Translations under genes and position numbers: made by a program
Notes under the pieces: generated by a model
Seen by the model: the letters and a program-made list of their open reading frames with translations, nothing else
Database searches by the model: none
What the model was told of the DNA's origin: nothing
Assembly: GCA_964608675.1 (NCBI GenBank)
Contig: CAZSOZ010000001.1
Coordinates: 160,001-224,000, forward strand
Direction: 5' to 3'
From: an uncultured archaeon
GTDB taxonomy: Archaea > Iainarchaeota > Iainarchaeia > Iainarchaeales > 1-14-0-10-31-34
DNA length: 64,000 nucleotides
Shown: positions 1 to 64,000 of the stretch, one piece after another
Layout: each line of letters begins with the position of its first letter
Numbering within the stretch: the first letter of the stretch is position 1

Positions 1-1
1 A

Positions 2-862
2 AAAATCGTTCAAAAAGGATTGACTCAATTTAAGGAATTTGATTTAATTATAGTTGATTCAGCAGGAAGAAGTGCATTAGACAAAGAATTAGTTGAAGAA
101 ATAAAAGAAGTCAACCAAGAATTAAACCCTGATTTTACTTTCCTTGTATTAGGAGCAGACATAGGACAAATAGCAGGAAAACAAGCAAAAGCATTCCATG
201 AAAACGTTGGAGTAAACGGAGTAATACTAACAAAAATGGATGGAAGCGCAAAAGGAGGAGGAGCATTAATTGCCTGTTCAATTACAAAAGCACCTGTTTA
301 CTTTATTGGAACAGGAGAAAAAATGCAGGACTTAGAAGAATTTGATGCAACAAGATATTTAAGCAGAATAATGGGCTACGGCGATTTACAGGGACTGCTG
401 GAAAAAGTAAAAGAAGCAGGAATGGAAGAAGAAATTGATTTAGAAGAATTAATGAAAAAAGAATTCAATCTGGATATTTTTTACAAGCAGTTAAAAGCAG
501 CAAGAAAAATGGGGCCCTTAAATAAAGTAATGGATTTGATGGGATTAGGGCAACAGATTCCAAAAGAACAAATGGAATTAGGAGAAGAAAAACTAAATGC
601 ATTCAAAGTAATAATGGATTCAATGACAAAAAAAGAAAAATTAGAGCCTGAATTATTAAATCATTCAAGAATTAAAAGAATAGCAAAAGGTTCAGGAAAA
701 AAAGAAGAAGACGTAAGAGAATTAATAAAACACTACAAAAGAATGAAAAAAATGGTTAAACAAATGAAAAAATTTTCTGATCCGGAACAACTGCAAAAAA
801 AAGGAGCCATGGACAAATTAATGAAAAAATTCGGCAAACAAAAAAAAATAAAATTCAGGTAA
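2..862 (+). CDS. srp54: Signal recognition particle protein SRP54 (5'-truncated by window edge)
   Basis: DSAGR, TKMDGSAKGGGA and FIGTGEK GTPase motifs; M domain with SRIKRIAKGSG; frame open to the window start. Confidence 0.95.
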   Translation, partial: KIVQKGLTQFKEFDLIIVDSAGRSALDKELVEEIKEVNQELNPDFTFLVLGADIGQIAGKQAKAFHENVGVNGVILTKMDGSAKGGGALIACSITKAPVYFIGTGEKMQDLEEFDATRYLSRIMGYGDLQGLLEKVKEAGMEEEIDLEELMKKEFNLDIFYKQLKAARKMGPLNKVMDLMGLGQQIPKEQMELGEEKLNAFKVIMDSMTKKEKLEPELLNHSRIKRIAKGSGKKEEDVRELIKHYKRMKKMVKQMKKFSDPEQLQKKGAMDKLMKKFGKQKKIKFR

Positions 863-868
863 AAAAAA

Positions 869-1393
869 ATGAAAATAAATGTTGGTTCAGAAAATCCTGT
901 TAAAGTTCAGGCAGTAAAAAACGCTTTTAAAAAATATTTTAAAGAAGTGAAAATTAAAGGAAAAAAAACTGAATCAGAAGTAAGAGAACAGCCTTTAAAT
1001 TTAAATGAAATAATTAAAGGAGCCAAAAACAGGGCAAAAAAAAGTTTTTTTGACTGCAGTTATTCAGTGGGAATTGAATCCGGGTTAATGAAGTTTCCAT
1101 CAGAATCAGGTTACATGGAAATAACTATTGCAGTAATTTTTAACGGAAAAAAATTTTTTTTGGGAGCCAGTCCTTTATTTGAGTACCCAAAAAAAGCTGT
1201 CAGACTTTTAATTAAAGGAACTCATGATGTGAATACTGCTTTTGCTGAATTGTTTGGAAAACAAAAAGATTTAGGAAGAAAAAAAGGCGCCATAGGAGAA
1301 CTAACAAAAGGAAAACTAAACAGAACACAATTCACAGAATTAGCTGTATTAATGGCTTTAACAAAAATAGCAAGCAAAAAATTATTTGAATAA
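869..1393 (+). CDS. yjjX: Inosine/xanthosine triphosphatase (YjjX-like non-canonical purine NTPase)
   Basis: GSENPVKV, EQP, GAKNRA, VGIESG and GAIGELT motifs. Confidence 0.85.
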   Translation: MKINVGSENPVKVQAVKNAFKKYFKEVKIKGKKTESEVREQPLNLNEIIKGAKNRAKKSFFDCSYSVGIESGLMKFPSESGYMEITIAVIFNGKKFFLGASPLFEYPKKAVRLLIKGTHDVNTAFAELFGKQKDLGRKKGAIGELTKGKLNRTQFTELAVLMALTKIASKKLFE

Positions 1394-1399
1394 AAAATT

Positions 1400-2470
1400 T
1401 CATGATTTTTTAAATTTAACTTTTTTCCTGGTTTTTTGCATTTCTCTTGCAAGAGCATAAACATTAGCCAAAGAATAACCTGTTTTTTCAGCAATTTCTT
1501 TTGCAGTAAATTTTCCTTTATTTTGAGAAAGCATTCGGCCCAATTTTGCTTGTTTTGAATCCAAAAGAGAATGCCTCCAAACACCTATTTTATGAGAAAC
1601 ATTTTTTACTGTAGAAACATCCACTTTTTTTCTTTCAGCAATTTCTTTACGAGAAACTCCTTTTTTAACCAAGTCTTCAATTTCAGCCAAAGTTTTTTTT
1701 CTTTTCTTTTCACTTTTGTTATCAAGCCCTGCCTGACGGCTAATTTTGTTTATTGTAAAAAAAGACCTGCCTGTTCTTTCGGCTATTTGATTAAAAGAAA
1801 GACCGGATTGCTTAACCAAAAATTCAATTGTTTTTCTTTCTTTATTAGAAACTTTTGATCTGGCTTCACGGGAATTAAATAATCCTTCAGTTATGCCAAT
1901 TTGATAAACTGGATTAATGGAAACTCCATGCTTTTCTGCTATTTCTTTAACAGTCAAAGAAGAAAAACGCAAATCACTCAAAATAGCATTTCTTTTCTGA
2001 TCAGGCACCTTGCTTCTTCTTCCTCCATGCTTTCCCTTCCGCATGGTTTCCTCAAAAGAACGCAAATCCAAAAACCGATTAATTTCAGAAACAAATTTAA
2101 GAGACACCCTTATATTGCCCTCAAATTTTTTTGAGAGAAGTTCAGAAACCTCCAAAGCAATCTCTGTAAAAGACTTATTTCTTTCAACAAAAATTTTATT
2201 TGCCACAAACAAAGCAATTAAAGGATTATAAGCAAACGAACTCCCTGGCTTAATTTTTTTCTTCAAAGGATAATACCTGCCCCACAAAAAAATTGTTTTG
2301 TTTTCAGGCAAAACAGAAAAAGAAAAAAACTTTTTCCAGTTAACTAATTTGCTGTTCTTTTTCACAGAATCAATTAAATCCAGCATCTGCTTAGAAACAA
2401 GCTTCTTTTTTTTAGATTTTGGTTTTCGGCCGGCTGGCTTTCCTGCCGGTTTCTTTGGATTTTTAGGCAT
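1400..2470 (-). CDS. Basic orphan protein with four tandem helix-turn-helix repeats
   Basis: K-rich leader MPKNPKKPAGKPAGRKPKSKKKK; HTH-like repeats TVKEIAEKHGVS, SFNQIAERTGRS, SRKEIAERKKVD, TAKEIAEKTGYS. Confidence 0.7.
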   Translation of the reverse strand: MPKNPKKPAGKPAGRKPKSKKKKLVSKQMLDLIDSVKKNSKLVNWKKFFSFSVLPENKTIFLWGRYYPLKKKIKPGSSFAYNPLIALFVANKIFVERNKSFTEIALEVSELLSKKFEGNIRVSLKFVSEINRFLDLRSFEETMRKGKHGGRRSKVPDQKRNAILSDLRFSSLTVKEIAEKHGVSINPVYQIGITEGLFNSREARSKVSNKERKTIEFLVKQSGLSFNQIAERTGRSFFTINKISRQAGLDNKSEKKRKKTLAEIEDLVKKGVSRKEIAERKKVDVSTVKNVSHKIGVWRHSLLDSKQAKLGRMLSQNKGKFTAKEIAEKTGYSLANVYALAREMQKTRKKVKFKKS

Positions 2471-2524
2471 AAATAAAAAACAGAGTTAAAAATATTTAAT
2501 TGTTTTTGTATTCTTTTATATTGA

Positions 2525-3364
2525 ATGATTTTATTGATAAGGGAAATAGTTGTTTTAATTGGAAGTTTTCTGGCAGCATACACTGACTTTAAAACAGGAT
2601 ACATTTACGACAAAATCACTTACCCAATGATTGCAACAGGAATTTTTTTAAATTTGTTTGAATTAGGAAAACAAATTTCAATTGAACGGTTTCTGGAATT
2701 ATTTGGAGTAGGAATTGCATTCTTTGTTTTAGGGTACGGAATGTACTGGCTTGGAAAAGTAGGAGGAGGAGACGTAAAACTGTTTACAGGAATTGGATTG
2801 CTTCTGCCTTTTTTTGGAAAATTTTTTCCTTTGAATATTTTTGCTTTAAATTCATTAATTTGGGCAGGAATAAGTTCACTGGCTTTTTACGGAACATACT
2901 ATATTATAAAATATGCAAAAAAAGGAATTGATTTGAATGAAAACAAAAAAGGAATAAAAAAAGCAGGAGGTCTCACAATATTAATTGGCTTTTATTTTTT
3001 TTTGGTTTATTCAGCAGGACTAGAAAAACTTATTTTTATTTTAATGATTCCCTTAAGCATTTCATTGATTTTTATTGCATTAGAAAAAGGAATAAAAAAA
3101 GAATTTTTTCTTAAAAAAATTCCTGTAAAAGAAATAGAAGAAGACGAAGTTATTGCAGTTGAATTTGAAGACAAAAAAGTATTAAAAGAACTGGCGCTTG
3201 GATTAAAAGGATTAATAGGAGAAAAAGAAAAAATAGAACTGAAAAAAAAAGGAATAACAGAAGTTCTTGTTTACAGGAATCTCCCAAAATTCGGGCCCTT
3301 TATTTTTATAGGAGTATTAATTAACCTTGTTTTTCCTGATTTGCTGATTAACTTATTTTTGTAG
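2525..3364 (+). CDS. Prepilin/prearchaellin peptidase (A24 family)
   Basis: AAYTDFKTG and GGGDVKL catalytic Asp motifs; multiple TM helices; C-terminal PKFGPFI. Confidence 0.85.
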   Translation: MILLIREIVVLIGSFLAAYTDFKTGYIYDKITYPMIATGIFLNLFELGKQISIERFLELFGVGIAFFVLGYGMYWLGKVGGGDVKLFTGIGLLLPFFGKFFPLNIFALNSLIWAGISSLAFYGTYYIIKYAKKGIDLNENKKGIKKAGGLTILIGFYFFLVYSAGLEKLIFILMIPLSISLIFIALEKGIKKEFFLKKIPVKEIEEDEVIAVEFEDKKVLKELALGLKGLIGEKEKIELKKKGITEVLVYRNLPKFGPFIFIGVLINLVFPDLLINLFL

Positions 3365-3517
3365 TTTGGGAAGAACCAAAAAAGCAAAAACTCCGGATAA
3401 AATTAATGCAATCCAAAGAGTTTCAGCAGAAAGCATTCCAAAAACAAAAAGCAAAAAGAAAAAAAGAAGCAAAGCAATTAAAAGAAGTATAAGAATTTGT
3501 TTTTTATTGTAATTCAT
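3353..3517 (-). CDS. Small two-TM membrane protein (54 aa, not in ORF track)
   Basis: Hand translation MNYNKKQILILLLIALLLFFFLLFVFGMLSAETLWIALILSGVFAFLVLPKLQK; starts 5 nt after the rtcA stop. Confidence 0.55.
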   Translation of the reverse strand: MNYNKKQILILLLIALLLFFFLLFVFGMLSAETLWIALILSGVFAFLVLPKLQK

Positions 3518-3522
3518 TTTTT

Positions 3523-4590
3523 TCACTTTACTCCTGATTTAAAAGCAGTTCCTTCAACTGAAATTTCTGCAGGTTCATTTATTTTTCCTTTTACTTCAAA
3601 TTTTACATCCAAAAATTTTTCAACAACAGAAATGCTGTTTAAAGTATGATAAGTTAAAACAGAAGTTTCAAAAGTCGAATGCCCTTTAGCTAAAGCCATA
3701 AAAGGAATTAATTGATCAGATAAATGAGAATCAATTGGTTTGCCTGAATTAACTTCAAAAAAAAGGTTTTCAACAGCTTTTTCTGCAGTTTTTTTTGAAG
3801 AAAAATTTTTTTCCTGCAATGCTCCTGCACCTATTCTTGTTTTGTCTTTAAAATATGCAATTAAAGTTATTCCTGCGCCTTTTTCTTCTATTGCTTCATT
3901 AAATTCAATAACTGAATCCAAATCAGTTTCAGGAAATTTTTCCTGCAAAAACTTTTTTGCATAAATAAGAATGTTTTTTGATGCATCTTCAGGATAACCT
4001 GTTGAATGAACAAAAATTCTGATAAATTTTAATTCCCCCTGTTCAACTTTATAAAAAGGCTTTAAAGGCAGTTTAGAAAAAATTTTAGAAAAAGAAATTA
4101 AACCTTTTCCTTCAGGATAATAACCTCTTCTCTTTAATTCCAAAGAAAATTTTGCTCCCTTTCCAGAGATAAAAGGAAAAAAAACTTCTTTTGAATAATT
4201 AAAAGGAGGCGAAAAAGGAACGTCTGTTCCTCCAAAAAGCCTGAAAGAAATTTTTTTATCAGAAAAAGTTAAAGGAAGAGTTAAAGCCTGCAAAAGCAAA
4301 GTAATTGAACCAGCAGTCCCAATATTAACTGCATAATTTCCTTCTTTAATGCTTTCAGGATAAACAACAATTTTTTTTGAACCCAAAAAATTTCCTTTTA
4401 TTTTTGCTTCAGAGATTTTAGCTAAAGTGTTTACTCCGATTAAATGCTGTCTGGCAAGTCCTTTATTCGGGCGGTTGGCACGAATGTTAAAAATTAAAGC
4501 AGGTTTTTTTGTAATAAAAGACAAAGACAAGGCATTCCTCAAACACTGCCCTCCTGCACGCGCATCCACTTCAATTAAATTGTTTTCCAT
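3523..4590 (-). CDS. rtcA: RNA 3'-terminal phosphate cyclase
   Basis: GGQCLRNALSLS, IRANRPNKGLARQHL, GGTDVPFSP, RRGYYPEGKG, HLSDQL and catalytic His in TYHTLN. Confidence 0.92.
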   Translation of the reverse strand: MENNLIEVDARAGGQCLRNALSLSFITKKPALIFNIRANRPNKGLARQHLIGVNTLAKISEAKIKGNFLGSKKIVVYPESIKEGNYAVNIGTAGSITLLLQALTLPLTFSDKKISFRLFGGTDVPFSPPFNYSKEVFFPFISGKGAKFSLELKRRGYYPEGKGLISFSKIFSKLPLKPFYKVEQGELKFIRIFVHSTGYPEDASKNILIYAKKFLQEKFPETDLDSVIEFNEAIEEKGAGITLIAYFKDKTRIGAGALQEKNFSSKKTAEKAVENLFFEVNSGKPIDSHLSDQLIPFMALAKGHSTFETSVLTYHTLNSISVVEKFLDVKFEVKGKINEPAEISVEGTAFKSGVK

Positions 4591-4649
4591 TCAAAAATAA
4601 TGCAATAAAATTAATAATAAGCTTTTTATTTAATTTATTAAGTGAAAAA

Positions 4650-5540
4650 ATGAAGATTTTAATTACAGGTTCAAGCGGGTTCATAGGAAAAGAACTCGTA
4701 AAAGAACTAAGAAAACAAAAAAACGAAGTAATAGAATTTGATTTAATTAAAGGACAGAATTTATTAAACGAAAAAGATTTAATTTTATTAAAAGAAGCTG
4801 ATGCAGTAGTTCATCTTGCAGCAGAATTAGATGAAAAAAAACCATTAGAAGAATTAATTCAAGTGAATGTAAAAGGAACAGAAAAATTACTGGAAAAATG
4901 CGTTGAATTCAAAGTAAAAAAATTCATTTATTTAAGTACTGTTGGAATAATGGGAGACACAATAAAACAAGCAGACGAAAACACTAAACTTAATCCAAAA
5001 ACAAAATACGAAAAATCAAAAGCAAAAGCAGAACAAAAAGTAAACGAATTCCAGGAATTAATTCCAATAACAATAATCAGAAGCGCGTTGGTTTTAGGGC
5101 CAAACAAATACTGGAAAGAAATCATTCAATTAATCAAAAAAAATTTTCCTTTGATTGGAAGCGGAGAAAACAAGTTTCAGATAATTTACTATAAGGATTT
5201 AATTTCAGCAATAATTTTCTGCTTAAAAAAATTTGAAACAGAAAACGAAACATTCATTATAGCAGAAGAAAAAGGAAAAAAACTAATTACCGTGTATTCT
5301 TTAATACAAAAAGAACTCGGAATAAACAAAAAAATCAAAATAATTCCTGTTTTTCTTGCAAAAATTTTATTTTACTTCAAAAAAAATAAATTATTCAATC
5401 AAGCTTACATGAAAAGGCTTTTAAGAAACAGAGATTATTCAATTCAAAAAATAATTAAAGCAGGATGGAAACCTGAATACACTACAGAACAGGCAATAAA
5501 AGAAACAGTAATGCAAATAGAAAAAGAAAACAAAAACTAA
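4650..5540 (+). CDS. NAD-dependent epimerase/dehydratase (extended SDR)
   Basis: ITGSSGFIG Rossmann motif, VVHLAA, YEKSK. Confidence 0.88.
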   Translation: MKILITGSSGFIGKELVKELRKQKNEVIEFDLIKGQNLLNEKDLILLKEADAVVHLAAELDEKKPLEELIQVNVKGTEKLLEKCVEFKVKKFIYLSTVGIMGDTIKQADENTKLNPKTKYEKSKAKAEQKVNEFQELIPITIIRSALVLGPNKYWKEIIQLIKKNFPLIGSGENKFQIIYYKDLISAIIFCLKKFETENETFIIAEEKGKKLITVYSLIQKELGINKKIKIIPVFLAKILFYFKKNKLFNQAYMKRLLRNRDYSIQKIIKAGWKPEYTTEQAIKETVMQIEKENKN

Positions 5541-6322
5541 TGTTTTTTTCCGCCTTTCTCTGCAGCCAAAACAAATTCTTTCATTAACTTTAAGGCTTTA
5601 GATTTGTTTTTTTGAACGTTATCCACTGCAGTTCCAACATGAACAATTGACGCTCCAGCAGAAATCACTTGTTCAGCCATTTCAGGAGTTTTAACGCCTC
5701 CTGCAACAATTAAAGGAACATCAATCATAGAAGAAATAACTTTAATGTTTTCAGGAGGAACACAGCTTTCTGCACCTGAACCAGACTCCAAAATAATTAA
5801 ATGAGCTCCCATAAACTGTCCTGCCAAAGCAGCTGCTGCACCAACATAAGGAACTTCTCTTGGAATCAAATTAGCCTGTCCAATCCAACCAACAGCTCTT
5901 CCGGGTTCAAAAACAAGATAAGAAGTAGGAATTGTTTCCAAATTCATTTTTTTTACTGGAATAGAAGAAGCAATTTGAGCTCCTGAAATAAAATAAGGAT
6001 CCCTTGAATTAAGCATTGACATAAAATAAGCTGCATCAGCTTTAGGACTCAAAGTAGCAATATTGCCTGGAAACAAAATTACAGGCAGACAAGAATTTGC
6101 TTTAATTGCTTTAATAGTTTTATCAAGCATTGAACCTTGTGCTCCAATAGAACCTCCAACCGCAAAAGCGCTTATGCCTGCTTTTTCAGCCAAACCTGCA
6201 ATAATTCCTGCTTCTTCAGGAGACTGGTCAGGAGGATCAATAACCAAAAAAACCAAACCTTTTCTTTCTTTTATCTGCTTTAAAATATATTTATAGGTTT
6301 TCCCAAAAACTGGTTCAAACAT
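5537..6322 (-). CDS. Geranylgeranylglyceryl phosphate synthase (PcrB/GGGPS family)
   Basis: IDPPD, AVGGS, PVILFPGN, SMLNSRDPYF, LESGSGA, VAGGVK motifs. Confidence 0.9.
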   Translation of the reverse strand: MFEPVFGKTYKYILKQIKERKGLVFLVIDPPDQSPEEAGIIAGLAEKAGISAFAVGGSIGAQGSMLDKTIKAIKANSCLPVILFPGNIATLSPKADAAYFMSMLNSRDPYFISGAQIASSIPVKKMNLETIPTSYLVFEPGRAVGWIGQANLIPREVPYVGAAAALAGQFMGAHLIILESGSGAESCVPPENIKVISSMIDVPLIVAGGVKTPEMAEQVISAGASIVHVGTAVDNVQKNKSKALKLMKEFVLAAEKGGKKH

Positions 6323-6416
6323 TAAAAATCACTTTAAAAATTGAGAGAAAAAAGTATTTAAAACAGCCGTCAATCAAAAAGCTTTAATAAACATTCAAAA
6401 AAAAAGAAAAAAAACT

Positions 6417-6776
6417 TTATTTTTTCTTCTTTGACTTTCTTTTTCGCTTAACTGTTATCTCGCGATGATACAAGAGTTTTTGGTCGGTTGCGAAATCACC
6501 TGAATTAGCTTTCTTATTAGGCTGAAGTTTTGTTTTAAAAACTGAAGTGATTTTTCCTTTACTGACAAAATCAGGGTTTTTTTGTTTAAATGTTTTTCTT
6601 TCAATACTAATTTCTGTTTGAGGAGTATTCTTTTTTCCTTTACGCCAAGCAATGCTTAAATTCCTTTCTTTGCTTTCCGGAGAATCAAACTTTCTTCTTG
6701 ATACCGTAATCCTTGGTTTTTTTTTAGGAAAACTAAAAGTTTTATTTGAAATTCTTTTTTTTGGTTTAACAGGCAT
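6417..6776 (-). CDS. Very basic orphan protein
   Basis: 119-aa ORF MPVKPKKR...KRKRKSKKKK with GGTGA SD upstream. Confidence 0.6.
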   Translation of the reverse strand: MPVKPKKRISNKTFSFPKKKPRITVSRRKFDSPESKERNLSIAWRKGKKNTPQTEISIERKTFKQKNPDFVSKGKITSVFKTKLQPNKKANSGDFATDQKLLYHREITVKRKRKSKKKK

Positions 6777-6808
6777 TAAATCACCAAAATAAGTAATATT
6801 TTTAGCTA

Positions 6809-7462
6809 TTAAAAAACGTTTGCTTTTATGAATTTGAAGTTTTCTTTGTTTTCTTTTGTTCCTGAAACAATTTGTCCGTGACCAGGAAACAAGAATTCAA
6901 TTTCCAATTCAGAAAGCTTTTCAATTGACTGTTTGATGTCAAAAAAAGAACCAGACTCCAAGTCTGTTCTGCCTATAGTGTGATAAAACAAGGTATCCCC
7001 TGAAAAAAGCCATTTCTTTGAAGGCTCATAAAAACACAATGAACCTTTGGTGTGCCCTGGAGTAAAAATAACTCTTAAAGAATAAGGCGGAATGCTTATT
7101 AGCTGATTTTCATTTAAATAAGAATTGATTTTTGGAACAAAAGAATCTTCTTTTATTCTAGTGAATTCAGGGTTTTCCTGCTTCAAATGTTTTGCATCAA
7201 ATTTACTTAAAAAAATTTGTGCTTTTTCATAAATTTTATCTGCCTGAAAATGATCATAATGGCCATGAGTATGCAAAATTAAATCAATTTTGTCTGCAGT
7301 CAAATTTAATTCATTTAAAAAATTTAAATGAGCCTGCATTGCTGTATTTGTTCCTGAATCAATTAAAACGTTTTTGTTTTTACCTTTAATCAAATAAGCG
7401 TTGCAGGATAAATCACTTGTTTTAAACAAAAAAACTTTTGCAGCAGGATTAATTAAAGGCAT
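6809..7462 (-). CDS. Metallo-beta-lactamase fold hydrolase
   Basis: THGHYDH, TPGHTKGS, LFSGDTLF, PGHG. Confidence 0.9.
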   Translation of the reverse strand: MPLINPAAKVFLFKTSDLSCNAYLIKGKNKNVLIDSGTNTAMQAHLNFLNELNLTADKIDLILHTHGHYDHFQADKIYEKAQIFLSKFDAKHLKQENPEFTRIKEDSFVPKINSYLNENQLISIPPYSLRVIFTPGHTKGSLCFYEPSKKWLFSGDTLFYHTIGRTDLESGSFFDIKQSIEKLSELEIEFLFPGHGQIVSGTKENKENFKFIKANVF

Positions 7463-7515
7463 AACAAAAAAAAAGAATGAAAGGAAATTAAAAGATTTCC
7501 CAAACTTAATCTGGT

Positions 7516-8760
7516 ATGCATGAATTAAAAGAAAAAATACTTGCTTCAGGAAAATTAAGCGAAAAAAAATTAGAGGAAAAAATAAAGGAAAAAACAGAAA
7601 AGTTTTCAGGAATGCTTAATCAGGAAGCCGCCTTGTTTTTGATTGCAAGAGAACTGGGAACAGGCATAGAAAAAAAATTAATAAAAATTTCAGAAATAGA
7701 AAAAGGAAAAACTGCAAGCATAAAAGCAGAAATTCTTGCAGTTTACCCTGAAAGAGAATTTGAATCAAAAGGAAAAAAAGGAAAAGTAAAAAACGTTTTA
7801 ATAAAAGATGAAACCGGAACCGCTTACCTTGTTTTATGGAATTCAGAAACAGAAAAAATAAAAGAAGAAGACAAAGGAAAAGAAATAGAATTAAATGAAT
7901 TCATTTCAGATGAATTCAATGGAAGAATTCAATTAAAAAAAGGTTTCAGAGGAGAAATGCAATTAAAAGAAAAAACAAGAAAAATAAAAGAAAAACCAAA
8001 AAAAATTTCTGAAATAAAAGAAGGAGAAAAAGGAATTGTTTTTGAAGGAATTGTGTTAAGGAAGTTTCCATTAAAGGAATTTGAGTCAAAAGAAAGAAAA
8101 GGAATGCTTAAAAGAATTGAATTAATTGATGAAACCGGAATAATAAATCTTATTTTATGGAACGAAAAAGCACAAGAAAAAATCAAAGAAGGAAAAACAA
8201 TTCAATTAAATGAACTGAATGCAAGGAAAAGACTTAAAGGAATTGAACTGCATTCAACTGAAAACACTGAAATACAGGAAAAAGAAGGAAAAGAAAAAGA
8301 ATTGAAAGAATTATGCATTAAAGTATTAGGAAAAAAAGAATTAAACAAAGTAGTTGAAGGACAAAGGTTTATTGCAGAAGGAAAAATAAAAGAATTAAAT
8401 AAAACAAAATTATTGTTTAATGTTTGTCCTGAATGCAGTAAAAGCCTTAAAGAAGAAAAAAATTCTTTTTTCTGCAATAACTGCGGACAGGTCCTTAAAC
8501 CAGAAAAAAAACTTGTTGTTTCATTTGTTTTAGAGGATGAAACCGGAGAAATAAATTCAATTGTTTACGGAAAAAAAGCAGAAAAAATAATTGAACAATC
8601 AACAGAACAAACAATACAAGAAAACGAAGAAAAATTAGTGGAAGACATTCTTCAGGAAATACACCAAAAAATAAAAGGAAAAAAAATCAATTTTCTGGCA
8701 AAAGCAAAAAAGAATTCGTTTACAGGAGAAACCGAACTGGTTTTAGAAAAACTAATTTAA
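7516..8760 (+). CDS. rpa: Replication protein A / OB-fold ssDNA-binding protein with zinc finger
   Basis: Three DETG OB-fold motifs; CPEC...CNNC zinc ribbon. Confidence 0.85.
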   Translation: MHELKEKILASGKLSEKKLEEKIKEKTEKFSGMLNQEAALFLIARELGTGIEKKLIKISEIEKGKTASIKAEILAVYPEREFESKGKKGKVKNVLIKDETGTAYLVLWNSETEKIKEEDKGKEIELNEFISDEFNGRIQLKKGFRGEMQLKEKTRKIKEKPKKISEIKEGEKGIVFEGIVLRKFPLKEFESKERKGMLKRIELIDETGIINLILWNEKAQEKIKEGKTIQLNELNARKRLKGIELHSTENTEIQEKEGKEKELKELCIKVLGKKELNKVVEGQRFIAEGKIKELNKTKLLFNVCPECSKSLKEEKNSFFCNNCGQVLKPEKKLVVSFVLEDETGEINSIVYGKKAEKIIEQSTEQTIQENEEKLVEDILQEIHQKIKGKKINFLAKAKKNSFTGETELVLEKLI

Positions 8761-9873
8761 TTCAATTAATTTTCCTTCAATTAATTCAAAGTTTCTGAAA
8801 ACAAAATTTCCGTCTTCTTCCTGAGTTCCCGCTGAATCCCATGCATACAAAAATTCATTGTATAATTCTGCTTCCTGTGAAACAATTATTGTAGGAATTT
8901 TTGTAATAGAATATTTTTCAATTAATTTTTGGCCTTCAAAAGAAGAAACATTCAATGTTTTGTCTTCAATTACTTTCAAACGCATTTGGCTGATTAATAG
9001 TTCAACCAAAACATTTGAATCAATGCAGTCAAAACAATTTTCGTCAACCAATCTTGTAATTTTCACTAAACCTTTTATTTCTCCTGAATCCAAATCAACA
9101 AAAGGAACGGCTTCCTCATAAATTAAAGCGTTTTCTTCATCATAGCCTCCGCCCTGAATCCAAATATAATAAAAGTACTCATATTCTAAAACATCCCCTG
9201 TTAAAATTACTGCAGGAATACTGGAAATAAAATAATAATCAATTAATTTCTGTGCTTCAGGAGAAGTATATTCAAGCGTTTTGTTTTGGTCAATAAAAAC
9301 ATTCAGGTCTTTAATGTAATCAATAAAAAGACTTAAGTCCTCGCATTCATTGCATGAAGAATCCTCAATTAAAAGAAAATTAATTAAACCTACAACCCTG
9401 TTTTCTTCAAGAGAAAAATAAGGAGGCTCAATATAAGTTAAAATAAGGACTCCGTTTTTTTCTTTTCCTATGTTTGGCCACAATTGTTGTAATTCTGTTC
9501 CCTGAAATTCTCCATTAACTATAAGAGAAGGCAGTTTTTTTATTTCATGCATTTTAATTAAATTTTGTCCTTCCTCTGAATTAGAATCAACTTCTTTTAC
9601 TTCCAAGACATTCAAATCAAATTCTGTTTTAATGGCTTCAACCAAAAAATCCAAAGAACTGCATTCCCTGCAGTCCGGCTTAATTAATTTAATTATTTTA
9701 ATAAAAGGATGCCTGTCTGTTTGATTTAAAATCTGATTTTGGTTTTCTGAGTCATTTAAATTATTGTTTGTGTTCTGCATAATCCAAAAAACAGAAACAG
9801 CAATCAAAAAAACAAGAACAACAACAGCAAAAAGCATCTGCTTTTTCGGAATCATCATATTCTGAGAAAACAT
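8752..9873 (-). CDS. Membrane-anchored protein with three thioredoxin-like CxxC repeats
   Basis: N-terminal TM; CREC, CNEC and CFDC, each followed by EGQ/EAQxLI..Y/H.I..IP/LP. Confidence 0.7.
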   Translation of the reverse strand: MFSQNMMIPKKQMLFAVVVLVFLIAVSVFWIMQNTNNNLNDSENQNQILNQTDRHPFIKIIKLIKPDCRECSSLDFLVEAIKTEFDLNVLEVKEVDSNSEEGQNLIKMHEIKKLPSLIVNGEFQGTELQQLWPNIGKEKNGVLILTYIEPPYFSLEENRVVGLINFLLIEDSSCNECEDLSLFIDYIKDLNVFIDQNKTLEYTSPEAQKLIDYYFISSIPAVILTGDVLEYEYFYYIWIQGGGYDEENALIYEEAVPFVDLDSGEIKGLVKITRLVDENCFDCIDSNVLVELLISQMRLKVIEDKTLNVSSFEGQKLIEKYSITKIPTIIVSQEAELYNEFLYAWDSAGTQEEDGNFVFRNFELIEGKLIELN

Positions 9874-10004
9874 AAACTAAATTAAATAAAAAAAGAAATA
9901 AAAAGAGAACCAAAAAACAACAAAAAAAAGTATGAATTTAAAGAGTTAGGTAAACAAAATATATTTAAAAATCTACATACTGCTTTTTTTTGTTTGGTGA
10001 TGAA

Positions 10005-10661
10005 TTGAGCAAATTAAAAGAAAAAACAAAAACTCAAATAAAAGAAAATTCAGGTTACGGAAAAATTATTGCAGGATTAATAGTTATAGGAGTTTTAGGC
10101 TTGCTGGTTTTTGGCGGGCCAATAACCGGCTTTTATTTGTTTGGATTAGATAACGCGCCAACAGGCAACGACGGCAGACCATACAAAGGAAATCCAAACG
10201 CAAAAATTGTTGTAATTGAATACTCTGATTTTCAGTGCCCTGCATGCAAATCAGGATACGAACATTCAAAAAACATAATAAATGAATTTCAAAATGAAAT
10301 AAGATTTGAATACAGGCATTTTCCTTTGACTTCAATTCATCCTTTTACATTTAAAGCAGCAGTAGCAGCAGAAGCTGCTGCAGACCAAGGAAAATTCTGG
10401 GAATACCATGATTTATTGTTTGAAAACCAAGACAAGCTGACAAGAAATGATTTAATTAAATACGCAGAACAACTTGATTTAGATATAGAAAAATTTACTG
10501 CAGTTTTAGACGGAAACGAAAAAGATACAATAATTCAATCAGATTTAGCTGAAGGAACAAAAACAGGAGTAAATGGAACTCCAACTTTTTTTGTTAACGG
10601 AAAAAAAATAGATAACTGGGGAAATTTAAGACAAGCAATATTGAATGAATTAAACAAATAA
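10005..10661 (+). CDS. DsbA/thioredoxin-domain protein
   Basis: EYSDFQCPAC, YRHFPL, QGKFWEYHD, GVNGTPTFFVNG; TTG start after GGTGA SD. Confidence 0.88.
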   Translation: MSKLKEKTKTQIKENSGYGKIIAGLIVIGVLGLLVFGGPITGFYLFGLDNAPTGNDGRPYKGNPNAKIVVIEYSDFQCPACKSGYEHSKNIINEFQNEIRFEYRHFPLTSIHPFTFKAAVAAEAAADQGKFWEYHDLLFENQDKLTRNDLIKYAEQLDLDIEKFTAVLDGNEKDTIIQSDLAEGTKTGVNGTPTFFVNGKKIDNWGNLRQAILNELNK

Positions 10662-11801
10662 TTATTCAATAAATTCTTTAATTCTTTTCAGACCTTTTTT
10701 TATTTCATCCAAAGAGCAAGCATAACTCATTCTTACATAACCTGGCATTCCAAATGCTTTGCCCGGAACCAAAGCAACATGCTTTTCTGCCAGTAAATCA
10801 GCACAAAATTTAACGTCATCTTCTTGAATTTCTTTTATATTAAAAAAGAAATAAAATGCTCCCTGAGGCAAAATAAATTTGATTTTTGAATCCTTTAATT
10901 CTTTTGCAATAAAATCTCTTCTTTGCTTGAATTCCTGCACTTGTTTTTTTAATTCAGTTTCATCTGAATTTAATGCACCTAAAGCAGCTTTCTGTGAAAT
11001 AGAACAAGGGTTGCCGGTTGAATGGCTTTGAATTTTCTTTATTGCATCAGCAATTTTTTTAGTGGATGCAGAATAACCTATTCTGTAGCCTGTCATTGCA
11101 TGAGATTTTGATACTCCGTTAATTGTTATAGTTAAATTCTTTATTTCGTCATTCAAAGAAGCAATTGAAGAATGAGTTCCTTCAAACAAAATTTTTTCAT
11201 AAATTTCATCAGACAAAACAAAAACATTTTTTTTAACTGCAATTTCAGCCAACAATTCTAATTCTTTTCTAGAATAAGTTAAACCTGTTGGGTTGCTTGG
11301 ATAACTCAAAAAAACAGCTTTAGTTTTTGAAGTAATAGAATTTTCAAATTCTTCAGGCGAAAGCTTTAAAGAAGGATTTGAAGTAAAAACCGGTTTTGCT
11401 TCAGCCAATAAAACCATTGCTTTATAGCTTACCCAAAAAGGACAAGGGATAATTACTTCGTTTCCTTTATTGCACAAAACCTGAATAGAATTATACAATG
11501 CTTGTTTGGCGCCGGTTGAAACAATTATTTGGTCAAGAGAATAATCAAGTGAATTGTCTTTTTTTAGTTTTTCTTGAATTTTCTGCTTTAATTCAGTTAT
11601 TCCAGGAACAGCCGTATAATGAGAAAAATTTTCTTTTACTGCAGACACTGCAGCAGTTTTTGCTTGTTCAGGAGCATTAAAATCCGGTTCTCCTGCAGAA
11701 AAATTCAATACATCTATGCCTTTCTGCTTTAATTCAATTGCTTTTGCGTTAATTGCAAGAGTCTCTGAAGGCTTTAATTCTAAAAACTTGTCTGAAATCA
11801 T
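10662..11801 (-). CDS. aspC: PLP-dependent aminotransferase class I/II (aspartate aminotransferase-like)
   Basis: GEPDF, GAKQAL, PSNPTG, SDEIY, SKSHAMTGYRIG. Confidence 0.88.
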   Translation of the reverse strand: MISDKFLELKPSETLAINAKAIELKQKGIDVLNFSAGEPDFNAPEQAKTAAVSAVKENFSHYTAVPGITELKQKIQEKLKKDNSLDYSLDQIIVSTGAKQALYNSIQVLCNKGNEVIIPCPFWVSYKAMVLLAEAKPVFTSNPSLKLSPEEFENSITSKTKAVFLSYPSNPTGLTYSRKELELLAEIAVKKNVFVLSDEIYEKILFEGTHSSIASLNDEIKNLTITINGVSKSHAMTGYRIGYSASTKKIADAIKKIQSHSTGNPCSISQKAALGALNSDETELKKQVQEFKQRRDFIAKELKDSKIKFILPQGAFYFFFNIKEIQEDDVKFCADLLAEKHVALVPGKAFGMPGYVRMSYACSLDEIKKGLKRIKEFIE

Positions 11802-11870
11802 TTTTTTTGCCTCTAAAAAGAAAAAAAATATTGTAGAAAAAGTGTTTTAAAATCAACGGCAGAATGCCAT

Positions 11871-11884
11871 AGAAAGTATTTAAA
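11871..11884 (+). promoter_or_regulatory. BRE/TATA promoter of radA
   Basis: Purine-rich GAAAG followed by TATTTAAA about 25 nt upstream of a structured leader. Confidence 0.45.
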
Positions 11885-11907
11885 ATGCACGGAGTTTATT
11901 TGTATTA

Positions 11908-11963
11908 GCACAAACCAAAGGGTGAGTTCAGCCAAAAACAATAACCCGAAAAGGTTTTAGTGC
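11908..11963 (+). promoter_or_regulatory. Structured 5' leader of radA (long interrupted hairpin)
   Basis: Nested pairings GCAC/GTGC, AAACC/GGTTT, GGGT/ACCC ending just before the AGGAG SD. Confidence 0.4.
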
Positions 11964-11976
11964 AGGAGATGAAAAA

Positions 11977-12981
11977 ATGGCGGAAAAAAAAAACAAAACT
12001 ACAATTACAGCTGATTCTGAAAGCGAAATAAGCAAACCAGAAAAAAAAATTAAAAATATTTCTGACTTGCCTGGAGTAGGAACAACTTCTGCTGAAAAAT
12101 TAATTGCTGCAGGATATAAAAGCATGGAAAGCATTGCTGTTGCTTCTCCAGCAGAATTAATGGAAGCCGCAGGCTTAGGAGAAATTACTGCAACAAAAGC
12201 AATTAATGCTGCCCGAGAGTCTTTAGAAATGGGTTATGAATCAGCAGACAAAATTCAAGAAAGAAGAAAAAGCATTGGAAGAATTACAACAGGTTCAAAA
12301 GAAGTTGACGAATTAATTGGAGGCGGAATCGAAACCCAAAGCATTACAGAAGTATACGGACAATATGCTGCAGGAAAAACTCAATGGTGCTTTCAGCTTG
12401 CTGTAACAACTCAACTGCCTGAAGAACAAGGCGGATTAGAAGGAAATGTTTTGTATATTGATTCAGAAAATTCTTTCAGACCTGAAAGAATTATAGGAAT
12501 AGCAAAAAAATTTGGATTAAATGAAGAAGAAGTACTAAAAAACATTTTTGTTGCAAGAGCATTTAATTCAGACCACCAAATGGTTTTATCAGAAAAAGCT
12601 GAAAGCATGATAAAAGAAAAAAACATAAAATTAGTAATAGTGGATTCCTTAACCTCGCAATTTCGAGCAGAATTTATTGGAAGAGGAACATTAGCAGGAA
12701 GACAACAGAAATTAAACAAACACATGCATACTTTAATGAAATTAGCTGAAATGAACAATATTGCCTTATTAGTAACAAACCAAGTTATGTCCCGCCCAGA
12801 CATATTGTTTGGAGACCCAACTGCTCCAATCGGAGGACACGTAGTAGGACATGCAAGCAAAACAAGAATTTATTTAAGAAAAGCAAAAGGAGAAAAAAGA
12901 GTTGCAAAACTAGTTGACAGCCCTTCACTGCCGGACGGAGAAGCAGTTTACAGGGTAACAGAAAACGGATTAGAAGACTGA
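11977..12981 (+). CDS. radA: DNA repair and recombination protein RadA
   Basis: N-terminal HhH (DLPGVG), [11 protein letters not shown], Walker [27 protein letters not shown]; no intein. Confidence 0.97.
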
Positions 12982-12982
12982 A

Positions 12983-13085
12983 TGCACAGTTCCGGCTGTG
13001 CAGCACATGCCACACATGAAGCCGTTTTAGCGCCACTTTATGTGGTACTCAAGCGCCAACCGACTGAATGTTTGTTTACTGTGAA
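12983..13085. other. GC-rich structured intergenic element (candidate ncRNA or terminator)
   Basis: Hairpin TGCACAG-N6-CTGTGCA plus a long minus-strand stem; GC well above background. Confidence 0.4.
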
Positions 13086-13104
13086 TTAAAAAAAATTTAA
13101 CTAG

Positions 13105-13673
13105 TTAATGTCTTTTTATTAACTTCTGAAAAACTCTTTTTAATTTGAGCCTGCTTGTTTTTTTGGCTTTGGATTTGCTTCTGTTCTGCATTATTTTTCT
13201 TCTAGTTTTTTGAATCATTTCATCTAAAGAATATCTTGCTGAATTAATTTTTCTTTTTTTAAGCTGTTTTCTTCTTTCAGAAGAAATGCTAATAAAAGAA
13301 GACAAATGAAACATTTCTTTTGCAGAAGGAAACCTTGTTTTTAATTCTTTTAATACAATTAATTCAAGCCATGAAGCAATCCCTTTTTTTGCAAAAATTT
13401 TTTGGTTTCCTTTTTTTCCTATAGGGGAATAATCCCCCATCCAATTGAATTCTGAAATACTTCAAAAGAAATGTATCCTATTTTTCGACCTAAATTTGTG
13501 CCGTTTGTTTCCCTGAATTTTTTTATTGCATCCCTTATTTCGCGGGAAGAAATAAAATTTTTTGATGGAATCCCTTTATCAATATAAAATGATGCAATAA
13601 ATAATCCTGTTTTTTGCTTGGAAGAAAAATTTGGAGAATAATTTATTTTTATTCCAAAAACTTTTTTTGCCAT
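13105..13673 (-). pseudogene. Frameshifted basic orphan, possibly GNAT-like
   Basis: ORFs 13419-13673 and 13105-13440 join by adding one G to the G5 run (C5 at 13434-13438 on +); KKGIASWL resembles GNAT motif A. Confidence 0.55.
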
Positions 13674-13706
13674 AAAAAAAATAGGTTTTTGAATTAATTT
13701 AAATAT

Positions 13707-14369
13707 TTAGTTTGAGTGTTTTTCTTTTTCTTCGGCTTTCTTTTTGCTTTTGCCTTTAATTTTTTTTAATCTGGATAAATCATCTCTTTCCATTTCTTCA
13801 AGCCTTAAGCGGATAAAAGAAGCATTTTTTTTCATTTCAGGAATTACTTTAAATTCCAAAGCATTAACTCTTCTTTTAGTTTTGTCTATTTCTGTTAATA
13901 ATTTTCTTAAAGTGTTTTCTATTTCTGCTGCAACAATAATGTTTTTCAATAAAATTTCATATGATTCAGCTGCATCATCAATATAAGAAGAAGTTCCAAT
14001 TAAACCATAACCTCTTTCTTCAAAGGATTTAGTATTGTATTCTGATTTAACTGCAGGAACAACAACTCCCATGACATTTCGAGTTTTAACGTCAATTTCT
14101 GCTTTGTCTTTTAATGCAAGAGAAGCAGATTTAACTGAAACAGTTCCTTCAACTGCTCTAGCTAAATTTATTGCAACAGTAGCTTTCTTATAGTTATCAA
14201 CCATTTCTGATTTTGATTTCTTTGCTTCCTCTAACACTAAAAAAAACTCTTGAATTAAACCATCTCTTTTTCTTTTCAATAATGCGTGCCCTGAAGTAGC
14301 TAATTTAATTGCCTTATTTAATTTTATTAACTCGGATCTGGTTGGTTTAATGTCAGCCATAACACACAC
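13707..14369 (-). CDS. atpD: A/V-type ATP synthase subunit D
   Basis: IKPTRSEL, GHALLKRKRDGL, KTKRRVNALEFKVIP. Confidence 0.95.
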   Translation of the reverse strand: MCVMADIKPTRSELIKLNKAIKLATSGHALLKRKRDGLIQEFFLVLEEAKKSKSEMVDNYKKATVAINLARAVEGTVSVKSASLALKDKAEIDVKTRNVMGVVVPAVKSEYNTKSFEERGYGLIGTSSYIDDAAESYEILLKNIIVAAEIENTLRKLLTEIDKTKRRVNALEFKVIPEMKKNASFIRLRLEEMERDDLSRLKKIKGKSKKKAEEKEKHSN

Positions 14370-14372
14370 TAT

Positions 14373-15917
14373 TTATTTTTTCTTTTTCTTTTTTGAATTC
14401 TTTTTTGTTTTTTTGTTTGAGTTTTTCTTTTTTTGTTTGGTTTTTGGTTTTGATGAAGAAATTAATTTTGTTTCTTTTGGAGAAGAAAGTTCATTTGATG
14501 CATTAATTTTTGTTTTTTCTTCAGTTGAAAGTTTTTCTGGAACCTTGTCTTCTGGACGCTTGTTTTTATCCAAGTATTTTTCTATTAGTTCGTCGTCAAT
14601 TCTTGTTAATTCTGATTTAGATAATGAAGTTAGTAAATCCCACCCTAAATTTAAGGTATCAAAAATTGTTCTGTCTTCATATTTATCTTGTGTTATGAAT
14701 TTGTCTTCAAATCCATCTGCAAACTTTAAGTAGCTTCTGTCTCTTTCGCTTAAAGCTTCTTCTCCTACAATTGCCACAAGGCCTCTTAATGAACGGCCTT
14801 CAGCATAACCTGCATACAGTTGATTGGAAACAGCTTTATGATCTTCTCTAGTGTTTTTTTTGCCTATTCCTGCATTCATTAATCTTGATAAACAGGGGAG
14901 AACATCAATTGGAGGATAAATTCCTTTCATATGCAATTCTCTTCCTAAAACAATTTGTCCTTCAGTAATATATCCTGTTAAATCAGGAATTGGATGAGTT
15001 ATGTCGTCTCCAGGCATAGTTAAAATTGGAATCTGGGTTACTGAACCTTTTTTTCCTTTAATTAATCCTGCTCTTTCATAAATTGATGCAAGGTCAGTGT
15101 ACATGTATCCTGGATAACCTCTTCTTCCTGGAACTTCTTCTCTTGCTGCTCCAATTTCCCTTAAAGCTTCACAATAATTTGTCATATCAGTTAAAATTAC
15201 AAGAACGTGCATGTCATGTTCATACGCTAAATATTCAGCTGCAGTTAAAGCCATTTTTGGAGTAATTAATCTTTCAATTGCTGGATCGTTTGCTAGATTT
15301 AAAAACATGATTGTTCTTTCTAATGCTCCTGTTTGTTCAAAATCTCTTTGAAATTTTTGTGCTTCTTCATTTGTGATTCCCATTGCAGCAAACACAACAG
15401 CAAAATTTCCTTCAACTTTTGCCTGTCTTGCAATCTGCAAAGCAATATCATTATGAGGCAAACCTGAACCAGAAAAAATAGGCAGTTTTTGGCCTTTAAC
15501 TAAAGTATTCATTCCGTCTATTGTTGAAATTCCTGTTTGAACAAAATCTGTTGGAGAAGATCTAGCGTAAGGATTTATTGCTGCTCCAAGAATATCCATT
15601 TCTTTGTCTGGAATTATTTCAGGACCTGAATCAATTGGTTTTCCTAATCCTGACAAAACTCTTCCCAATAAATCTTTGGAAACCTTTAATTTGATTGTTT
15701 CGCCGGTAAATTTTACTGTTGAATCCCTGTCAATAGAAGAAGTTCCTTCAAAAACCTGAACAACAACAATGTCTTCAGATGAATCTAATACTTGTCCGTT
15801 TTTAATTGAATTATCCCCTAATTTTATTTTCACTAATTCTCCGTATCCAATAGGATCAGTTTTTTTTACGAAAACCAAAGGGCCTGCAATTCTTTCAATT
15901 GTTTTATATTCTTTCAT
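14373..15917 (-). CDS. atpB: A/V-type ATP synthase subunit B (with basic C-terminal extension)
   Basis: [47 protein letters not shown]. Confidence 0.97.
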
Positions 15918-15953
15918 TCATTACACCTCTTAATTCCCCAAAAATAATTCAAA

Positions 15954-17696
15954 TTATTTTGCAATTGATTTGAATTCCTGTTTCATTTCCTCCATTATTT
16001 TATTTAATTCTTTTTCAAAATTTTCTTCTTTAACAAAAGCAATTTTTGTTAACTTTGATTTAGATTCCATTTTAACAATGCTTTCAACTGGAACACCTAC
16101 TTCAACTGCAGTGTTTGCCTGCTCTGAAAAAGAAACAATTCCTTTCAGAATTCCATACTGTTTTTTTAAACTGCAGTAAGAGTCAACTTCATGGAAAGCG
16201 TTCTGTTGAAGAAATCCTTCTCTTATTAGTCTTGCGGTTTCCATAGTTAATCTTTCTTTTTCCGGCAAAGCATCAGAACCAATTAATTGAACGATTTCCT
16301 GCAAAGAAGATTCTTTCTGAAGAACTTTCATTACCTGCCTTCGGATTTTCACCCAGTCTTCTGCAACATTTTCCAAATACCATTTTTCTAAAGTATCTGA
16401 ATACAAACTGTAAGAATCAAGCCAGTTAATTGAAGGGAAATGCCTTCTTTGAGCAAGTTTTGCATCCAAAGCCCAAAACACTTTGGTTATCTTTAAAGTG
16501 TTTTGTGTTACAGGTTCAGAAAAATCTCCTCCTGGAGGAGAAACTGCTCCGATTGCTGTAACCGAACCAGTTTGTTTTCTGTTTCCCAAAACATTAATTC
16601 TTCCTGCTCTTTCATAAAATTCAGATAAACGGGCTGCAAGATAAGCAGGATAACCTTCTTCTCCAGGCATTTCTTCTAATCTAGAAGAAATTTCTCTCAT
16701 TGCTTCAGCCCAACGCGAAGTTGAATCAGCCATTAAACTTACATCAAATCCCTGATCTCTAAAATATTCAGCTATAGTCATTCCAGTATAAACTGAAGCT
16801 TCTCTTGCTGCAACCGGCATGTTTGAAGTGTTTGCAATTAAAACAGTTCTTTCCATTAAAGGCCTTCCTGTTTTTACATCCATTAATTCTGGAAATTCAG
16901 TTAAAACTTCAGTCATTTCGTTTCCTCTTTCACCACAACCAATATACACTACAATTTCTGCATCACTCCATTTAGCTAATTGTTGTTGGGTAACAGTTTT
17001 TCCGCTTCCAAAAGGACCAGGAATACTTCCTGCCCCTCCTTTTGCAATAGGAAACAAGCTGTCTAAAATTCTTTGGCCTGTAATCAAAGGAATTTCAGGC
17101 ATTAATTTTTCTTTGTAAGGCCTTGGCAGTTTAACAGGCCATTTATGCATTAAAGAAAGTTTTTTTCCGTTATCCAAAACAGCAACAGTCTGATCAACAG
17201 TAAAGTTTCCTGATTTAATTTCTTTTATTTTTCCTGAAATAAAAGGAGGAACCAAAATTTTGTGTTCAATGTTTTTTGTTTCCTGAACTGTTCCGATTAC
17301 GTCTCCTCCTTCAACTTTGTCTCCTTTTTTTACGGTTGGCTTAAAACCCCATTTTTTTGTTCTGTCTAATCCCGGAATACTGATTCCTCTTTTAATAAAA
17401 TCTCCCATTTTGTCAACTAATCCAGGCAAAGGCCTTTGGATTCCATCATAAATAGTTGAAAGCATTCCAGGACCCAATTCAACCGACAAAGGAGCATTAG
17501 TGTTTGAAACAGGTTCCCTTGGTTTTACGCCTGAAGTGTCTTCATACACTTGAATGATTGTTTTATCTCCGTCAATCTGAATTACTTCACCCATTAATTC
17601 TTCTTTTCCAACTTTCACTAAATCAAACATTTTTGCTTTCAGCCCTTTTGCTGTTACAACCGGGCCGGAAATTCTGTATATTTTTGCTATTTCCAT
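15954..17696 (-). CDS. atpA: A/V-type ATP synthase subunit A
   Basis: [43 protein letters not shown]; no intein. Confidence 0.98.
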
Positions 17697-17983
17697 AAAT
17701 CCACACCAACCGTCCTTTTAATTAATTCTCTTAAATCCGTTTCCTTTCCCTTAGAGGACAAGGTAATCAAAACCGGAGTAATAAGTTTTTCTAAAATTCT
17801 TTTTGTTTTCATATTCATTTTATTCATTTCTTCCTGTTCAATTACAATTACTCCAAAATTTTTGTTTTCCAAAACTTTTTCCATTGTATCATCAAAACTG
17901 TTTTCAACTGCAAAAGTGTTTTTTACTCCTGCAAGCCTAAAACCAGTTACAAAATTATCTGTTCCCACTACTGCGATTTCCAT
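17687..17983 (-). CDS. atpF: A/V-type ATP synthase subunit F
   Basis: [20 protein letters not shown]...[10 protein letters not shown]; operon position. Confidence 0.92.
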
Positions 17984-17984
17984 T

Positions 17985-18887
17985 TCAAAACACCAATTGT
18001 TGTTCAATTAACTCCTGAGGCAAACCAGAATGCTTGCCTCTTGAAATAATCCTCAAATTATCTGCTTCGTTTTCTTTGGCAAAAAAAAAGCCGATTACCG
18101 GAGCAGTGCTTCTTTCAAATTTATTAACCATGCTTCTTCCTTTTTCAGAAAGCTTTTGCCTTAATTCAATTCTTGCTGTTTTAATGTCCTTTAATTCTTT
18201 ATTTTTTTGTTTTTTTTCTGATTCAATGATTTTTTTTAATTCAATTTTTGTTTCCTTTGACCTCGCTTCATTTAATTCATCCAAACCTTTTGCTTTCAGA
18301 ATATAAAGATCTTTTACTTTTCCTTCAGAAGAATTAATTCTTTTTCTGAAATAATCCAAATCAAGTTCGTCTTCTAATTCAGTTAAATTGTTTTTATGTT
18401 TTTTCATTGTCTCATAATATTCTGTTTTTTTAAAGAATTCAACTGCATCTTCAACTGAATTTGATTCTTTTGCAGTTTTTTTCAGGAATTCCTCTGAAAA
18501 TTCTCCTGCAGGAACAAGGTTTTGAATTATTTCTTCAGCGGATTCATTTGACTGCTTTCCTCTCAAAATTGTTTTAATGTTCCATATATCATATTTTCTT
18601 AAAAACAATTTTATTGATTCCCTTGAATCCTTTAAAGAAAAATCAAGGACTTTCTTGAATGAGTTTGCAAGATTTTTGTTTAATGCATATTCAATTAAAT
18701 CTGCTCCTTCATATTGTGTTCCAAGTTCGTCAATTTCTTTTTTGTATGTTGTTTCCTGAAGATATCTTGCAATTTGATCCAAAGACATCTTTAAAAGTTT
18801 TGAGTATTCTTCAGAAGGAATGAGTTTTGATTTCATTACCCTGACTCTGGTGTTAGTGTAAGCATACCCAAAACCTTTTGCAGTCAT
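17985..18887 (-). CDS. atpC: A/V-type ATP synthase subunit C
   Basis: YAYTNTRVRVMKSKL, YDIWNIKTILRGK, ENEADNLRIISRGK. Confidence 0.9.
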   Translation of the reverse strand: MTAKGFGYAYTNTRVRVMKSKLIPSEEYSKLLKMSLDQIARYLQETTYKKEIDELGTQYEGADLIEYALNKNLANSFKKVLDFSLKDSRESIKLFLRKYDIWNIKTILRGKQSNESAEEIIQNLVPAGEFSEEFLKKTAKESNSVEDAVEFFKKTEYYETMKKHKNNLTELEDELDLDYFRKRINSSEGKVKDLYILKAKGLDELNEARSKETKIELKKIIESEKKQKNKELKDIKTARIELRQKLSEKGRSMVNKFERSTAPVIGFFFAKENEADNLRIISRGKHSGLPQELIEQQLVF

Positions 18888-19444
18888 TCTCCAAACACCC
18901 TCAAAGAAATTTCACTAATGTTTTTTTCTTTTACTTTTTCCAAAATTACATCAAAGGTTTGATCTGAACGGATTGTTCCTTCAGAGTTCTCCAAAACAAA
19001 ACCTCCAATACAATCAATGCTGTCCTTGAATTTTAATCCTGAAAGCCCGGAAACAAGCTTTTTGTCTTTGGTCCTGCAATAAAAATATTCTGCATCCACT
19101 TCCTTTTTTCCTTTTAAAAGAAGTTTCTTCAGAATTTTTTCGTATTCTTTCTGCGAAATCCTGTTTAATGACTGTTTTGCTTCATTAAAAACTTCATCGA
19201 CAACTTCCTTTTTTGCATTCAACGACTGTTTTTTCATTGAAAGCTTCAAAGAAGCCAGCTCAGTTTTTTCCATAGAAGAAAGTATTTCGTTTGTTTTTTT
19301 GACTGTTTTTTCTCTGGATTTACTGATTTTTTCTTTTGTTTTATCAAGCATTTCTTTTGCTTGATTTTTTCCTTCTTGGATTATTTGACTGGATTTCCTT
19401 TCAGTTTCTATATTTATTTCATTTATTACATCTTCTAATGACAT
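18884..19444 (-). CDS. atpE: A/V-type ATP synthase subunit E
   Basis: MSLEDV coiled coil, IGGFVLENSEGTIRSDQTF; operon position. Confidence 0.88.
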   Translation of the reverse strand: MSLEDVINEINIETERKSSQIIQEGKNQAKEMLDKTKEKISKSREKTVKKTNEILSSMEKTELASLKLSMKKQSLNAKKEVVDEVFNEAKQSLNRISQKEYEKILKKLLLKGKKEVDAEYFYCRTKDKKLVSGLSGLKFKDSIDCIGGFVLENSEGTIRSDQTFDVILEKVKEKNISEISLRVFGE

Positions 19445-19460
19445 AAAAAAACCTTTTATT

Positions 19461-19697
19461 TTATGCTGGAGCCGGAGCCAATCCTAAAATCATGATTGCT
19501 ACAACTAAACCAAAAATAACAATTGTTTCAGGAATAACTGTCAGGATTAATGCTTTTCCAAATAATTCTTCTTTTTCAGCCATTGCACCAACAGCAGCAG
19601 TTCCAATTTCTTTTTCTGCTATTGCTGCTGCAAAAGCACTTCCTGCAATTGCAATTCCTGCTCCGATTGCAATCAAACCTAATTCTAATTCAACCAT
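19461..19697 (-). CDS. atpK: A/V-type ATP synthase subunit K (proteolipid c, single hairpin)
   Basis: Two TM helices; ion-binding Glu in IPETIVIFG. Confidence 0.93.
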   Translation of the reverse strand: MVELELGLIAIGAGIAIAGSAFAAAIAEKEIGTAAVGAMAEKEELFGKALILTVIPETIVIFGLVVAIMILGLAPAPA

Positions 19698-19732
19698 AGT
19701 TTTTTCCTCCTTTTAAGTTGAAAAACGTAAAC

Positions 19733-21529
19733 TTAATTTTCTGCTCCAAAAGGCAGAAACCTTTTTCCTCCTCCTTTATAAAATTTACCAAAAAATTCAA
19801 CATAATGAAGCCTTAAAGAATGCAAAAAAGGACCTATTAAACCTAATAAAATGTTTACTGTGTGCCCTAACAGCAAAACCAAAATTGCTGCACCAATCAT
19901 TAAGCCTCCCTGATGAAAGAATTCTGTAGCAAACTCATTAATTATTAAAGCCAACTGGACTGAAGCAAGACCTACTGCAAACAGCCTTGCATAAGACAAA
20001 GTATTGCTTAAAATTGAAGGCAGTTCAACCAAACCCTGAACTCCTTCTCCTTTAAACAAAAAAATTATTCCTGCCAGCAAAAAAAATCCTCCTAAAATAT
20101 TTCCAAAAGAAGTTAAACCTAAAATCATTTCAGAAATAACCAAAAGACCTCCTGTTTCAATAACCAACCAGCTTCCTTTTTCCAAAAAAGCTTCCTTTAA
20201 GCCGTGCTGAATAAAAACATTATAAAAACCTACAAGAAAACCCAAAGTAATATGAATTAAACCAACAATAATTGAAATCAAAAGCATTGTATTTAAATCA
20301 TGTGCTCTGTTAAGCAAAGGATGCTCTACAAATTCAAAGCCAAACGCTTCCCCAAAAACAAACCCAAAAAAAATTGTTGCCAGAGAAGCAACAATCAAAG
20401 AATTAACTAAAAGTTTTCCTTCTCCTTTTAATTTGCTTCTCAAAAAAAGGAATGCAATCAAAGTTGTTATGCCGTACCCTACATCTCCAAGCATGAAACC
20501 AAAAAACAACGGAAAAGTCAAAAAAACAAGAAATGTAGGGTCAATTTCAGAATATTTCGGCAGAGAATAAAGATTCATAAAAAACTCAAACGGCTTGACA
20601 AGAGAAGGATTCTCCAAAGAAGTTGGAGCGCCCTTCCTTTCATTAAAAGTTTCAATAAAAATTTTGTCTTTAGTTAAATGCCTTAACCTGTATTCAATTT
20701 CTTTGGCTTTTATTTCAGGAATCCAGCCGTCAATAAAAAAAGCGTTTTCAGTTACCCCAAACTTTAAAGGAACTTCAAGTTTTTCGTTTTCTTTTTCTAA
20801 ATTAAATTCATAGTCAACCAAAAACTGTCCTTCTTTTTCTTTTAAAGAATTTAATTTATTTTTCATTAAATCAAGCCGGTTTTCAACTGAATTCAATTCA
20901 GACTTAAGTGAATCCAAACCGGCTGAATTTTCAAAATGAAGTTCACTAAAACCTTTTTCAGACAACAAAGACTGAATTTTTTCTTTGAACTTGTTTGAAA
21001 CAAACAAAGCAACAACTTTTTTTCCTTGAAAATCAGAAGAAAACAATTCAAAGTCTTTTGTAATTTTTTGGATTTCCTGTTCAATTAAAGGCTTTTTTAT
21101 TGTTCCCTTAAAAACTGCAACAGAATCATAACCAGAAAAATCAGAAAAAGAAAGATTCAAAGAAGACAAAGGTTCAATTGAAGACTTAATTGAATTCAAA
21201 TAACTTTTTCTTTCATTCAAAGAAGAAATACTTGAACTGATTTCAGAATACTCTGAATTAACTCTGCCGAACCTTGCATCACAAACAGATAAATCCTTTA
21301 TTGTTCTTGGATTTAAATCCAAATTTAACTGGCTTATCATAGACCTTAATTTAATTAATTTCTCTGAAACAGTTTCTGCTTCAGCAAAAGAATTGCCTGT
21401 TTCAAATTCTTTTCCACGATAATCAATTAAATGCATTAATTTCATTGCATGGAGTTCATTAATTAAATTCCTTAATTTATTTTTAGGGCCGGTTATTCTT
21501 ATTTTAGACATTTTTTGTGTTCTAATCAT
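19733..21529 (-). CDS. atpI: A/V-type ATP synthase subunit I
   Basis: PKYSEIDPT, FFGFMLGDVGYG, SYARLFAVGLA, LHSLRLHYVEFFGKFY. Confidence 0.95.
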   Translation of the reverse strand: MIRTQKMSKIRITGPKNKLRNLINELHAMKLMHLIDYRGKEFETGNSFAEAETVSEKLIKLRSMISQLNLDLNPRTIKDLSVCDARFGRVNSEYSEISSSISSLNERKSYLNSIKSSIEPLSSLNLSFSDFSGYDSVAVFKGTIKKPLIEQEIQKITKDFELFSSDFQGKKVVALFVSNKFKEKIQSLLSEKGFSELHFENSAGLDSLKSELNSVENRLDLMKNKLNSLKEKEGQFLVDYEFNLEKENEKLEVPLKFGVTENAFFIDGWIPEIKAKEIEYRLRHLTKDKIFIETFNERKGAPTSLENPSLVKPFEFFMNLYSLPKYSEIDPTFLVFLTFPLFFGFMLGDVGYGITTLIAFLFLRSKLKGEGKLLVNSLIVASLATIFFGFVFGEAFGFEFVEHPLLNRAHDLNTMLLISIIVGLIHITLGFLVGFYNVFIQHGLKEAFLEKGSWLVIETGGLLVISEMILGLTSFGNILGGFFLLAGIIFLFKGEGVQGLVELPSILSNTLSYARLFAVGLASVQLALIINEFATEFFHQGGLMIGAAILVLLLGHTVNILLGLIGPFLHSLRLHYVEFFGKFYKGGGKRFLPFGAEN

Positions 21530-21546
21530 AAAAACACTTTTTTTAT

Positions 21547-21879
21547 TCAGGAAAAAACTTCTTCTGAAAACTTTTTTACAATAAATTTTGCTTCAGGCTT
21601 GACTTTCTTTAAAGCAGAATTTTTTATTGAATCAATTGAAGAAAGATTCTTTTGAATTAATTTTTCTTTTTCTGCGTGAATTTTTTGTTTTGCTTTGCTT
21701 ATTTCTTTTTCTCGAAATTCATTGTCTTCAGTGTCTGCTTTAGAAATTAATTCAATTGACTTGTTTCTTGCATCATCAATTATCTGATGTTTCTTTTTTT
21801 CTGCTTCTTCAAGTTTTTTCTTTGAAGCTTCTTCTATTTCTTTAATTCTAGAGAGTGTTTCCTGCGACAAAAGGCTCAC
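21547..21879 (-). CDS. atpH: A/V-type ATP synthase subunit H/G
   Basis: Charged coiled coil, first gene of the operon. Confidence 0.75.
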   Translation of the reverse strand: MSLLSQETLSRIKEIEEASKKKLEEAEKKKHQIIDDARNKSIELISKADTEDNEFREKEISKAKQKIHAEKEKLIQKNLSSIDSIKNSALKKVKPEAKFIVKKFSEEVFS

Positions 21880-21884
21880 CAAAC

Positions 21885-21901
21885 TTTACGCTATGCGTAA
21901 A
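21885..21901. promoter_or_regulatory. Perfect inverted repeat upstream of the ATP synthase operon (candidate operator)
   Basis: TTTACGC-TAT-GCGTAAA. Confidence 0.35.
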
Positions 21902-22025
21902 TCCTTGTAAAAAAAATAGAATATCAAAAGATTTAAAGGCTTTATTATGATTTTAAGCCAGTTAACTATAAAAAAAAGAAGCACCACTATTTTTAAGAAG
22001 AAATTAATTTTTTTGAGGTGTAGTA

Positions 22026-22217
22026 ATGGCTGTAAAAATAGTTCATGAAATAGAAAAATGCATTGGATGCGGAGCCTGTGCGGCTGTCTGTCCAGACAAC
22101 TGGGAAATGGCAGGAGACAAAAGCAAACCAAAAAAAACCGAATTAGAAGAAATCGGATGCAACAAAGAAGCAGAAGAAGGCTGTCCAGTAAACTGCATTC
22201 ACGTAAAAGAAGAATAA
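22026..22217 (+). CDS. Ferredoxin (single 4Fe-4S cluster)
   Basis: CIGCGACAAVCP and GCPVNCI; GAGGTG SD. Confidence 0.92.
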   Translation: MAVKIVHEIEKCIGCGACAAVCPDNWEMAGDKSKPKKTELEEIGCNKEAEEGCPVNCIHVKEE

Positions 22218-22235
22218 AATTCTTCTTTTCTATTT

Positions 22236-22856
22236 CTATTTTTTATTAAAAAATTCAACTAAAAAGAAAGCAAGCAAAACAAAAACCAAAGAAGAAAGTA
22301 AAGTAAAATAAAACATGAAATTAAGTGAATAACAGGGAAGAACCGGATGAGTCCCAAAAAAATAATCAGAAAAATCGTTTGCCAGAAAAAAAATTAAAAC
22401 AGGAACCAAATAAAAAAAATTAAACCTGATTTTTTTTATTAGCAAAAAGGATTCAAAAAAAAGAAAAATATGAGCAAGCAGTAAAACAGAATACATAAAC
22501 CAAGTCTCAGAAGTAAAATAATAATTGTTATAAAACAATAAAATAAAAACCGTCCAAAAACCATATTTTAAGGATCCAACCAAAGAAAAAAAGAAAAGCA
22601 AAGAAACCTCTTTTTTTATGATAATCAAAAAAAACGAGAAAGCCATTAACAAAGAAAATAAAGGGCAGTCAGGAACAAACAGCCATAAATTAAATGGAGT
22701 CTGCAGAAATTGTTTTCCGTAATAAAAAATAAAGCCGTATAATGCTCCAAAAAAATTTGCAAGAATTAAAAAAATCAAAACTTTATTTGAAGAAAAAATT
22801 TTTCTTAAAAAAACTGAAAGAAAATTTTTTTGCATAAAAAAAAATGAAACAACCAT
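22236..22856 (-). CDS. DUF1405-like integral membrane protein
   Basis: LWLFVPDCP, KYGFW, NDFSDY..GTHP; true start may be 22835. Confidence 0.7.
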   Translation of the reverse strand: MVVSFFFMQKNFLSVFLRKIFSSNKVLIFLILANFFGALYGFIFYYGKQFLQTPFNLWLFVPDCPLFSLLMAFSFFLIIIKKEVSLLFFFSLVGSLKYGFWTVFILLFYNNYYFTSETWFMYSVLLLAHIFLFFESFLLIKKIRFNFFYLVPVLIFFLANDFSDYFFGTHPVLPCYSLNFMFYFTLLSSLVFVLLAFFLVEFFNKK

Positions 22857-22943
22857 TATTAATGATTTTTCAAGCGCCCTTTTTTTTCCTGTTTTATTCA
22901 GGTTTTTTTTAATGTTTTTAAAAGTTTGCGTTTATAATTTGTA

Positions 22944-23217
22944 TGCGGGCTAGGCTGGAGAGACAGCAGTTCTTTGTAACCTGAAATCTGCTTCAGCAGG
23001 AGCCGAAGCTCTGGGGAAGGATTTAATTTAAGAACAAGAATCTTTAACTGATTCAATGAACTTCTGCCCCCTAAGATTGAGCTTTAAAGTCAACCCGTCA
23101 GATTCGGAAGAAAGCAGCGGAAATTTTAGTGTTCAATGCTTTTGGGATCACGGAAGCAAGAACAATTAAAGGCTAATTCTTTTTCTTGAATTGATTCGAC
23201 TCCAGAGTGCGCCCGCA
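22944..23217 (+). ncRNA. ffs: Archaeal SRP (7S) RNA
   Basis: Terminal helix TGCGGGC/GCCCGCA, Alu-domain GGGCTAGGCTGG...TGTAACC, helix 8 CCGTCAGATTCGGAAGAAAGCAGCGG with GGAA tetraloop. Confidence 0.88.
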
Positions 23218-23391
23218 CTTTTGATTTTAATTCTAAAAAAATTCGGAAAACAACTTGTTTTTTGTTTTGGTTATTTTTGTCTTTTTTTTAGAAAAATGAT
23301 TGAAAAACTGAAGGGAAAGGAATTTAAAGGAGAAATGAGAAATCCATACAATTAATGATTATTTTAAACTTAAAAAGGAGGGAAAAAATAA

Positions 23392-23754
23392 ATGAATTTA
23401 GAACAAATAGGAGAACTTGCATTCATTTTAGGTGTAATTATTGCAGTAATAGCAGGAGTTGCAATAGACTACCTAGGAGATGCTGCAGGGTGGATTCCTT
23501 TAATATTAGTAATTTTAGGAATAATCGTTGGATTACTAAACATTAAAGACAAAGAAACCACTCCGTTTTTAATTGCATCAATTGCATTGCTTGCAACAGG
23601 AGCAATAAGCACTTTTAAAGCAATAGATTCCGTGGCAAGCCCATTAGGGTCAATTCTAGCAAACATTTTCGGAAACGTTGCAGTATTTGTTGCACCAGCA
23701 GCAGTAATAGTAGCAATAGTTGCAATCTATAATCTTTCAGTAAAAAACGTTTAA
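23392..23754 (+). CDS. Hypothetical four-TM membrane protein
   Basis: Hydrophobic ORF, GIIVGLLNI...FVAPAA; AGGAGG SD. Confidence 0.8.
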   Translation: MNLEQIGELAFILGVIIAVIAGVAIDYLGDAAGWIPLILVILGIIVGLLNIKDKETTPFLIASIALLATGAISTFKAIDSVASPLGSILANIFGNVAVFVAPAAVIVAIVAIYNLSVKNV

Positions 23755-23776
23755 AAAAGCCGAAAGGCTTTTTTTT
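23753..23776 (+). terminator. Hairpin plus T-tract terminator
   Basis: AAAAAAGCC-GAAA-GGCTTTTTTTT directly at the stop codon. Confidence 0.7.
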
Positions 23777-23851
23777 CTATTTCTTTTTTTTTTCAACAAA
23801 CAAGTATTTAAATGAGAAACTGCTTTTTAATTAAAGAAGAAAGTGATTTAA

Positions 23852-24673
23852 ATGACAGAAAACGTTGAAATTAAAGAAGACTTAGGAATCAAAAAAAAAG
23901 AAGAAATCAAAGAAAAAAAAACACCCGAAATAAAACAAGAAAAAAAAAGAAAAACAGAAAAAGAAAGTTTTTTGGGATTTAAAAGAATTCCTTCAGGAAT
24001 TTTTGGTTTTGACGAATTAATTGAAGGAGGACTAGAAAAAAATTCAACTATTCTTGTAACCGGAAGCGCAGGAACAGGAAAAACTACTTTTGGATTACAG
24101 TTCTTGTATTACGGAGCAAAAGAATTCAATGAACCAGGAATTTTAATTAGCTTTGAAGAAAGCAAAGAAAGTTATTACAAGCATACAAAAGAATACGGAT
24201 GGAATTTTGAAGAACTAGAAAAACAAGGAAAATTCAAAGTATTAGAATACAAGCCTCATCAAGTTGGAAGATTATTGGAACAAGGCGGAGGGCCAATAAA
24301 AGACGCAATACACCAAATGAACGCCAAACGGCTGGTTATTGATTCAATTACTGCTTATGCTTTATTGTTTAAAGACGAATATCAGCAAAGAGAAAATATT
24401 TTGAGGTTTTTTGAATTAATAAAAAAATGGGACTGCACTTCAATTATAATAAGCGAAATGTCTCCAAAAGAAACAGAAACAGCAAAAGGCTCTGTTGGGT
24501 TTCTGGTTGATGCAGTGATTTCATTGTACTACGAAAAAAAAGAAGACAAAGATGTAAGAGTGCATTCACTTGAAATACTGAAAATGAGGGGAACCAAACA
24601 CACAAACAAAGTTTGCGCATTAAATTTTGAAAAGGAAGGAATAAAAATTTATGCAGACATAGAAATATTTTGA
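23852..24673 (+). CDS. KaiC/RAD55-like ATPase (single domain)
   Basis: SGIFGFDELIEGG, GSAGTGKT, RLVIDS, LEILKMRGTKH. Confidence 0.88.
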   Translation: MTENVEIKEDLGIKKKEEIKEKKTPEIKQEKKRKTEKESFLGFKRIPSGIFGFDELIEGGLEKNSTILVTGSAGTGKTTFGLQFLYYGAKEFNEPGILISFEESKESYYKHTKEYGWNFEELEKQGKFKVLEYKPHQVGRLLEQGGGPIKDAIHQMNAKRLVIDSITAYALLFKDEYQQRENILRFFELIKKWDCTSIIISEMSPKETETAKGSVGFLVDAVISLYYEKKEDKDVRVHSLEILKMRGTKHTNKVCALNFEKEGIKIYADIEIF

Positions 24674-24685
24674 GTTGAAAAAAAA

Positions 24686-24907
24686 ATGGAAATCGTAATT
24701 GAGCAGGCATTAAAAGCTGCTTTTTATCTGGCAAGCGGAGCAATACTAATGACTTTTTTTGTTTTAACTTTTGTTGAAGGAATCTTATCTCAAACAACAG
24801 GATATCCTTTGGTTTCAATAGTGTTTTATTTTATTGCAATGACTTCTTTAGGGGCAGCGTTCTGGACTTACATGCAGGCAAAAAAAGTTTTAAGAACCCT
24901 TAATTGA
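24686..24907 (+). CDS. Small two-TM membrane protein
   Basis: Hydrophobic 73-aa ORF directly after the KaiC-like gene. Confidence 0.65.
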   Translation: MEIVIEQALKAAFYLASGAILMTFFVLTFVEGILSQTTGYPLVSIVFYFIAMTSLGAAFWTYMQAKKVLRTLN

Positions 24908-24962
24908 TTTAATTGAAAATAAAAAAACAAACTTTTAAATAGAAGTGTTTTGTAATTAAGTT

Positions 24963-25368
24963 ATGCCTGCAAAAAGACCAAGGAAAACTTCTAAAAAAGA
25001 CAAAGAAAATTTTCTTTTGACCCAAAAAAACACTATAAATTTGATTTAAAAAAACACCTTGAAAGAAGAAGACGCCCGCCTGAATCATTTCTTAATAGAG
25101 CAGGACTTCTGATTGACAAAACAAAATCAATCCCTGAAGTGCATCCAATAGTGGCTCAAAAAGAATTTGGGCTTAATGTAAAGCGTGCCAAGAAAAGAGT
25201 CCCTGCTCTTATAAAAGAAGAAACAGACAAAGGCTTTTTGTGACAGGAAAGATTAAAGAGAGCAGAAAACAAATAACTTTTTTAGACACTAGAAAAGCAA
25301 TTCATAAATAGGGGTCAAAAAAAAGAGTTACAACCAAAAGAAAACTTTCAAAAAAACATCAAAACTAA
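24963..25368 (+). pseudogene. Degraded basic orphan (MPAKRPRK leader)
   Basis: Reconstructed MPAKRPRKTSKKRQRKFSFDPKKHYKFDLKKHLERRRRPPESF...KRKLSKKHQN needs two homopolymer frameshifts and one in-frame TAA. Confidence 0.5.
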
Positions 25369-25442
25369 ATGCTAGAATAAGAAAAGCTTTTGAATAACTC
25401 AAAAAGTATAATAATTCGTTTTGTGTAATAATAAAGGTTTAA

Positions 25443-27632
25443 ATGAACAAAGCACAGGCGTCAGTAGAACTGCTGGTAATACTTGCAATATCAATGATTG
25501 CAATAGGATTAATTCTGGCTTTATCCAATAACGAAATAACCAGCGTGAATTCAATTAAAGCAAATTCTCAAGCACAAAATACTGTAAACAAAATTGCTGG
25601 AACCGCAGAAGAAGTTTATATTTCAGGAACAGGAACAACAAAACAAATTTTTATTTCAATTCCTTCAGGAGTAAACGAAAACAAGACTTTAATTGAAAAC
25701 AAAACAATAAGATTGAATGTAAATGGAACAGATTTAATTGCAGAAACTGGCGTGGAAATAACAGGAAGCATTCCTACAAAAGAAGGAAGCTACTGGATTT
25801 GGATTACAGCAAAAGAAGGATATGTAGTTATTGGAGACATTCAGATTGAAACAGATAAAGGAAGCATTTATTCAGCCTTAGCGCAAAACACTAATTTAAT
25901 AGAAACCATCACTGTAATAAACAACACTAAAGGAAACGCACAAGTTAATGTGAATGTAAACTGGAATGAAACAGAAGTAAATCTTAATACAGAAGAAACT
26001 TTTTTTAGTGTGCCTGCTGACTCAAATTATTCTATTGACTTAAATTTTACTTCCAACAAAAATGCAGTTGGAAATTATACAGGAGAAATAATTTTTAATG
26101 CAGATACAATTGACGGAACAAAACAAATAATTGTTCCAACAACAATTGAAGTAATTACAGGAAATTCAAATCAGCCTTTAATGATTTTTCCTGCAGAGTG
26201 GAATCTGTTAATTGATGCAGGAAGCACTGATTCAAATACATTTCAAGTATGCAATACTTCTTCACAAAAATTAACAAACATTAGCTTTAATGCATCTTCA
26301 GGAGACGCAGGAAACTGGATTCAAAGCATTCCGGAAATAAACAGCCTGTCTGCAAACACCTGCCAAGAAATTATAGTTGAAATAAGTGTTCCTTTGGGAG
26401 CAGAAGACAACACAGGAACAATTACTGCAAGCGACGGAATTAACTCAGATTTTATTGAATTAAATGTAAACGTAAAAGGAATGAAAGACAACTTTAATTT
26501 TTCATGGGATACAGCCTTCTTTTCAGATGACAGCAGGCTGGACAACTGGACAATAGAAAACACAAGTACAACAACAGAAATAATTATTTCAAGAATGAAA
26601 GTAATGGATTGGAGCATAACAGACAACGATAATGTTTTACTGAGAAGAATAAGATTTAATGGTTCAACTTACTGGAATAGATTAACATTAGACGGAGAAT
26701 GGGCAGACATAACAGACTTTACAATTAATTCTTCAACTTCATATTCTTCAAGAAACAGGCTTGTGTTTAACGGAAACGCAAGAAATGACGGAGAATACTA
26801 CAGAATTGAATTCGAGTTTTTGGATGGAACAACATACACTACAGACACTTTTTATTCACAGGACTTGTTTCCGCCGGCAGTTGTATTAGAAGCTCCTGCT
26901 CCAAAATTTGAATCAAATAATTTTACTGTAAGATTTGATTTCAAAACAGAAGACACAGATTCAGGGATTGCATACTGTGAATTAATAATTGACGGGACAA
27001 TTGACCAGACAAACAATTCAATAACAGAAGGAACAACACAAAGTTTTACTAAAACATTTACTGAAAACAAAGAATACGGATGGGATGTAAACTGCGTTGA
27101 CGACTCTGATTCAGCAAACAAAGGAGGAAGCGATGAAAACAGAAGCATTATAATTAATTCAACTCAACCTTCCCCTCCACAAATAATTGCATTCCATGAT
27201 TTTCCTGATTTAAGCTGGAGTTCTGGAACAGGCTGGCTTTATGAATGGTATCACACAGGAGACAGCAGAATAGTTTTCGGCAACTCTTACACAGGAAATT
27301 ATAGTTTAAGATTAAGAAGAGAAACAGGATACATTGACAGAGCAGTAGACTTAAGTGCTTATATTAATCCAAGACTTCAGTTTTGGGCAAAAACAAATGG
27401 ATTTGAACCAGGAGACGAAGCATATGCAATGGTTTCATCAAACGATACAGATTGGACGATACTCAAAACATTCACTTTCAATGAGCCCAACAACACTTAT
27501 GTGTTTTATGATTTTGATTTAAGTTCACTTAATTTAAGCAGTGAATTCTGGATTGCATTCAGTGCAGGAATGAACAACAGAAACGATTACTTTTATGTTG
27601 ATGACATAAACATAATTCAAAGAACTCCGTGA
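25443..27632 (+). CDS. Large class III signal peptide protein (minor pilin/adhesin with Ig-like repeats)
   Basis: MNKAQ/ASVELLVILA class III motif; N/T/S-rich beta-sandwich repeats. Confidence 0.8.
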   Translation: MNKAQASVELLVILAISMIAIGLILALSNNEITSVNSIKANSQAQNTVNKIAGTAEEVYISGTGTTKQIFISIPSGVNENKTLIENKTIRLNVNGTDLIAETGVEITGSIPTKEGSYWIWITAKEGYVVIGDIQIETDKGSIYSALAQNTNLIETITVINNTKGNAQVNVNVNWNETEVNLNTEETFFSVPADSNYSIDLNFTSNKNAVGNYTGEIIFNADTIDGTKQIIVPTTIEVITGNSNQPLMIFPAEWNLLIDAGSTDSNTFQVCNTSSQKLTNISFNASSGDAGNWIQSIPEINSLSANTCQEIIVEISVPLGAEDNTGTITASDGINSDFIELNVNVKGMKDNFNFSWDTAFFSDDSRLDNWTIENTSTTTEIIISRMKVMDWSITDNDNVLLRRIRFNGSTYWNRLTLDGEWADITDFTINSSTSYSSRNRLVFNGNARNDGEYYRIEFEFLDGTTYTTDTFYSQDLFPPAVVLEAPAPKFESNNFTVRFDFKTEDTDSGIAYCELIIDGTIDQTNNSITEGTTQSFTKTFTENKEYGWDVNCVDDSDSANKGGSDENRSIIINSTQPSPPQIIAFHDFPDLSWSSGTGWLYEWYHTGDSRIVFGNSYTGNYSLRLRRETGYIDRAVDLSAYINPRLQFWAKTNGFEPGDEAYAMVSSNDTDWTILKTFTFNEPNNTYVFYDFDLSSLNLSSEFWIAFSAGMNNRNDYFYVDDINIIQRTP

Positions 27633-27636
27633 TTAA

Positions 27637-28101
27637 ATGAAAAAAAAAACAAAAAATAATAAAGGCAGTGCTATTGAACGAAACGAAAATAGCACGCTCT
27701 ACACGCGCGAGCAGACGCGCGGGCAGATCACAGCAGAATTTGTAATAACATTAATTATTTTGTTTTCTTTGTTTTCGGTTGTAGTTTTTATTTCAATTGA
27801 ACAAAAAGAAAACTTTAATTTAACTGAAAAAAAAATTAAAGCAAAAACTTTAATGGAAAAAACTGCAAGGGCTGTAAACGGAATTCATCTTGCAGGAAAC
27901 GGAAGCATTACAAAAATAAAAAAAGAATTTGATTTTGAATTAAAATTTGAAGAAAACACTTTAATGGCGTATTTTGGCAAAGGACAATTTGTTTCAACAT
28001 CTTTGACAACAAAAAATATAAGACATAGTTTGAAGACAGCAAACCCAAACACAATTGAAATCAAAAACAATAACGGAGTGATTGAAATTGAAGAACAATA
28101 A
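27637..28101 (+). CDS. Minor pilin-like protein
   Basis: RG/QITAEFVITLIIL class III motif; extended leader. Confidence 0.75.
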   Translation: MKKKTKNNKGSAIERNENSTLYTREQTRGQITAEFVITLIILFSLFSVVVFISIEQKENFNLTEKKIKAKTLMEKTARAVNGIHLAGNGSITKIKKEFDFELKFEENTLMAYFGKGQFVSTSLTTKNIRHSLKTANPNTIEIKNNNGVIEIEEQ

Positions 28102-28579
28102 AGGCCAAATTTTTACTACAGACTTAATTACTGCTTTAACAGTGTTTCTTTTTATTTTAATGATTTCAACTGCTTCAACAGGCTTAACTGAAAATTCTTT
28201 GAATCAAGAAGAAAAATATTTTGAAATGCAGGAAAAAGCATTAAATGCATCCTCTGTTCTGATTTTAACCAAAGGAGAACCAGAAAACTGGACTTCACTG
28301 GAAACAAGCCAAATTAATTCAATCGGTCTGGCAGAAGAAAGAAACACAATAAATAAAAATAAAATAAATGATTTAATTGAAAACAGAAACTATAATGAAA
28401 TAAAAGAAATTTTAGGACTGCAAAAATATGATTTTTATTTTAAGATAACAGAATTAAACGGGCAGACAATAAAAGAATTTGGAACAGCTCCTGAAAACGA
28501 AAAAAAAACCATAGTAATTGAAAGATATATTTTGTTTGAAAAAACAGAAAGAAAATTTTTGCTGGAAGTATTTGAATGA
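28082..28579 (+). CDS. Minor pilin-like protein
   Basis: KG/QIFTTDLITAL class III motif; GEPENW, IGLA. Confidence 0.75.
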   Translation: MKLKNNKGQIFTTDLITALTVFLFILMISTASTGLTENSLNQEEKYFEMQEKALNASSVLILTKGEPENWTSLETSQINSIGLAEERNTINKNKINDLIENRNYNEIKEILGLQKYDFYFKITELNGQTIKEFGTAPENEKKTIVIERYILFEKTERKFLLEVFE

Positions 28580-28992
28580 AAGGATTTGTTATTTCAATGG
28601 ATGCAGTAATTGGATTAATTATTTCATTCAGCCTGCTGATTGCAGTAAACGGTTTTTTTGCTGAAAGCACATTTAATTCATTTAATGGAGCAAAATTAAA
28701 CGCAGTATCAGAAGACATTTTAAGTGTATTAGAAAAAAGCGGGAAACTGGAAAACGCAGTAAAAGAAAACAAAAACAACGAAATAGCAAAATACCTAAAT
28801 AAAACTTCAAAAAATTTGTGCTTTGAAATAAATATATACAAATATGAGTCAATGGAATTAATTAGTTCAGCAACAAAAAAAGCATGCAAAAAAAAAGAAG
28901 CAGAATTAATTATTTCAACAAAAAGAAGTTTTATAGAAAAACAAGAAATTTACTGGGCAGAAATGAAAAGCTGGCACGCGGTGAAAAAATGA
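28576..28992 (+). CDS. Minor pilin-like protein
   Basis: MKG/FVISMDAVIGL class III-like motif; ATGA overlap. Confidence 0.72.
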   Translation: MKGFVISMDAVIGLIISFSLLIAVNGFFAESTFNSFNGAKLNAVSEDILSVLEKSGKLENAVKENKNNEIAKYLNKTSKNLCFEINIYKYESMELISSATKKACKKKEAELIISTKRSFIEKQEIYWAEMKSWHAVKK

Positions 28993-29858
28993 AAACAAAA
29001 GGATACATAATAAGTTTAAGCGCAATAATACTGCTTTCATCCCTGCTGTTATTTGCAATGTTTTACTCAGAAAACTCAAAACAAAGAAATATTGAAGTGA
29101 ACGAAATCATAAAATACTCAAAACTGGACTTCATTAAAGATGATTTAAGTTTTGATTTAAACAGGCTGCTGCAAACAGAAATTCAAATTAACAGAAAAGA
29201 AAACCTTGAACTTGTTTTCAGAGAAAAAATCCCTTCAGAATACAGCAAAAAAACTGCAATTCAAAACCTGAAAAACTTTATTGAAACAAAATACTCAGAA
29301 TTAAATAACGCAGAAATAAAATTAAATAATTCAAGAATAAACAACAGTGTTTTGATAAAATTCAGCAACAAATTAATTTATGAATATAATTTCAACGAAA
29401 ACTCAATTGAATTTTATGCAGAAAACACAGATACAAATCTTGTTTCAGCAGACTTAAATTTAACTGTTCACGGAACTTCAACTGAAGTGATTCTTCCTAT
29501 TCAAAGCACTGAACATAATTTAATTATAAATTTCAATTACGTGGATGAAAACACATTAAATGAAACCCACAAAAACCTAAAACTGGATTCAAGAATTAAC
29601 AACATAATCAGAATACGGTTTTCAAATGAATTAAATGATGAAATTGAAATTAATTTAGGAAGAATTCAAGGAAAAATTAATGCAGTTAAAGTCTGGAACA
29701 AAACTTTAATGGAATACCCTGTATTGCTTGAATTAAAAACTGAAACAACCGGACTGAATGTGGAAAATAAATTAAATATTTTTGCAGACCTTGATTTAAA
29801 TTACAGTCAGACAGACTTTAATTCAAATTCATTAATTGAACTGAATCAATTTAGTTAG
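28989..29858 (+). CDS. Pilin-like/secreted protein of the pilus operon
   Basis: MKTKG/YIISLSAIILL; ATGA overlap with the upstream gene. Confidence 0.7.
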   Translation: MKTKGYIISLSAIILLSSLLLFAMFYSENSKQRNIEVNEIIKYSKLDFIKDDLSFDLNRLLQTEIQINRKENLELVFREKIPSEYSKKTAIQNLKNFIETKYSELNNAEIKLNNSRINNSVLIKFSNKLIYEYNFNENSIEFYAENTDTNLVSADLNLTVHGTSTEVILPIQSTEHNLIINFNYVDENTLNETHKNLKLDSRINNIIRIRFSNELNDEIEINLGRIQGKINAVKVWNKTLMEYPVLLELKTETTGLNVENKLNIFADLDLNYSQTDFNSNSLIELNQFS

Positions 29859-29897
29859 GTTTATTAATAAAAAAACAGTATTATTGGTGAAAACTAA

Positions 29898-31631
29898 ATG
29901 ATTTTAAAAACAAAAATTTTTGAGTTAATAAAACTGCTTAAAACAAGAAAAAAAGCCTCAATTGAAGAAATATCAAAAGAATTAAACTGGGAAAAAAACA
30001 AGCTTGAATTAACTGCAAAAATAATGGAAAAAACAGGAATCATTAACGTAATTTATCCTGCAAACGTTTTATCTAAACCCTACATTAAATTAGAAAAAGA
30101 ACCAAAAGAAACAAAAGAAGAAATGATTCCAACAGGAAAAACTTTGCTGGAATATGAAATACAAGCAGATTCCAGAAAAGGAAAAGCAAAAATACTCCAA
30201 AAAAAAGAAAATAACCGGCCTCAATACTTTCTTGAATTCAACAAAACCGATAAAGCAACAAAAGCATTCATGGAAGAAATAAAAGAAGAAATCGCCCAAA
30301 AAATTTCCATTGACACCGAAGAAACCAAAAAAGAAAAAGAACTAAAAGAAAAATTCATAAAAAACGTGAACGAAACTTTATTGAAATACTTCCCTGAAGA
30401 CAAAAACAACACAACAAAAAAACTTGCAGGAATTTTACTGCACGAAATGTATGGATTAGGAAAAATGGAATTATTAATGAAAGACGATTTACTTGAAGAA
30501 ATTGCAATAAATTCATCAAAAACAAAAATAGCCGTATACCACAGAGAATTCGGATGGCTGAAAACAAACATTGGTCTTGACTCAGAAAACTTAATTGAAA
30601 ATTATGCTTCACAAATTGCAAGAAAAGTAGGAAGAGAAATAACCAACCTTGCTCCTATTCTTGACGCACACTTAATTACAGGAGACAGAGTTAACGCAAC
30701 CCTGTTTCCAGTATCTTCTTCAGGAAACACAATAACAATAAGAAAGTTTTCAAGAAAACCATGGACAATAACAGATTTTATAGGAAAAGAAAAACACACA
30801 ATGAATTCAGAAATGGCAGCATTCTTATGGCTTGCAATACACTATGAAATGAATTTAATGGTGGCAGGCTCAACAGCATCAGGAAAAACTTCAGCCCTAA
30901 ACACTCTGTGCGCAATGATTCCAAGCTATCATAGAATCATTACAATAGAAGACGTAAGAGAATTAACTCTTCCAGATTACCTTAAATGGAACTGGGTGCC
31001 GTTAACAACAAGAAACCCCAATCCAGAAGGATTAGGAGAAATAAGCATGTTTGATTTAATGATGAGCTCATTAAGAATGCGTCCTGACAGAATAATTTTA
31101 GGGGAAATGAGAAAAAGAAAAGAAGCAGAAGTATTATTTGAAGCAATGCACACAGGGCATTCAGTTTACTCAACAATTCACGCTGATTCAGGAAGACAAT
31201 TAGTAAGAAGATTAACTGAACCACCAATTGAAATTCCTTCACTGGAAATAGAAGCACTGCATTTAGCTTTAGTACAATACAGAGACAGAAAAACAAACAA
31301 AAGAAGAACACTTGAAATAAGCGAAATAGACACAGGACTGCATGAAGGAGACGTTGCAATAAACACTATTTATAGATGGAGCCCAAGAACAGATTCATGG
31401 GACAAAGTAGAAGAACCAAACAAATTCTACGGAGAATTAAACCTGCATACAGGATTAACTGAACAAGAAATAGAAAAAGATTTGGAAAGCAGAAAAAAAA
31501 TACTTGAATGGATGGCAGAAAAAAAATACAATACAGTCAACCAAGTAGGAGAAATAATGAAAAACTATTATGCAAAACCAGAAATCGTTTTAAATGCAGC
31601 AGAAAAAAAACTTGACTTAAATAAAATGTAG
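29898..31631 (+). CDS. Type IV/Tad pilus assembly ATPase (TadA/VirB11 family) with N-terminal wHTH-like domain
   Basis: GSTASGKT, ITIEDVREL, SLRMRPDRIILGEMR, AMHTGH. Confidence 0.93.
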   Translation: MILKTKIFELIKLLKTRKKASIEEISKELNWEKNKLELTAKIMEKTGIINVIYPANVLSKPYIKLEKEPKETKEEMIPTGKTLLEYEIQADSRKGKAKILQKKENNRPQYFLEFNKTDKATKAFMEEIKEEIAQKISIDTEETKKEKELKEKFIKNVNETLLKYFPEDKNNTTKKLAGILLHEMYGLGKMELLMKDDLLEEIAINSSKTKIAVYHREFGWLKTNIGLDSENLIENYASQIARKVGREITNLAPILDAHLITGDRVNATLFPVSSSGNTITIRKFSRKPWTITDFIGKEKHTMNSEMAAFLWLAIHYEMNLMVAGSTASGKTSALNTLCAMIPSYHRIITIEDVRELTLPDYLKWNWVPLTTRNPNPEGLGEISMFDLMMSSLRMRPDRIILGEMRKRKEAEVLFEAMHTGHSVYSTIHADSGRQLVRRLTEPPIEIPSLEIEALHLALVQYRDRKTNKRRTLEISEIDTGLHEGDVAINTIYRWSPRTDSWDKVEEPNKFYGELNLHTGLTEQEIEKDLESRKKILEWMAEKKYNTVNQVGEIMKNYYAKPEIVLNAAEKKLDLNKM

Positions 31632-31640
31632 GGAAAAAAA

Positions 31641-32525
31641 ATGAAAATAAAATTCATGTTTCTTTCAATTGAACAGACAGAAAACTTAAACAAAAGGCTC
31701 TTGGTTATAGGAAACTTCCTGAAAAAAATATTTATAGGAACAAAATATGATTTAAAAAAAGCAGAAATCAAAACAGAAACAGAAAACTACCTTACAGCAG
31801 CATTTATTTCAGCAGTAATTTACGGAATAATTTTTTTTACATTAATTACTGTCATGATATTCTTAAAAGAAGGATTAATTCAAACAGCATTCCCCTTAAA
31901 TTTGATTATAGGAACAATTTTTTTTGTTTTATTTTTCTTTCTTCATTTAATTTACCCTGGAATAATTTCAAACCAGCTTGCCTTCGGAATCAACCAAGAC
32001 TTAGTTTTTGCATTAAAAAGCATGCTCATACAAGTTAAATCCGGAATCCCTTTATTTTCTTCAATTGAAAACACAGCTAAAGGAAACTACGGAACAGTAT
32101 CAAAAGAATTCCAATACGTAGTAAATGATATAACCGCAGGGACATCAGAATCAAAAGCAATAGAAAAAATGGCGCTAAGAACAAAATCAGATTACCTAAA
32201 AAAAGCAGGCTGGCAAATAGTGAATTCAATTAAAAGCGGAGCCAGTGTAGTAAGCGCATTAGAAACAACAATCGAAACACTGACAGCAAACCAAATGAGA
32301 TCAATAAAAAATTATTCAGCCGAACTCAATTTATGGATTTTAATATATTTGCTTTTGGCAGCAGCAATCCCAACTTTAGGAATAACTTTTATGATAATAC
32401 TGTCTTCAATGGGAGGCACAAGCATAACAGAAATGCATATAATTGCAACAATTGCTTTTGCATTTATTGTACAAATCATCTTAATTGGTTTTGTAAAAAA
32501 CCGAAAACCAAAGGTGGTTCTGTGA
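31641..32525 (+). CDS. Type II secretion system F / TadC-like membrane platform protein
   Basis: TM helices, KSGIPL, YGTVSKEF; follows the ATPase. Confidence 0.85.
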   Translation: MKIKFMFLSIEQTENLNKRLLVIGNFLKKIFIGTKYDLKKAEIKTETENYLTAAFISAVIYGIIFFTLITVMIFLKEGLIQTAFPLNLIIGTIFFVLFFFLHLIYPGIISNQLAFGINQDLVFALKSMLIQVKSGIPLFSSIENTAKGNYGTVSKEFQYVVNDITAGTSESKAIEKMALRTKSDYLKKAGWQIVNSIKSGASVVSALETTIETLTANQMRSIKNYSAELNLWILIYLLLAAAIPTLGITFMIILSSMGGTSITEMHIIATIAFAFIVQIILIGFVKNRKPKVVL

Positions 32526-33538
32526 AACTAACTGCATTCAATTTAATTCAAAAAAGACTTTCAGAAACAATTCCTGAAAAAATAAGAAAACAAATTTCAA
32601 TAAAAATGAATTACGCAGGAATAAAACAAGACATAGATGAATGGACAGGCAAAAGACTTTTTCTTTCACTGTTATTTGGATTAATAGGAATACTTATTCC
32701 TGTAAGTTTAGGAAATTTTTTTAGTTTAACAGAATTAAACATTCAAATAATTTACGGAATAATTCTGGGAACAATTTTTTTTCTGTTAACATTATTGTTA
32801 TATTATCTGCATTTAGAATACCAAATTGAAGACAGAAGAAAAAGAACAGAATCCGTTCTCCCTGATTTTCTTTTATTAGTTTCATCAAATTTACGGTCAG
32901 GAATGACTCCATTCGAAGCATTCAAAAACAGTTCCAGAGAAGAATTCGGACCGTTAGCAGAAGAAATAAAAATAATTACAGCAAAAAGCATGGGCATAGA
33001 ATCATTCAGAGATTCACTAAAACAACTGGAAAAAAAAATTGACTCCAGAATCCTAAAAGAAAGCATTTCCTTTTTATCTGAAAGCATGAAATCAGGAGGA
33101 AAACTCGCAAAACTACTTGAAGCAAGCGCAGAAGACATGTCAGAAACACAAGAATTAAAAAAAGAAATGATTTCAGGAACAAAAATGTATGTAATGTTTG
33201 TATTATTTGTAATAATTGCTGCAACCCCTCTCCTTATGTCAATTTCCGTTCAATTCCTTGACATGATTTCATCCATTCAAACAGAACAAACAACAGGAAA
33301 CACAGAACTAAATTTAGGTTTTCTTAATTCCCAACTTGCAATTACACCAAACTTCATGCAAAATATTGCATTAATTTTATTTTTCGGAAACGCAATTCTT
33401 TCAAGTTTATTTATCGGAATATTAACAGAAAGAAAAGCAAGACTTGGAGTAAAATATTCTCCAATAATTTTTATTGCAACAACAATACTGTTTATTGGAT
33501 TCAAAACACTGGTTTCAGGAATTTTGTCTGTTATATGA
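32522..33538 (+). CDS. Type II secretion system F / TadC-like membrane platform protein
   Basis: LPDFLLLVSSNLRSGMT, FGPLAEE, SGGKLAKLL; probable GTG start overlapping the upstream stop. Confidence 0.85.
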   Translation: MKLTAFNLIQKRLSETIPEKIRKQISIKMNYAGIKQDIDEWTGKRLFLSLLFGLIGILIPVSLGNFFSLTELNIQIIYGIILGTIFFLLTLLLYYLHLEYQIEDRRKRTESVLPDFLLLVSSNLRSGMTPFEAFKNSSREEFGPLAEEIKIITAKSMGIESFRDSLKQLEKKIDSRILKESISFLSESMKSGGKLAKLLEASAEDMSETQELKKEMISGTKMYVMFVLFVIIAATPLLMSISVQFLDMISSIQTEQTTGNTELNLGFLNSQLAITPNFMQNIALILFFGNAILSSLFIGILTERKARLGVKYSPIIFIATTILFIGFKTLVSGILSVI

Positions 33539-33608
33539 AAAGAAAAAGATTATAAATAAAAAAACCACTAATAGATAATATTATTTTTATTTAGAGGAGG
33601 AAAAAAAA

Positions 33609-34061
33609 ATGATTGAAAGAAAAGCACAAGGAACAACCGAATACCTTATTATTCTGGCTGTAATCATAGTGATTGCATTAGTAGTTGTTGGAGTAATGGG
33701 TTGGGTTCCAGGATTAAGCGGAGGAATAACAGAACAGCAGTCAAGAGCATACTGGCAGTCAACAGCTCCATTCGCAATAAAAGAATACAAAATAAGCGGA
33801 ACAACAGCAAGCCTAGAAGTCCAAAATGTTTCAGCAAACAAACTTACTTTAACTGACGTTGAATTAGACGGAGAAGGAAGCATTGCATCCAACGTTGAAT
33901 TCAATGCAGGAGAAAGCAAGCTAGTGACTGTTACAATTACCACTGCGTGCGGAGACCCTGGAACAGGATTTGACAAAAACGTAAGCTTTACATACAACTC
34001 AAAAAATGTCACAGGACTAGTTCAAATCGGAGACAAAGGACTAATAGGAAAATGCAGTTAA
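33609..34061 (+). CDS. Probable major type IV pilin
   Basis: RKA/QGTTEYLIILAVIIVIALVVVG; own TATA (TTATAAA) and GAGGAGG SD; downstream hairpin. Confidence 0.85.
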   Translation: MIERKAQGTTEYLIILAVIIVIALVVVGVMGWVPGLSGGITEQQSRAYWQSTAPFAIKEYKISGTTASLEVQNVSANKLTLTDVELDGEGSIASNVEFNAGESKLVTVTITTACGDPGTGFDKNVSFTYNSKNVTGLVQIGDKGLIGKCS

Positions 34062-34098
34062 AACAACTGACCAGTCAATGGACATCTGATTTACTTGT

Positions 34099-34118
34099 GC
34101 ACGCCATTAAAGGCGTGC
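34099..34118. terminator. Hairpin between convergent pilin and tpiA genes
   Basis: GCACGCC-ATTAAA-GGCGTGC followed by T-tracts. Confidence 0.55.
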
Positions 34119-34139
34119 TATACTATTTTTTTTATTTTT

Positions 34140-34877
34140 TTATTTATTAAAATTAGCTATTTTTGCAAAAGCATCAGGATTAAGAGAAGCTCCGCCAACC
34201 AAAACTCCATCAACACAATCAACAGAAAAAACTTCCTTGATGTTTTCAGGTTTAACGCTTCCGCCATACAAAATTTTAATTTCGTTTCCTTTTTCTCCAA
34301 ACAATTCAGTCAACTGGCATCTAATAAAAGAATGCGCATTAAAAATATCTTTAGGTTTAGCTGTTTTTCCAGAACCAATAGCCCAAACAGGTTCATAAGC
34401 AACAAAAATACTGCTAGAAAAAGAAACGTTCTTCAAAGAATCACACAATTGCTCGCTTAAAATAAAATTTGTTTTATCCTGTTCTCTTTCCTTAAAAGTT
34501 TCGCCCACACACAAAACAACCTTAAAATTTAATTCAAGAGCTTTCTTTAACTTTTTATTGATTAACTGACTGGACTCAAAAAATTTACGGCGCCTGTCAG
34601 AATGCCCCAATAAAACAAAACTGCAAAAACCCTTTAACTGCAAAAAAGAAATTTCTCCGGTAAATTCGCCTTTTTCTTCAAAAAAAGCATTTTGGGCACC
34701 AACAAAAATTTTCTTTAAAGCAAACTTTCTTGCAAAAGGAATACACGTAAAAGAAGGAAAAACAATTATCTGGTTTTTTGACTTAAAAACCAGTTTATTG
34801 AATTTACGGAAAAAAATTTTTGTTTCCTCTGCATTTTTATTCATCTTCCAGTTTCCTGCAACAATTTTTTCAGCCAT
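34140..34877 (-). CDS. tpiA: Triosephosphate isomerase (bacterial type)
   Basis: AGNWKMN, GHSDRR, AYEPVWAIGSG, LYGGSV, GVLVGGASL. Confidence 0.95.
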   Translation of the reverse strand: MAEKIVAGNWKMNKNAEETKIFFRKFNKLVFKSKNQIIVFPSFTCIPFARKFALKKIFVGAQNAFFEEKGEFTGEISFLQLKGFCSFVLLGHSDRRRKFFESSQLINKKLKKALELNFKVVLCVGETFKEREQDKTNFILSEQLCDSLKNVSFSSSIFVAYEPVWAIGSGKTAKPKDIFNAHSFIRCQLTELFGEKGNEIKILYGGSVKPENIKEVFSVDCVDGVLVGGASLNPDAFAKIANFNK

Positions 34878-34968
34878 TTAAACCAATAACAATAAAATAC
34901 AAACAAATAAATAAAATTACCTGAAATAAACAACAAATTAAAGCTTTTTTACAGAAAAAATATAAATA

Positions 34969-36798
34969 ATGCAATATGAAAACGTTTCTCCAAAAAAACT
35001 CTTGAATTCAGTTAAAAAAACACAAGAATACTCTTTAATAAAAAAAGCCACAGAACATGCTGAAAAAGAATTAACAGGAAAAAAATTATCAAACTGCCTT
35101 AACACAGCATACACAATAAACTCCCTTGCAATAAGAGGAAACATAATTTCAGCAACCTTATTGCATGAAACAAAATTAAATCAAGAAGAAATAAAAAAAG
35201 AATTCAACGAAGACACAAAAAAATTAGTTGAATCAATAAGAAAAATAAAAAAAATAGAATCACAATACAAAAACTTTGACTCAAAAACATTAAGCAAAAT
35301 AATTCTTGCAACAACCAAAGACGCAAGAACAATAATAATTATTCTGGCATCAAAACTTGCTGAATTAAGAAATGCAAAAAAAGAAGAAAAACACAAAGCA
35401 AAAATAGTACAGGAAGTATACCTCCCCATAAGCCAAAAACTAGGGTTAAACGAAATAAAATGGGAATTAGAAGACCTTGCATTCAAATTACTGCAAAAAA
35501 AAGAATACGATAAAATAAAATACAAATTAAAAAAGAAAAAAACAGAAAGAGAAAAAGAACTAAAAAAAATAATAAAAGAAATAAAAAAAACACTAAAAAA
35601 AGAAAAAATAAAAGCAGAAGTAATTGGAAGAACAAAAAATTTCGTTGGAATCCACAACAAAATGAAAAGAAAAAAATGCGGTTTAGAAGACCTCCATGAT
35701 TTAATTGCAGTAAGAATAATCTGCAACACAATAAAAGAATGCTATATTATTCTGGGAATAATTCATTCATTATATGAACCTTTACTGAATTCATTTGATG
35801 ACTATATTGCAAACCCCAAAGAAAATAATTACAAGTCAATTCACACAGACCTAAAAACAAAAGACAAACAGGTTTTTGAAGCACAAATAAGGACATGGGA
35901 AATGAACGCAGAAGCAGAAGAAGGCCTTCCTGCCCACTGGACATACAAACAAATAAAAAAAGACACAGAATTCGACGGAAAACTTATTTGGGCAAAACAA
36001 TTAATTGAATGGAACAAAAAAAACAAAACAAAAAACGTGCTGGATACAATAAAAATAGGGTTTGAAGAAAAAAAAATATTTACTTTAACCCCAAAAGCAG
36101 ACATAATTGAACTGCTCCCAAAATCAACTCCAATAGATTTTGCGTACTCAATTCATTCAGCAGTAGGAAACAAATGCAGTAAAGCAAAAGTAAACGGAAA
36201 AATAGTTCCCTTAGATTATCCGCTTGAAAATGGAGACATCATTGAAATAATAATTTCACCAAAACAGCACCCAAAAAGACAATGGCTTACCATAGCAAAA
36301 ACAACAAAAGCAAAAGCAAAAATAAGACAAGCATTAGAAATAACAGGACAAGAAAAAAAAAGAAAAAAAACAATAAAAACAATTCCAATAAAAATGACTC
36401 ATTCAATCAGAATATCAAAATGCTGCAATCCCCTCCCTGAAGATAAAATTGCCGCACTAAAAACAACTAAAAGAAAAATAGCAATACATAAAGAAAACTG
36501 CAGAAACATCTTAAGAGAAAACCCAAAAAAAATAATTCCAATAAGCTGGGAAATGATAGGAAAAAAAGAATTAACTGCAGAAATAAAAATAGAAGCAAAA
36601 GAAAAAGTAAATCTGCTTAAAGACATTCTTGATGCAATAGTTTTACTAAAAGGAAAAGTGATTGCAACAGAAACAAAAGTTGAAAACAAAAAAGTGATTT
36701 CAAAATTCACAATACAAGCAAAAAAACCACAGGCAATAAGCCGAATAATAGAAAAAATAAAAAAAATAGAAGGAATAAAAACAGTAAAAAGAAGCTAA
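34969..36798 (+). CDS. Long RelA/SpoT homolog (degenerate HD, SYNTH, TGS, ZFD, ACT)
   Basis: GRTKN, DLIAVRI, FDDYIANPKENNYKSIHT, EAQIRT, AHWTYK; TGS TPIDFAYSIHS; CCNPLP...HKENC. Confidence 0.92.
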   Translation: MQYENVSPKKLLNSVKKTQEYSLIKKATEHAEKELTGKKLSNCLNTAYTINSLAIRGNIISATLLHETKLNQEEIKKEFNEDTKKLVESIRKIKKIESQYKNFDSKTLSKIILATTKDARTIIIILASKLAELRNAKKEEKHKAKIVQEVYLPISQKLGLNEIKWELEDLAFKLLQKKEYDKIKYKLKKKKTEREKELKKIIKEIKKTLKKEKIKAEVIGRTKNFVGIHNKMKRKKCGLEDLHDLIAVRIICNTIKECYIILGIIHSLYEPLLNSFDDYIANPKENNYKSIHTDLKTKDKQVFEAQIRTWEMNAEAEEGLPAHWTYKQIKKDTEFDGKLIWAKQLIEWNKKNKTKNVLDTIKIGFEEKKIFTLTPKADIIELLPKSTPIDFAYSIHSAVGNKCSKAKVNGKIVPLDYPLENGDIIEIIISPKQHPKRQWLTIAKTTKAKAKIRQALEITGQEKKRKKTIKTIPIKMTHSIRISKCCNPLPEDKIAALKTTKRKIAIHKENCRNILRENPKKIIPISWEMIGKKELTAEIKIEAKEKVNLLKDILDAIVLLKGKVIATETKVENKKVISKFTIQAKKPQAISRIIEKIKKIEGIKTVKRS

Positions 36799-36884
36799 AA
36801 AAACAAAAAAAACCAAAATACAAAAGTTTTTATTTAATAAAAAAACTTATATTAACAGCAAAAAAAAAATAAAGGGGAATTTAA

Positions 36885-37628
36885 ATGAAAAGAGTTAAAA
36901 CAGGAATAAGCGGGTTGGACGAATTAATTGAAGGAGGTTTTCCGGAAAAAAGAGCAATGCTTGTATCAGGCGCCTGTGGAACAGGAAAAACAATTTTTTC
37001 AATGCAGTACATTTACAACGGAGCAATAAAATACAATGAACCAGGAATATATGTAACTTTAGATGAACGCCCTGAATTAATTCGAGAAGACGTAGCAAGA
37101 TTTGGATGGGATCTAAGAAAACTGGAAGAAAAAAAATTATTAAGCATAATAGACGGAAGCGTGGCAAGAATAGGAATGCCCTCAGAAGAAGAATTCTCTC
37201 TGCCAATGACAGGATTTGATTTAGACAAGCTTTTGCTGGAAATAATGAGAGTAACAAAAAGAATTGGAGCAAAAAGAGTTGTAATTGATTCAATTCCTGC
37301 ATTAGGATTTAATTTTGAAAACGAAAACGAAACAAGAAAAGCAATACTCAAATTAAGTTATATGTTAATGAGAATAGGAGTCACATCAATAATGACTTCA
37401 GAAATACAGGAAGGAGCGGCAAAATTCGGAAAATACGATGTAGAAGAATATGTAGTTGACGGAGTAGTCATACTGCATTATTCAGGAATTGGAGGAGGAG
37501 GAACAAACAGAACTATTCACATCCGAAAAATGAGAGCCACCAAACACTCCGAAGACTTGCATCCATTAACAATAACAAAAAAAGGAATGAATATACATGG
37601 AATAGAAGAAGCATACGATGAAAGCTGA
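36885..37628 (+). CDS. KaiC/RAD55-like ATPase (single domain)
   Basis: TGISGLDELIEGG, GACGTGKT, RVVIDS, EEYVVDG, RKMRATKH. Confidence 0.9.
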   Translation: MKRVKTGISGLDELIEGGFPEKRAMLVSGACGTGKTIFSMQYIYNGAIKYNEPGIYVTLDERPELIREDVARFGWDLRKLEEKKLLSIIDGSVARIGMPSEEEFSLPMTGFDLDKLLLEIMRVTKRIGAKRVVIDSIPALGFNFENENETRKAILKLSYMLMRIGVTSIMTSEIQEGAAKFGKYDVEEYVVDGVVILHYSGIGGGGTNRTIHIRKMRATKHSEDLHPLTITKKGMNIHGIEEAYDES

Positions 37629-37681
37629 AAAAAAACAAACAATAATTAATTTGTTCCTCTAATTGTTTTTAAAGTGATTAA

Positions 37682-39289
37682 ATGAGTAAATGGGTTTTCT
37701 GGGCAGATGAAATAGCAGAAAAAATAATTAAAAGAAAAAAATTTCATTTTACCGAACAAAAAATTCCTGAAATAAAAAAATGGACAGTTAAAAGTTCAAG
37801 TTCTTTGTCAGGAGTACTTCACATAGGAAGGCTTTCAGACATAATCAGAGGAGAAGCAGAAGCAAGAGCCCTCGAAGAAAAAGGTTTTCCAATTGAATTC
37901 ATTTATGTAACAGAAGACATGGACCCCTTAAGAAAAATCCCAAAAGGAGTCCCTGAAAAATTCAAAGAATACATTGGTTTTCCTGTATCAGACATACCAG
38001 ACCCAAACGGATGCCATCAAAGCTATGCAGAACACTTTACAGCAGAATTCTTAAGCGTGTTCAAAGACTTTCTTTATTTAGAACCAAAAATATATTCAAT
38101 GAGAAAAGAATACCAGAAAAAAAACTTTAACGAAGAAATAAAAGAATTAGTAAAAAACACAGAAGAAATAAAAAAAATAATAGAAAAAATACAGGGAAGC
38201 GAAGTAGGAAAAAATTGGAGTGTATGGAAACCAATATGCGAAAAATGCGGAAACCTGCAGACAACCACAATAACCAAAATTGAAGGGACAAAAATTCACT
38301 ATAAATGCCAAGACTATAAATTTGAAAAATTTACTGCAAAAGGATGCGGTTATGAAGGAATATCAGATTTAAATAAAGCAAACGGAAAATTAATCTGGAA
38401 AAGCGAATGGGCTGCACAATGGAAAAGATGGAAAGTTTGTTCAGAAGGAGCAGGAAAAGAATACGAAAGCAGGAATTCTGCTTTCTGGGTTAACGCAGAA
38501 ATAACAGAAAAAATTCTTGGTTTTCCTCATCCAGAACCAATTTTCTATGAACACATAATTATTGGCGGAGAAAAAATGAGTGCTTCAGTAGGAAACGTGG
38601 TTTATCCAGCTGACTGGCTAAAAGTAGCAAAACCAGAAACCCTCAAATACCTGTATATGAAAAGATTAATGAAAACCAGAAGCTTTGAATGGACAGACAT
38701 ACCCTTACTAGAACTGGAATTAGACAGAATACTGCAGACAAAAAAAAACAAAAAAGGAGACGAAATAGAACAATTAAAAAAATCAAAATACAAAAATTTC
38801 ATAAAAGTAAAAAACAGAAAAATAATTCCCTTACAAGCAGACTATACTTTATGCGCTTTCTTAAACGAATTTTATTCTGAAAACCAAATAATAGAAAAAT
38901 TAAAAGAAATGAACAAAATAGAATCAGATTCCCAAGAAGAAATTCAAGCACTAAAAGAAAGAATTAGATTGTCAAAAAACTGGCTGAAAAAATATGCGCC
39001 AGAAGAAAACAAAATAATTTTCTCAGAAACAATAACAAGAAAACCTGAAAAAAAAATAAAAGAAGTATTCAAAGAAACCATAAAAATACTGGAAAAAGAA
39101 AATAATCCTGAAAAAATCCAGCAGGAAATTTATAATACAGGAAAAGAAAAAGGATTACAGCCAAAAGAATTATTCAAAGAATTCTACTTGTTTTTAATTG
39201 GAAAAGAAAAAGGCCCAAGATTAGGGCAATTAATTACAGCAATAGGAAAAGAAAAAGTCAGGGAAAAAATTGAGAAGGCAATGGAATGA
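37682..39289 (+). CDS. lysS: Lysyl-tRNA synthetase, class I
   Basis: WADEIAE, LHIGR, DMDPLRKIP, CEKCG, KMSASVGN, GPRLG. Confidence 0.93.
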   Translation: MSKWVFWADEIAEKIIKRKKFHFTEQKIPEIKKWTVKSSSSLSGVLHIGRLSDIIRGEAEARALEEKGFPIEFIYVTEDMDPLRKIPKGVPEKFKEYIGFPVSDIPDPNGCHQSYAEHFTAEFLSVFKDFLYLEPKIYSMRKEYQKKNFNEEIKELVKNTEEIKKIIEKIQGSEVGKNWSVWKPICEKCGNLQTTTITKIEGTKIHYKCQDYKFEKFTAKGCGYEGISDLNKANGKLIWKSEWAAQWKRWKVCSEGAGKEYESRNSAFWVNAEITEKILGFPHPEPIFYEHIIIGGEKMSASVGNVVYPADWLKVAKPETLKYLYMKRLMKTRSFEWTDIPLLELELDRILQTKKNKKGDEIEQLKKSKYKNFIKVKNRKIIPLQADYTLCAFLNEFYSENQIIEKLKEMNKIESDSQEEIQALKERIRLSKNWLKKYAPEENKIIFSETITRKPEKKIKEVFKETIKILEKENNPEKIQQEIYNTGKEKGLQPKELFKEFYLFLIGKEKGPRLGQLITAIGKEKVREKIEKAME

Positions 39290-39553
39290 AAACACCAAGA
39301 AAAATCAGGAAAACAAGAGTAAAAATGCTTGAGCCAAGCCTGCTTCCAAGACTCACAAAAAAAAATGCCTGCAAAAGTCAGAAAAATAGTTGAAATTGGC
39401 TATGAAAGAAATGTAGAAAATATAAGGCAATTAATACCAAAAGCAGGAGACAAAAACATTAATGTAAGGCATGTGACACAAATAGCAATCGGACAACTTA
39501 TAGAAGTAAACAAAAAAAATCCCAAAAAATTTTTTTTTATACGGGCTAAATAA
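39286..39553 (+). pseudogene. Basic orphan broken at an A9 tract, or a 62-aa ORF starting MPAKVRK at 39365
   Basis: ATG overlaps the lysS stop; MKTPRKIRKTRVK... joins the downstream frame if A9 (39357-39365) were A8. Confidence 0.45.
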
Positions 39554-39626
39554 TAAAAATCCTTTAATTGCAGAAAAAATAAAAAGAATTTATATAAAAT
39601 ATTTTCCAGAGTTAGCAAAAAAATAA

Positions 39627-41156
39627 TTATTCAAATTCAATTGTTGCAGGAGGCTTTTGGGAAATGTCATACAAAACCCTTGAAACCCCTTCAACTTCAT
39701 TCAAAATTCTGGAAGAAACTTTTTCAAGAAAATCATCAGAAAACCTTGTCCAGTCAGCAGTCATTCCATCCACAGAATTAACTGCACGCAAAGCAACAAC
39801 AAAAGAATACTCTCTTGAATCTCCCTTAACTCCAACAGCCTTAACAGGAAAAATTACAGCAAACGCCTGCCAAGTTTTATCATACAATTTATTTTTTCTT
39901 AATTCATCAACAAAAATAAAATCCGCTTCCCTCAAAATACCAAGTTTTTCTCTGGTTATCTCCCCTAAAATCCTTACAGCAAGCCCTGGACCTGGAAAAG
40001 GATGTCTTTCAACAACATCTTCAGAAATTCCTAAAAGTTTTCCTATTTCACGAACTTCATCCTTATAAAATTCCCTTAAAGGTTCAAGTAAAAGAAAATT
40101 CATTTTTTCAGGCAAAGAAAGATTATGATGAGATTTAATTTTAGCGACAGTTTTAGAAGGTTCTGCTGACTCAATTCTATCAGGATAAATTGTGCCCTGC
40201 CCCAAAAAAGAAATTTTTCCAAACTGTTTTTCAAGCTCCAAAGCCTTTTCTTCAAAAACCTCAATAAAAGTATGGCCAATAATTTTTCTTTTTTCTTCAG
40301 GATCAAAAACTCCTTCCAAAGCAGACAAAAATTTTTCAGAAGCATCAACTACAAAAAAATGCTTGAAATTCATTTTACGATAAAGAGCTTCAACAAAATC
40401 CCTGTCTCCCTTTCTGATTAAACCAGTATCAACAAAAACACAAAATAATTGACTAGAAACAGTTTTATGAATTAAAACAGACGCAACCAAAGAATCCACT
40501 CCCCCTGAAACCCCCATTAAAATCCTTTTGTTTCCTGCTCTTAATTTTATTTCTTTTTGAATATCCTTTAAAACAAAAGAAATTTTCCAGTCTTTTTTTG
40601 CTCTGCAAACATTCAAAAAATTCTGAAAAATTTTTTTTCCTTTAGGAGTATGATGAACTTCAGGATGAAACTGCAAACCAAAAATTTTCTTTTTAGAAGA
40701 AAACATTGAAGAAACAGCACAAGACTTCGTTTTAGAAGAAACAACAAACCCTTCAGGAAGAACTTTAACTGAATCCCCATGAGAAAGCCAAACCTGCTCC
40801 TTATTTAAACCATTAAACAAAGGGTCTTTTCCTTTAACAAAAATAATGTTTTTGCCGTATTCTTTTGAGTTACTTGAATCAACTCTGCCATCTAAAAGAA
40901 CAGTGATTAACTGAAGACCATAACAAATTCCCAAAACAGGAACCCCCAAATCCAAGACAGCAGAATCCATTTTCGGAGCATTAAACTGATTAACACTTGA
41001 AGGGCCTCCAGACAAAATTATTCCATCAGGATTAAATTTTTTTAATTCCAAAGCAGTAATTGAATGAGAAAAAATTTCTGCTTTAACTCCTAATTCCCTT
41101 ATTTTTCTTGCAATCAAATGACAATACTGGCCTCCAAAATTAATTACTGCAATCAT
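39627..41156 (-). CDS. guaA: GMP synthase (fused glutamine-hydrolysing, bacterial-type architecture)
   Basis: LSGGPSSV, GICYGLQ, QFHPEV, SGGVDS, IKSHHN, KPPATIEFE. Confidence 0.96.
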   Translation of the reverse strand: MIAVINFGGQYCHLIARKIRELGVKAEIFSHSITALELKKFNPDGIILSGGPSSVNQFNAPKMDSAVLDLGVPVLGICYGLQLITVLLDGRVDSSNSKEYGKNIIFVKGKDPLFNGLNKEQVWLSHGDSVKVLPEGFVVSSKTKSCAVSSMFSSKKKIFGLQFHPEVHHTPKGKKIFQNFLNVCRAKKDWKISFVLKDIQKEIKLRAGNKRILMGVSGGVDSLVASVLIHKTVSSQLFCVFVDTGLIRKGDRDFVEALYRKMNFKHFFVVDASEKFLSALEGVFDPEEKRKIIGHTFIEVFEEKALELEKQFGKISFLGQGTIYPDRIESAEPSKTVAKIKSHHNLSLPEKMNFLLLEPLREFYKDEVREIGKLLGISEDVVERHPFPGPGLAVRILGEITREKLGILREADFIFVDELRKNKLYDKTWQAFAVIFPVKAVGVKGDSREYSFVVALRAVNSVDGMTADWTRFSDDFLEKVSSRILNEVEGVSRVLYDISQKPPATIEFE

Positions 41157-41246
41157 TCAAAAAAGCCTCCAACAAAAACAAAAAAAAAGAAAAAAAATAG
41201 AATTTTTTTATTAGACATAAATAATGATTGAAAAAAAGTCTTTTAA

Positions 41247-41627
41247 TTATTTTGATTTAAGAATACGGACTGCAAAATAAGCAGCGTTTTGAGCGTTGTC
41301 GATGCCAACACATGCAACAGGAACCCCTTTAGGCATCTGAACAATAGAAAGCAATGCATCAAGCCCCCCCAACTTAGAAGAAACAGGAACCCCAATAACC
41401 GGCTTCAAAGTATGAGAAGCAATTACTCCAGGCAAAGCAGCACTCAAACCCGCAATTGCAATAAAAACATCAAAATCTTTTTCTGCTATCTCTTTTACTT
41501 TTTCAGGACTTCTATGCGCAGAAGCAACAAATGTTTCAAAAGAAATTTTGTTTTCCTTCAAAACTTTTTCAGCTTTCTCTGCAATCTTCCTGTCTGATTC
41601 AGATCCCATTACAACTGCAACTTTCAT
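41247..41627 (-). CDS. purE: N5-CAIR mutase / AIR carboxylase
   Basis: [33 protein letters not shown]. Confidence 0.93.
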
Positions 41628-41675
41628 TCAACCACCAACAAAAATATTATTTTTCTTTTATTTAATTATTCGCTT

Positions 41676-42644
41676 TTACTGCCAATTATTTTTTTCCTTT
41701 AATTCCCTGTATTCCTGAACTACCCTGCTTAAAGGCCTGGCAGACGCAAAATTTTCTTCAATCCATTCCTGTGCAAAAGAAAAATAAAACTCTGAAATTA
41801 ATTCTAAAAGTTTTGAAGGCATTTCAGGAGGTTCCGGCCATTCATCTTTTTGTTTTCCTTCCTGCATTGCTTTCTTTAATTCATTCTTCCACGAAGTAGT
41901 ATTATAATAATCTCTTGCGACCTGCTTGCTTACATGAACGCCATTAAACAAAAAACGGTTTTCATCCAAAGTACCAAAAACATCAACCAACAAAAGATTT
42001 CTTTCAGGAGAAAAAGCCAATTCAATTTTTCCGTCAGCATGAATTAAATTTAAAGACTCTGCTTTTTTATTTAAAAAATCATTAACCATCAAAGCAATCT
42101 GTTTTATTTCATTTAATTCAAATTCATTTAAAGCACTCATACTCAAAGCTTCCTGTTCAGTTAAAAGCCTGTCAGTCGGCTCCAATTTAGTAAAAAATTC
42201 AATCAAAGGGTTGTCAAAAAAAGTGTTTGGTTCAGGCACAGAAGACAAACCATATTGTTCAGGTTTAGCTTCCCCTTTCCTAAAACGAGAAAGCAAAGAA
42301 CTTCCTTCAGGAAGCATATTACGAAAAACAACCTCCAAAGGAATCAAATAATTTGAATCCTCTTTTGTCAATTTTCTTTTCTGGGGATAAATTACCTGCA
42401 CTAATTTTACTTTCATTTGATTTGGCTTAATGAACTCCAAAAAATGAGAAAAAATATTCAATTCAGAAATTTTTTCAAAATTATATGACGCCATCCTGCA
42501 TAAAGCTTCTCCTTTTCCAGGAATCTGCTGAGGCATTTTGCCATAATCAAAAATACTGTAATCATCAGTAAAAGAAAAAATTCCTTCACCAAACTCTTTT
42601 TCAGAAGCTTTCTTTAAAACCATTAAATCCTTAACTGACCCCAA
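41676..42644 (-). CDS. purC: SAICAR synthetase
   Basis: GSVKD, FTDDYSIFDYG, IPLEVVFRN, ADGKIE, GTLDENRF. Confidence 0.9.
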   Translation of the reverse strand: MGSVKDLMVLKKASEKEFGEGIFSFTDDYSIFDYGKMPQQIPGKGEALCRMASYNFEKISELNIFSHFLEFIKPNQMKVKLVQVIYPQKRKLTKEDSNYLIPLEVVFRNMLPEGSSLLSRFRKGEAKPEQYGLSSVPEPNTFFDNPLIEFFTKLEPTDRLLTEQEALSMSALNEFELNEIKQIALMVNDFLNKKAESLNLIHADGKIELAFSPERNLLLVDVFGTLDENRFLFNGVHVSKQVARDYYNTTSWKNELKKAMQEGKQKDEWPEPPEMPSKLLELISEFYFSFAQEWIEENFASARPLSRVVQEYRELKEKNNWQ

Positions 42645-42653
42645 ACAAACACC

Positions 42654-44087
42654 TCACTCATGTTTTTTTCTTTCATGGTTTCTGGTTTTCTCAAATTCTT
42701 TTTCAATTGCATCAGGAATAGGAACAGGGTATTTTCCATCCAAACAAGCCATACACAAATCCTTTCTCTGTAAAGCTTTCTTTAAAGAATCAATTGAATT
42801 ATAAATCAATAAATCTGCGCCAATATGTTCCTGAATTTCTTTAACAGACTTTTTTGCTGCAATTAATTCATTCTTTGAAGGCATATCAACTCCATAAAAA
42901 CAAGGAGAAACAATAGGCGGACAAGTAGACAAAAAATAAATTTTATTTGCTCCGTTGTCTTTCAGCAATTTAACGATTTTCTTGGAAGTTGTGCCTCTTA
43001 CAATGCTGTCATCAACAAGAATAATGTTTTTTCCGTTTACTTCACTGTAAACAGGATTCAATTTAAGTTTTACTCCATTCTCTCTTTTAATCTGAGAAGC
43101 CATAATAAAAGTCCTGCCAATATACCGGTTTTTAATTAAACCTTCACGATAAGGAAGACCAATTACTTCAGCCAAACGAGAAGCAGCAGTACGACTTGTA
43201 TCAGGAACCGGAACAACAACATCAGCTTTTAAACCAGTTTTCAACCATTCATGAGCAAGCTGTTCGCCTAAATTAATTCTTGCAGTATAAACCTCCAAAT
43301 TATCAATAATAGATTCTGCTCCAGCAAAATAAACCCATTCAAACATGCAATGACGAGGTTTTCCTTCAATTAAATTCTTTGAATGAACATTAAGATTTGA
43401 ATCAACAAAAACCGCCTGTCCTGCTTCAACATTTCCCAAAAGCTTATGGCCAGTAGAAGTCAAAGGCAAAGACTCAGAAGAAAAACCAATAGATTTGATT
43501 CCGTTGGATTCTTTTTCAGCCATTACCAAAGGGCGAATTGCATTAGGGTCACGAAAAGCAAGAAGTCCTTTGTCTTTTAGTACCATAACCACAGAATACG
43601 CTCCATGAACTTTTTCAAAAACTTTTTTAACTGCATTAAAAACTGCGTCAACAGAAAATTCTTCAGGCAAAGCATTAGCAAAAACATGAAGAATTACCTC
43701 AACATCACAAGAAGAAACCACACAAGTTTTATCAGTATTAAGTTGTTTTTTTAATTCAAAATAATTAGTGATGTTTCCGTTATGCGCAATACCGATTTCA
43801 TAAGGCTTAGAAACCTTAAACGGCTGAGCATCAGTTAAAAAATCAGAACCAATAGTAGGATAACGGGTATGGCCAATAGCAAAATTAGAAGACAGTTTAC
43901 TTAATTCTTTTTCAGTAAAAATGCTTCCGACAAGGCCTTCATTTTTAATTAACTTTAATTCATCAGAATCAGCTTTATAAGAAAGAATTCCTGCAGAATC
44001 CTGCCCTCTGTGCTGAAGAGAAAGCATTCCCACAAACAAGTCAGGCAAAACACTCTTTTTAGAAATAATTCCAATTATTCCGCACAT
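42654..44087 (-). CDS. purF: Amidophosphoribosyltransferase
   Basis: MCGIIG, LQHRGQDSAG, GHTRYPT, CMFEWVYFA, VDDSIVRGTT. Confidence 0.96.
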   Translation of the reverse strand: MCGIIGIISKKSVLPDLFVGMLSLQHRGQDSAGILSYKADSDELKLIKNEGLVGSIFTEKELSKLSSNFAIGHTRYPTIGSDFLTDAQPFKVSKPYEIGIAHNGNITNYFELKKQLNTDKTCVVSSCDVEVILHVFANALPEEFSVDAVFNAVKKVFEKVHGAYSVVMVLKDKGLLAFRDPNAIRPLVMAEKESNGIKSIGFSSESLPLTSTGHKLLGNVEAGQAVFVDSNLNVHSKNLIEGKPRHCMFEWVYFAGAESIIDNLEVYTARINLGEQLAHEWLKTGLKADVVVPVPDTSRTAASRLAEVIGLPYREGLIKNRYIGRTFIMASQIKRENGVKLKLNPVYSEVNGKNIILVDDSIVRGTTSKKIVKLLKDNGANKIYFLSTCPPIVSPCFYGVDMPSKNELIAAKKSVKEIQEHIGADLLIYNSIDSLKKALQRKDLCMACLDGKYPVPIPDAIEKEFEKTRNHERKKHE

Positions 44088-44197
44088 AAAAAAAAACCGA
44101 GGACACTCAAATAATATAATGAAAGACTTAAAAGAATTTAAAGCAAATGGCTAAAAAAAAGAGAAAACAATAAAAACAATTCAAATCATATTTATAT

Positions 44198-45538
44198 ATG
44201 TTAAAAGCTATTTCTCCGATAGACGGAAGATACGAAAGCCAAACAAAAGAATTACAAGAAATTTTCTCAGAATACGGAACGCAAAAATACAGAACAGAAA
44301 CTGAAATAAAATACCTGCTTTTTTTATCAAAAAAAAACATAATAAGAAAATTTACTGAAAAAGAAAAAAAAATTCTTAAAAACATTTATGAAAACTTCAA
44401 CCAAAAAGACTCAAAAGAAATAAAAAGAATAGAAAAAACCACAAACCACGATGTAAAAGCAGTTGAATACTTTATAAGAAAAAAAATAAAAAAAAGTTCA
44501 CTGAAAGACATTGAAAGTTATGTTCATTTTGGGCTGACATCAGAAGACATAAACAATCTGGCAAACTCAAAACAAATACAAAAAGGATTAGATTTATACA
44601 TAACTATTTGTTCTGCTTTGCACAAAAAACTAAAAGAAATTTCATTAAAAGAAAAAAACACTGCCATGCTTTCCCATACCCATGGCCAGCCAGCTTCCCC
44701 GACAACCTTTGGAAAAGAAACAGCAGTATTTGCTTCAAGAATAAAAGAAAGCCTTGAATTAATAAAAAAAATGAATCTGCCGGGAAAACTGAATTCTGCT
44801 TCAGGAAACTTTAATTCATTTTATGCTGCTTTTCCAGAAAAAAACTGGATTAAATTAAGCAAAGAATTCGTTGAAAGCCTTGGATTCGAACACAAAAAAT
44901 TAACCGTCCAAATAATTCCGCATGACAACATTTCAAGAATCTTAAATGAAATAAGCCTGCTGAACAGCATCATAATTAATCTGGATACAGATTTATGGTT
45001 TTACATAAGCAAAGAATACGTTTCACAAAAAAAAATAGGAACAGAAACAGGCAGTTCAGTTATGCCTCACAAAATAAATCCAATTCAATTTGAAAACAGT
45101 GAAGGAAACCTTGTTCTGGCAAACAATCTTCTGGATTTCTTAAGTTCAAGATTAATGAAAACAAGAATGCAAAGAGATTTAACTGACTCAACAATAAAAA
45201 GAAACTACGGAACAGCCTTTGGGCATTCAATAATAGGAATAAAAATGTGCTTAAAAGGACTAAACAGAATAAAACCAAACAAACAAAAAATGCTCGAAGA
45301 ACTCAAAAAAAACCCTGAAATATTAACAGAAGCAATCCAAACAATAATGAGAAAAGAAGGAAACACCCAAGCATACGAAAAACTCAAAAACATTTCAAGA
45401 GGAAAAAAAATAACATTAGAAGAACTAAAAAAATTCATAAAAAAAAGTTCATTAAGCCAAAAAGAAAAAAACAAGCTTATGAAATTAACTCCTGAAAAAT
45501 ATTTAGGAAAAGCAGAAGAACTCGCAAAAAGCAATTAA
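44198..45538 (+). CDS. purB: Adenylosuccinate lyase
   Basis: ISPIDGRY, TNHDVKAVEY, HFGLTSEDINN, GSSVMPHKINPIQFENSEGN. Confidence 0.95.
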   Translation: MLKAISPIDGRYESQTKELQEIFSEYGTQKYRTETEIKYLLFLSKKNIIRKFTEKEKKILKNIYENFNQKDSKEIKRIEKTTNHDVKAVEYFIRKKIKKSSLKDIESYVHFGLTSEDINNLANSKQIQKGLDLYITICSALHKKLKEISLKEKNTAMLSHTHGQPASPTTFGKETAVFASRIKESLELIKKMNLPGKLNSASGNFNSFYAAFPEKNWIKLSKEFVESLGFEHKKLTVQIIPHDNISRILNEISLLNSIIINLDTDLWFYISKEYVSQKKIGTETGSSVMPHKINPIQFENSEGNLVLANNLLDFLSSRLMKTRMQRDLTDSTIKRNYGTAFGHSIIGIKMCLKGLNRIKPNKQKMLEELKKNPEILTEAIQTIMRKEGNTQAYEKLKNISRGKKITLEELKKFIKKSSLSQKEKNKLMKLTPEKYLGKAEELAKSN

Positions 45539-46824
45539 TCTTTTATGAAAGTATCGCTTCTTTCTGCACCAAAAGAAACTGTTTTAATTTGAACACTCAC
45601 ACTTTTTTCAATGAATTCAAGGTATTTTTTTGCATTACCATCCAAAACAGAAAAACCTTTTTTTCTTAATTCCCTTCTTTCATTTTCCTCCAAAACAAAG
45701 CCCTCAAATTCAACAAAATGAGGTTCAGCTTTTTTAGTTAAATGATTTGCATAAGGAAACTCAAAAAACTTTTTTTTATTAATTAAATAATAGTCCGCAA
45801 CAAGCAGTTTTTTTATTCCACTTAAAACATCAAGCTTAGTTATTGCCAATTCAGTAAAGCCGTTTAACCTATTGGACATACGGAGCATAGGCAAATCAAG
45901 CCAGCCTACCCTTCTTGCCCTGCCGGTAGTAGTTCCAAATTCATTTCCTGAATTACGCAAAGTATCTGCTTCATCCCCTGAAATTTCAGTAGGAAACGGA
46001 CCAGAACCCACTCTAGTTGAATACGCTTTAATTACGCCGACAATTCTTTCAGTTATTCTCTGAGGAGCAATTCCTACCCCGCTGGTAATAGAACCTGAAA
46101 CAGGATGAGAAGAAGTAACAAAAGGATAAGTTCCAAAATCATTGTCAAGCATTGTTCCCTGGGCGCCTTCAAACAAAACTCTTTTTCCTTTATCCAAACA
46201 TTCATTCACTTCAATAGAAACATCAGAAAGCATTTCATTAAACTGCCCTCCCAAAACAGAATACTGCTTAAAAGTTTCTTCCTGAGTAAAATCAAAATTT
46301 TTATTTAAAACTTTTTCACACAAACTCTTGTAAAAAGGAAAATTAAAATCAAGTTTTTCCTTTAATCTTTCTTCATCAATTAAATCATCAAAACGTATTC
46401 CTATTCTAGAAGCACGATCAGCATAACACGGACCAACTCCTCTTCGAGTAGTTCCAATATTGTTTTCCTTTAAAGCTTCCTCTTTTCCAACATCAATTAC
46501 ATTATGCCAAGGCATTATAATTTGGCATCTTGGGTCAACCCCCAAATTAACTTCAATTCCTTTTTCATTTAAAGAATCAATTTCTTTTTTTAAAACTCTC
46601 GGATCAAGACAAACGCCGGCTCCAATCAAAGACCTCTTATTTCTTACTACCCCTGAAGGAAGCAAATGCAGTTTAAAAATCTGGTCTTTAACTACAACAG
46701 TATGCCCAGCATTATTTCCTCCTTGATATCTTACAACACAATCAGATTCTTCTGCAAGACAATCAACAAGCTTTCCTTTTCCTTCATCACCAAACTGAGA
46801 CCCAATAATTATTGTTGAACTCAT
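45535..46824 (-). CDS. purA: Adenylosuccinate synthetase
   Basis: GSQFGDEGKGK, GGNNAGHT, EGAQG, GTYPFVTSS, EFGTTTGRARRVGWLD. Confidence 0.96.
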   Translation of the reverse strand: MSSTIIIGSQFGDEGKGKLVDCLAEESDCVVRYQGGNNAGHTVVVKDQIFKLHLLPSGVVRNKRSLIGAGVCLDPRVLKKEIDSLNEKGIEVNLGVDPRCQIIMPWHNVIDVGKEEALKENNIGTTRRGVGPCYADRASRIGIRFDDLIDEERLKEKLDFNFPFYKSLCEKVLNKNFDFTQEETFKQYSVLGGQFNEMLSDVSIEVNECLDKGKRVLFEGAQGTMLDNDFGTYPFVTSSHPVSGSITSGVGIAPQRITERIVGVIKAYSTRVGSGPFPTEISGDEADTLRNSGNEFGTTTGRARRVGWLDLPMLRMSNRLNGFTELAITKLDVLSGIKKLLVADYYLINKKKFFEFPYANHLTKKAEPHFVEFEGFVLEENERRELRKKGFSVLDGNAKKYLEFIEKSVSVQIKTVSFGAERSDTFIKD

Positions 46825-46897
46825 ACCTTTCAAAATATGCTTAGAAGAATTTAAAAAAAGAAAGTTCTTTTTTTGATTAAAATTTTTTCTTAAAAAA

Positions 46898-46971
46898 TGA
46901 GGCTGGCGGGATTTGAACCCGCGACACCACGGTCTTCAGCCGTGTGCTCTCCCAGACTGAGCTACAGCCTC
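46898..46971 (-). tRNA. tRNA-Phe (GAA)
   Basis: Cloverleaf GAGGCTG...CAGCCTCA; anticodon arm CACGG-CTGAAGA-CCGTG; no intron. Confidence 0.95.
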
Positions 46972-47014
46972 AGAAACAAAATATTGTTTGTAATAATGCA
47001 TTTAAAGATATGGA

Positions 47015-47087
47015 CGAGCCCGGAGGGATTCGAACCCCCGACCCCATGGTTAAGAGCCATGTGCTCTGCCAACTGAGCTACGGGCCC
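47015..47087 (-). tRNA. tRNA-Lys (CTT)
   Basis: Anticodon arm CATGG-CTCTTAA-CCATG; GGTTCGAATCC T arm. Confidence 0.95.
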
Positions 47088-47148
47088 ATGATATTAAAAT
47101 CATAAGAGAAAAAATTTAAATCCTGCACTAAAAAAAAAATAATCTTTT

Positions 47149-47877
47149 TCAAAAAAATCCCCTTATTCTTTTTGCATCCCCTGAAATCTTAGTCTGCGGG
47201 AACCTTGATAATTTTTTATCTTTTTCTCCAACCCCAATATAAAAAGGCTGGTTTTCAAAAAAATACCAGTTAGTTTTTTCATCAAGCGGAAAACCCCACT
47301 CTAAATTCAAATCTGCATTTCTTCCTTTTCCAATCAGCTTCCATTTTTTTATCCCTATTTTTTCAGAATACTTATGAAAAAAAAACCTGAGAAGAGCCTT
47401 CTGATGCCCAGTTTTTACAGTTGAATCAACAAAAATTACTGATTTTCCATTCCAATTTCCTTTTTTAGCCAAATTCAATAACTTTTTGTCCACCCTCTCA
47501 AATTTCCTGCCAGTTAACTCCTGAAAACTTAATTTAACAAACTGCATTGAATCCAAATCCAACGCCTTCTTTAAAGCAAGAGAAGGAATTCTACCGCCCC
47601 TATCAATTCCGACAAAAACAGCATTGTTTAAATCAATTTTCTGTTTTCTTAAAAAATTTCTTACCTTCCAATTAATCTGCGCCAAATTTGTTTTCAAAAA
47701 CATTATTTGAAGTTTTTGCAGGGCAGGAATTTTCTTATTATAAAATTTTTTTTCAAGTGTCTTCGCAGACTGTTTATTCCTAAAAGTTTCTTTCTTTATT
47801 TTTTCATAAGCCCGTCTGGCTCTTTGAGCTTGCGTTAAATTTCCTTTAACAATTTTTCCTGCAGACATAATTTTCAT
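47149..47877 (-). CDS. Basic type I phosphoribosyltransferase-like orphan
   Basis: FVGIDRGGRIP and PRPP-loop-like VIFVDSTVKTG; K/R-rich N-terminal extension. Confidence 0.6.
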   Translation of the reverse strand: MKIMSAGKIVKGNLTQAQRARRAYEKIKKETFRNKQSAKTLEKKFYNKKIPALQKLQIMFLKTNLAQINWKVRNFLRKQKIDLNNAVFVGIDRGGRIPSLALKKALDLDSMQFVKLSFQELTGRKFERVDKKLLNLAKKGNWNGKSVIFVDSTVKTGHQKALLRFFFHKYSEKIGIKKWKLIGKGRNADLNLEWGFPLDEKTNWYFFENQPFYIGVGEKDKKLSRFPQTKISGDAKRIRGFF

Positions 47878-47980
47878 TTAAAAATAAAAAACAAAAAATT
47901 TAAGAACAAGATGAAAAACTAAAACACTGCAGTTAAAACAAAAATAAAAAAATCGGGCGCCTAAAAAAAAAGGCTGTTAA

Positions 47981-48053
47981 CGAGTCCGAAGGGATTCGAA
48001 CCCTCGACACCCGGCTTAAAAGGCCGGTGCTCTGCCAACTGAGCTACGGACCC
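47981..48053 (-). tRNA. tRNA-Lys (TTT)
   Basis: Anticodon arm CCGGC-CTTTTAA-GCCGG; GGTTCGAATCC T arm. Confidence 0.95.
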
Positions 48054-48135
48054 AATTACCCTGAAAAACAAGTGAACGAAAATAAACTTGTCTCAGAATA
48101 AGTAAAATAAATTGAGTAAAAAAAGTTATTTAAAC

Positions 48136-49419
48136 CTACTTTTTGGGGGTTAATTCCTTCAATCCATTCAAATAAGGATGCAGAACTTTAGGAATTTTTA
48201 CTGCACCTTCTTTTGTCTGAAAGTTTTCCAAAATAAGCCTTAACATTCTGGAAGTAGCGACCATTGTGCTGTTTAAAGTGTGAACCAAATTTTTTTCGTT
48301 TTTAGAAAAATATTTTATGTTAAGCCTTCTGGACTGATAAGAACTACAATTAGAACAAGAAATTATTTCAATGTATTTTTTTTCTCTGGGAGAAAAACCT
48401 TCGATATCAAATTTTTTTGATGCAACCGTTCCTATGTCCCCAGTACAGACATTAACTGCCCTGAAAGGAATTTTTAATGCATCAACAAAATCTTCTGCAT
48501 TCTTCAAAAGTTCTAAATGAATTTTATTAGAATCTTCAGGCATGCAAAAAACAACCTGTTCAATTTTATTAAATTGATGAACTCTAAACAAGCCTCTTTC
48601 ATCCAAACCATGCTTTCCTATTTCTTTCCTGAAACAAGCTGAACTTCCCACAAGCTTTAAAGGAAGATCTTTTTCATTAAAAGTTTGGTTCCAATGCATT
48701 GCAACCAAAGGATGCTCAGAAGTAGCAATCAAATAAAGGTCTTGATTTTCTATTTTATACATTACTTCTTCAAAGTCATTCAAATCAGTTACGCCCGAAT
48801 AAGGTTGCCTGCGCATAAGAAAAGGAGGAACAACAAAATCAAAGCCTTTCTTTAAAAGCAAATCAACTGCAAAAAGATTTAAAGCGCGCTCAACCAAAGC
48901 CAAATCTCCTTTAAGAAAATAAAATCCCGCTCCAGAAATTTTAACTGCGTTTTCAAAATCCGCGCCATTTAATTCAACTGCAAGACTGCCATGGTGCTTT
49001 AATTCAAAATTAAAAGAAGGGAGCCTGCCTTTTTTCTTAATTTCCTTGTTATCTGAATCATCCTTTCCAAAAGGAACATCCCCCTCCAAAAGATTAGGAA
49101 TTTTAAAAAGAAGGCCTTCACAATCTTTCTTTAATAAAACAAGCATGTTTTCCTTTTCCCTGATTTTAATAGGAATTTCTTTTGCTTCCTTAAGTTTTTT
49201 TGACGCATCCTTTTTTTCTGCCAGCAGTCTTTTTATTTCAAAAGTAATTTGATTTCTTTTAGATCTAAGGTCTTCTGTTTCCTGAAGAATTTTTCTCATT
49301 TGTTTGTCTTTTTTAATTAATTCATCAAAAAGAAAAAGATATTTTTTATTCTGCCTTCTTTCAAGATTTTTTTTAACTAATTCAGGATTCTCTCTCAGCA
49401 ATTTTATATCAATCATCAA
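48136..49419 (-). CDS. serS: Seryl-tRNA synthetase (standard type)
   Basis: IDIKLLRENP, LIATSEHPL, CFRKE, GLFRVHQF, HTLNST. Confidence 0.96.
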   Translation of the reverse strand: MMIDIKLLRENPELVKKNLERRQNKKYLFLFDELIKKDKQMRKILQETEDLRSKRNQITFEIKRLLAEKKDASKKLKEAKEIPIKIREKENMLVLLKKDCEGLLFKIPNLLEGDVPFGKDDSDNKEIKKKGRLPSFNFELKHHGSLAVELNGADFENAVKISGAGFYFLKGDLALVERALNLFAVDLLLKKGFDFVVPPFLMRRQPYSGVTDLNDFEEVMYKIENQDLYLIATSEHPLVAMHWNQTFNEKDLPLKLVGSSACFRKEIGKHGLDERGLFRVHQFNKIEQVVFCMPEDSNKIHLELLKNAEDFVDALKIPFRAVNVCTGDIGTVASKKFDIEGFSPREKKYIEIISCSNCSSYQSRRLNIKYFSKNEKNLVHTLNSTMVATSRMLRLILENFQTKEGAVKIPKVLHPYLNGLKELTPKK

Positions 49420-49468
49420 ACCAACTCAAAACGATAATATAAAAATAAAAAGCAAGCAATAAAATAAT

Positions 49469-50002
49469 ATGGTTAAAAAAATAAGTGTTTTACGGTTAGG
49501 CCACAGAATTTACAGAGACATCAGGACAACAACACATTGCGCTTTAACTTCAAGAGCACTAGGCACAGACGAAATAATTATTTCAGGAGAAGAAGACAAA
49601 GAAATAGAAAAAACAATAAAAAAAGTTGTTTCCCGCTGGGGAGGCAAATTCAAAATAAGATTTTCCGACAATCCACTTAAAGAAATTAAACAAAAGAAAA
49701 AAGAAAAATATACAATAGTACATTTAACAATGTACGGAGAACAAATAGAAAAAAAAATAAAAAACCTCAAAAAAAAAGAAAAAATACTTATAATAATAGG
49801 AGGGAAAAAAGTCCCTCCCCAAATATATAAAGAAAGCGACTACAATATTTCAATAGGAAACCAGCCTCATTCAGAAATAGCCGCACTAGCAATAATTTTA
49901 CACGAATTATTCGAAAGAAAAGAACTGAAAAAAAAATTTAGAAAACCCAAAATACAAATTATCCCCCAAAAAACAGGAAAAAAAACAAAAAAATCAGATT
50001 AG
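49469..50002 (+). CDS. trm56: tRNA (cytidine(56)-2'-O)-methyltransferase
   Basis: LRLGHR..RD.RTTTH, VHLTMYG, IGNQPHSEIAALA. Confidence 0.93.
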   Translation: MVKKISVLRLGHRIYRDIRTTTHCALTSRALGTDEIIISGEEDKEIEKTIKKVVSRWGGKFKIRFSDNPLKEIKQKKKEKYTIVHLTMYGEQIEKKIKNLKKKEKILIIIGGKKVPPQIYKESDYNISIGNQPHSEIAALAIILHELFERKELKKKFRKPKIQIIPQKTGKKTKKSD

Positions 50003-50032
50003 TTTAAATTCATTTTTGCAAAACAAAACTAT

Positions 50033-50560
50033 ATGGCAAAAAAAGACGTTCTTTCTCATCCAGTAACCAAAACATTCATACAAAAAGTGGGAGGAGAAGA
50101 CGCCATCCCCCTAATAAAAGCATTTAAAAACAAGAGAAAGAAAGTAACAGACGAAGAAATAGCAAAAAAAACAGATTTAAAAATAACAGAAGTGAGAGCA
50201 ATACTAAACAGACTGCATTACAGAGGGATAGCCTGCTACGACAAAAAAAAGAACACAAAAACAGGATGGTATTTATATACTTGGGAAATAAAAGAAAAAA
50301 GAATTGCAGAACTAATAATAGAAGAACAAAGTGAAGAAATCAAAAAACTAGAAAAAAAACTTGAATTTGAAAAAGATTATGTCTTTTTTGCATGCAAAGA
50401 AATGTGCGAAAATGTTCCATTTGAAGTTGCAGCAGAATACCAGTTTCGTTGTCCAAAATGCGGGAAAACAATGGAAACTGTAAACAACAAAAAAAGAATT
50501 AAAACAATCAAAAAAGAACTTGAAACACTGGGAAGCGTGCTGGAAAAGCTTTCAAAATAA
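50033..50560 (+). CDS. tfe: Transcription factor E (TFIIE-alpha)
   Basis: TDEEIA...EVRAILNRL wHTH, GWYLYTW, zinc ribbon FRCPKCG. Confidence 0.9.
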   Translation: MAKKDVLSHPVTKTFIQKVGGEDAIPLIKAFKNKRKKVTDEEIAKKTDLKITEVRAILNRLHYRGIACYDKKKNTKTGWYLYTWEIKEKRIAELIIEEQSEEIKKLEKKLEFEKDYVFFACKEMCENVPFEVAAEYQFRCPKCGKTMETVNNKKRIKTIKKELETLGSVLEKLSK

Positions 50561-50739
50561 GAAAAAAAACACAAAAACTTGGACAAAAAATTGTTAAAAA
50601 ATAAAAAAATAAAAAAGATTAAAAAAAGATTTAAAATAAAAAAAAGAGTTAAAAAACAAATAAAATTAAAAATAAACAGATAATAAGAGTTAAAAAGTTT
50701 TTTAACCTTAAAAAAAAGAGTTAAATTAAATAAAAACCT

Positions 50740-50814
50740 AGCGGGGTGGGGCAGCCAGGAGTGCCCGTCGGGCTCATAACCCGAAGGTCGAAGGTTCAAA
50801 TCCTTCCCCCGCTA
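50740..50814 (+). tRNA. Initiator tRNA-Met (CAT)
   Basis: A1-U72 pair; three G-C pairs in anticodon stem GGG-CTCATAA-CCC. Confidence 0.95.
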
Positions 50815-51053
50815 CTCTATTTTTTAAAAAAAACAGAAAAAAATAACTCACTTTCATCCAATTAAACAATCTAATCCAAAAACACCCCTAAAATAATGCT
50901 AACTAAAAAACAAATTTAAAAAAAACAAACTCACTTAAAATACGCTTCAAAAAGAAAAAAAAATATTTTAAATAACTCAAATCTTGTTTTTTAAAATTAA
51001 AACTCACTCTCAAAGAAAATAGTTTAGATTTGCCTAAAAACAACGAAATTATA

Positions 51054-51145
51054 AGTAATTACTAGCTAAAAATCAACTAAAATATAGTAATTACCAGTAA
51101 AAATAATCAACACAGTTAGATTTTTAAGTAGTTAGGGTAATTATA
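51054..51145. repeat. Three palindromic RGTAATTAY sites upstream of a wHTH gene
   Basis: AGTAATTACT 51054-63, AGTAATTACC 51086-95, GGTAATTATA 51136-45. Confidence 0.45.
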
Positions 51146-51156
51146 ATATTGAAATC

Positions 51157-51579
51157 ATGATTAAAAAAATACTTGGAAAGCTTTTTTCAGTTTTTAGGCC
51201 TGCAGAAATTAAAAATAAAGAAACAATATACGAAGATGAAGAAAAAGAAAGCGTGCATGAAATTTATAGTTTATGGGATTATATAAGTCCTTTTGAAAAC
51301 ACTCAAGCACACCACATTTTATCAGTTATTGGTTTTGACGAATGGGTTTCTATGGAAGAAATAAAAAGAAGAATAAGAGAATTATTTTCAATTGAATACA
51401 AAAATGACAGAAGCCTTTATCCATATATAAAAACTCTTGTTGATGTGGGTTTACTGGAAACCATTAATGTCGGCGGAAAAAGAAAATGGAGAAAAAAAGA
51501 TTTAATAATAAAAATCAAACAAAAAATAAAGGAAAAAGAAGAAGAAAGGCTTCTAGCCTTTGAGAAAAGCATACAATGA
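51157..51579 (+). CDS. Winged-helix DNA-binding protein
   Basis: SMEEIKRRI...SLYPYIKTLVDVGLLET...GKRKWR wHTH pattern. Confidence 0.6.
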   Translation: MIKKILGKLFSVFRPAEIKNKETIYEDEEKESVHEIYSLWDYISPFENTQAHHILSVIGFDEWVSMEEIKRRIRELFSIEYKNDRSLYPYIKTLVDVGLLETINVGGKRKWRKKDLIIKIKQKIKEKEEERLLAFEKSIQ

Positions 51580-52140
51580 ATGAAAATATTTTAGTTTATC
51601 TGATTTATTGTACACTTCTTTAAACCAGGAATTTCCTGCTATTTTATGAGATTCAGACAAAACTGCTTGAGAAAAAGAAGAGTCTGTGTCTTTCTTTTCC
51701 ATGGCTTGTTGCTTTAATTTTTCCAGTTCAGAAAGAATTTGACCATGTTCTTTTGAAGGATTCAAAACAAATGTTCTGTCAATTAAACTTTCCAGAGATT
51801 TAACTACTGAATCTTCTTCAACTTCTTTTTCATTTAAATAATAAACTGCTTTCCAATCCCCTTTAATAGTCCATGAGTGACTGGGGTTTTTTCCTGTTTT
51901 AAAAAAACTTATTAAATCCGAAAATTTTTCTTGAGGGATAACAACACAATTTTTGCCGTGTTTTATAAAAGGAGTGTTAGAAAGAATTCCATGTCTGTGA
52001 TAAACATATGTTTTTCCGCTGGATTTAGAAACTTGCTGGGAATAACCATAAATTGCCCGAAATAATTTTTGATACGTGTAGGATGAATGTTTTACGTCTT
52101 TTGGCAAAATAAATTTATATTGCACAAAATATCCTTTCAC
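51553..52140 (-). CDS. Hypothetical protein (N-terminus possibly Cas2/VapD-like ferredoxin fold)
   Basis: GTG start after GGGG SD-like sequence; YFVQYK...KLFRAIYGY...YxYxRxGIL pattern; fold assignment tentative. Confidence 0.55.
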   Translation of the reverse strand: MKGYFVQYKFILPKDVKHSSYTYQKLFRAIYGYSQQVSKSSGKTYVYHRHGILSNTPFIKHGKNCVVIPQEKFSDLISFFKTGKNPSHSWTIKGDWKAVYYLNEKEVEEDSVVKSLESLIDRTFVLNPSKEHGQILSELEKLKQQAMEKKDTDSSFSQAVLSESHKIAGNSWFKEVYNKSDKLKYFHSLYAFLKG

Positions 52141-52297
52141 AGAGACCCCTCAATTCCACTATTCTTTTATATAATATAAAAGCATCTTTTATGTATATAT
52201 ATATACTATAATTAAATATAAATGTTTGCAAAAAATTTGTTTATTTTTAAATATTTTAAAAAATAGGCAAAAAAAGCAAAAAAAGAAAAAAATAGAA

Positions 52298-52603
52298 TTA
52301 TCTTCTCTTAATAAAAGAAGAATAATAAGATTTTCTTGATTTTGGTTCTTCTTCAGTATCAGAAGATCTTCCGCTTCCTACAATAAGAATGTCTTTTGCA
52401 GACCTTACATTTTTGTAGGGAACACTTTTTTCTTTAATTATTTTCTTTGCTTCTTGTTTTGATTTGACTTTTAAAGGCTCAGTAGTTATTGTTTCTATTT
52501 TTCCTTTTTCTAGGTTAATAACTAAGTCAAATACTTTTCCTTTGTATTCTGCATTGTCTGTATAAATGTCCATTCCAAATAGTTTAGATAATCTTACACT
52601 CAT
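52298..52603 (-). CDS. PRC-barrel domain protein
   Basis: LSKLFGMDIYTDNAEYKGKVFDLVIN...VPYKNVRSAKDILIV; GAGGTG SD. Confidence 0.85.
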   Translation of the reverse strand: MSVRLSKLFGMDIYTDNAEYKGKVFDLVINLEKGKIETITTEPLKVKSKQEAKKIIKEKSVPYKNVRSAKDILIVGSGRSSDTEEEPKSRKSYYSSFIKRR

Positions 52604-52849
52604 AGAAACACCTCAATAACTTAAATTAAATATTAACTCCTTTTAAATATATAAACTTTTGGGTTTAAAGATGAAAAAAACAAGGTTTTTTCGATAAATT
52701 TCTTCGGAAAAAAAGAAATATACATAACTGGCAATTTCTTGGGCTGTCTGATACAGTCCAAATAGAAACTAAATAGGCAAATATACATAATTTTTTAAGT
52801 TTTTTTGTTGTTTTTTCTTAATTAATAAAATTAGTGGAAGTAAAGGGAG

Positions 52850-53710
52850 TCAAAGGCTGTCTAAAGGGCTTTGCACTTTTTTTAGTTCGTTTGTTGAAAC
52901 AAAAGTGTATATTTGGGTTGTGGCAAGATTGCTGTGTCCGAGTAATTCCTGTATTTTTCTGATGTTTTCGCCTGATTCAAGAAGATGTGTGGCAAAACTA
53001 TGGCGCAGGACATGAGGTGTAACTTTTTTTGGGATTCCTGCTTTTTTTCCGTATTTTTTTACCATTCTTTCAATAGTGTCAGCAGTAATTGGTTTTCCGT
53101 TCTTTTTTGAAAAAACGAACTCGCTTTTAATTTTTTTTCTTTTTAAATATTTTTTAAGGTTATGAATCCATTTTTTTGAAAGAATTATTATTCTGTCTTT
53201 TTTTCCTTTTCCTCCTTGTACTCTTGCAAGTCCTTCTTTTAATTCAAGGTTTTCAACCCGCATTTTTGCGCATTCGCTTACCCTTACTCCGCTTGAATAA
53301 AGGAATTCAATTATTGTTCTGTCTCTTCCTGCTTTTGCTGATTTGATTAAAGATTTTACTTCTTTTTTTGTTAATATTGTTGGGAGTTTTTTTTCTTTTT
53401 TTGGGACTTTAATTTCATTAAGTATTTTGTTTTTTAGGACTGCTTCAAAAAAAAATTTTAGTGCCGAGTGGACAAGAGAAATAGATGTATTTGATAAATT
53501 TTCTTTTTCTTTTTTTAGTGCAATATATTTTACTAAGTCGTCTCTTGAAATTTGTTCAGGAGGGGTTTTTATTTTGCGGAAAAAATCCTCTAAATAACAC
53601 AAATACATTTTTAGGGTTCTCTCAGAATAACCAGAAATAATTAATTCTTCGCGTGTTTTCTGAATAAATTTTTTTTGTTCTTCTGAGAAACTTTCGTTTG
53701 GTTGTTCCAT
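52850..53710 (-). CDS. xerA: XerA-like tyrosine recombinase
   Basis: SAM-like N domain (GYSERT); LYSSGVRVSE, GKGKKDR, TPHVLRHSFATHLLE, LLGHSNLATTQIY. Confidence 0.9.
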   Translation of the reverse strand: MEQPNESFSEEQKKFIQKTREELIISGYSERTLKMYLCYLEDFFRKIKTPPEQISRDDLVKYIALKKEKENLSNTSISLVHSALKFFFEAVLKNKILNEIKVPKKEKKLPTILTKKEVKSLIKSAKAGRDRTIIEFLYSSGVRVSECAKMRVENLELKEGLARVQGGKGKKDRIIILSKKWIHNLKKYLKRKKIKSEFVFSKKNGKPITADTIERMVKKYGKKAGIPKKVTPHVLRHSFATHLLESGENIRKIQELLGHSNLATTQIYTFVSTNELKKVQSPLDSL

Positions 53711-53815
53711 AGAAAAGAATATGTTTCTTCTGATTAATAAATTTTTTCAGAGAAAAAGCAAATTGTTTTTATTTGGTATTATTTAATAATTTATTAGACA
53801 GAAGAGGGGTGCTTT

Positions 53816-54175
53816 ATGGAAAGAAAAATTATTAATATTACGTTCGAAGACGGAGAAGAAATTGTTGAAGGATTAAAGACTGCTTTGTCCGAAAACAAAA
53901 TAGAAAAAGCAATAATGACAAGTGTTGAGGGAAAAATAAAAGATTTTGATTTGAATGTATTTAAAGGAGCGGTTTACAGAAAAAATCATTTTGAAGAATC
54001 TTTCAAAATAACTTCTATTCACGGAGTTTTTGTTGAAAAAGGAAATATGGGGTATAAAGGAGAAATTACAGTTTCTTTAGCAGGGCCGGAAGGCAGTTCA
54101 GTTGGAGGAACATTATTAAATGCAAAAGCCTCAGGAAATTTGATTATTAAAGCCGAAATAAATTCATTTAAGTGA
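53816..54175 (+). CDS. PPC/DUF296 domain protein
   Basis: FEDGEEIVEGL, ITSIHG, VSLAGPEGSSVGGTL. Confidence 0.7.
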   Translation: MERKIINITFEDGEEIVEGLKTALSENKIEKAIMTSVEGKIKDFDLNVFKGAVYRKNHFEESFKITSIHGVFVEKGNMGYKGEITVSLAGPEGSSVGGTLLNAKASGNLIIKAEINSFK

Positions 54176-54180
54176 ATCAA

Positions 54181-54455
54181 ATGAATAAAATACAGCTGGC
54201 AGGAATAAGCATGTTTTTTTTAGGGGCATTAGTCCTTTTAATTATTTAATTTATGAATTTTTTTCAGAATTAACAGGAATTCCAGAAACAGCTAAAATAG
54301 CTTTGGCATTAATTTTTTTGGGCCTTTTGGTTGTTTTAGGATCCTTGATTTATGAAAGAATAAAGGAGGGAAAAAATGATTATAGTTTCAACAGATTTTA
54401 TAAAAGGAAGAGAAATAAAAGAAACACTTGGGTTGGTGAGAGGAAACACAATTAA
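54181..54455 (+). pseudogene. Frameshifted small membrane protein upstream of YbjQ
   Basis: MNKIQLAGISMFFLGALVLLII* continues in a shifted frame as YLIYEFFSELTGIPETAKIALALIFLGLLVVLGSLIYERIKE. Confidence 0.45.
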
Positions 54456-54690
54456 AGCAAAATGGTTTGGAAAAGACATAATGTCAGGATTAAGGCAAAT
54501 AGTAGGAAGAGAACTAAAAGAGTATACTGAAATGCTTACAGAAGCAAGAGAAGAAGCAACACAGAGAATGCTGCAGGAAGCAGAAAAGTTGGGAGCAGAC
54601 GCAATAATAAATGTAAGATACACTACCTCGCAAGTAATGGCTTCAGCAGCAGAAATTCTTGTGTATGGGACAGCAGTCAAACTAAAATAA
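54376..54690 (+). CDS. YbjQ/UPF0145 family protein
   Basis: LGLVRGNTI, GLRQIVGRELKEYTEML, LGADAIINVRY, EILVYGTAV. Confidence 0.92.
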   Translation: MIIVSTDFIKGREIKETLGLVRGNTIKAKWFGKDIMSGLRQIVGRELKEYTEMLTEAREEATQRMLQEAEKLGADAIINVRYTTSQVMASAAEILVYGTAVKLK

Positions 54691-54715
54691 TTATTTCTAC
54701 ATAACTCTGGGTTGG

Positions 54716-55096
54716 GTGTTAAAAAAAATGAAGTATGCTTTTTCTGAAACACATACTTTTAAAGCAAGAGAACTGGCAAAAAAACTTAATTATTCCCATA
54801 TTTTTTTAGACAGGATTGCGTGCATTGTTTCCAAAGGCACAAAAACTAAAAGAACTGTTGCAAGAATTCATACTTTAGGAAAAGCAATGCAATTAGGAAT
54901 GAGCGAAAAACCGTTTTATGTAATTGAATTAATGGAACCTTTTTTCAAAGAAAGCGAAGAAGAACAAACAAAAACTTTAATCCACGAATTAATGCACATT
55001 CCTCATAATTTTGGAGGAGGCTTTAGGCATCACAAACCGTTTGTAAGCAAAAAAAAAGTTGAAATAGAATTCAATCGGATTCAGAAGGTTCTTTGA
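54716..55096 (+). CDS. Putative HExxH metallopeptidase
   Basis: TVARIH, YVIEL, LIHELMHIP, GGGFRHH. Confidence 0.75.
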   Translation: MLKKMKYAFSETHTFKARELAKKLNYSHIFLDRIACIVSKGTKTKRTVARIHTLGKAMQLGMSEKPFYVIELMEPFFKESEEEQTKTLIHELMHIPHNFGGGFRHHKPFVSKKKVEIEFNRIQKVL

Positions 55097-55250
55097 AAAG
55101 TTTTTTGCAGTTAAGGCATTTAAATAATTTATATGCTCCGTTTACAATCTTTCTTGTTCCCCAATAACGGGTTTTTTTTGATTTACAGTAAATACATTCA
55201 GGTTCCATGCCATATAAAAAAAGAAACTTCTTTTTTTAAATAGGGAAAAA

Positions 55251-56090
55251 ATGATTTCAAGAACAGTTGTTTTTGCAGTAAATTTTTTAAGAGAAACCTC
55301 TGACAAAATAAAAAACAATGCAAGAAATTATTTTTTAGGATTCAAAATTTTTTTGAATGTAAAAAATTGGAAGGACTATTATTTTGACTGCAAAAAAAAA
55401 GCAGAAAAAAAGTTTATTGTTTATGATTTAAAAAATGGATTAAAAATAATTACAAGAAGCAAAACAAAAGACAGAGATATTTTTTCTGAAATTTTTTTTG
55501 GAAACGAATATTTTTTTAATGAATTCAAGCTTCCTGAAAAAGCAGTTGTATTTGATGTTGGCGCTCACATAGGGGTCTTTTCTGTTTTTGTTTCAAATAA
55601 AGCCCAAAAAATTTTTGCTTTTGAACCTGCTCCAGAAAACTTTGAACTGCTTAAAAAAAACATTGAATTAAACAGGCTTGAAAGCAAAGTTTTTGCTTTT
55701 AATTCAGCTGTTTCCAGCAGAAAAGGAACACAAAAATTTTTTTTGTATTCATTTAATTCAGGAGGCAATTCCTTTTTTCAGCTTCAAGGAACAGGCATGA
55801 AAAAATCAATTGAAGTATTAACAATAACTCTTAAAGAAGTATTTGAAAAACACAAAATTAAAGAATGTGATTTAATGAAAGTTGACATTGAAGGAGAAGA
55901 ATTTGATTTATTTTATAATATGCCTGAAAAAACACTGAAAAAAATTAAAAGAATTGTTATGGAATGCCATCCATTTAATGAAAACAAACCAGAAAAACTG
56001 GTTGAATTCTTAAAACAAAAAGGCTTTAAAATTAAAAAACAAAGAAAAAGCTTTGGAATGCTTTTAATTCTAGCAGAAAACAAAAAATAA
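55251..56090 (+). CDS. FkbM family methyltransferase
   Basis: VFDVGAHIG, AFEPAPEN, DLMKVDIEGEE, MECH. Confidence 0.9.
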   Translation: MISRTVVFAVNFLRETSDKIKNNARNYFLGFKIFLNVKNWKDYYFDCKKKAEKKFIVYDLKNGLKIITRSKTKDRDIFSEIFFGNEYFFNEFKLPEKAVVFDVGAHIGVFSVFVSNKAQKIFAFEPAPENFELLKKNIELNRLESKVFAFNSAVSSRKGTQKFFLYSFNSGGNSFFQLQGTGMKKSIEVLTITLKEVFEKHKIKECDLMKVDIEGEEFDLFYNMPEKTLKKIKRIVMECHPFNENKPEKLVEFLKQKGFKIKKQRKSFGMLLILAENKK

Positions 56091-56125
56091 CAAAATTTAT
56101 TAATAAGAAAAACTTTATTCCTAAC

Positions 56126-56995
56126 ATGCAAAAAAAGATTTTCTTTGTATTTTTTCTGCTTTTGTTTTCTAATCTGGTTTTTGCGCAGACCCAAGAATTA
56201 ACTAATTTAATTAAAGCCTATTTTGATGCAACACAAAAAAAGGATTCAGAAGCAGTAATGAACACTTATTTTTATCCTGAAGGAATAACAGAAGAATTCA
56301 AAGCAAACGAAAAACAAAATATTCAGGCAAGGATTGACAGACAAGCACTGCAAAATGTTGAATTTACTTTTGTCAGTGAAGAAATATTCAATCAAAGAAA
56401 AAATGCTTACGTTGAAATAAATATCACAGAAGGCACAATACTTAATGATAACAGGCAAAGAGTTGATTTAAAAAAAGAAACACAATACTTTGTTTTTGAA
56501 AAACAAGGGATTCACTGGAAAATACTTAATAATAGTGTGAAATCAGAGGATTTTAATCCTGCACAAAAAGAAGAATATATAGATTACTTTAAGGAAACCT
56601 TTTTTGCTTCCATACAACAGCAAGGCGGTTTTAAGCCAGGCTATGACGGAACACAGGAAGCAAGCAATCAAAACGAAGGGATAGGAATCCTTGATATGCT
56701 GATTGGAGCAATAAGCATTGGAATAATAATAGTTATTTTGTTGATAATTTTTTTCAGTGTAACAGGAAAAGACAAAAAGAAAGGACAAAATGTTGTGGTT
56801 AACGTTAATTCAAATGGAAGTCAGCCAACAAAAAAACAGGAAACCCAAAAAAAAATGAAGGCTCTGGGAGTCAAACTAAACCCTGAAACAAAAAAAGAGT
56901 TTTCTGATGCAATGAAAATTTTAAGAAAAAGATACGCAACAGGAGAAATTAATAAACAGCAATTTGATGAAATAAAAAAAGAGTTGGGAGAATGA
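56126..56995 (+). CDS. Signal peptide, NTF2-like ectodomain, TM and SHOCT domain protein
   Basis: N-terminal signal; ...FEKQGIHWKI; TM; ILRKRYATGEINKQQFDEIKKEL. Confidence 0.75.
   Translation: MQKKIFFVFFLLLFSNLVFAQTQELTNLIKAYFDATQKKDSEAVMNTYFYPEGITEEFKANEKQNIQARIDRQALQNVEFTFVSEEIFNQRKNAYVEINITEGTILNDNRQRVDLKKETQYFVFEKQGIHWKILNNSVKSEDFNPAQKEEYIDYFKETFFASIQQQGGFKPGYDGTQEASNQNEGIGILDMLIGAISIGIIIVILLIIFFSVTGKDKKKGQNVVVNVNSNGSQPTKKQETQKKMKALGVKLNPETKKEFSDAMKILRKRYATGEINKQQFDEIKKELGE
56782..56949 (+). repeat. 168-bp exact direct repeat, copy 1
   Basis: Identical to 59740-59907. Confidence 0.92.
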
Positions 56996-57432
56996 AAGGA
57001 ATAGTAAAAACTTTAATTATTGTTTTAGTTGTTTTAATTGCGTTGGATGCAGTTTTGATTTTTATTGCAGATAACATTGATTTTGATTCAGGAAACTTTT
57101 TAGGGGGATTAGGAGGAGCAACAAATCCAAATAATACAAATGGAGACAACTGGCTGAATGGAGACACAGGAAACAGCCAAGGAAGTTTTCTTGGAAGCAA
57201 TTTTGATACAGCAATAGTCATTGAAGCAAAAAATGAAGGAGAAGGATTATCAAAAGAACACGAATGGCTGGCAAATAACGCATGCATAGGAAAAAGCCCC
57301 GAGCAAGATTTATATGAAGAATTAATTAAACACAATGGAAGCTGGTATGACAAGTTTATAATTACCTGCAGCGATGGAAGCAAAGAAACTTATTACTTTA
57401 ACATTGATAGCTTTAATGGAGTATGGGAATAA
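56992..57432 (+). CDS. Membrane-anchored secreted protein (paralog of 60376-60756)
   Basis: TM, Gly/Asn linker, FDTAIVIEA...WL.NNAC...WYD...YYFNIDSF.G.W domain. Confidence 0.75.
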   Translation: MKGIVKTLIIVLVVLIALDAVLIFIADNIDFDSGNFLGGLGGATNPNNTNGDNWLNGDTGNSQGSFLGSNFDTAIVIEAKNEGEGLSKEHEWLANNACIGKSPEQDLYEELIKHNGSWYDKFIITCSDGSKETYYFNIDSFNGVWE

Positions 57433-57437
57433 TTTAG

Positions 57438-59072
57438 GTGAAAAAAATGAAAAAAATTTTTTTGTTTGTTTTTGTTTTGCTGTTTTTCTTTGTTTTACTT
57501 CAACCAGTTTTAGCTGACCCAAAAGATGCAGATGAAAAGATAGGCAAACCTTGTTATGGAGTAATCGAAAAACTGAAAGGAAAAAAAGGAATTATAGATG
57601 ACTACAGCACTTATTGGAGCACGTATACCTGTCAAATTGGGGATTCAGGTTATTATCAAATTGCGCCTGGAAGCGGAAGGCTTGTTTGGACTGACAACCA
57701 TTGTGCAGACGGAGTGCAAGATGAAGGAGAAGAAGGCATAGATTGCGGGGGGGATTGTTCTCCTTGTCCTGAATGCAAAGAAAACGAAGATTGCGGTCCA
57801 GGAGGAAAATGTGTTTCAGGTCAATGCGAAAACCCTGATGAAGATAAAGATGTTGACAAAAAAGAATGCACATATGATTCTGATTGCCCTAAAGGAGAAT
57901 GCATTGAAGGCAAATGTGTTTCAGCAACTTTGGGTTTAAATGTTCAATTGAATATGCAGGAAGTTTTACTAAAAAAAGGCCAGGAATTAATTATTACTGC
58001 AATTGTTTCAGGGCCAAAAAATGCAGCAGTAAGCTTTCATGTTTCTGACCCAAAAGGATTATTTTATTCTAATGGCGTCAGCAAAAGCAAATCAATTGAT
58101 GCATCAGGAAAAGCAGTTTTAAGTTTAAGGTTTCCTTCTTACAATCAAATGACCAAAGAAAAAAGAGAACAACTTCCGTATGAAATGCCAATAACAGTTA
58201 GTGCAGCAAGCCATGACCAGTTTGTTGAAAAAAAAGCAAAAATTACTTTGATTTCTCCTGCGCCAAAAATTACTTTGGTTGAAATAAAACCTTTGCCTGT
58301 GCGTTCATATAACGCTTATTTGATTACAGTGCAAATTGAAGACCCTGATTCCAGTGAATTCCAGTACTTTTTTAAAACACAGGGAATTGATTTTGTTTCA
58401 GAATTAGAGGATTCAAGTGGAGGAAATAAAGTTAAAATGCTTTTAGTTGATTCTGCAAGCAAAAGTGCTTCAGTGAATTATTTTTCAGAAGAAATAGGGT
58501 TTAATGCAAACGAAATTTTAATGGCGCAAGAAATGGAAGGAACATTAAAAGGAGTTGGAAAGAGCGCGTTAATGACTGCAGGAAAAGCTGCAGAAAAAAA
58601 GTATTCAAAAAAGATTGCAGAAAGCAAATTGTTTGTTTTAATTCAAAAAAGAGGAGGAAAATATATTCCAATAATTGGAACAGCAAAAACTCTTTATGGG
58701 TTATGGGGGAACGCAAAAAATTCAGGAGAAAAACTTGCTTCTTTGATGGAGTCAGCTAATTGGAGGGAAGCAATGTATCACGGATCAGATTTAACTTTGG
58801 AAGGAATTAAAGCAACAGCAGGAGTAGTTGATTTAGTTTTTGGAGAAGTTCCAATTATAGGTCAATTTGCTGATTTAAGCCAGGATTTAGTTGATTCAGC
58901 TTTAAGTGCAGGGCAAAGTTATCTGAAAAAAATGGCTTCAGATGAAAGATTTAAATCATCACAGGAAAGAGAAATAACTAAAAGAGTTATAATTAAAGTA
59001 AGGGATGAAGACAAGTTTCTTGATTCAGAGACTTTAGAATTTAAAATGAAGTTTCATTGGGTGGCTAATTGA
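57438..59072 (+). CDS. Secreted cysteine-rich protein
   Basis: Signal peptide; CADGVQDEGEEGIDCGGDCSPC and two C..D.DC..G.C..G.C repeats; Ig-like middle; helical C-terminus. Confidence 0.75.
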   Translation: MKKMKKIFLFVFVLLFFFVLLQPVLADPKDADEKIGKPCYGVIEKLKGKKGIIDDYSTYWSTYTCQIGDSGYYQIAPGSGRLVWTDNHCADGVQDEGEEGIDCGGDCSPCPECKENEDCGPGGKCVSGQCENPDEDKDVDKKECTYDSDCPKGECIEGKCVSATLGLNVQLNMQEVLLKKGQELIITAIVSGPKNAAVSFHVSDPKGLFYSNGVSKSKSIDASGKAVLSLRFPSYNQMTKEKREQLPYEMPITVSAASHDQFVEKKAKITLISPAPKITLVEIKPLPVRSYNAYLITVQIEDPDSSEFQYFFKTQGIDFVSELEDSSGGNKVKMLLVDSASKSASVNYFSEEIGFNANEILMAQEMEGTLKGVGKSALMTAGKAAEKKYSKKIAESKLFVLIQKRGGKYIPIIGTAKTLYGLWGNAKNSGEKLASLMESANWREAMYHGSDLTLEGIKATAGVVDLVFGEVPIIGQFADLSQDLVDSALSAGQSYLKKMASDERFKSSQEREITKRVIIKVRDEDKFLDSETLEFKMKFHWVAN

Positions 59073-59953
59073 TGAAAGAAAAAATCGTTTTTTTATTATT
59101 AATTTTGTTTTGTTTTTCTTTTGTTTCAGCGAATTCACCAAAAGAAGCAGTTGAAAAATATTATTCTAGTTCTGCTTCAGAAAATTTAGAGGAATATTTT
59201 TCTGTAGTTGATTTAAGCGGTTTAACTGAAGAAGATACTGCTTTAGAAAAAATGATTGTTGAATTAACTTGGAATACAATTGATGAACAAACTTATTCAA
59301 TTAAAGAAATGGAAAGTGTTATGGATGAAACAGGAACAGGGGCGTTAGTTCAATTTAAATTGAGTGCAAGCTATAAAAACACTAAAACAGGAGAAACAAC
59401 TTCATTTAATGATGTTGATTATATTGCGTTGCTTTCAAAACAAGAAAACTGGAAAATAGTTTATTCCATTCCAATGAAAGAATACTTGGAGTTAAGGCAA
59501 AGGACTCTTGATTTAAAAGCAGTAGAAGAAGAAATGCAGACTTTTAAGGAAGAAGAACCAAAAACAGAAGGAAAACTGTTAGTGGATGGAAAACCATATA
59601 CAGGAAACCCAGAAAAAGGTTCTCTGCTGGGCTTAATTGATTCTCTTATTTTTGGAGTTCAAGTAATAATTGCAATAATTGTTTTGTTGTTGATTTTGTC
59701 TTTTTTTACTGGAAACAAAAAAGAAGAAAAAAGTTCAGGAGGACAAAATGTTGTGGTTAACGTTAATTCAAATGGAAGTCAGCCAACAAAAAAACAGGAA
59801 ACCCAAAAAAAAATGAAGGCTCTGGGAGTCAAACTAAACCCTGAAACAAAAAAAGAGTTTTCTGATGCAATGAAAATTTTAAGAAAAAGATACGCAACAG
59901 GAGAAATCACAAAAAAAGAATTTAATCAAATGAAAAAGGATTTGGGTAATTAA
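59069..59953 (+). CDS. Signal peptide, NTF2-like ectodomain, TM and SHOCT domain protein
   Basis: SPKEAVEKYY...LSKQENWKI; TM; SHOCT ILRKRYATGEITKKEFNQMKKDL. Confidence 0.75.
   Translation: MMKEKIVFLLLILFCFSFVSANSPKEAVEKYYSSSASENLEEYFSVVDLSGLTEEDTALEKMIVELTWNTIDEQTYSIKEMESVMDETGTGALVQFKLSASYKNTKTGETTSFNDVDYIALLSKQENWKIVYSIPMKEYLELRQRTLDLKAVEEEMQTFKEEEPKTEGKLLVDGKPYTGNPEKGSLLGLIDSLIFGVQVIIAIIVLLLILSFFTGNKKEEKSSGGQNVVVNVNSNGSQPTKKQETQKKMKALGVKLNPETKKEFSDAMKILRKRYATGEITKKEFNQMKKDLGN
59740..59907 (+). repeat. 168-bp exact direct repeat, copy 2
   Basis: Identical to 56782-56949. Confidence 0.92.
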
Positions 59954-59954
59954 A

Positions 59955-60353
59955 ATGCTGGGAAAACTTTTTTTGTTTGGATTACTGGTTTTTTTCTTAA
60001 TAATTTTAGGAGGATTATTTGTTGTAAGAGGAATCGCAGTTGAAATGCAGGAACAAGGAATTCCAGTAGATGACTTAGGGCAACTATTTTTTCAGAAAGA
60101 AAGCTTTCCACAACAATTAGAAGGGCTTGTTGATGACAGCCAAATAAATTCTTCTCAAAACACAATTGATTCAAGCAAGATTACTTCAAAAGAAGCAACA
60201 GATGCATACCAGGATTACATTGATGCATACAATAAATTAACTGAATTAATGTCTGAAGGAAAAGGAGATACTCCTGAAGGACAGCAGGCATACAGGGAAT
60301 ACAAAGAAGCAAAAGAAAAATATGAGGCAATAGCTCAATCTTTAAGTAATTAA
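59955..60353 (+). CDS. Hypothetical membrane-anchored protein
   Basis: N-terminal TM, helical C-terminal domain. Confidence 0.65.
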   Translation: MLGKLFLFGLLVFFLIILGGLFVVRGIAVEMQEQGIPVDDLGQLFFQKESFPQQLEGLVDDSQINSSQNTIDSSKITSKEATDAYQDYIDAYNKLTELMSEGKGDTPEGQQAYREYKEAKEKYEAIAQSLSN

Positions 60354-60375
60354 AAAATCATCAGAAGGAAAAAAA

Positions 60376-60756
60376 ATGAAAAAAATAGTTTTAGTTGGAT
60401 TAATTTTAATGATTTTATTTAGTTTTGGTTGTTTTACTCCAATAGAACCAAAACCATTGGAACCAACAAACAGAGACAGCAAAGGAAACAGAGACATAAA
60501 ATCAACTCAAGAAGGATTAAGTTTTGAAACAGCAATAGTCATTCAGGCAGACAACGAAGAAAACGGAATTCAAATGGAATATGATTGGTTAACAGAAAAT
60601 GCTTGTCCTGAACAAGGAGGCCCAAAAGAAAGAACCACACAACAATTAGAGCAAAAAAATGGGAAATGGTATGATGTGCTTTATGTTGAATGTCATAACG
60701 GAGAAGAAATAATTTATTATTTTAATATTGACAGTTTTTTTGGAAAATGGGATTAA
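60376..60756 (+). CDS. Putative lipoprotein (paralog of 56992-57432)
   Basis: Lipobox-like FSFGC; shared FETAIVI...YYFNIDSFFGKW domain. Confidence 0.72.
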   Translation: MKKIVLVGLILMILFSFGCFTPIEPKPLEPTNRDSKGNRDIKSTQEGLSFETAIVIQADNEENGIQMEYDWLTENACPEQGGPKERTTQQLEQKNGKWYDVLYVECHNGEEIIYYFNIDSFFGKWD

Positions 60757-60766
60757 AGGTGAAAAA

Positions 60767-61189
60767 ATGAAAAAAATACTTGCGTTAATTGTTTTGTGCG
60801 TTTTCTTGTTTGGGTGCCCTGACAACCCTAAACCAGAAGAAAAAGTGGTTTTCAAGGAAATTCCATGGGCAGAAATTCCTTCAAACTGCACTGAATTCAA
60901 GGACAATGTATGCGGATTGTTTTCCTGCATGGTTGAATCCTGCTGGTGCAAAGAAAGCCCTGAAATGATTGTATTGGAAGGAAATACTGTATTGCAGTCA
61001 GAAGGAGAAATAAAAGAATATTTTCAGGAAAAAAAAGAAGAAATAACAGGCACACAACTGCTTGAAATAACTAATACAGCAAAACTTAATCCAATTTTTT
61101 GGAACGTGTTTTTTACAACAGAAAATGGAGAGCAGATGCTTACTGTTGCAGCAGATGGAACAGTGATAGAAACAGTTTGCGGAGTCTAA
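60767..61189 (+). CDS. Putative Cys-rich lipoprotein
   Basis: MKKILALIVLCVFLFGC lipobox-like; GGTGA SD. Confidence 0.68.
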   Translation: MKKILALIVLCVFLFGCPDNPKPEEKVVFKEIPWAEIPSNCTEFKDNVCGLFSCMVESCWCKESPEMIVLEGNTVLQSEGEIKEYFQEKKEEITGTQLLEITNTAKLNPIFWNVFFTTENGEQMLTVAADGTVIETVCGV

Positions 61190-61283
61190 AAAAAACCAAA
61201 ACAAACCCTTTTTTTTTCTTTTTTAGAAAAAAAAGACTGGAAAGTTTTAATTTATTTAATTTCATTTTTTTTAATGAGAAAAA

Positions 61284-61553
61284 ATGGATGACAGACTTTT
61301 TTATCAGGCGCCCCCGCCAAAAACAATAATACTAAAGGAATCAAAATTTAATCCAAAAAAAGCAGAAATCAAAACAGATCAGGCAATAATTTGGGAGAAT
61401 AAGGATTCATTTAAGCACACAATAACAGGATTTGGAATAAACAAAGAAATTCTTCCAGGAGAACAATTCACATACAAATTCGAAGAACCAGGAACTTATG
61501 AATACGAAAGCACTTTGCAGAAAGACATGAAAGGAACAACACTAGTAATGTAA
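61284..61553 (+). CDS. Cupredoxin-like protein lacking canonical Cu ligands
   Basis: FNP...WENKDSFKHTI...FEEPGTYEYESTLQKDMKG. Confidence 0.6.
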   Translation: MDDRLFYQAPPPKTIILKESKFNPKKAEIKTDQAIIWENKDSFKHTITGFGINKEILPGEQFTYKFEEPGTYEYESTLQKDMKGTTLVM

Positions 61554-61586
61554 TATTATACATAACTTTTTTTAGGAGGAAGTTAA

Positions 61587-62042
61587 ATGAAAATAGAATC
61601 CAAAAATTTTTCTGATACTGAATTTATTCCCCAAAGATTTTCTTGTGAGGGAGAAGACATTAACCCTGAATTAAAGATTTCAGGTATTCCTGAAAAAACA
61701 AAAGCCTTGGCTTTGATTGTTGATGACCCAGATGCTCCTTCAGGAATATTCAACCACTGGATTTTATGGAATATTCCAGTTAAAGAAAGAGAAAAAATAA
61801 TTGAAGAAAATTCGGTTCCAGGGCTGAGAGGAATGAACGGCTTTGGAAAATTGGATTACGGCGGGCCGTGCCCGCCAAGCGGAACACACAGATATTATTT
61901 TAGAGTTTATGCATTAAAAGAAAAATTAGATTTAGGGGAAGGAAATTCAAGACAAGAATTAAAGAAAGCAATGCAGGAAAAAATAATTGAACAATCAGAG
62001 TTAATGGGAAAATATCAAAAAAAAAACAATAAAATTAAATAA
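61587..62042 (+). CDS. YbhB/YbcL Raf kinase inhibitor-like (PEBP) protein
   Basis: CEGEDINP, IVDDPDAP, HWILWNI, YGGPCPPSGTHRYYF. Confidence 0.93.
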   Translation: MKIESKNFSDTEFIPQRFSCEGEDINPELKISGIPEKTKALALIVDDPDAPSGIFNHWILWNIPVKEREKIIEENSVPGLRGMNGFGKLDYGGPCPPSGTHRYYFRVYALKEKLDLGEGNSRQELKKAMQEKIIEQSELMGKYQKKNNKIK

Positions 62043-62134
62043 AAAAAACAAAAATTACTAAAATTATTGAATTTTCACAAAAAAATCAATTAAAAGCTTT
62101 AAATTAAAAAAATTCCTTATTTAATTGATTAAAA

Positions 62135-62359
62135 ATGCCGTACAAAAAAACAAATGAATTGCCTGAAAGCATCAAAAGTAATCTTCCAAAAGAAGCACAA
62201 AAAATCTTTAAGGAAGCATACAATAATGCATGGAAGGAATACAAAGACCCAAAAAAAAGACAGGGAAACACTTCAAGAGAAGGGGCATCAAGAAGAGTTG
62301 CATGGAGTGCAGTCAAAAAAAAATACAAAAAAAGCAAAGGAAAATGGGTAAAAAAATAG
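62135..62359 (+). CDS. chaB: ChaB family protein
   Basis: MPY....ELPES....LP..AQ.IF..AYNNAW...A.RVAWSAVKKKY. Confidence 0.9.
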   Translation: MPYKKTNELPESIKSNLPKEAQKIFKEAYNNAWKEYKDPKKRQGNTSREGASRRVAWSAVKKKYKKSKGKWVKK

Positions 62360-62422
62360 TGTTTTTTAATATTAATTAACGAAAAAACAAATCTTTATAT
62401 ACATCTAGTGAGTATTTTTTTC

Positions 62423-63058
62423 ATGCCAAGAAGAAGAAGGCCAAAGCCCGCAGGCAAAAACATCAAAGTTGAACAAAAAAAACAAAAAGAAATAAAATCA
62501 ATGTTAAAAAAACAAAAAGAAAAGAACAAAGATTATCTTTCAACTGTATTAAAAAAAACAATCCAGGGCTCAGAAAAAAAAGAAGGAAGAAATGCCGCAG
62601 CCCATTTAGGAGTAAAACCAAAAAGCAATGCTCCAAGAATAAAAAAATATCCAAAATTAACGCTGTTTAAACCGGTTCGCCTGCCTTCAGGCAATTATGT
62701 GGTTTCATTAAAAGCTAATTTGAAGGCGGTGACTCCTGAAAAATTAACCGGAAAAAAAATTCATTTTCCATGGGGAATTGTAAAAAAAAGTGTAAAACCA
62801 AAAAGAAAGAGCGTTGAATTATGGGAACAAAAAAACATTACTTTGCAGGTTGAATATAATCCAAATAAAATGCCTTCAAGGAAAGGAAAAGGAAAAATTC
62901 ATATTCAAATAGCCGGGGGATCATCCAAAGTAGGCTTAACAAAAAAAGACAAATGGCGTTTTATTGAATTATTGAAAAGAATTCATAAAGGAGAAAAACC
63001 AAAACAAACAGAAACCTTCAAAGTAACACTTGCAAAAGCATATACTGAAGTTATATAA
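62423..63058 (+). CDS. Very basic orphan protein
   Basis: MPRRRRPKPAGK leader; long open frame. Confidence 0.6.
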   Translation: MPRRRRPKPAGKNIKVEQKKQKEIKSMLKKQKEKNKDYLSTVLKKTIQGSEKKEGRNAAAHLGVKPKSNAPRIKKYPKLTLFKPVRLPSGNYVVSLKANLKAVTPEKLTGKKIHFPWGIVKKSVKPKRKSVELWEQKNITLQVEYNPNKMPSRKGKGKIHIQIAGGSSKVGLTKKDKWRFIELLKRIHKGEKPKQTETFKVTLAKAYTEVI

Positions 63059-63177
63059 TTCTAACACAGTGTTTTTTATTTCTAACTCAAGGGCGTGGAA
63101 ATGTATGAAGAAAATTTGATTCTGGCATTGCTTTTGTGGCTTTGGTTTTTAAGGTTTGTTGGAAAAGGAGGCGTTGA

Positions 63178-63372
63178 ATGAAAAACAGAATCAAAGAATT
63201 TCGAGCAAAATACAATTTAACTTAGGAACAGCTGGCTAAAATAGTTAAAGTTCGAAGAGAAACTATTGTTTTTCTTGAACAAGGGAAATACAATCCTTTG
63301 CTTAAACTGGCTCACGATATAGCAAAAATTTTTAATGAGCCAATTGAAAAAATTTTTGAATTTGAAGAGTAA
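63178..63372 (+). pseudogene. XRE-family HTH regulator with in-frame TAG
   Basis: [51 protein letters not shown]; TAG at 63223-63225 where Gln is expected. Confidence 0.75.
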
Positions 63373-63720
63373 ATTTTTAGGAGTTCATTTCTACAGTTTT
63401 CGCCAAATAGTTTTTTTTTCGTCTATTGTTTGGATTTTAGATGATTCTTCATAGTTTGAATGCTGTCTTCTGGTTTAATGTTTTTGTTTGATATTTTGAT
63501 TGGACAGTCTTATTTATTTGAAAAACCAAGTTTTATACATAACTTAGAATCCTGTTCGTCTTATTCAATGGTTCTGTTGATTAAGCCTTCCAAAAGATTT
63601 ATCTGAATCAGCATAAAAAGCATGAAAAAAAGGGGAAACCAAGAATTCCGCTGAATATCTTGTGTATTGGCTTGATTTTGGCTGAAAATAGCTTAAATAT
63701 GGCTCATTTTTATTAGACAT

Positions 63721-63748
63721 AACCCGTATAAGACACATTATACGTGTT
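63721..63748. other. dif-like Xer recombination site
   Basis: AACCCGTATAA-GACACA-TTATACGTGTT: 11-bp arms matching 10/11 as inverted repeats, 6-bp spacer, inner ATAA/TTAT. Confidence 0.7.
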
Positions 63749-64000
63749 TTCCTAGAGGGGACTTAATCAAAAAACGCGAAAAATCAGCTTTACTGGAAGC
63801 AAGGAGGGTACAGACAGGAAAATAAGCATCGGCAGATTAAGAGTTATGTATACAAATTGAGGCAAATTTAATACAGCTCAAAAAACATTAGCAAAATAGC
63901 TTTTCAGATAAAAAACTTCTCAAAATTAAAAAATTTCATAAAAAATTTTTATAAAAAAAAATTAAAATAAAATATTCTTTTCTTTTCACACAAATTCAAA

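What the first reader, a model, noticed from the sequence alone, without database searches (positions are those of the whole stretch)
34969..36798. Full-length RelA-like (p)ppGpp synthetase in an archaeon
Seen: the complete long-RSH domain order. The synthetase motifs are intact (GRxK, DxxAxR, SFDDY resembling RelA ExDD, NxYxSxH, ExQIRT). TGS keeps the tRNA-CCA-contacting His (YSIHS), and ZFD (CC...H..C) and ACT are present. The hydrolase is degenerate (LLHETK in place of HDxxED, and no upstream His). Known: long ribosome-activated RSHs drive the bacterial/plastid stringent response and are not part of standard archaeal biology. Inference: this archaeon may run a synthesis-only alarmone system sensing uncharged tRNA on an archaeal ribosome, which would require a separate hydrolase elsewhere.
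Basis: partly seen in the sequence, partly recalled or inferred. Interest (0 to 1): 0.82.

Follow-up and report, generated by a model that had tools for sequence, protein, structure and literature searches.

The report
Archaeal long alarmone synthetase, hydrolase paralogue elsewhere
A small DPANN archaeon carries a real RelA-like (p)ppGpp synthetase gene and, on another contig, a SpoT-like hydrolase-only copy, a pair conserved across its order, so a bacterial-style stringent response in archaea becomes testable.

Summary
It is a long RelA/SpoT homologue. Its hydrolase domain is degenerate. The synthetase, the TGS domain with its His, the zinc-finger domain and the ACT domain are intact. The alpha-helical domain between TGS and zinc finger is missing, about 90 residues.

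It sits on a 364-kb archaeal contig with an archaeal SRP RNA. A match was found in 36 of 41 genomes of the same order, so it is not a chimera.

A second long RSH on contig 2 has an intact HD domain and a dead synthetase.

This make/break split is independent of E. coli RelA/SpoT. All 33 DPANN sequences separate from 40 bacterial ones at support 100/100.

Two gene pairs are conserved: synthetase followed by a KaiC-like ATPase, and ArgRS followed by the hydrolase.

RelA/SpoT in DPANN was mentioned once in print, in 2021. The architecture, the pairing and the synteny turned up in none of my searches. No biochemistry or RNA data exist. Activation by ribosome and tRNA is inferred, not shown.

The parts
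34969..36798 (+). A-type long RSH gene, 609 aa: pseudo-hydrolase / synthetase / TGS / zinc finger / ACT
   Evidence: ORF. Pfam. Best PDB sequence hits are RelA 8fr8_I (5e-96) and 5iqr_8 (1.9e-89). AF2 model has pLDDT 84.5 and pTM 0.75. Foldseek top hit is RelA on the 70S ribosome, 5iqr_8, E 1.6e-35.
35038..35448 (+). Pseudo-hydrolase (HD_4) domain, aa 24-160, catalytic motifs lost
   Evidence: Pfam HD_4 at 63.9 bits. No HP His, HDxxED reads 'HE' with a 4-aa deletion, and DxxHN is lost. HDxxED is present in 0 of 31 orthologues. Mean pairwise identity is only 0.29.
35626..35952 (+). Synthetase (RelA_SpoT) domain, aa 220-328, catalytic motifs intact
   Evidence: Pfam 122 bits. GRTK, DLIAVR, SFDDY, NNYKSIH and EAQIRT are present. 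R221, K223, D244, R249, E304, Q306 and R308 are invariant in the 81-row alignment. Mean identity is 0.51.
36082..36252 (+). TGS domain, aa 372-428, with His396
   Evidence: Pfam TGS at 72 bits. The His aligns with the IHS/VHT His of E. coli RelA and SpoT. It is kept in 31 of 31 A-type and 1 of 21 B-type sequences. Mean identity 0.56 is the highest of all domains.
36259..36405 (+). Short linker replacing the alpha-helical domain, aa 431-479
   Evidence: One helix (446-456), then a disordered stretch with pLDDT under 50 at 461-476. TGS-His to zinc-finger CC spacing has a median of 91 in A-type (n=31) and 182 in bacteria (73 of 79 measurable).
36406..36543 (+). Zinc-finger domain (ZFD/RIS), aa 480-525, ligands C485 C486 H507 C511
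   Evidence: Aligned to E. coli RelA and SpoT. The ligands are invariant in alignment A2. CC..H..C is kept in 31 of 31 A-type sequences, which carry a lineage signature 'TTKRK'. The domain is absent from all 21 B-type sequences.
36565..36792 (+). ACT (RRM) domain, aa 533-608
   Evidence: Pfam ACT_4 at 32.5 bits. The model shows a beta-alpha-beta-beta-alpha-beta fold.
36885..37628 (+). KaiC-like single-domain ATPase gene, conserved downstream neighbour of the synthetase
   Evidence: Pfam KaiC ATPase at 256.6 bits. It scores below every NCBIfam cut-off. It lies immediately downstream on the same strand in 22 of 31 other A-type loci across the order.
34878..34968 (.). A+T-rich divergent intergenic region between tpiA and the RSH gene, with a T-rich box about 25 nt before the ATG (possible archaeal TATA box, read only)
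   Evidence: Sequence printed. No test was run, because the promoter tool covers sigma-70 only.

Best explanation
The gene encodes a monofunctional alarmone, most likely (p)ppGpp, synthetase of the long-RSH class. Its hydrolase domain is kept as a structural pseudo-domain. The catalytic synthetase domain is intact. The C-terminal sensor region has a TGS domain with the His that contacts the tRNA CCA end, a zinc finger and an ACT domain.

Its partner is a second long RSH encoded on contig 2 of the same genome. That paralogue has an intact HD hydrolase, a dead synthetase, no TGS His and no zinc finger, and would degrade the alarmone. Together they form a make/break pair that works like RelA/SpoT but arose independently within DPANN archaea.

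Shown here: domain anatomy, the state of the catalytic motifs, conservation across the order, synteny, and phylogenetic separation from the sampled bacteria.

Inferred: that the product is (p)ppGpp. Also inferred: that the synthetase is switched on by deacylated tRNA at the A site of the archaeal ribosome through TGS, zinc finger and ACT, despite the missing alpha-helical domain. I put that step alone at roughly 0.45. Also inferred: that targets include conserved GTPases and purine enzymes. The genes purF, guaA and purB lie 3-9 kb downstream in the window.
For: Domains and motifs.

Synthetase residues across 31 orthologues: RxK 31 of 31, D....R 31 of 31, ExQ 31 of 31, ExQIR 30 of 31.

Hydrolase motifs: HDxxED in 0 of 31 A-type against 20 of 21 B-type; DxxHN in 1 of 31 against 20 of 21.

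B-type synthetase: GRxK 0 of 21 and ExQIRT 0 of 21, with the catalytic Glu mostly replaced by Lys.

The TGS His and the zinc ligands are kept only in the synthetase paralogue: 31 of 31 against 1 of 21 and 0 of 21. Synthetase, TGS and zinc finger are the best-conserved domains, at 0.51, 0.56 and 0.48, against 0.29 for the pseudo-HD.

In the own genome the only HD_4 matches are the B paralogue (124.5 bits) and the target's own pseudo-HD, so there is no small alarmone hydrolase.

Distribution: a match in 36 of 41 genomes of the order and in 24 of 25 high-quality ones. By my reading of the match table, A-type is in 34 and B-type in 22 of the 41. In the phylum sample, 143 of 201.

The fold is confident and most similar to RelA, Rel and SpoT structures.

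Independent origin of the split: the 33 DPANN sequences separate from 40 bacterial ones, including E. coli RelA and SpoT, at 100/100. A is supported at 100/98 and B at 100/99.

Translation-linked synteny: ArgRS lies directly upstream of the B-type gene in 19 of 20 other loci.
Against: No enzymatic, expression or metabolite data exist.

(p)ppGpp was not detected in the two archaeal model species assayed, which are not reported to carry such genes (PMC8646023 and PMC10249747, passages read).

The alpha-helical domain, which in ribosome-bound RelA lies between TGS and zinc finger (recalled from the 2016 cryo-EM papers, not read here), is missing. The bacterial binding geometry therefore cannot simply be assumed on an archaeal ribosome.

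The protein scores below the curated cut-offs of all three NCBIfam long-RSH models: TIGR00691 461 against 499, RelA 340 against 728, SpoT 314 against 947.

Many relatives carry the synthetase without any recognisable RSH hydrolase. That is hard to square with the toxicity of uncontrolled alarmone synthesis seen in bacteria.

Relations among the A, B and Woesearchaeota-type clades are unresolved (A+C1 at 75/57). A duplication within this lineage is therefore not demonstrated.
Confidence: 0.7

Rival explanations
1. It is an alarmone synthetase, but it is not controlled by the ribosome. The C-terminal TGS, zinc-finger and ACT domains act as an autoinhibitory module. That module would be released by a protein partner, for instance the conserved neighbouring KaiC-like ATPase, or by a small ligand bound to the ACT domain.
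For: The alpha-helical domain used in the bacterial ribosome complex is missing. A KaiC-like ATPase gene follows the synthetase gene on the same strand in 22 of 31 other loci of the order. The AF2 model is compact and superposes best overall on full-length SpoT 7qpr, with TMq 0.54-0.55 against 0.41 for ribosome-bound RelA. Bacterial Rel and SpoT are known to be regulated by partners and ligands through these domains (recalled, not read here).
Against: The TGS His and all four zinc ligands are kept in 31 of 31 synthetase orthologues and lost in the hydrolase paralogue. That is the pattern expected for tRNA and ribosome sensing. Gene adjacency alone does not show binding.
Confidence: 0.3
2. The synthetase domain makes a different product, either (pp)pApp or a pyrophosphorylated tRNA 3' end, as toxic small alarmone synthetases do. 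It would then act as a growth-arrest or defence effector rather than a stringent factor.
For: RSH synthetase domains are known to have diversified in substrate (10.1101/575399, passages read; 10.1101/2021.04.30.441581, search listing only). The motif before Y-I-A is SFDD, which is neither the RxKD nor the exact ExDD of studied enzymes.
Against: The full long-RSH architecture is present, and the core motifs shared with (p)ppGpp-making RelA, Rel and SpoT are invariant. The gene is chromosomal and present across the lineage, with a dedicated hydrolase paralogue. There is no toxin-antitoxin-like bicistron.
Confidence: 0.07
3. The gene is bacterial contamination, a chimeric assembly, or a recent non-functional transfer.
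For: Long RSHs are typical of bacteria. The closest solved and named non-archaeal relatives are bacterial.
Against: The gene lies in the middle of a 364-kb contig with an archaeal SRP RNA and archaeal genes on both sides, and the composition is uniform. Genome contamination is 0.64%. Orthologues with conserved neighbours occur across the order. The reading frame is intact and the catalytic residues are conserved. The DPANN sequences separate from the sampled bacteria at 100/100.
Confidence: 0.02

Closest known systems
RelA of Escherichia coli (gamma/beta-proteobacterial RelA subfamily, [hS]); structures 5iqr and 5kpv on the 70S ribosome
   Same: Degenerate hydrolase domain with an active synthetase. 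Acidic xFDD motif (EFDD in RelA, SFDD here). TGS His, four zinc ligands and an ACT domain. Best sequence and fold matches.
   Different: No alpha-helical domain: 89 against 180 residues between the TGS His and the zinc finger. 135 residues shorter overall. The host is archaeal. It is not in the RelA clade, since E. coli RelA sits inside the bacterial side of a 100/100 split. It scores far below the RelA equivalog cut-off, 340 against 728 bits.
Hydrolase-only SpoT ([Hs]) of Acinetobacter baumannii (PDB 7qpr); compared with the paralogue on contig 2
   Same: A long RSH with an intact HD and an inactive pseudo-synthetase, paired with a separate synthetase-only long RSH in the same genome. That 7qpr is from A. 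baumannii and is hydrolase-only is recalled; only its PDB title was seen.
   Different: The archaeal paralogue has lost the zinc finger and the alpha-helical domain altogether (HD, pseudo-SYNTH, TGS, ACT; 598 aa). It arose independently. It is co-located with argS.
Short long-RSHs labelled Candidatus Woesearchaeota or Nanoarchaeota archaeon ('C group', about 625-650 aa)
   Same: Same DPANN side of the tree. Same lack of PF19296 and the alpha-helical domain, with a short TGS-to-zinc-finger spacing (median 98, 42 of 102 measurable). Mostly the xFDD motif.
   Different: These keep both HDxxED and the synthetase motifs, so they look bifunctional like Rel. They lack the 'TTKRK' signature of the A-type zinc finger.
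Bifunctional Rel of Bacillota (for example B. subtilis Rel 6yxa; Fervidicola, Caldanaerovirga, Thermovenabulum)
   Same: Overall architecture. These are the best-scoring named bacterial relatives, at 36-44% identity to the target and 55% to the C group over about 71% of its length.
   Different: They are bifunctional, carry the RFKD/RIKD motif (65 of 79 bacterial sequences) and have a full alpha-helical domain. They lie on the bacterial side of the 100/100 split.

Membership tests
RSH superfamily, long-RSH class | N-terminal HD-type hydrolase domain (HD_4) followed by a RelA_SpoT synthetase domain | tested here: met
   PF13328 at 63.9 bits (cut-off 27.2) and PF04607 at 122 bits (cut-off 27).
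RSH superfamily, long-RSH class | C-terminal regulatory region with TGS, zinc-finger (CC..H..C) and ACT/RRM domains | tested here: met
   TGS at 72 bits and ACT_4 at 32.5 bits. Zinc ligands C485, C486, H507 and C511 align with E. coli RelA and SpoT and are invariant in alignment A2.
RSH superfamily, long-RSH class | Alpha-helical domain between TGS and zinc finger (Pfam PF19296, RelA AH/RIS) | tested here: not met
   PF19296 is absent from the precomputed Pfam lists of all short archaeal forms and present in the 713-770-aa forms, of which those that carry a source name are bacterial. Spacing is 89 residues here, against a median of 182 in bacteria. The model shows one helix and then disorder.
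RSH superfamily, long-RSH class | Score above the curated cut-off of NCBIfam TIGR00691 (spoT_relA subfamily) | tested here: not met
   461.3 bits against a cut-off of 499.2, although E is 5.3e-138.
RelA subfamily (proteobacterial, [hS]) | Orthology to E. coli RelA: the equivalog model NF008124 and placement in the RelA clade | tested here: not met
   339.6 bits against a cut-off of 728. E. coli RelA falls on the bacterial side of a 100/100 split and the target on the DPANN side.
RelA-like functional type [hS] | Hydrolase catalytic motifs lost (HP His, HDxxED, DxxHN) while the synthetase motifs are intact (RxK, DxxxxR, YxSxH, ExQIRT) | tested here: met
RelA-like functional type [hS] | Synthesis of (p)ppGpp from GTP/GDP and ATP | not testable with these tools
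   Needs an enzyme assay or expression in a ppGpp0 strain.
RelA-like functional type [hS] | Activation by deacylated tRNA in the ribosomal A site | not testable with these tools
   The only evidence is indirect. The TGS His and zinc ligands are kept in 31 of 31 orthologues, but the alpha-helical domain is missing.
KaiC family (neighbour gene 36885-37628) | KaiC ATPase domain over its full length | tested here: met
   PF06745 at 256.6 bits, positions 1-229 of 231. It scores below all NCBIfam equivalog cut-offs, including ArlH at 28.7 against 215.

The most novel reading that the evidence does not exclude
DPANN archaea run a true stringent response of their own. Under this reading, their long RSHs form a distinct, old branch of the family that is not nested in any sampled bacterial phylum. 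They shed the alpha-helical domain and reshaped the zinc finger to read deacylated tRNA on an archaeal ribosome. In this order they split, by convergence with RelA/SpoT, into a synthetase-only and a hydrolase-only enzyme. The synthetase is wired to a KaiC-like ATPase and the hydrolase to arginyl-tRNA synthetase.
Probability: 0.3. Interest if true: 0.85.

Novelty: new variant of a known kind. Interest (0 to 1): 0.62.

Why it matters
RSH surveys and reviews of archaeal second messengers still describe archaea as lacking long RSHs, and (p)ppGpp as undetected there (PMC3153485, PMC10249747, passages read).

Here a whole archaeal order carries a well-conserved synthetase-plus-hydrolase pair. The determinants for sensing uncharged tRNA are retained only in the synthetase.

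If the pair is active, three things follow. Alarmone signalling extends to archaea with tiny genomes. There would be a natural experiment in convergent RelA/SpoT subfunctionalisation. And there would be a minimal long RSH, without the alpha-helical domain, with which to ask what is really needed to couple alarmone synthesis to a ribosome, in this case an archaeal one.

The proteins are small and soluble-looking, and can be tested in E. coli ppGpp0 strains without culturing the organism.

Tried and rejected
Chimera or contamination: rejected.

Small alarmone hydrolase in the own genome: none found with PF13328. The only matches are the two long RSHs.

Binding of the synthetase to the neighbouring KaiC-like ATPase: complex prediction gave no answer. 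This is neither support nor evidence against.

Expression: the look-up of sequencing runs listed 3 DNA holders (X1-X3) from one study and no RNA holder. I did not lay reads.

Source of the Woesearchaeota-type group. I used these as a labelled bacterial sample. The metagenome-contig scan with P0050 returned 34 loci at 51% identity or less, whose full-length matches are long (about 2.1-2.2 kb). No close relative was found, so I could not test whether the KaiC-like linkage extends to that group.

AU test of an A+B clade: not finished, the last of which made no progress. I abandoned it, so a duplication inside this lineage is neither supported nor rejected.

The first tree (quick, 20 bacterial rows) left the deep relations open. 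I replaced it with a broader sample.

PADLOC gave nothing for the 340-aa SAS-like protein.

Literature searches for earlier descriptions: DPANN + ppGpp, Woesearchaeota + RelA (swamped by 'relative'), long RSH + archaea, Diapherotrites + ppGpp, SpoT + DPANN, a four-term search, and alarmone/archaeal/RSH/Nanoarchaeota. Only PMC8407392 mentions the genes. Supplements were closed. Fig. S34 of PMC8407392 and Tables S1/S2 of 10.1101/575399 may list or place archaeal long RSHs, and I could not see them.

Rows left out of the final tree: 20 of 31 A-type, 13 of 21 B-type, 47 of 79 extracted bacterial ORFs, and most P hits. No Patescibacteria, Bacteroidota, Cyanobacteriota or Spirochaetota rows were available.
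Full report
OBSERVATION. The window holds one ORF at exactly 34969..36798 (+), 609 aa. Pfam finds HD_4 (aa 24-160), RelA_SpoT (220-328), TGS (372-428) and ACT_4 (533-608), all above the curated cut-offs. The best matches among solved structures, by sequence, are RelA and Rel proteins: 8fr8_I at 5e-96 and E. coli RelA 5iqr_8 at 1.9e-89.

I fetched E. coli relA and spoT from the annotated K-12 record and aligned them with the target. The hydrolase His of the 'HP' motif is missing. HDxxED is reduced to 'HE' with a four-residue deletion, and DxxHN is SKLAEL. The synthetase motifs, the TGS His (His396) and the zinc ligands (C485, C486, H507, C511) all align.

There are 89 residues from the TGS His to the CC pair here, against 180 in RelA and 159 in SpoT.

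An AlphaFold2 model built on 81 sequences is confident, with pLDDT 84.5 and pTM 0.75. It shows a single helix followed by a disordered linker (residues 461-476) where the helical domain should be. Foldseek ranks ribosome-bound RelA first (5iqr_8, E 1.6e-35). The best global superposition is on full-length SpoT 7qpr, with TMq 0.54-0.55.

IS THE HOST AN ARCHAEON, AND IS THE LOCUS SOUND? The window is bases 160001-224000 of contig 1 of a 1.2-Mb genome in 53 contigs, 94% complete with 0.64% contamination. The contig carrying this protein is 364 kb long. The window holds an archaeal SRP RNA, an A/V-type ATPase, a type IV pilus cluster with a class III signal-peptide pilin, and a class I LysRS. GC is even at 0.27-0.35.

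Source names of close homologues read 'Candidatus Diapherotrites archaeon', 'Candidatus ainarchaeum sp.', 'Candidatus Micrarchaeota archaeon' or plain 'archaeon'. This points to a DPANN archaeon, probably of the Diapherotrites/Iainarchaeota kind. The labels are mixed and I did not settle the taxon.

DISTRIBUTION. With the protein as query, 36 of 41 genomes of the same order have a match, and 24 of 25 high-quality ones do. By my reading of that table, 34 carry a full or partial orthologue ('A-type'), and 22 also carry a second hit at about 30% identity ('B-type'). In a sample of the phylum, 143 of 201 genomes match at E <= 1e-10, and 44 of 58 high-quality ones do. Some families have none: f30 at 0 of 18, and five further families at 0 of 19. 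This is a lineage trait, not an accident of one assembly.

THE MISSING HYDROLASE. A Pfam RelA_SpoT search of the own genome gave three places: the target, a 598-aa ORF on contig 2 (L002 676-2472), and a 340-aa ORF (L003). The 598-aa protein has HD_4 (121 bits), a weak RelA_SpoT match, TGS and ACT. In the alignment it has HP, HDVVED and LADKRHN intact. GRxK is replaced by KYKR and ExQIRT by KVYIRT, and it has no TGS His and no zinc finger. PF13328 finds only these two genes in the genome, so there is no small alarmone hydrolase.

I fetched the orthologues of both types from the relatives, extracted the ORFs and tabulated the motifs. The counts are:
- HDxxED: A-type 0 of 31, B-type 20 of 21.
- DxxHN: A-type 1 of 31, B-type 20 of 21.
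- RxK: A-type 31 of 31. GRxK: B-type 0 of 21.
- ExQIR(T): A-type 30 of 31. ExQIRT: B-type 0 of 21.
- TGS His: A-type 31 of 31, B-type 1 of 21.
- Zinc finger: A-type 31 of 31, B-type 0 of 21.

Among A-type proteins the synthetase, TGS and zinc-finger domains are the most conserved, with mean pairwise identity of 0.51, 0.56 and 0.48. The pseudo-hydrolase is at 0.29 and ACT at 0.30.

So this order has a clean [hS] + [Hs] pair, and the tRNA and ribosome-binding determinants are retained only in the synthetase. In five genomes that have only the A-type (92-99% complete), the sole HD_4 match is that gene's own pseudo-domain.

ORIGIN. Database hits fall into three kinds.
- The A-type is about 605-640 aa and carries a 'TTKRK' signature in the zinc finger.
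- A second short kind of about 625-650 aa has both catalytic domains intact. Where a source gives a readable organism name, it is labelled Woesearchaeota or Nanoarchaeota archaeon ('C group').
- Forms of 713-770 aa carry the PF19296 helical domain; those that have a source name are bacterial.

The short TGS-to-zinc-finger spacing is shared by A (median 91, n=31) and C (median 98, 42 of 102 measurable). Bacteria have a median of 182 (73 of 79 measurable). A and C mostly carry an xFDD motif, whereas 65 of 79 bacterial sequences have RFKD or RIKD.

I built a careful tree with IQ-TREE under LG+C20 PMSF, using 73 rows and 647 columns. The rows were 11 A, 8 B, 14 C, and 40 bacterial sequences from at least 13 phyla, including E. 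coli RelA and SpoT. The tree puts all 33 DPANN sequences on one side of a branch with support 100/100. A is at 100/98 and B at 100/99. The order among A, B, the two C clades and the bacterial stem is weak, with A+C1 at 75/57.

The A/B split is therefore independent of the proteobacterial RelA/SpoT duplication. The DPANN proteins are not nested in any sampled bacterial phylum.

Four caveats apply. The bacterial rows were chosen from best hits, and no Patescibacteria, Bacteroidota, Cyanobacteriota or Spirochaetota were available. treekit flags compositional deviation in 19 rows, the target among them. B-type branches are long. An AU test of A+B monophyly did not finish. The published view is acquisition from Bacteria (PMC8407392), and my tree neither names a donor nor excludes that.

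CONTEXT. The synthetase gene diverges from tpiA and is followed, after 86 nt, by a KaiC-like single-domain ATPase gene and then by class I lysS. The KaiC-like gene lies directly downstream on the same strand in 22 of 31 other A-type loci across the order. By contrast tpiA was found in 8 of 31 loci, the pilin in 5 and lysS in 8. The high-identity tpiA and lysS matches and all the pilin matches are those of the five same-genus loci.

The hydrolase paralogue lies 21 nt downstream of argS, and ArgRS is directly upstream in 19 of 20 other B-type loci.

guaA, purF and purB lie 3-9 kb downstream of the target. Purine enzymes are known (p)ppGpp targets in bacteria (recalled), so conserved targets are at hand. 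This is speculation.

MECHANISM. Most likely, the A-type protein is a monofunctional (p)ppGpp synthetase held off by its C-terminal region. It would be switched on when TGS meets the 3' end of an uncharged tRNA, with the zinc finger and ACT domain anchoring on the ribosome. The B-type protein, co-expressed with ArgRS, would remove the alarmone.

The anatomy, the conservation and the pairing are shown. The product, the activator and the targets are inferred. Loss of the helical domain means the geometry must differ from that of RelA on the 70S ribosome.

A serious rival is ribosome-independent control through a partner such as the KaiC-like ATPase, or through a ligand. KaiC-like proteins as signalling hubs in archaea is recalled, not read here.

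WHAT IS KNOWN. I read the following papers as passages only.
- The 2011 RSH census states that archaea lack long RSHs (PMC3153485).
- The 2019 preprint of the updated census does not discuss archaeal long RSHs in its text (10.1101/575399).
- A 2021 DPANN comparative-genomics paper reports RelA/SpoT in 69.0% of Diapherotrites, 41.7% of Woesearchaeota, 21.3% of Pacearchaeota and 19.0% of Nanoarchaeota, and predicts bacterial origin (PMC8407392).
- Two papers on archaeal second messengers, from 2021 and 2023, report no (p)ppGpp in Haloferax or Sulfolobus. The 2023 review calls the enzymes rare in archaea (PMC8646023, PMC10249747).

None of the searches listed under Tried and rejected found the paralogue pair, the missing helical domain, the zinc-finger signature or the two conserved gene pairs. 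Supplements were closed.

VERDICT. The hydrolase exists as a second long RSH. The trait runs across the lineage and has been noted briefly in print. The protein is a shortened archaeal variant, not a RelA orthologue.

Noticed in passing
L002:676-2472 (G000 contig 2, bases 19175-20971), outside the window: A second long RSH of 598 aa with an intact HD hydrolase, a dead synthetase, and no zinc finger or helical domain. It lies 21 nt downstream of argS, and ArgRS is directly upstream in 19 of 20 other loci of the order.
   Followed up: yes
window 36885-37628 (+): A KaiC-like single-domain ATPase, very well conserved (61-94% identity in the 16 best-matching loci, 49% in L031), sits directly downstream of the synthetase gene in 22 of 31 other loci. 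It scores below all NCBIfam cut-offs, including ArlH. Its function and any link to the RSH are unknown.
   Followed up: partly
L003:1411-2433 (-) (G000 contig 2, bases 9639-10661), outside the window: A 340-aa protein with a weak C-terminal RelA_SpoT synthetase-like domain (36 bits) and an unassigned N-terminal 200 aa. It was found in 1 of 41 genomes of the order, namely this one, and sits in a row of small same-strand ORFs. It could be an accessory small alarmone synthetase or a toxin-like gene.
   Followed up: partly
window 29898-34061 (+): A type IV pilus-like cluster: a T2SSE ATPase (577 aa), two T2SSF membrane proteins (294 and 401 aa, the ORFs overlapping at 32333-32525) and a pilin with a class III signal peptide.
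   Followed up: partly
window 25443-27632 and 28884-29858 (+): Two large ORFs (729 and 324 aa) just upstream of the pilus ATPase have no Pfam match at E <= 1e-5.
   Followed up: no
window 39627-45538: The purine genes guaA (-), purF-like (-) and purB (+) are clustered 3-9 kb downstream of the alarmone synthetase gene. Their bacterial counterparts include known (p)ppGpp targets (recalled).
   Followed up: no
L011 (G007:C36:11057-12874): The A-type orthologue of one same-family genome carries one in-frame TGA. This could be a sequencing error, a pseudogene or recoding, and was not examined.
   Followed up: no
G022, G023, G017, G020, G045 (relatives): These near-complete genomes have the synthetase-type RSH, but their only HD_4 match is that gene's own pseudo-hydrolase domain. 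How they would remove an alarmone is unexplained.
   Followed up: partly
window 22943-23218 (+): Archaeal SRP RNA (RF01857, 129 bits). There are also four tRNA genes at 46897-50815.
   Followed up: no
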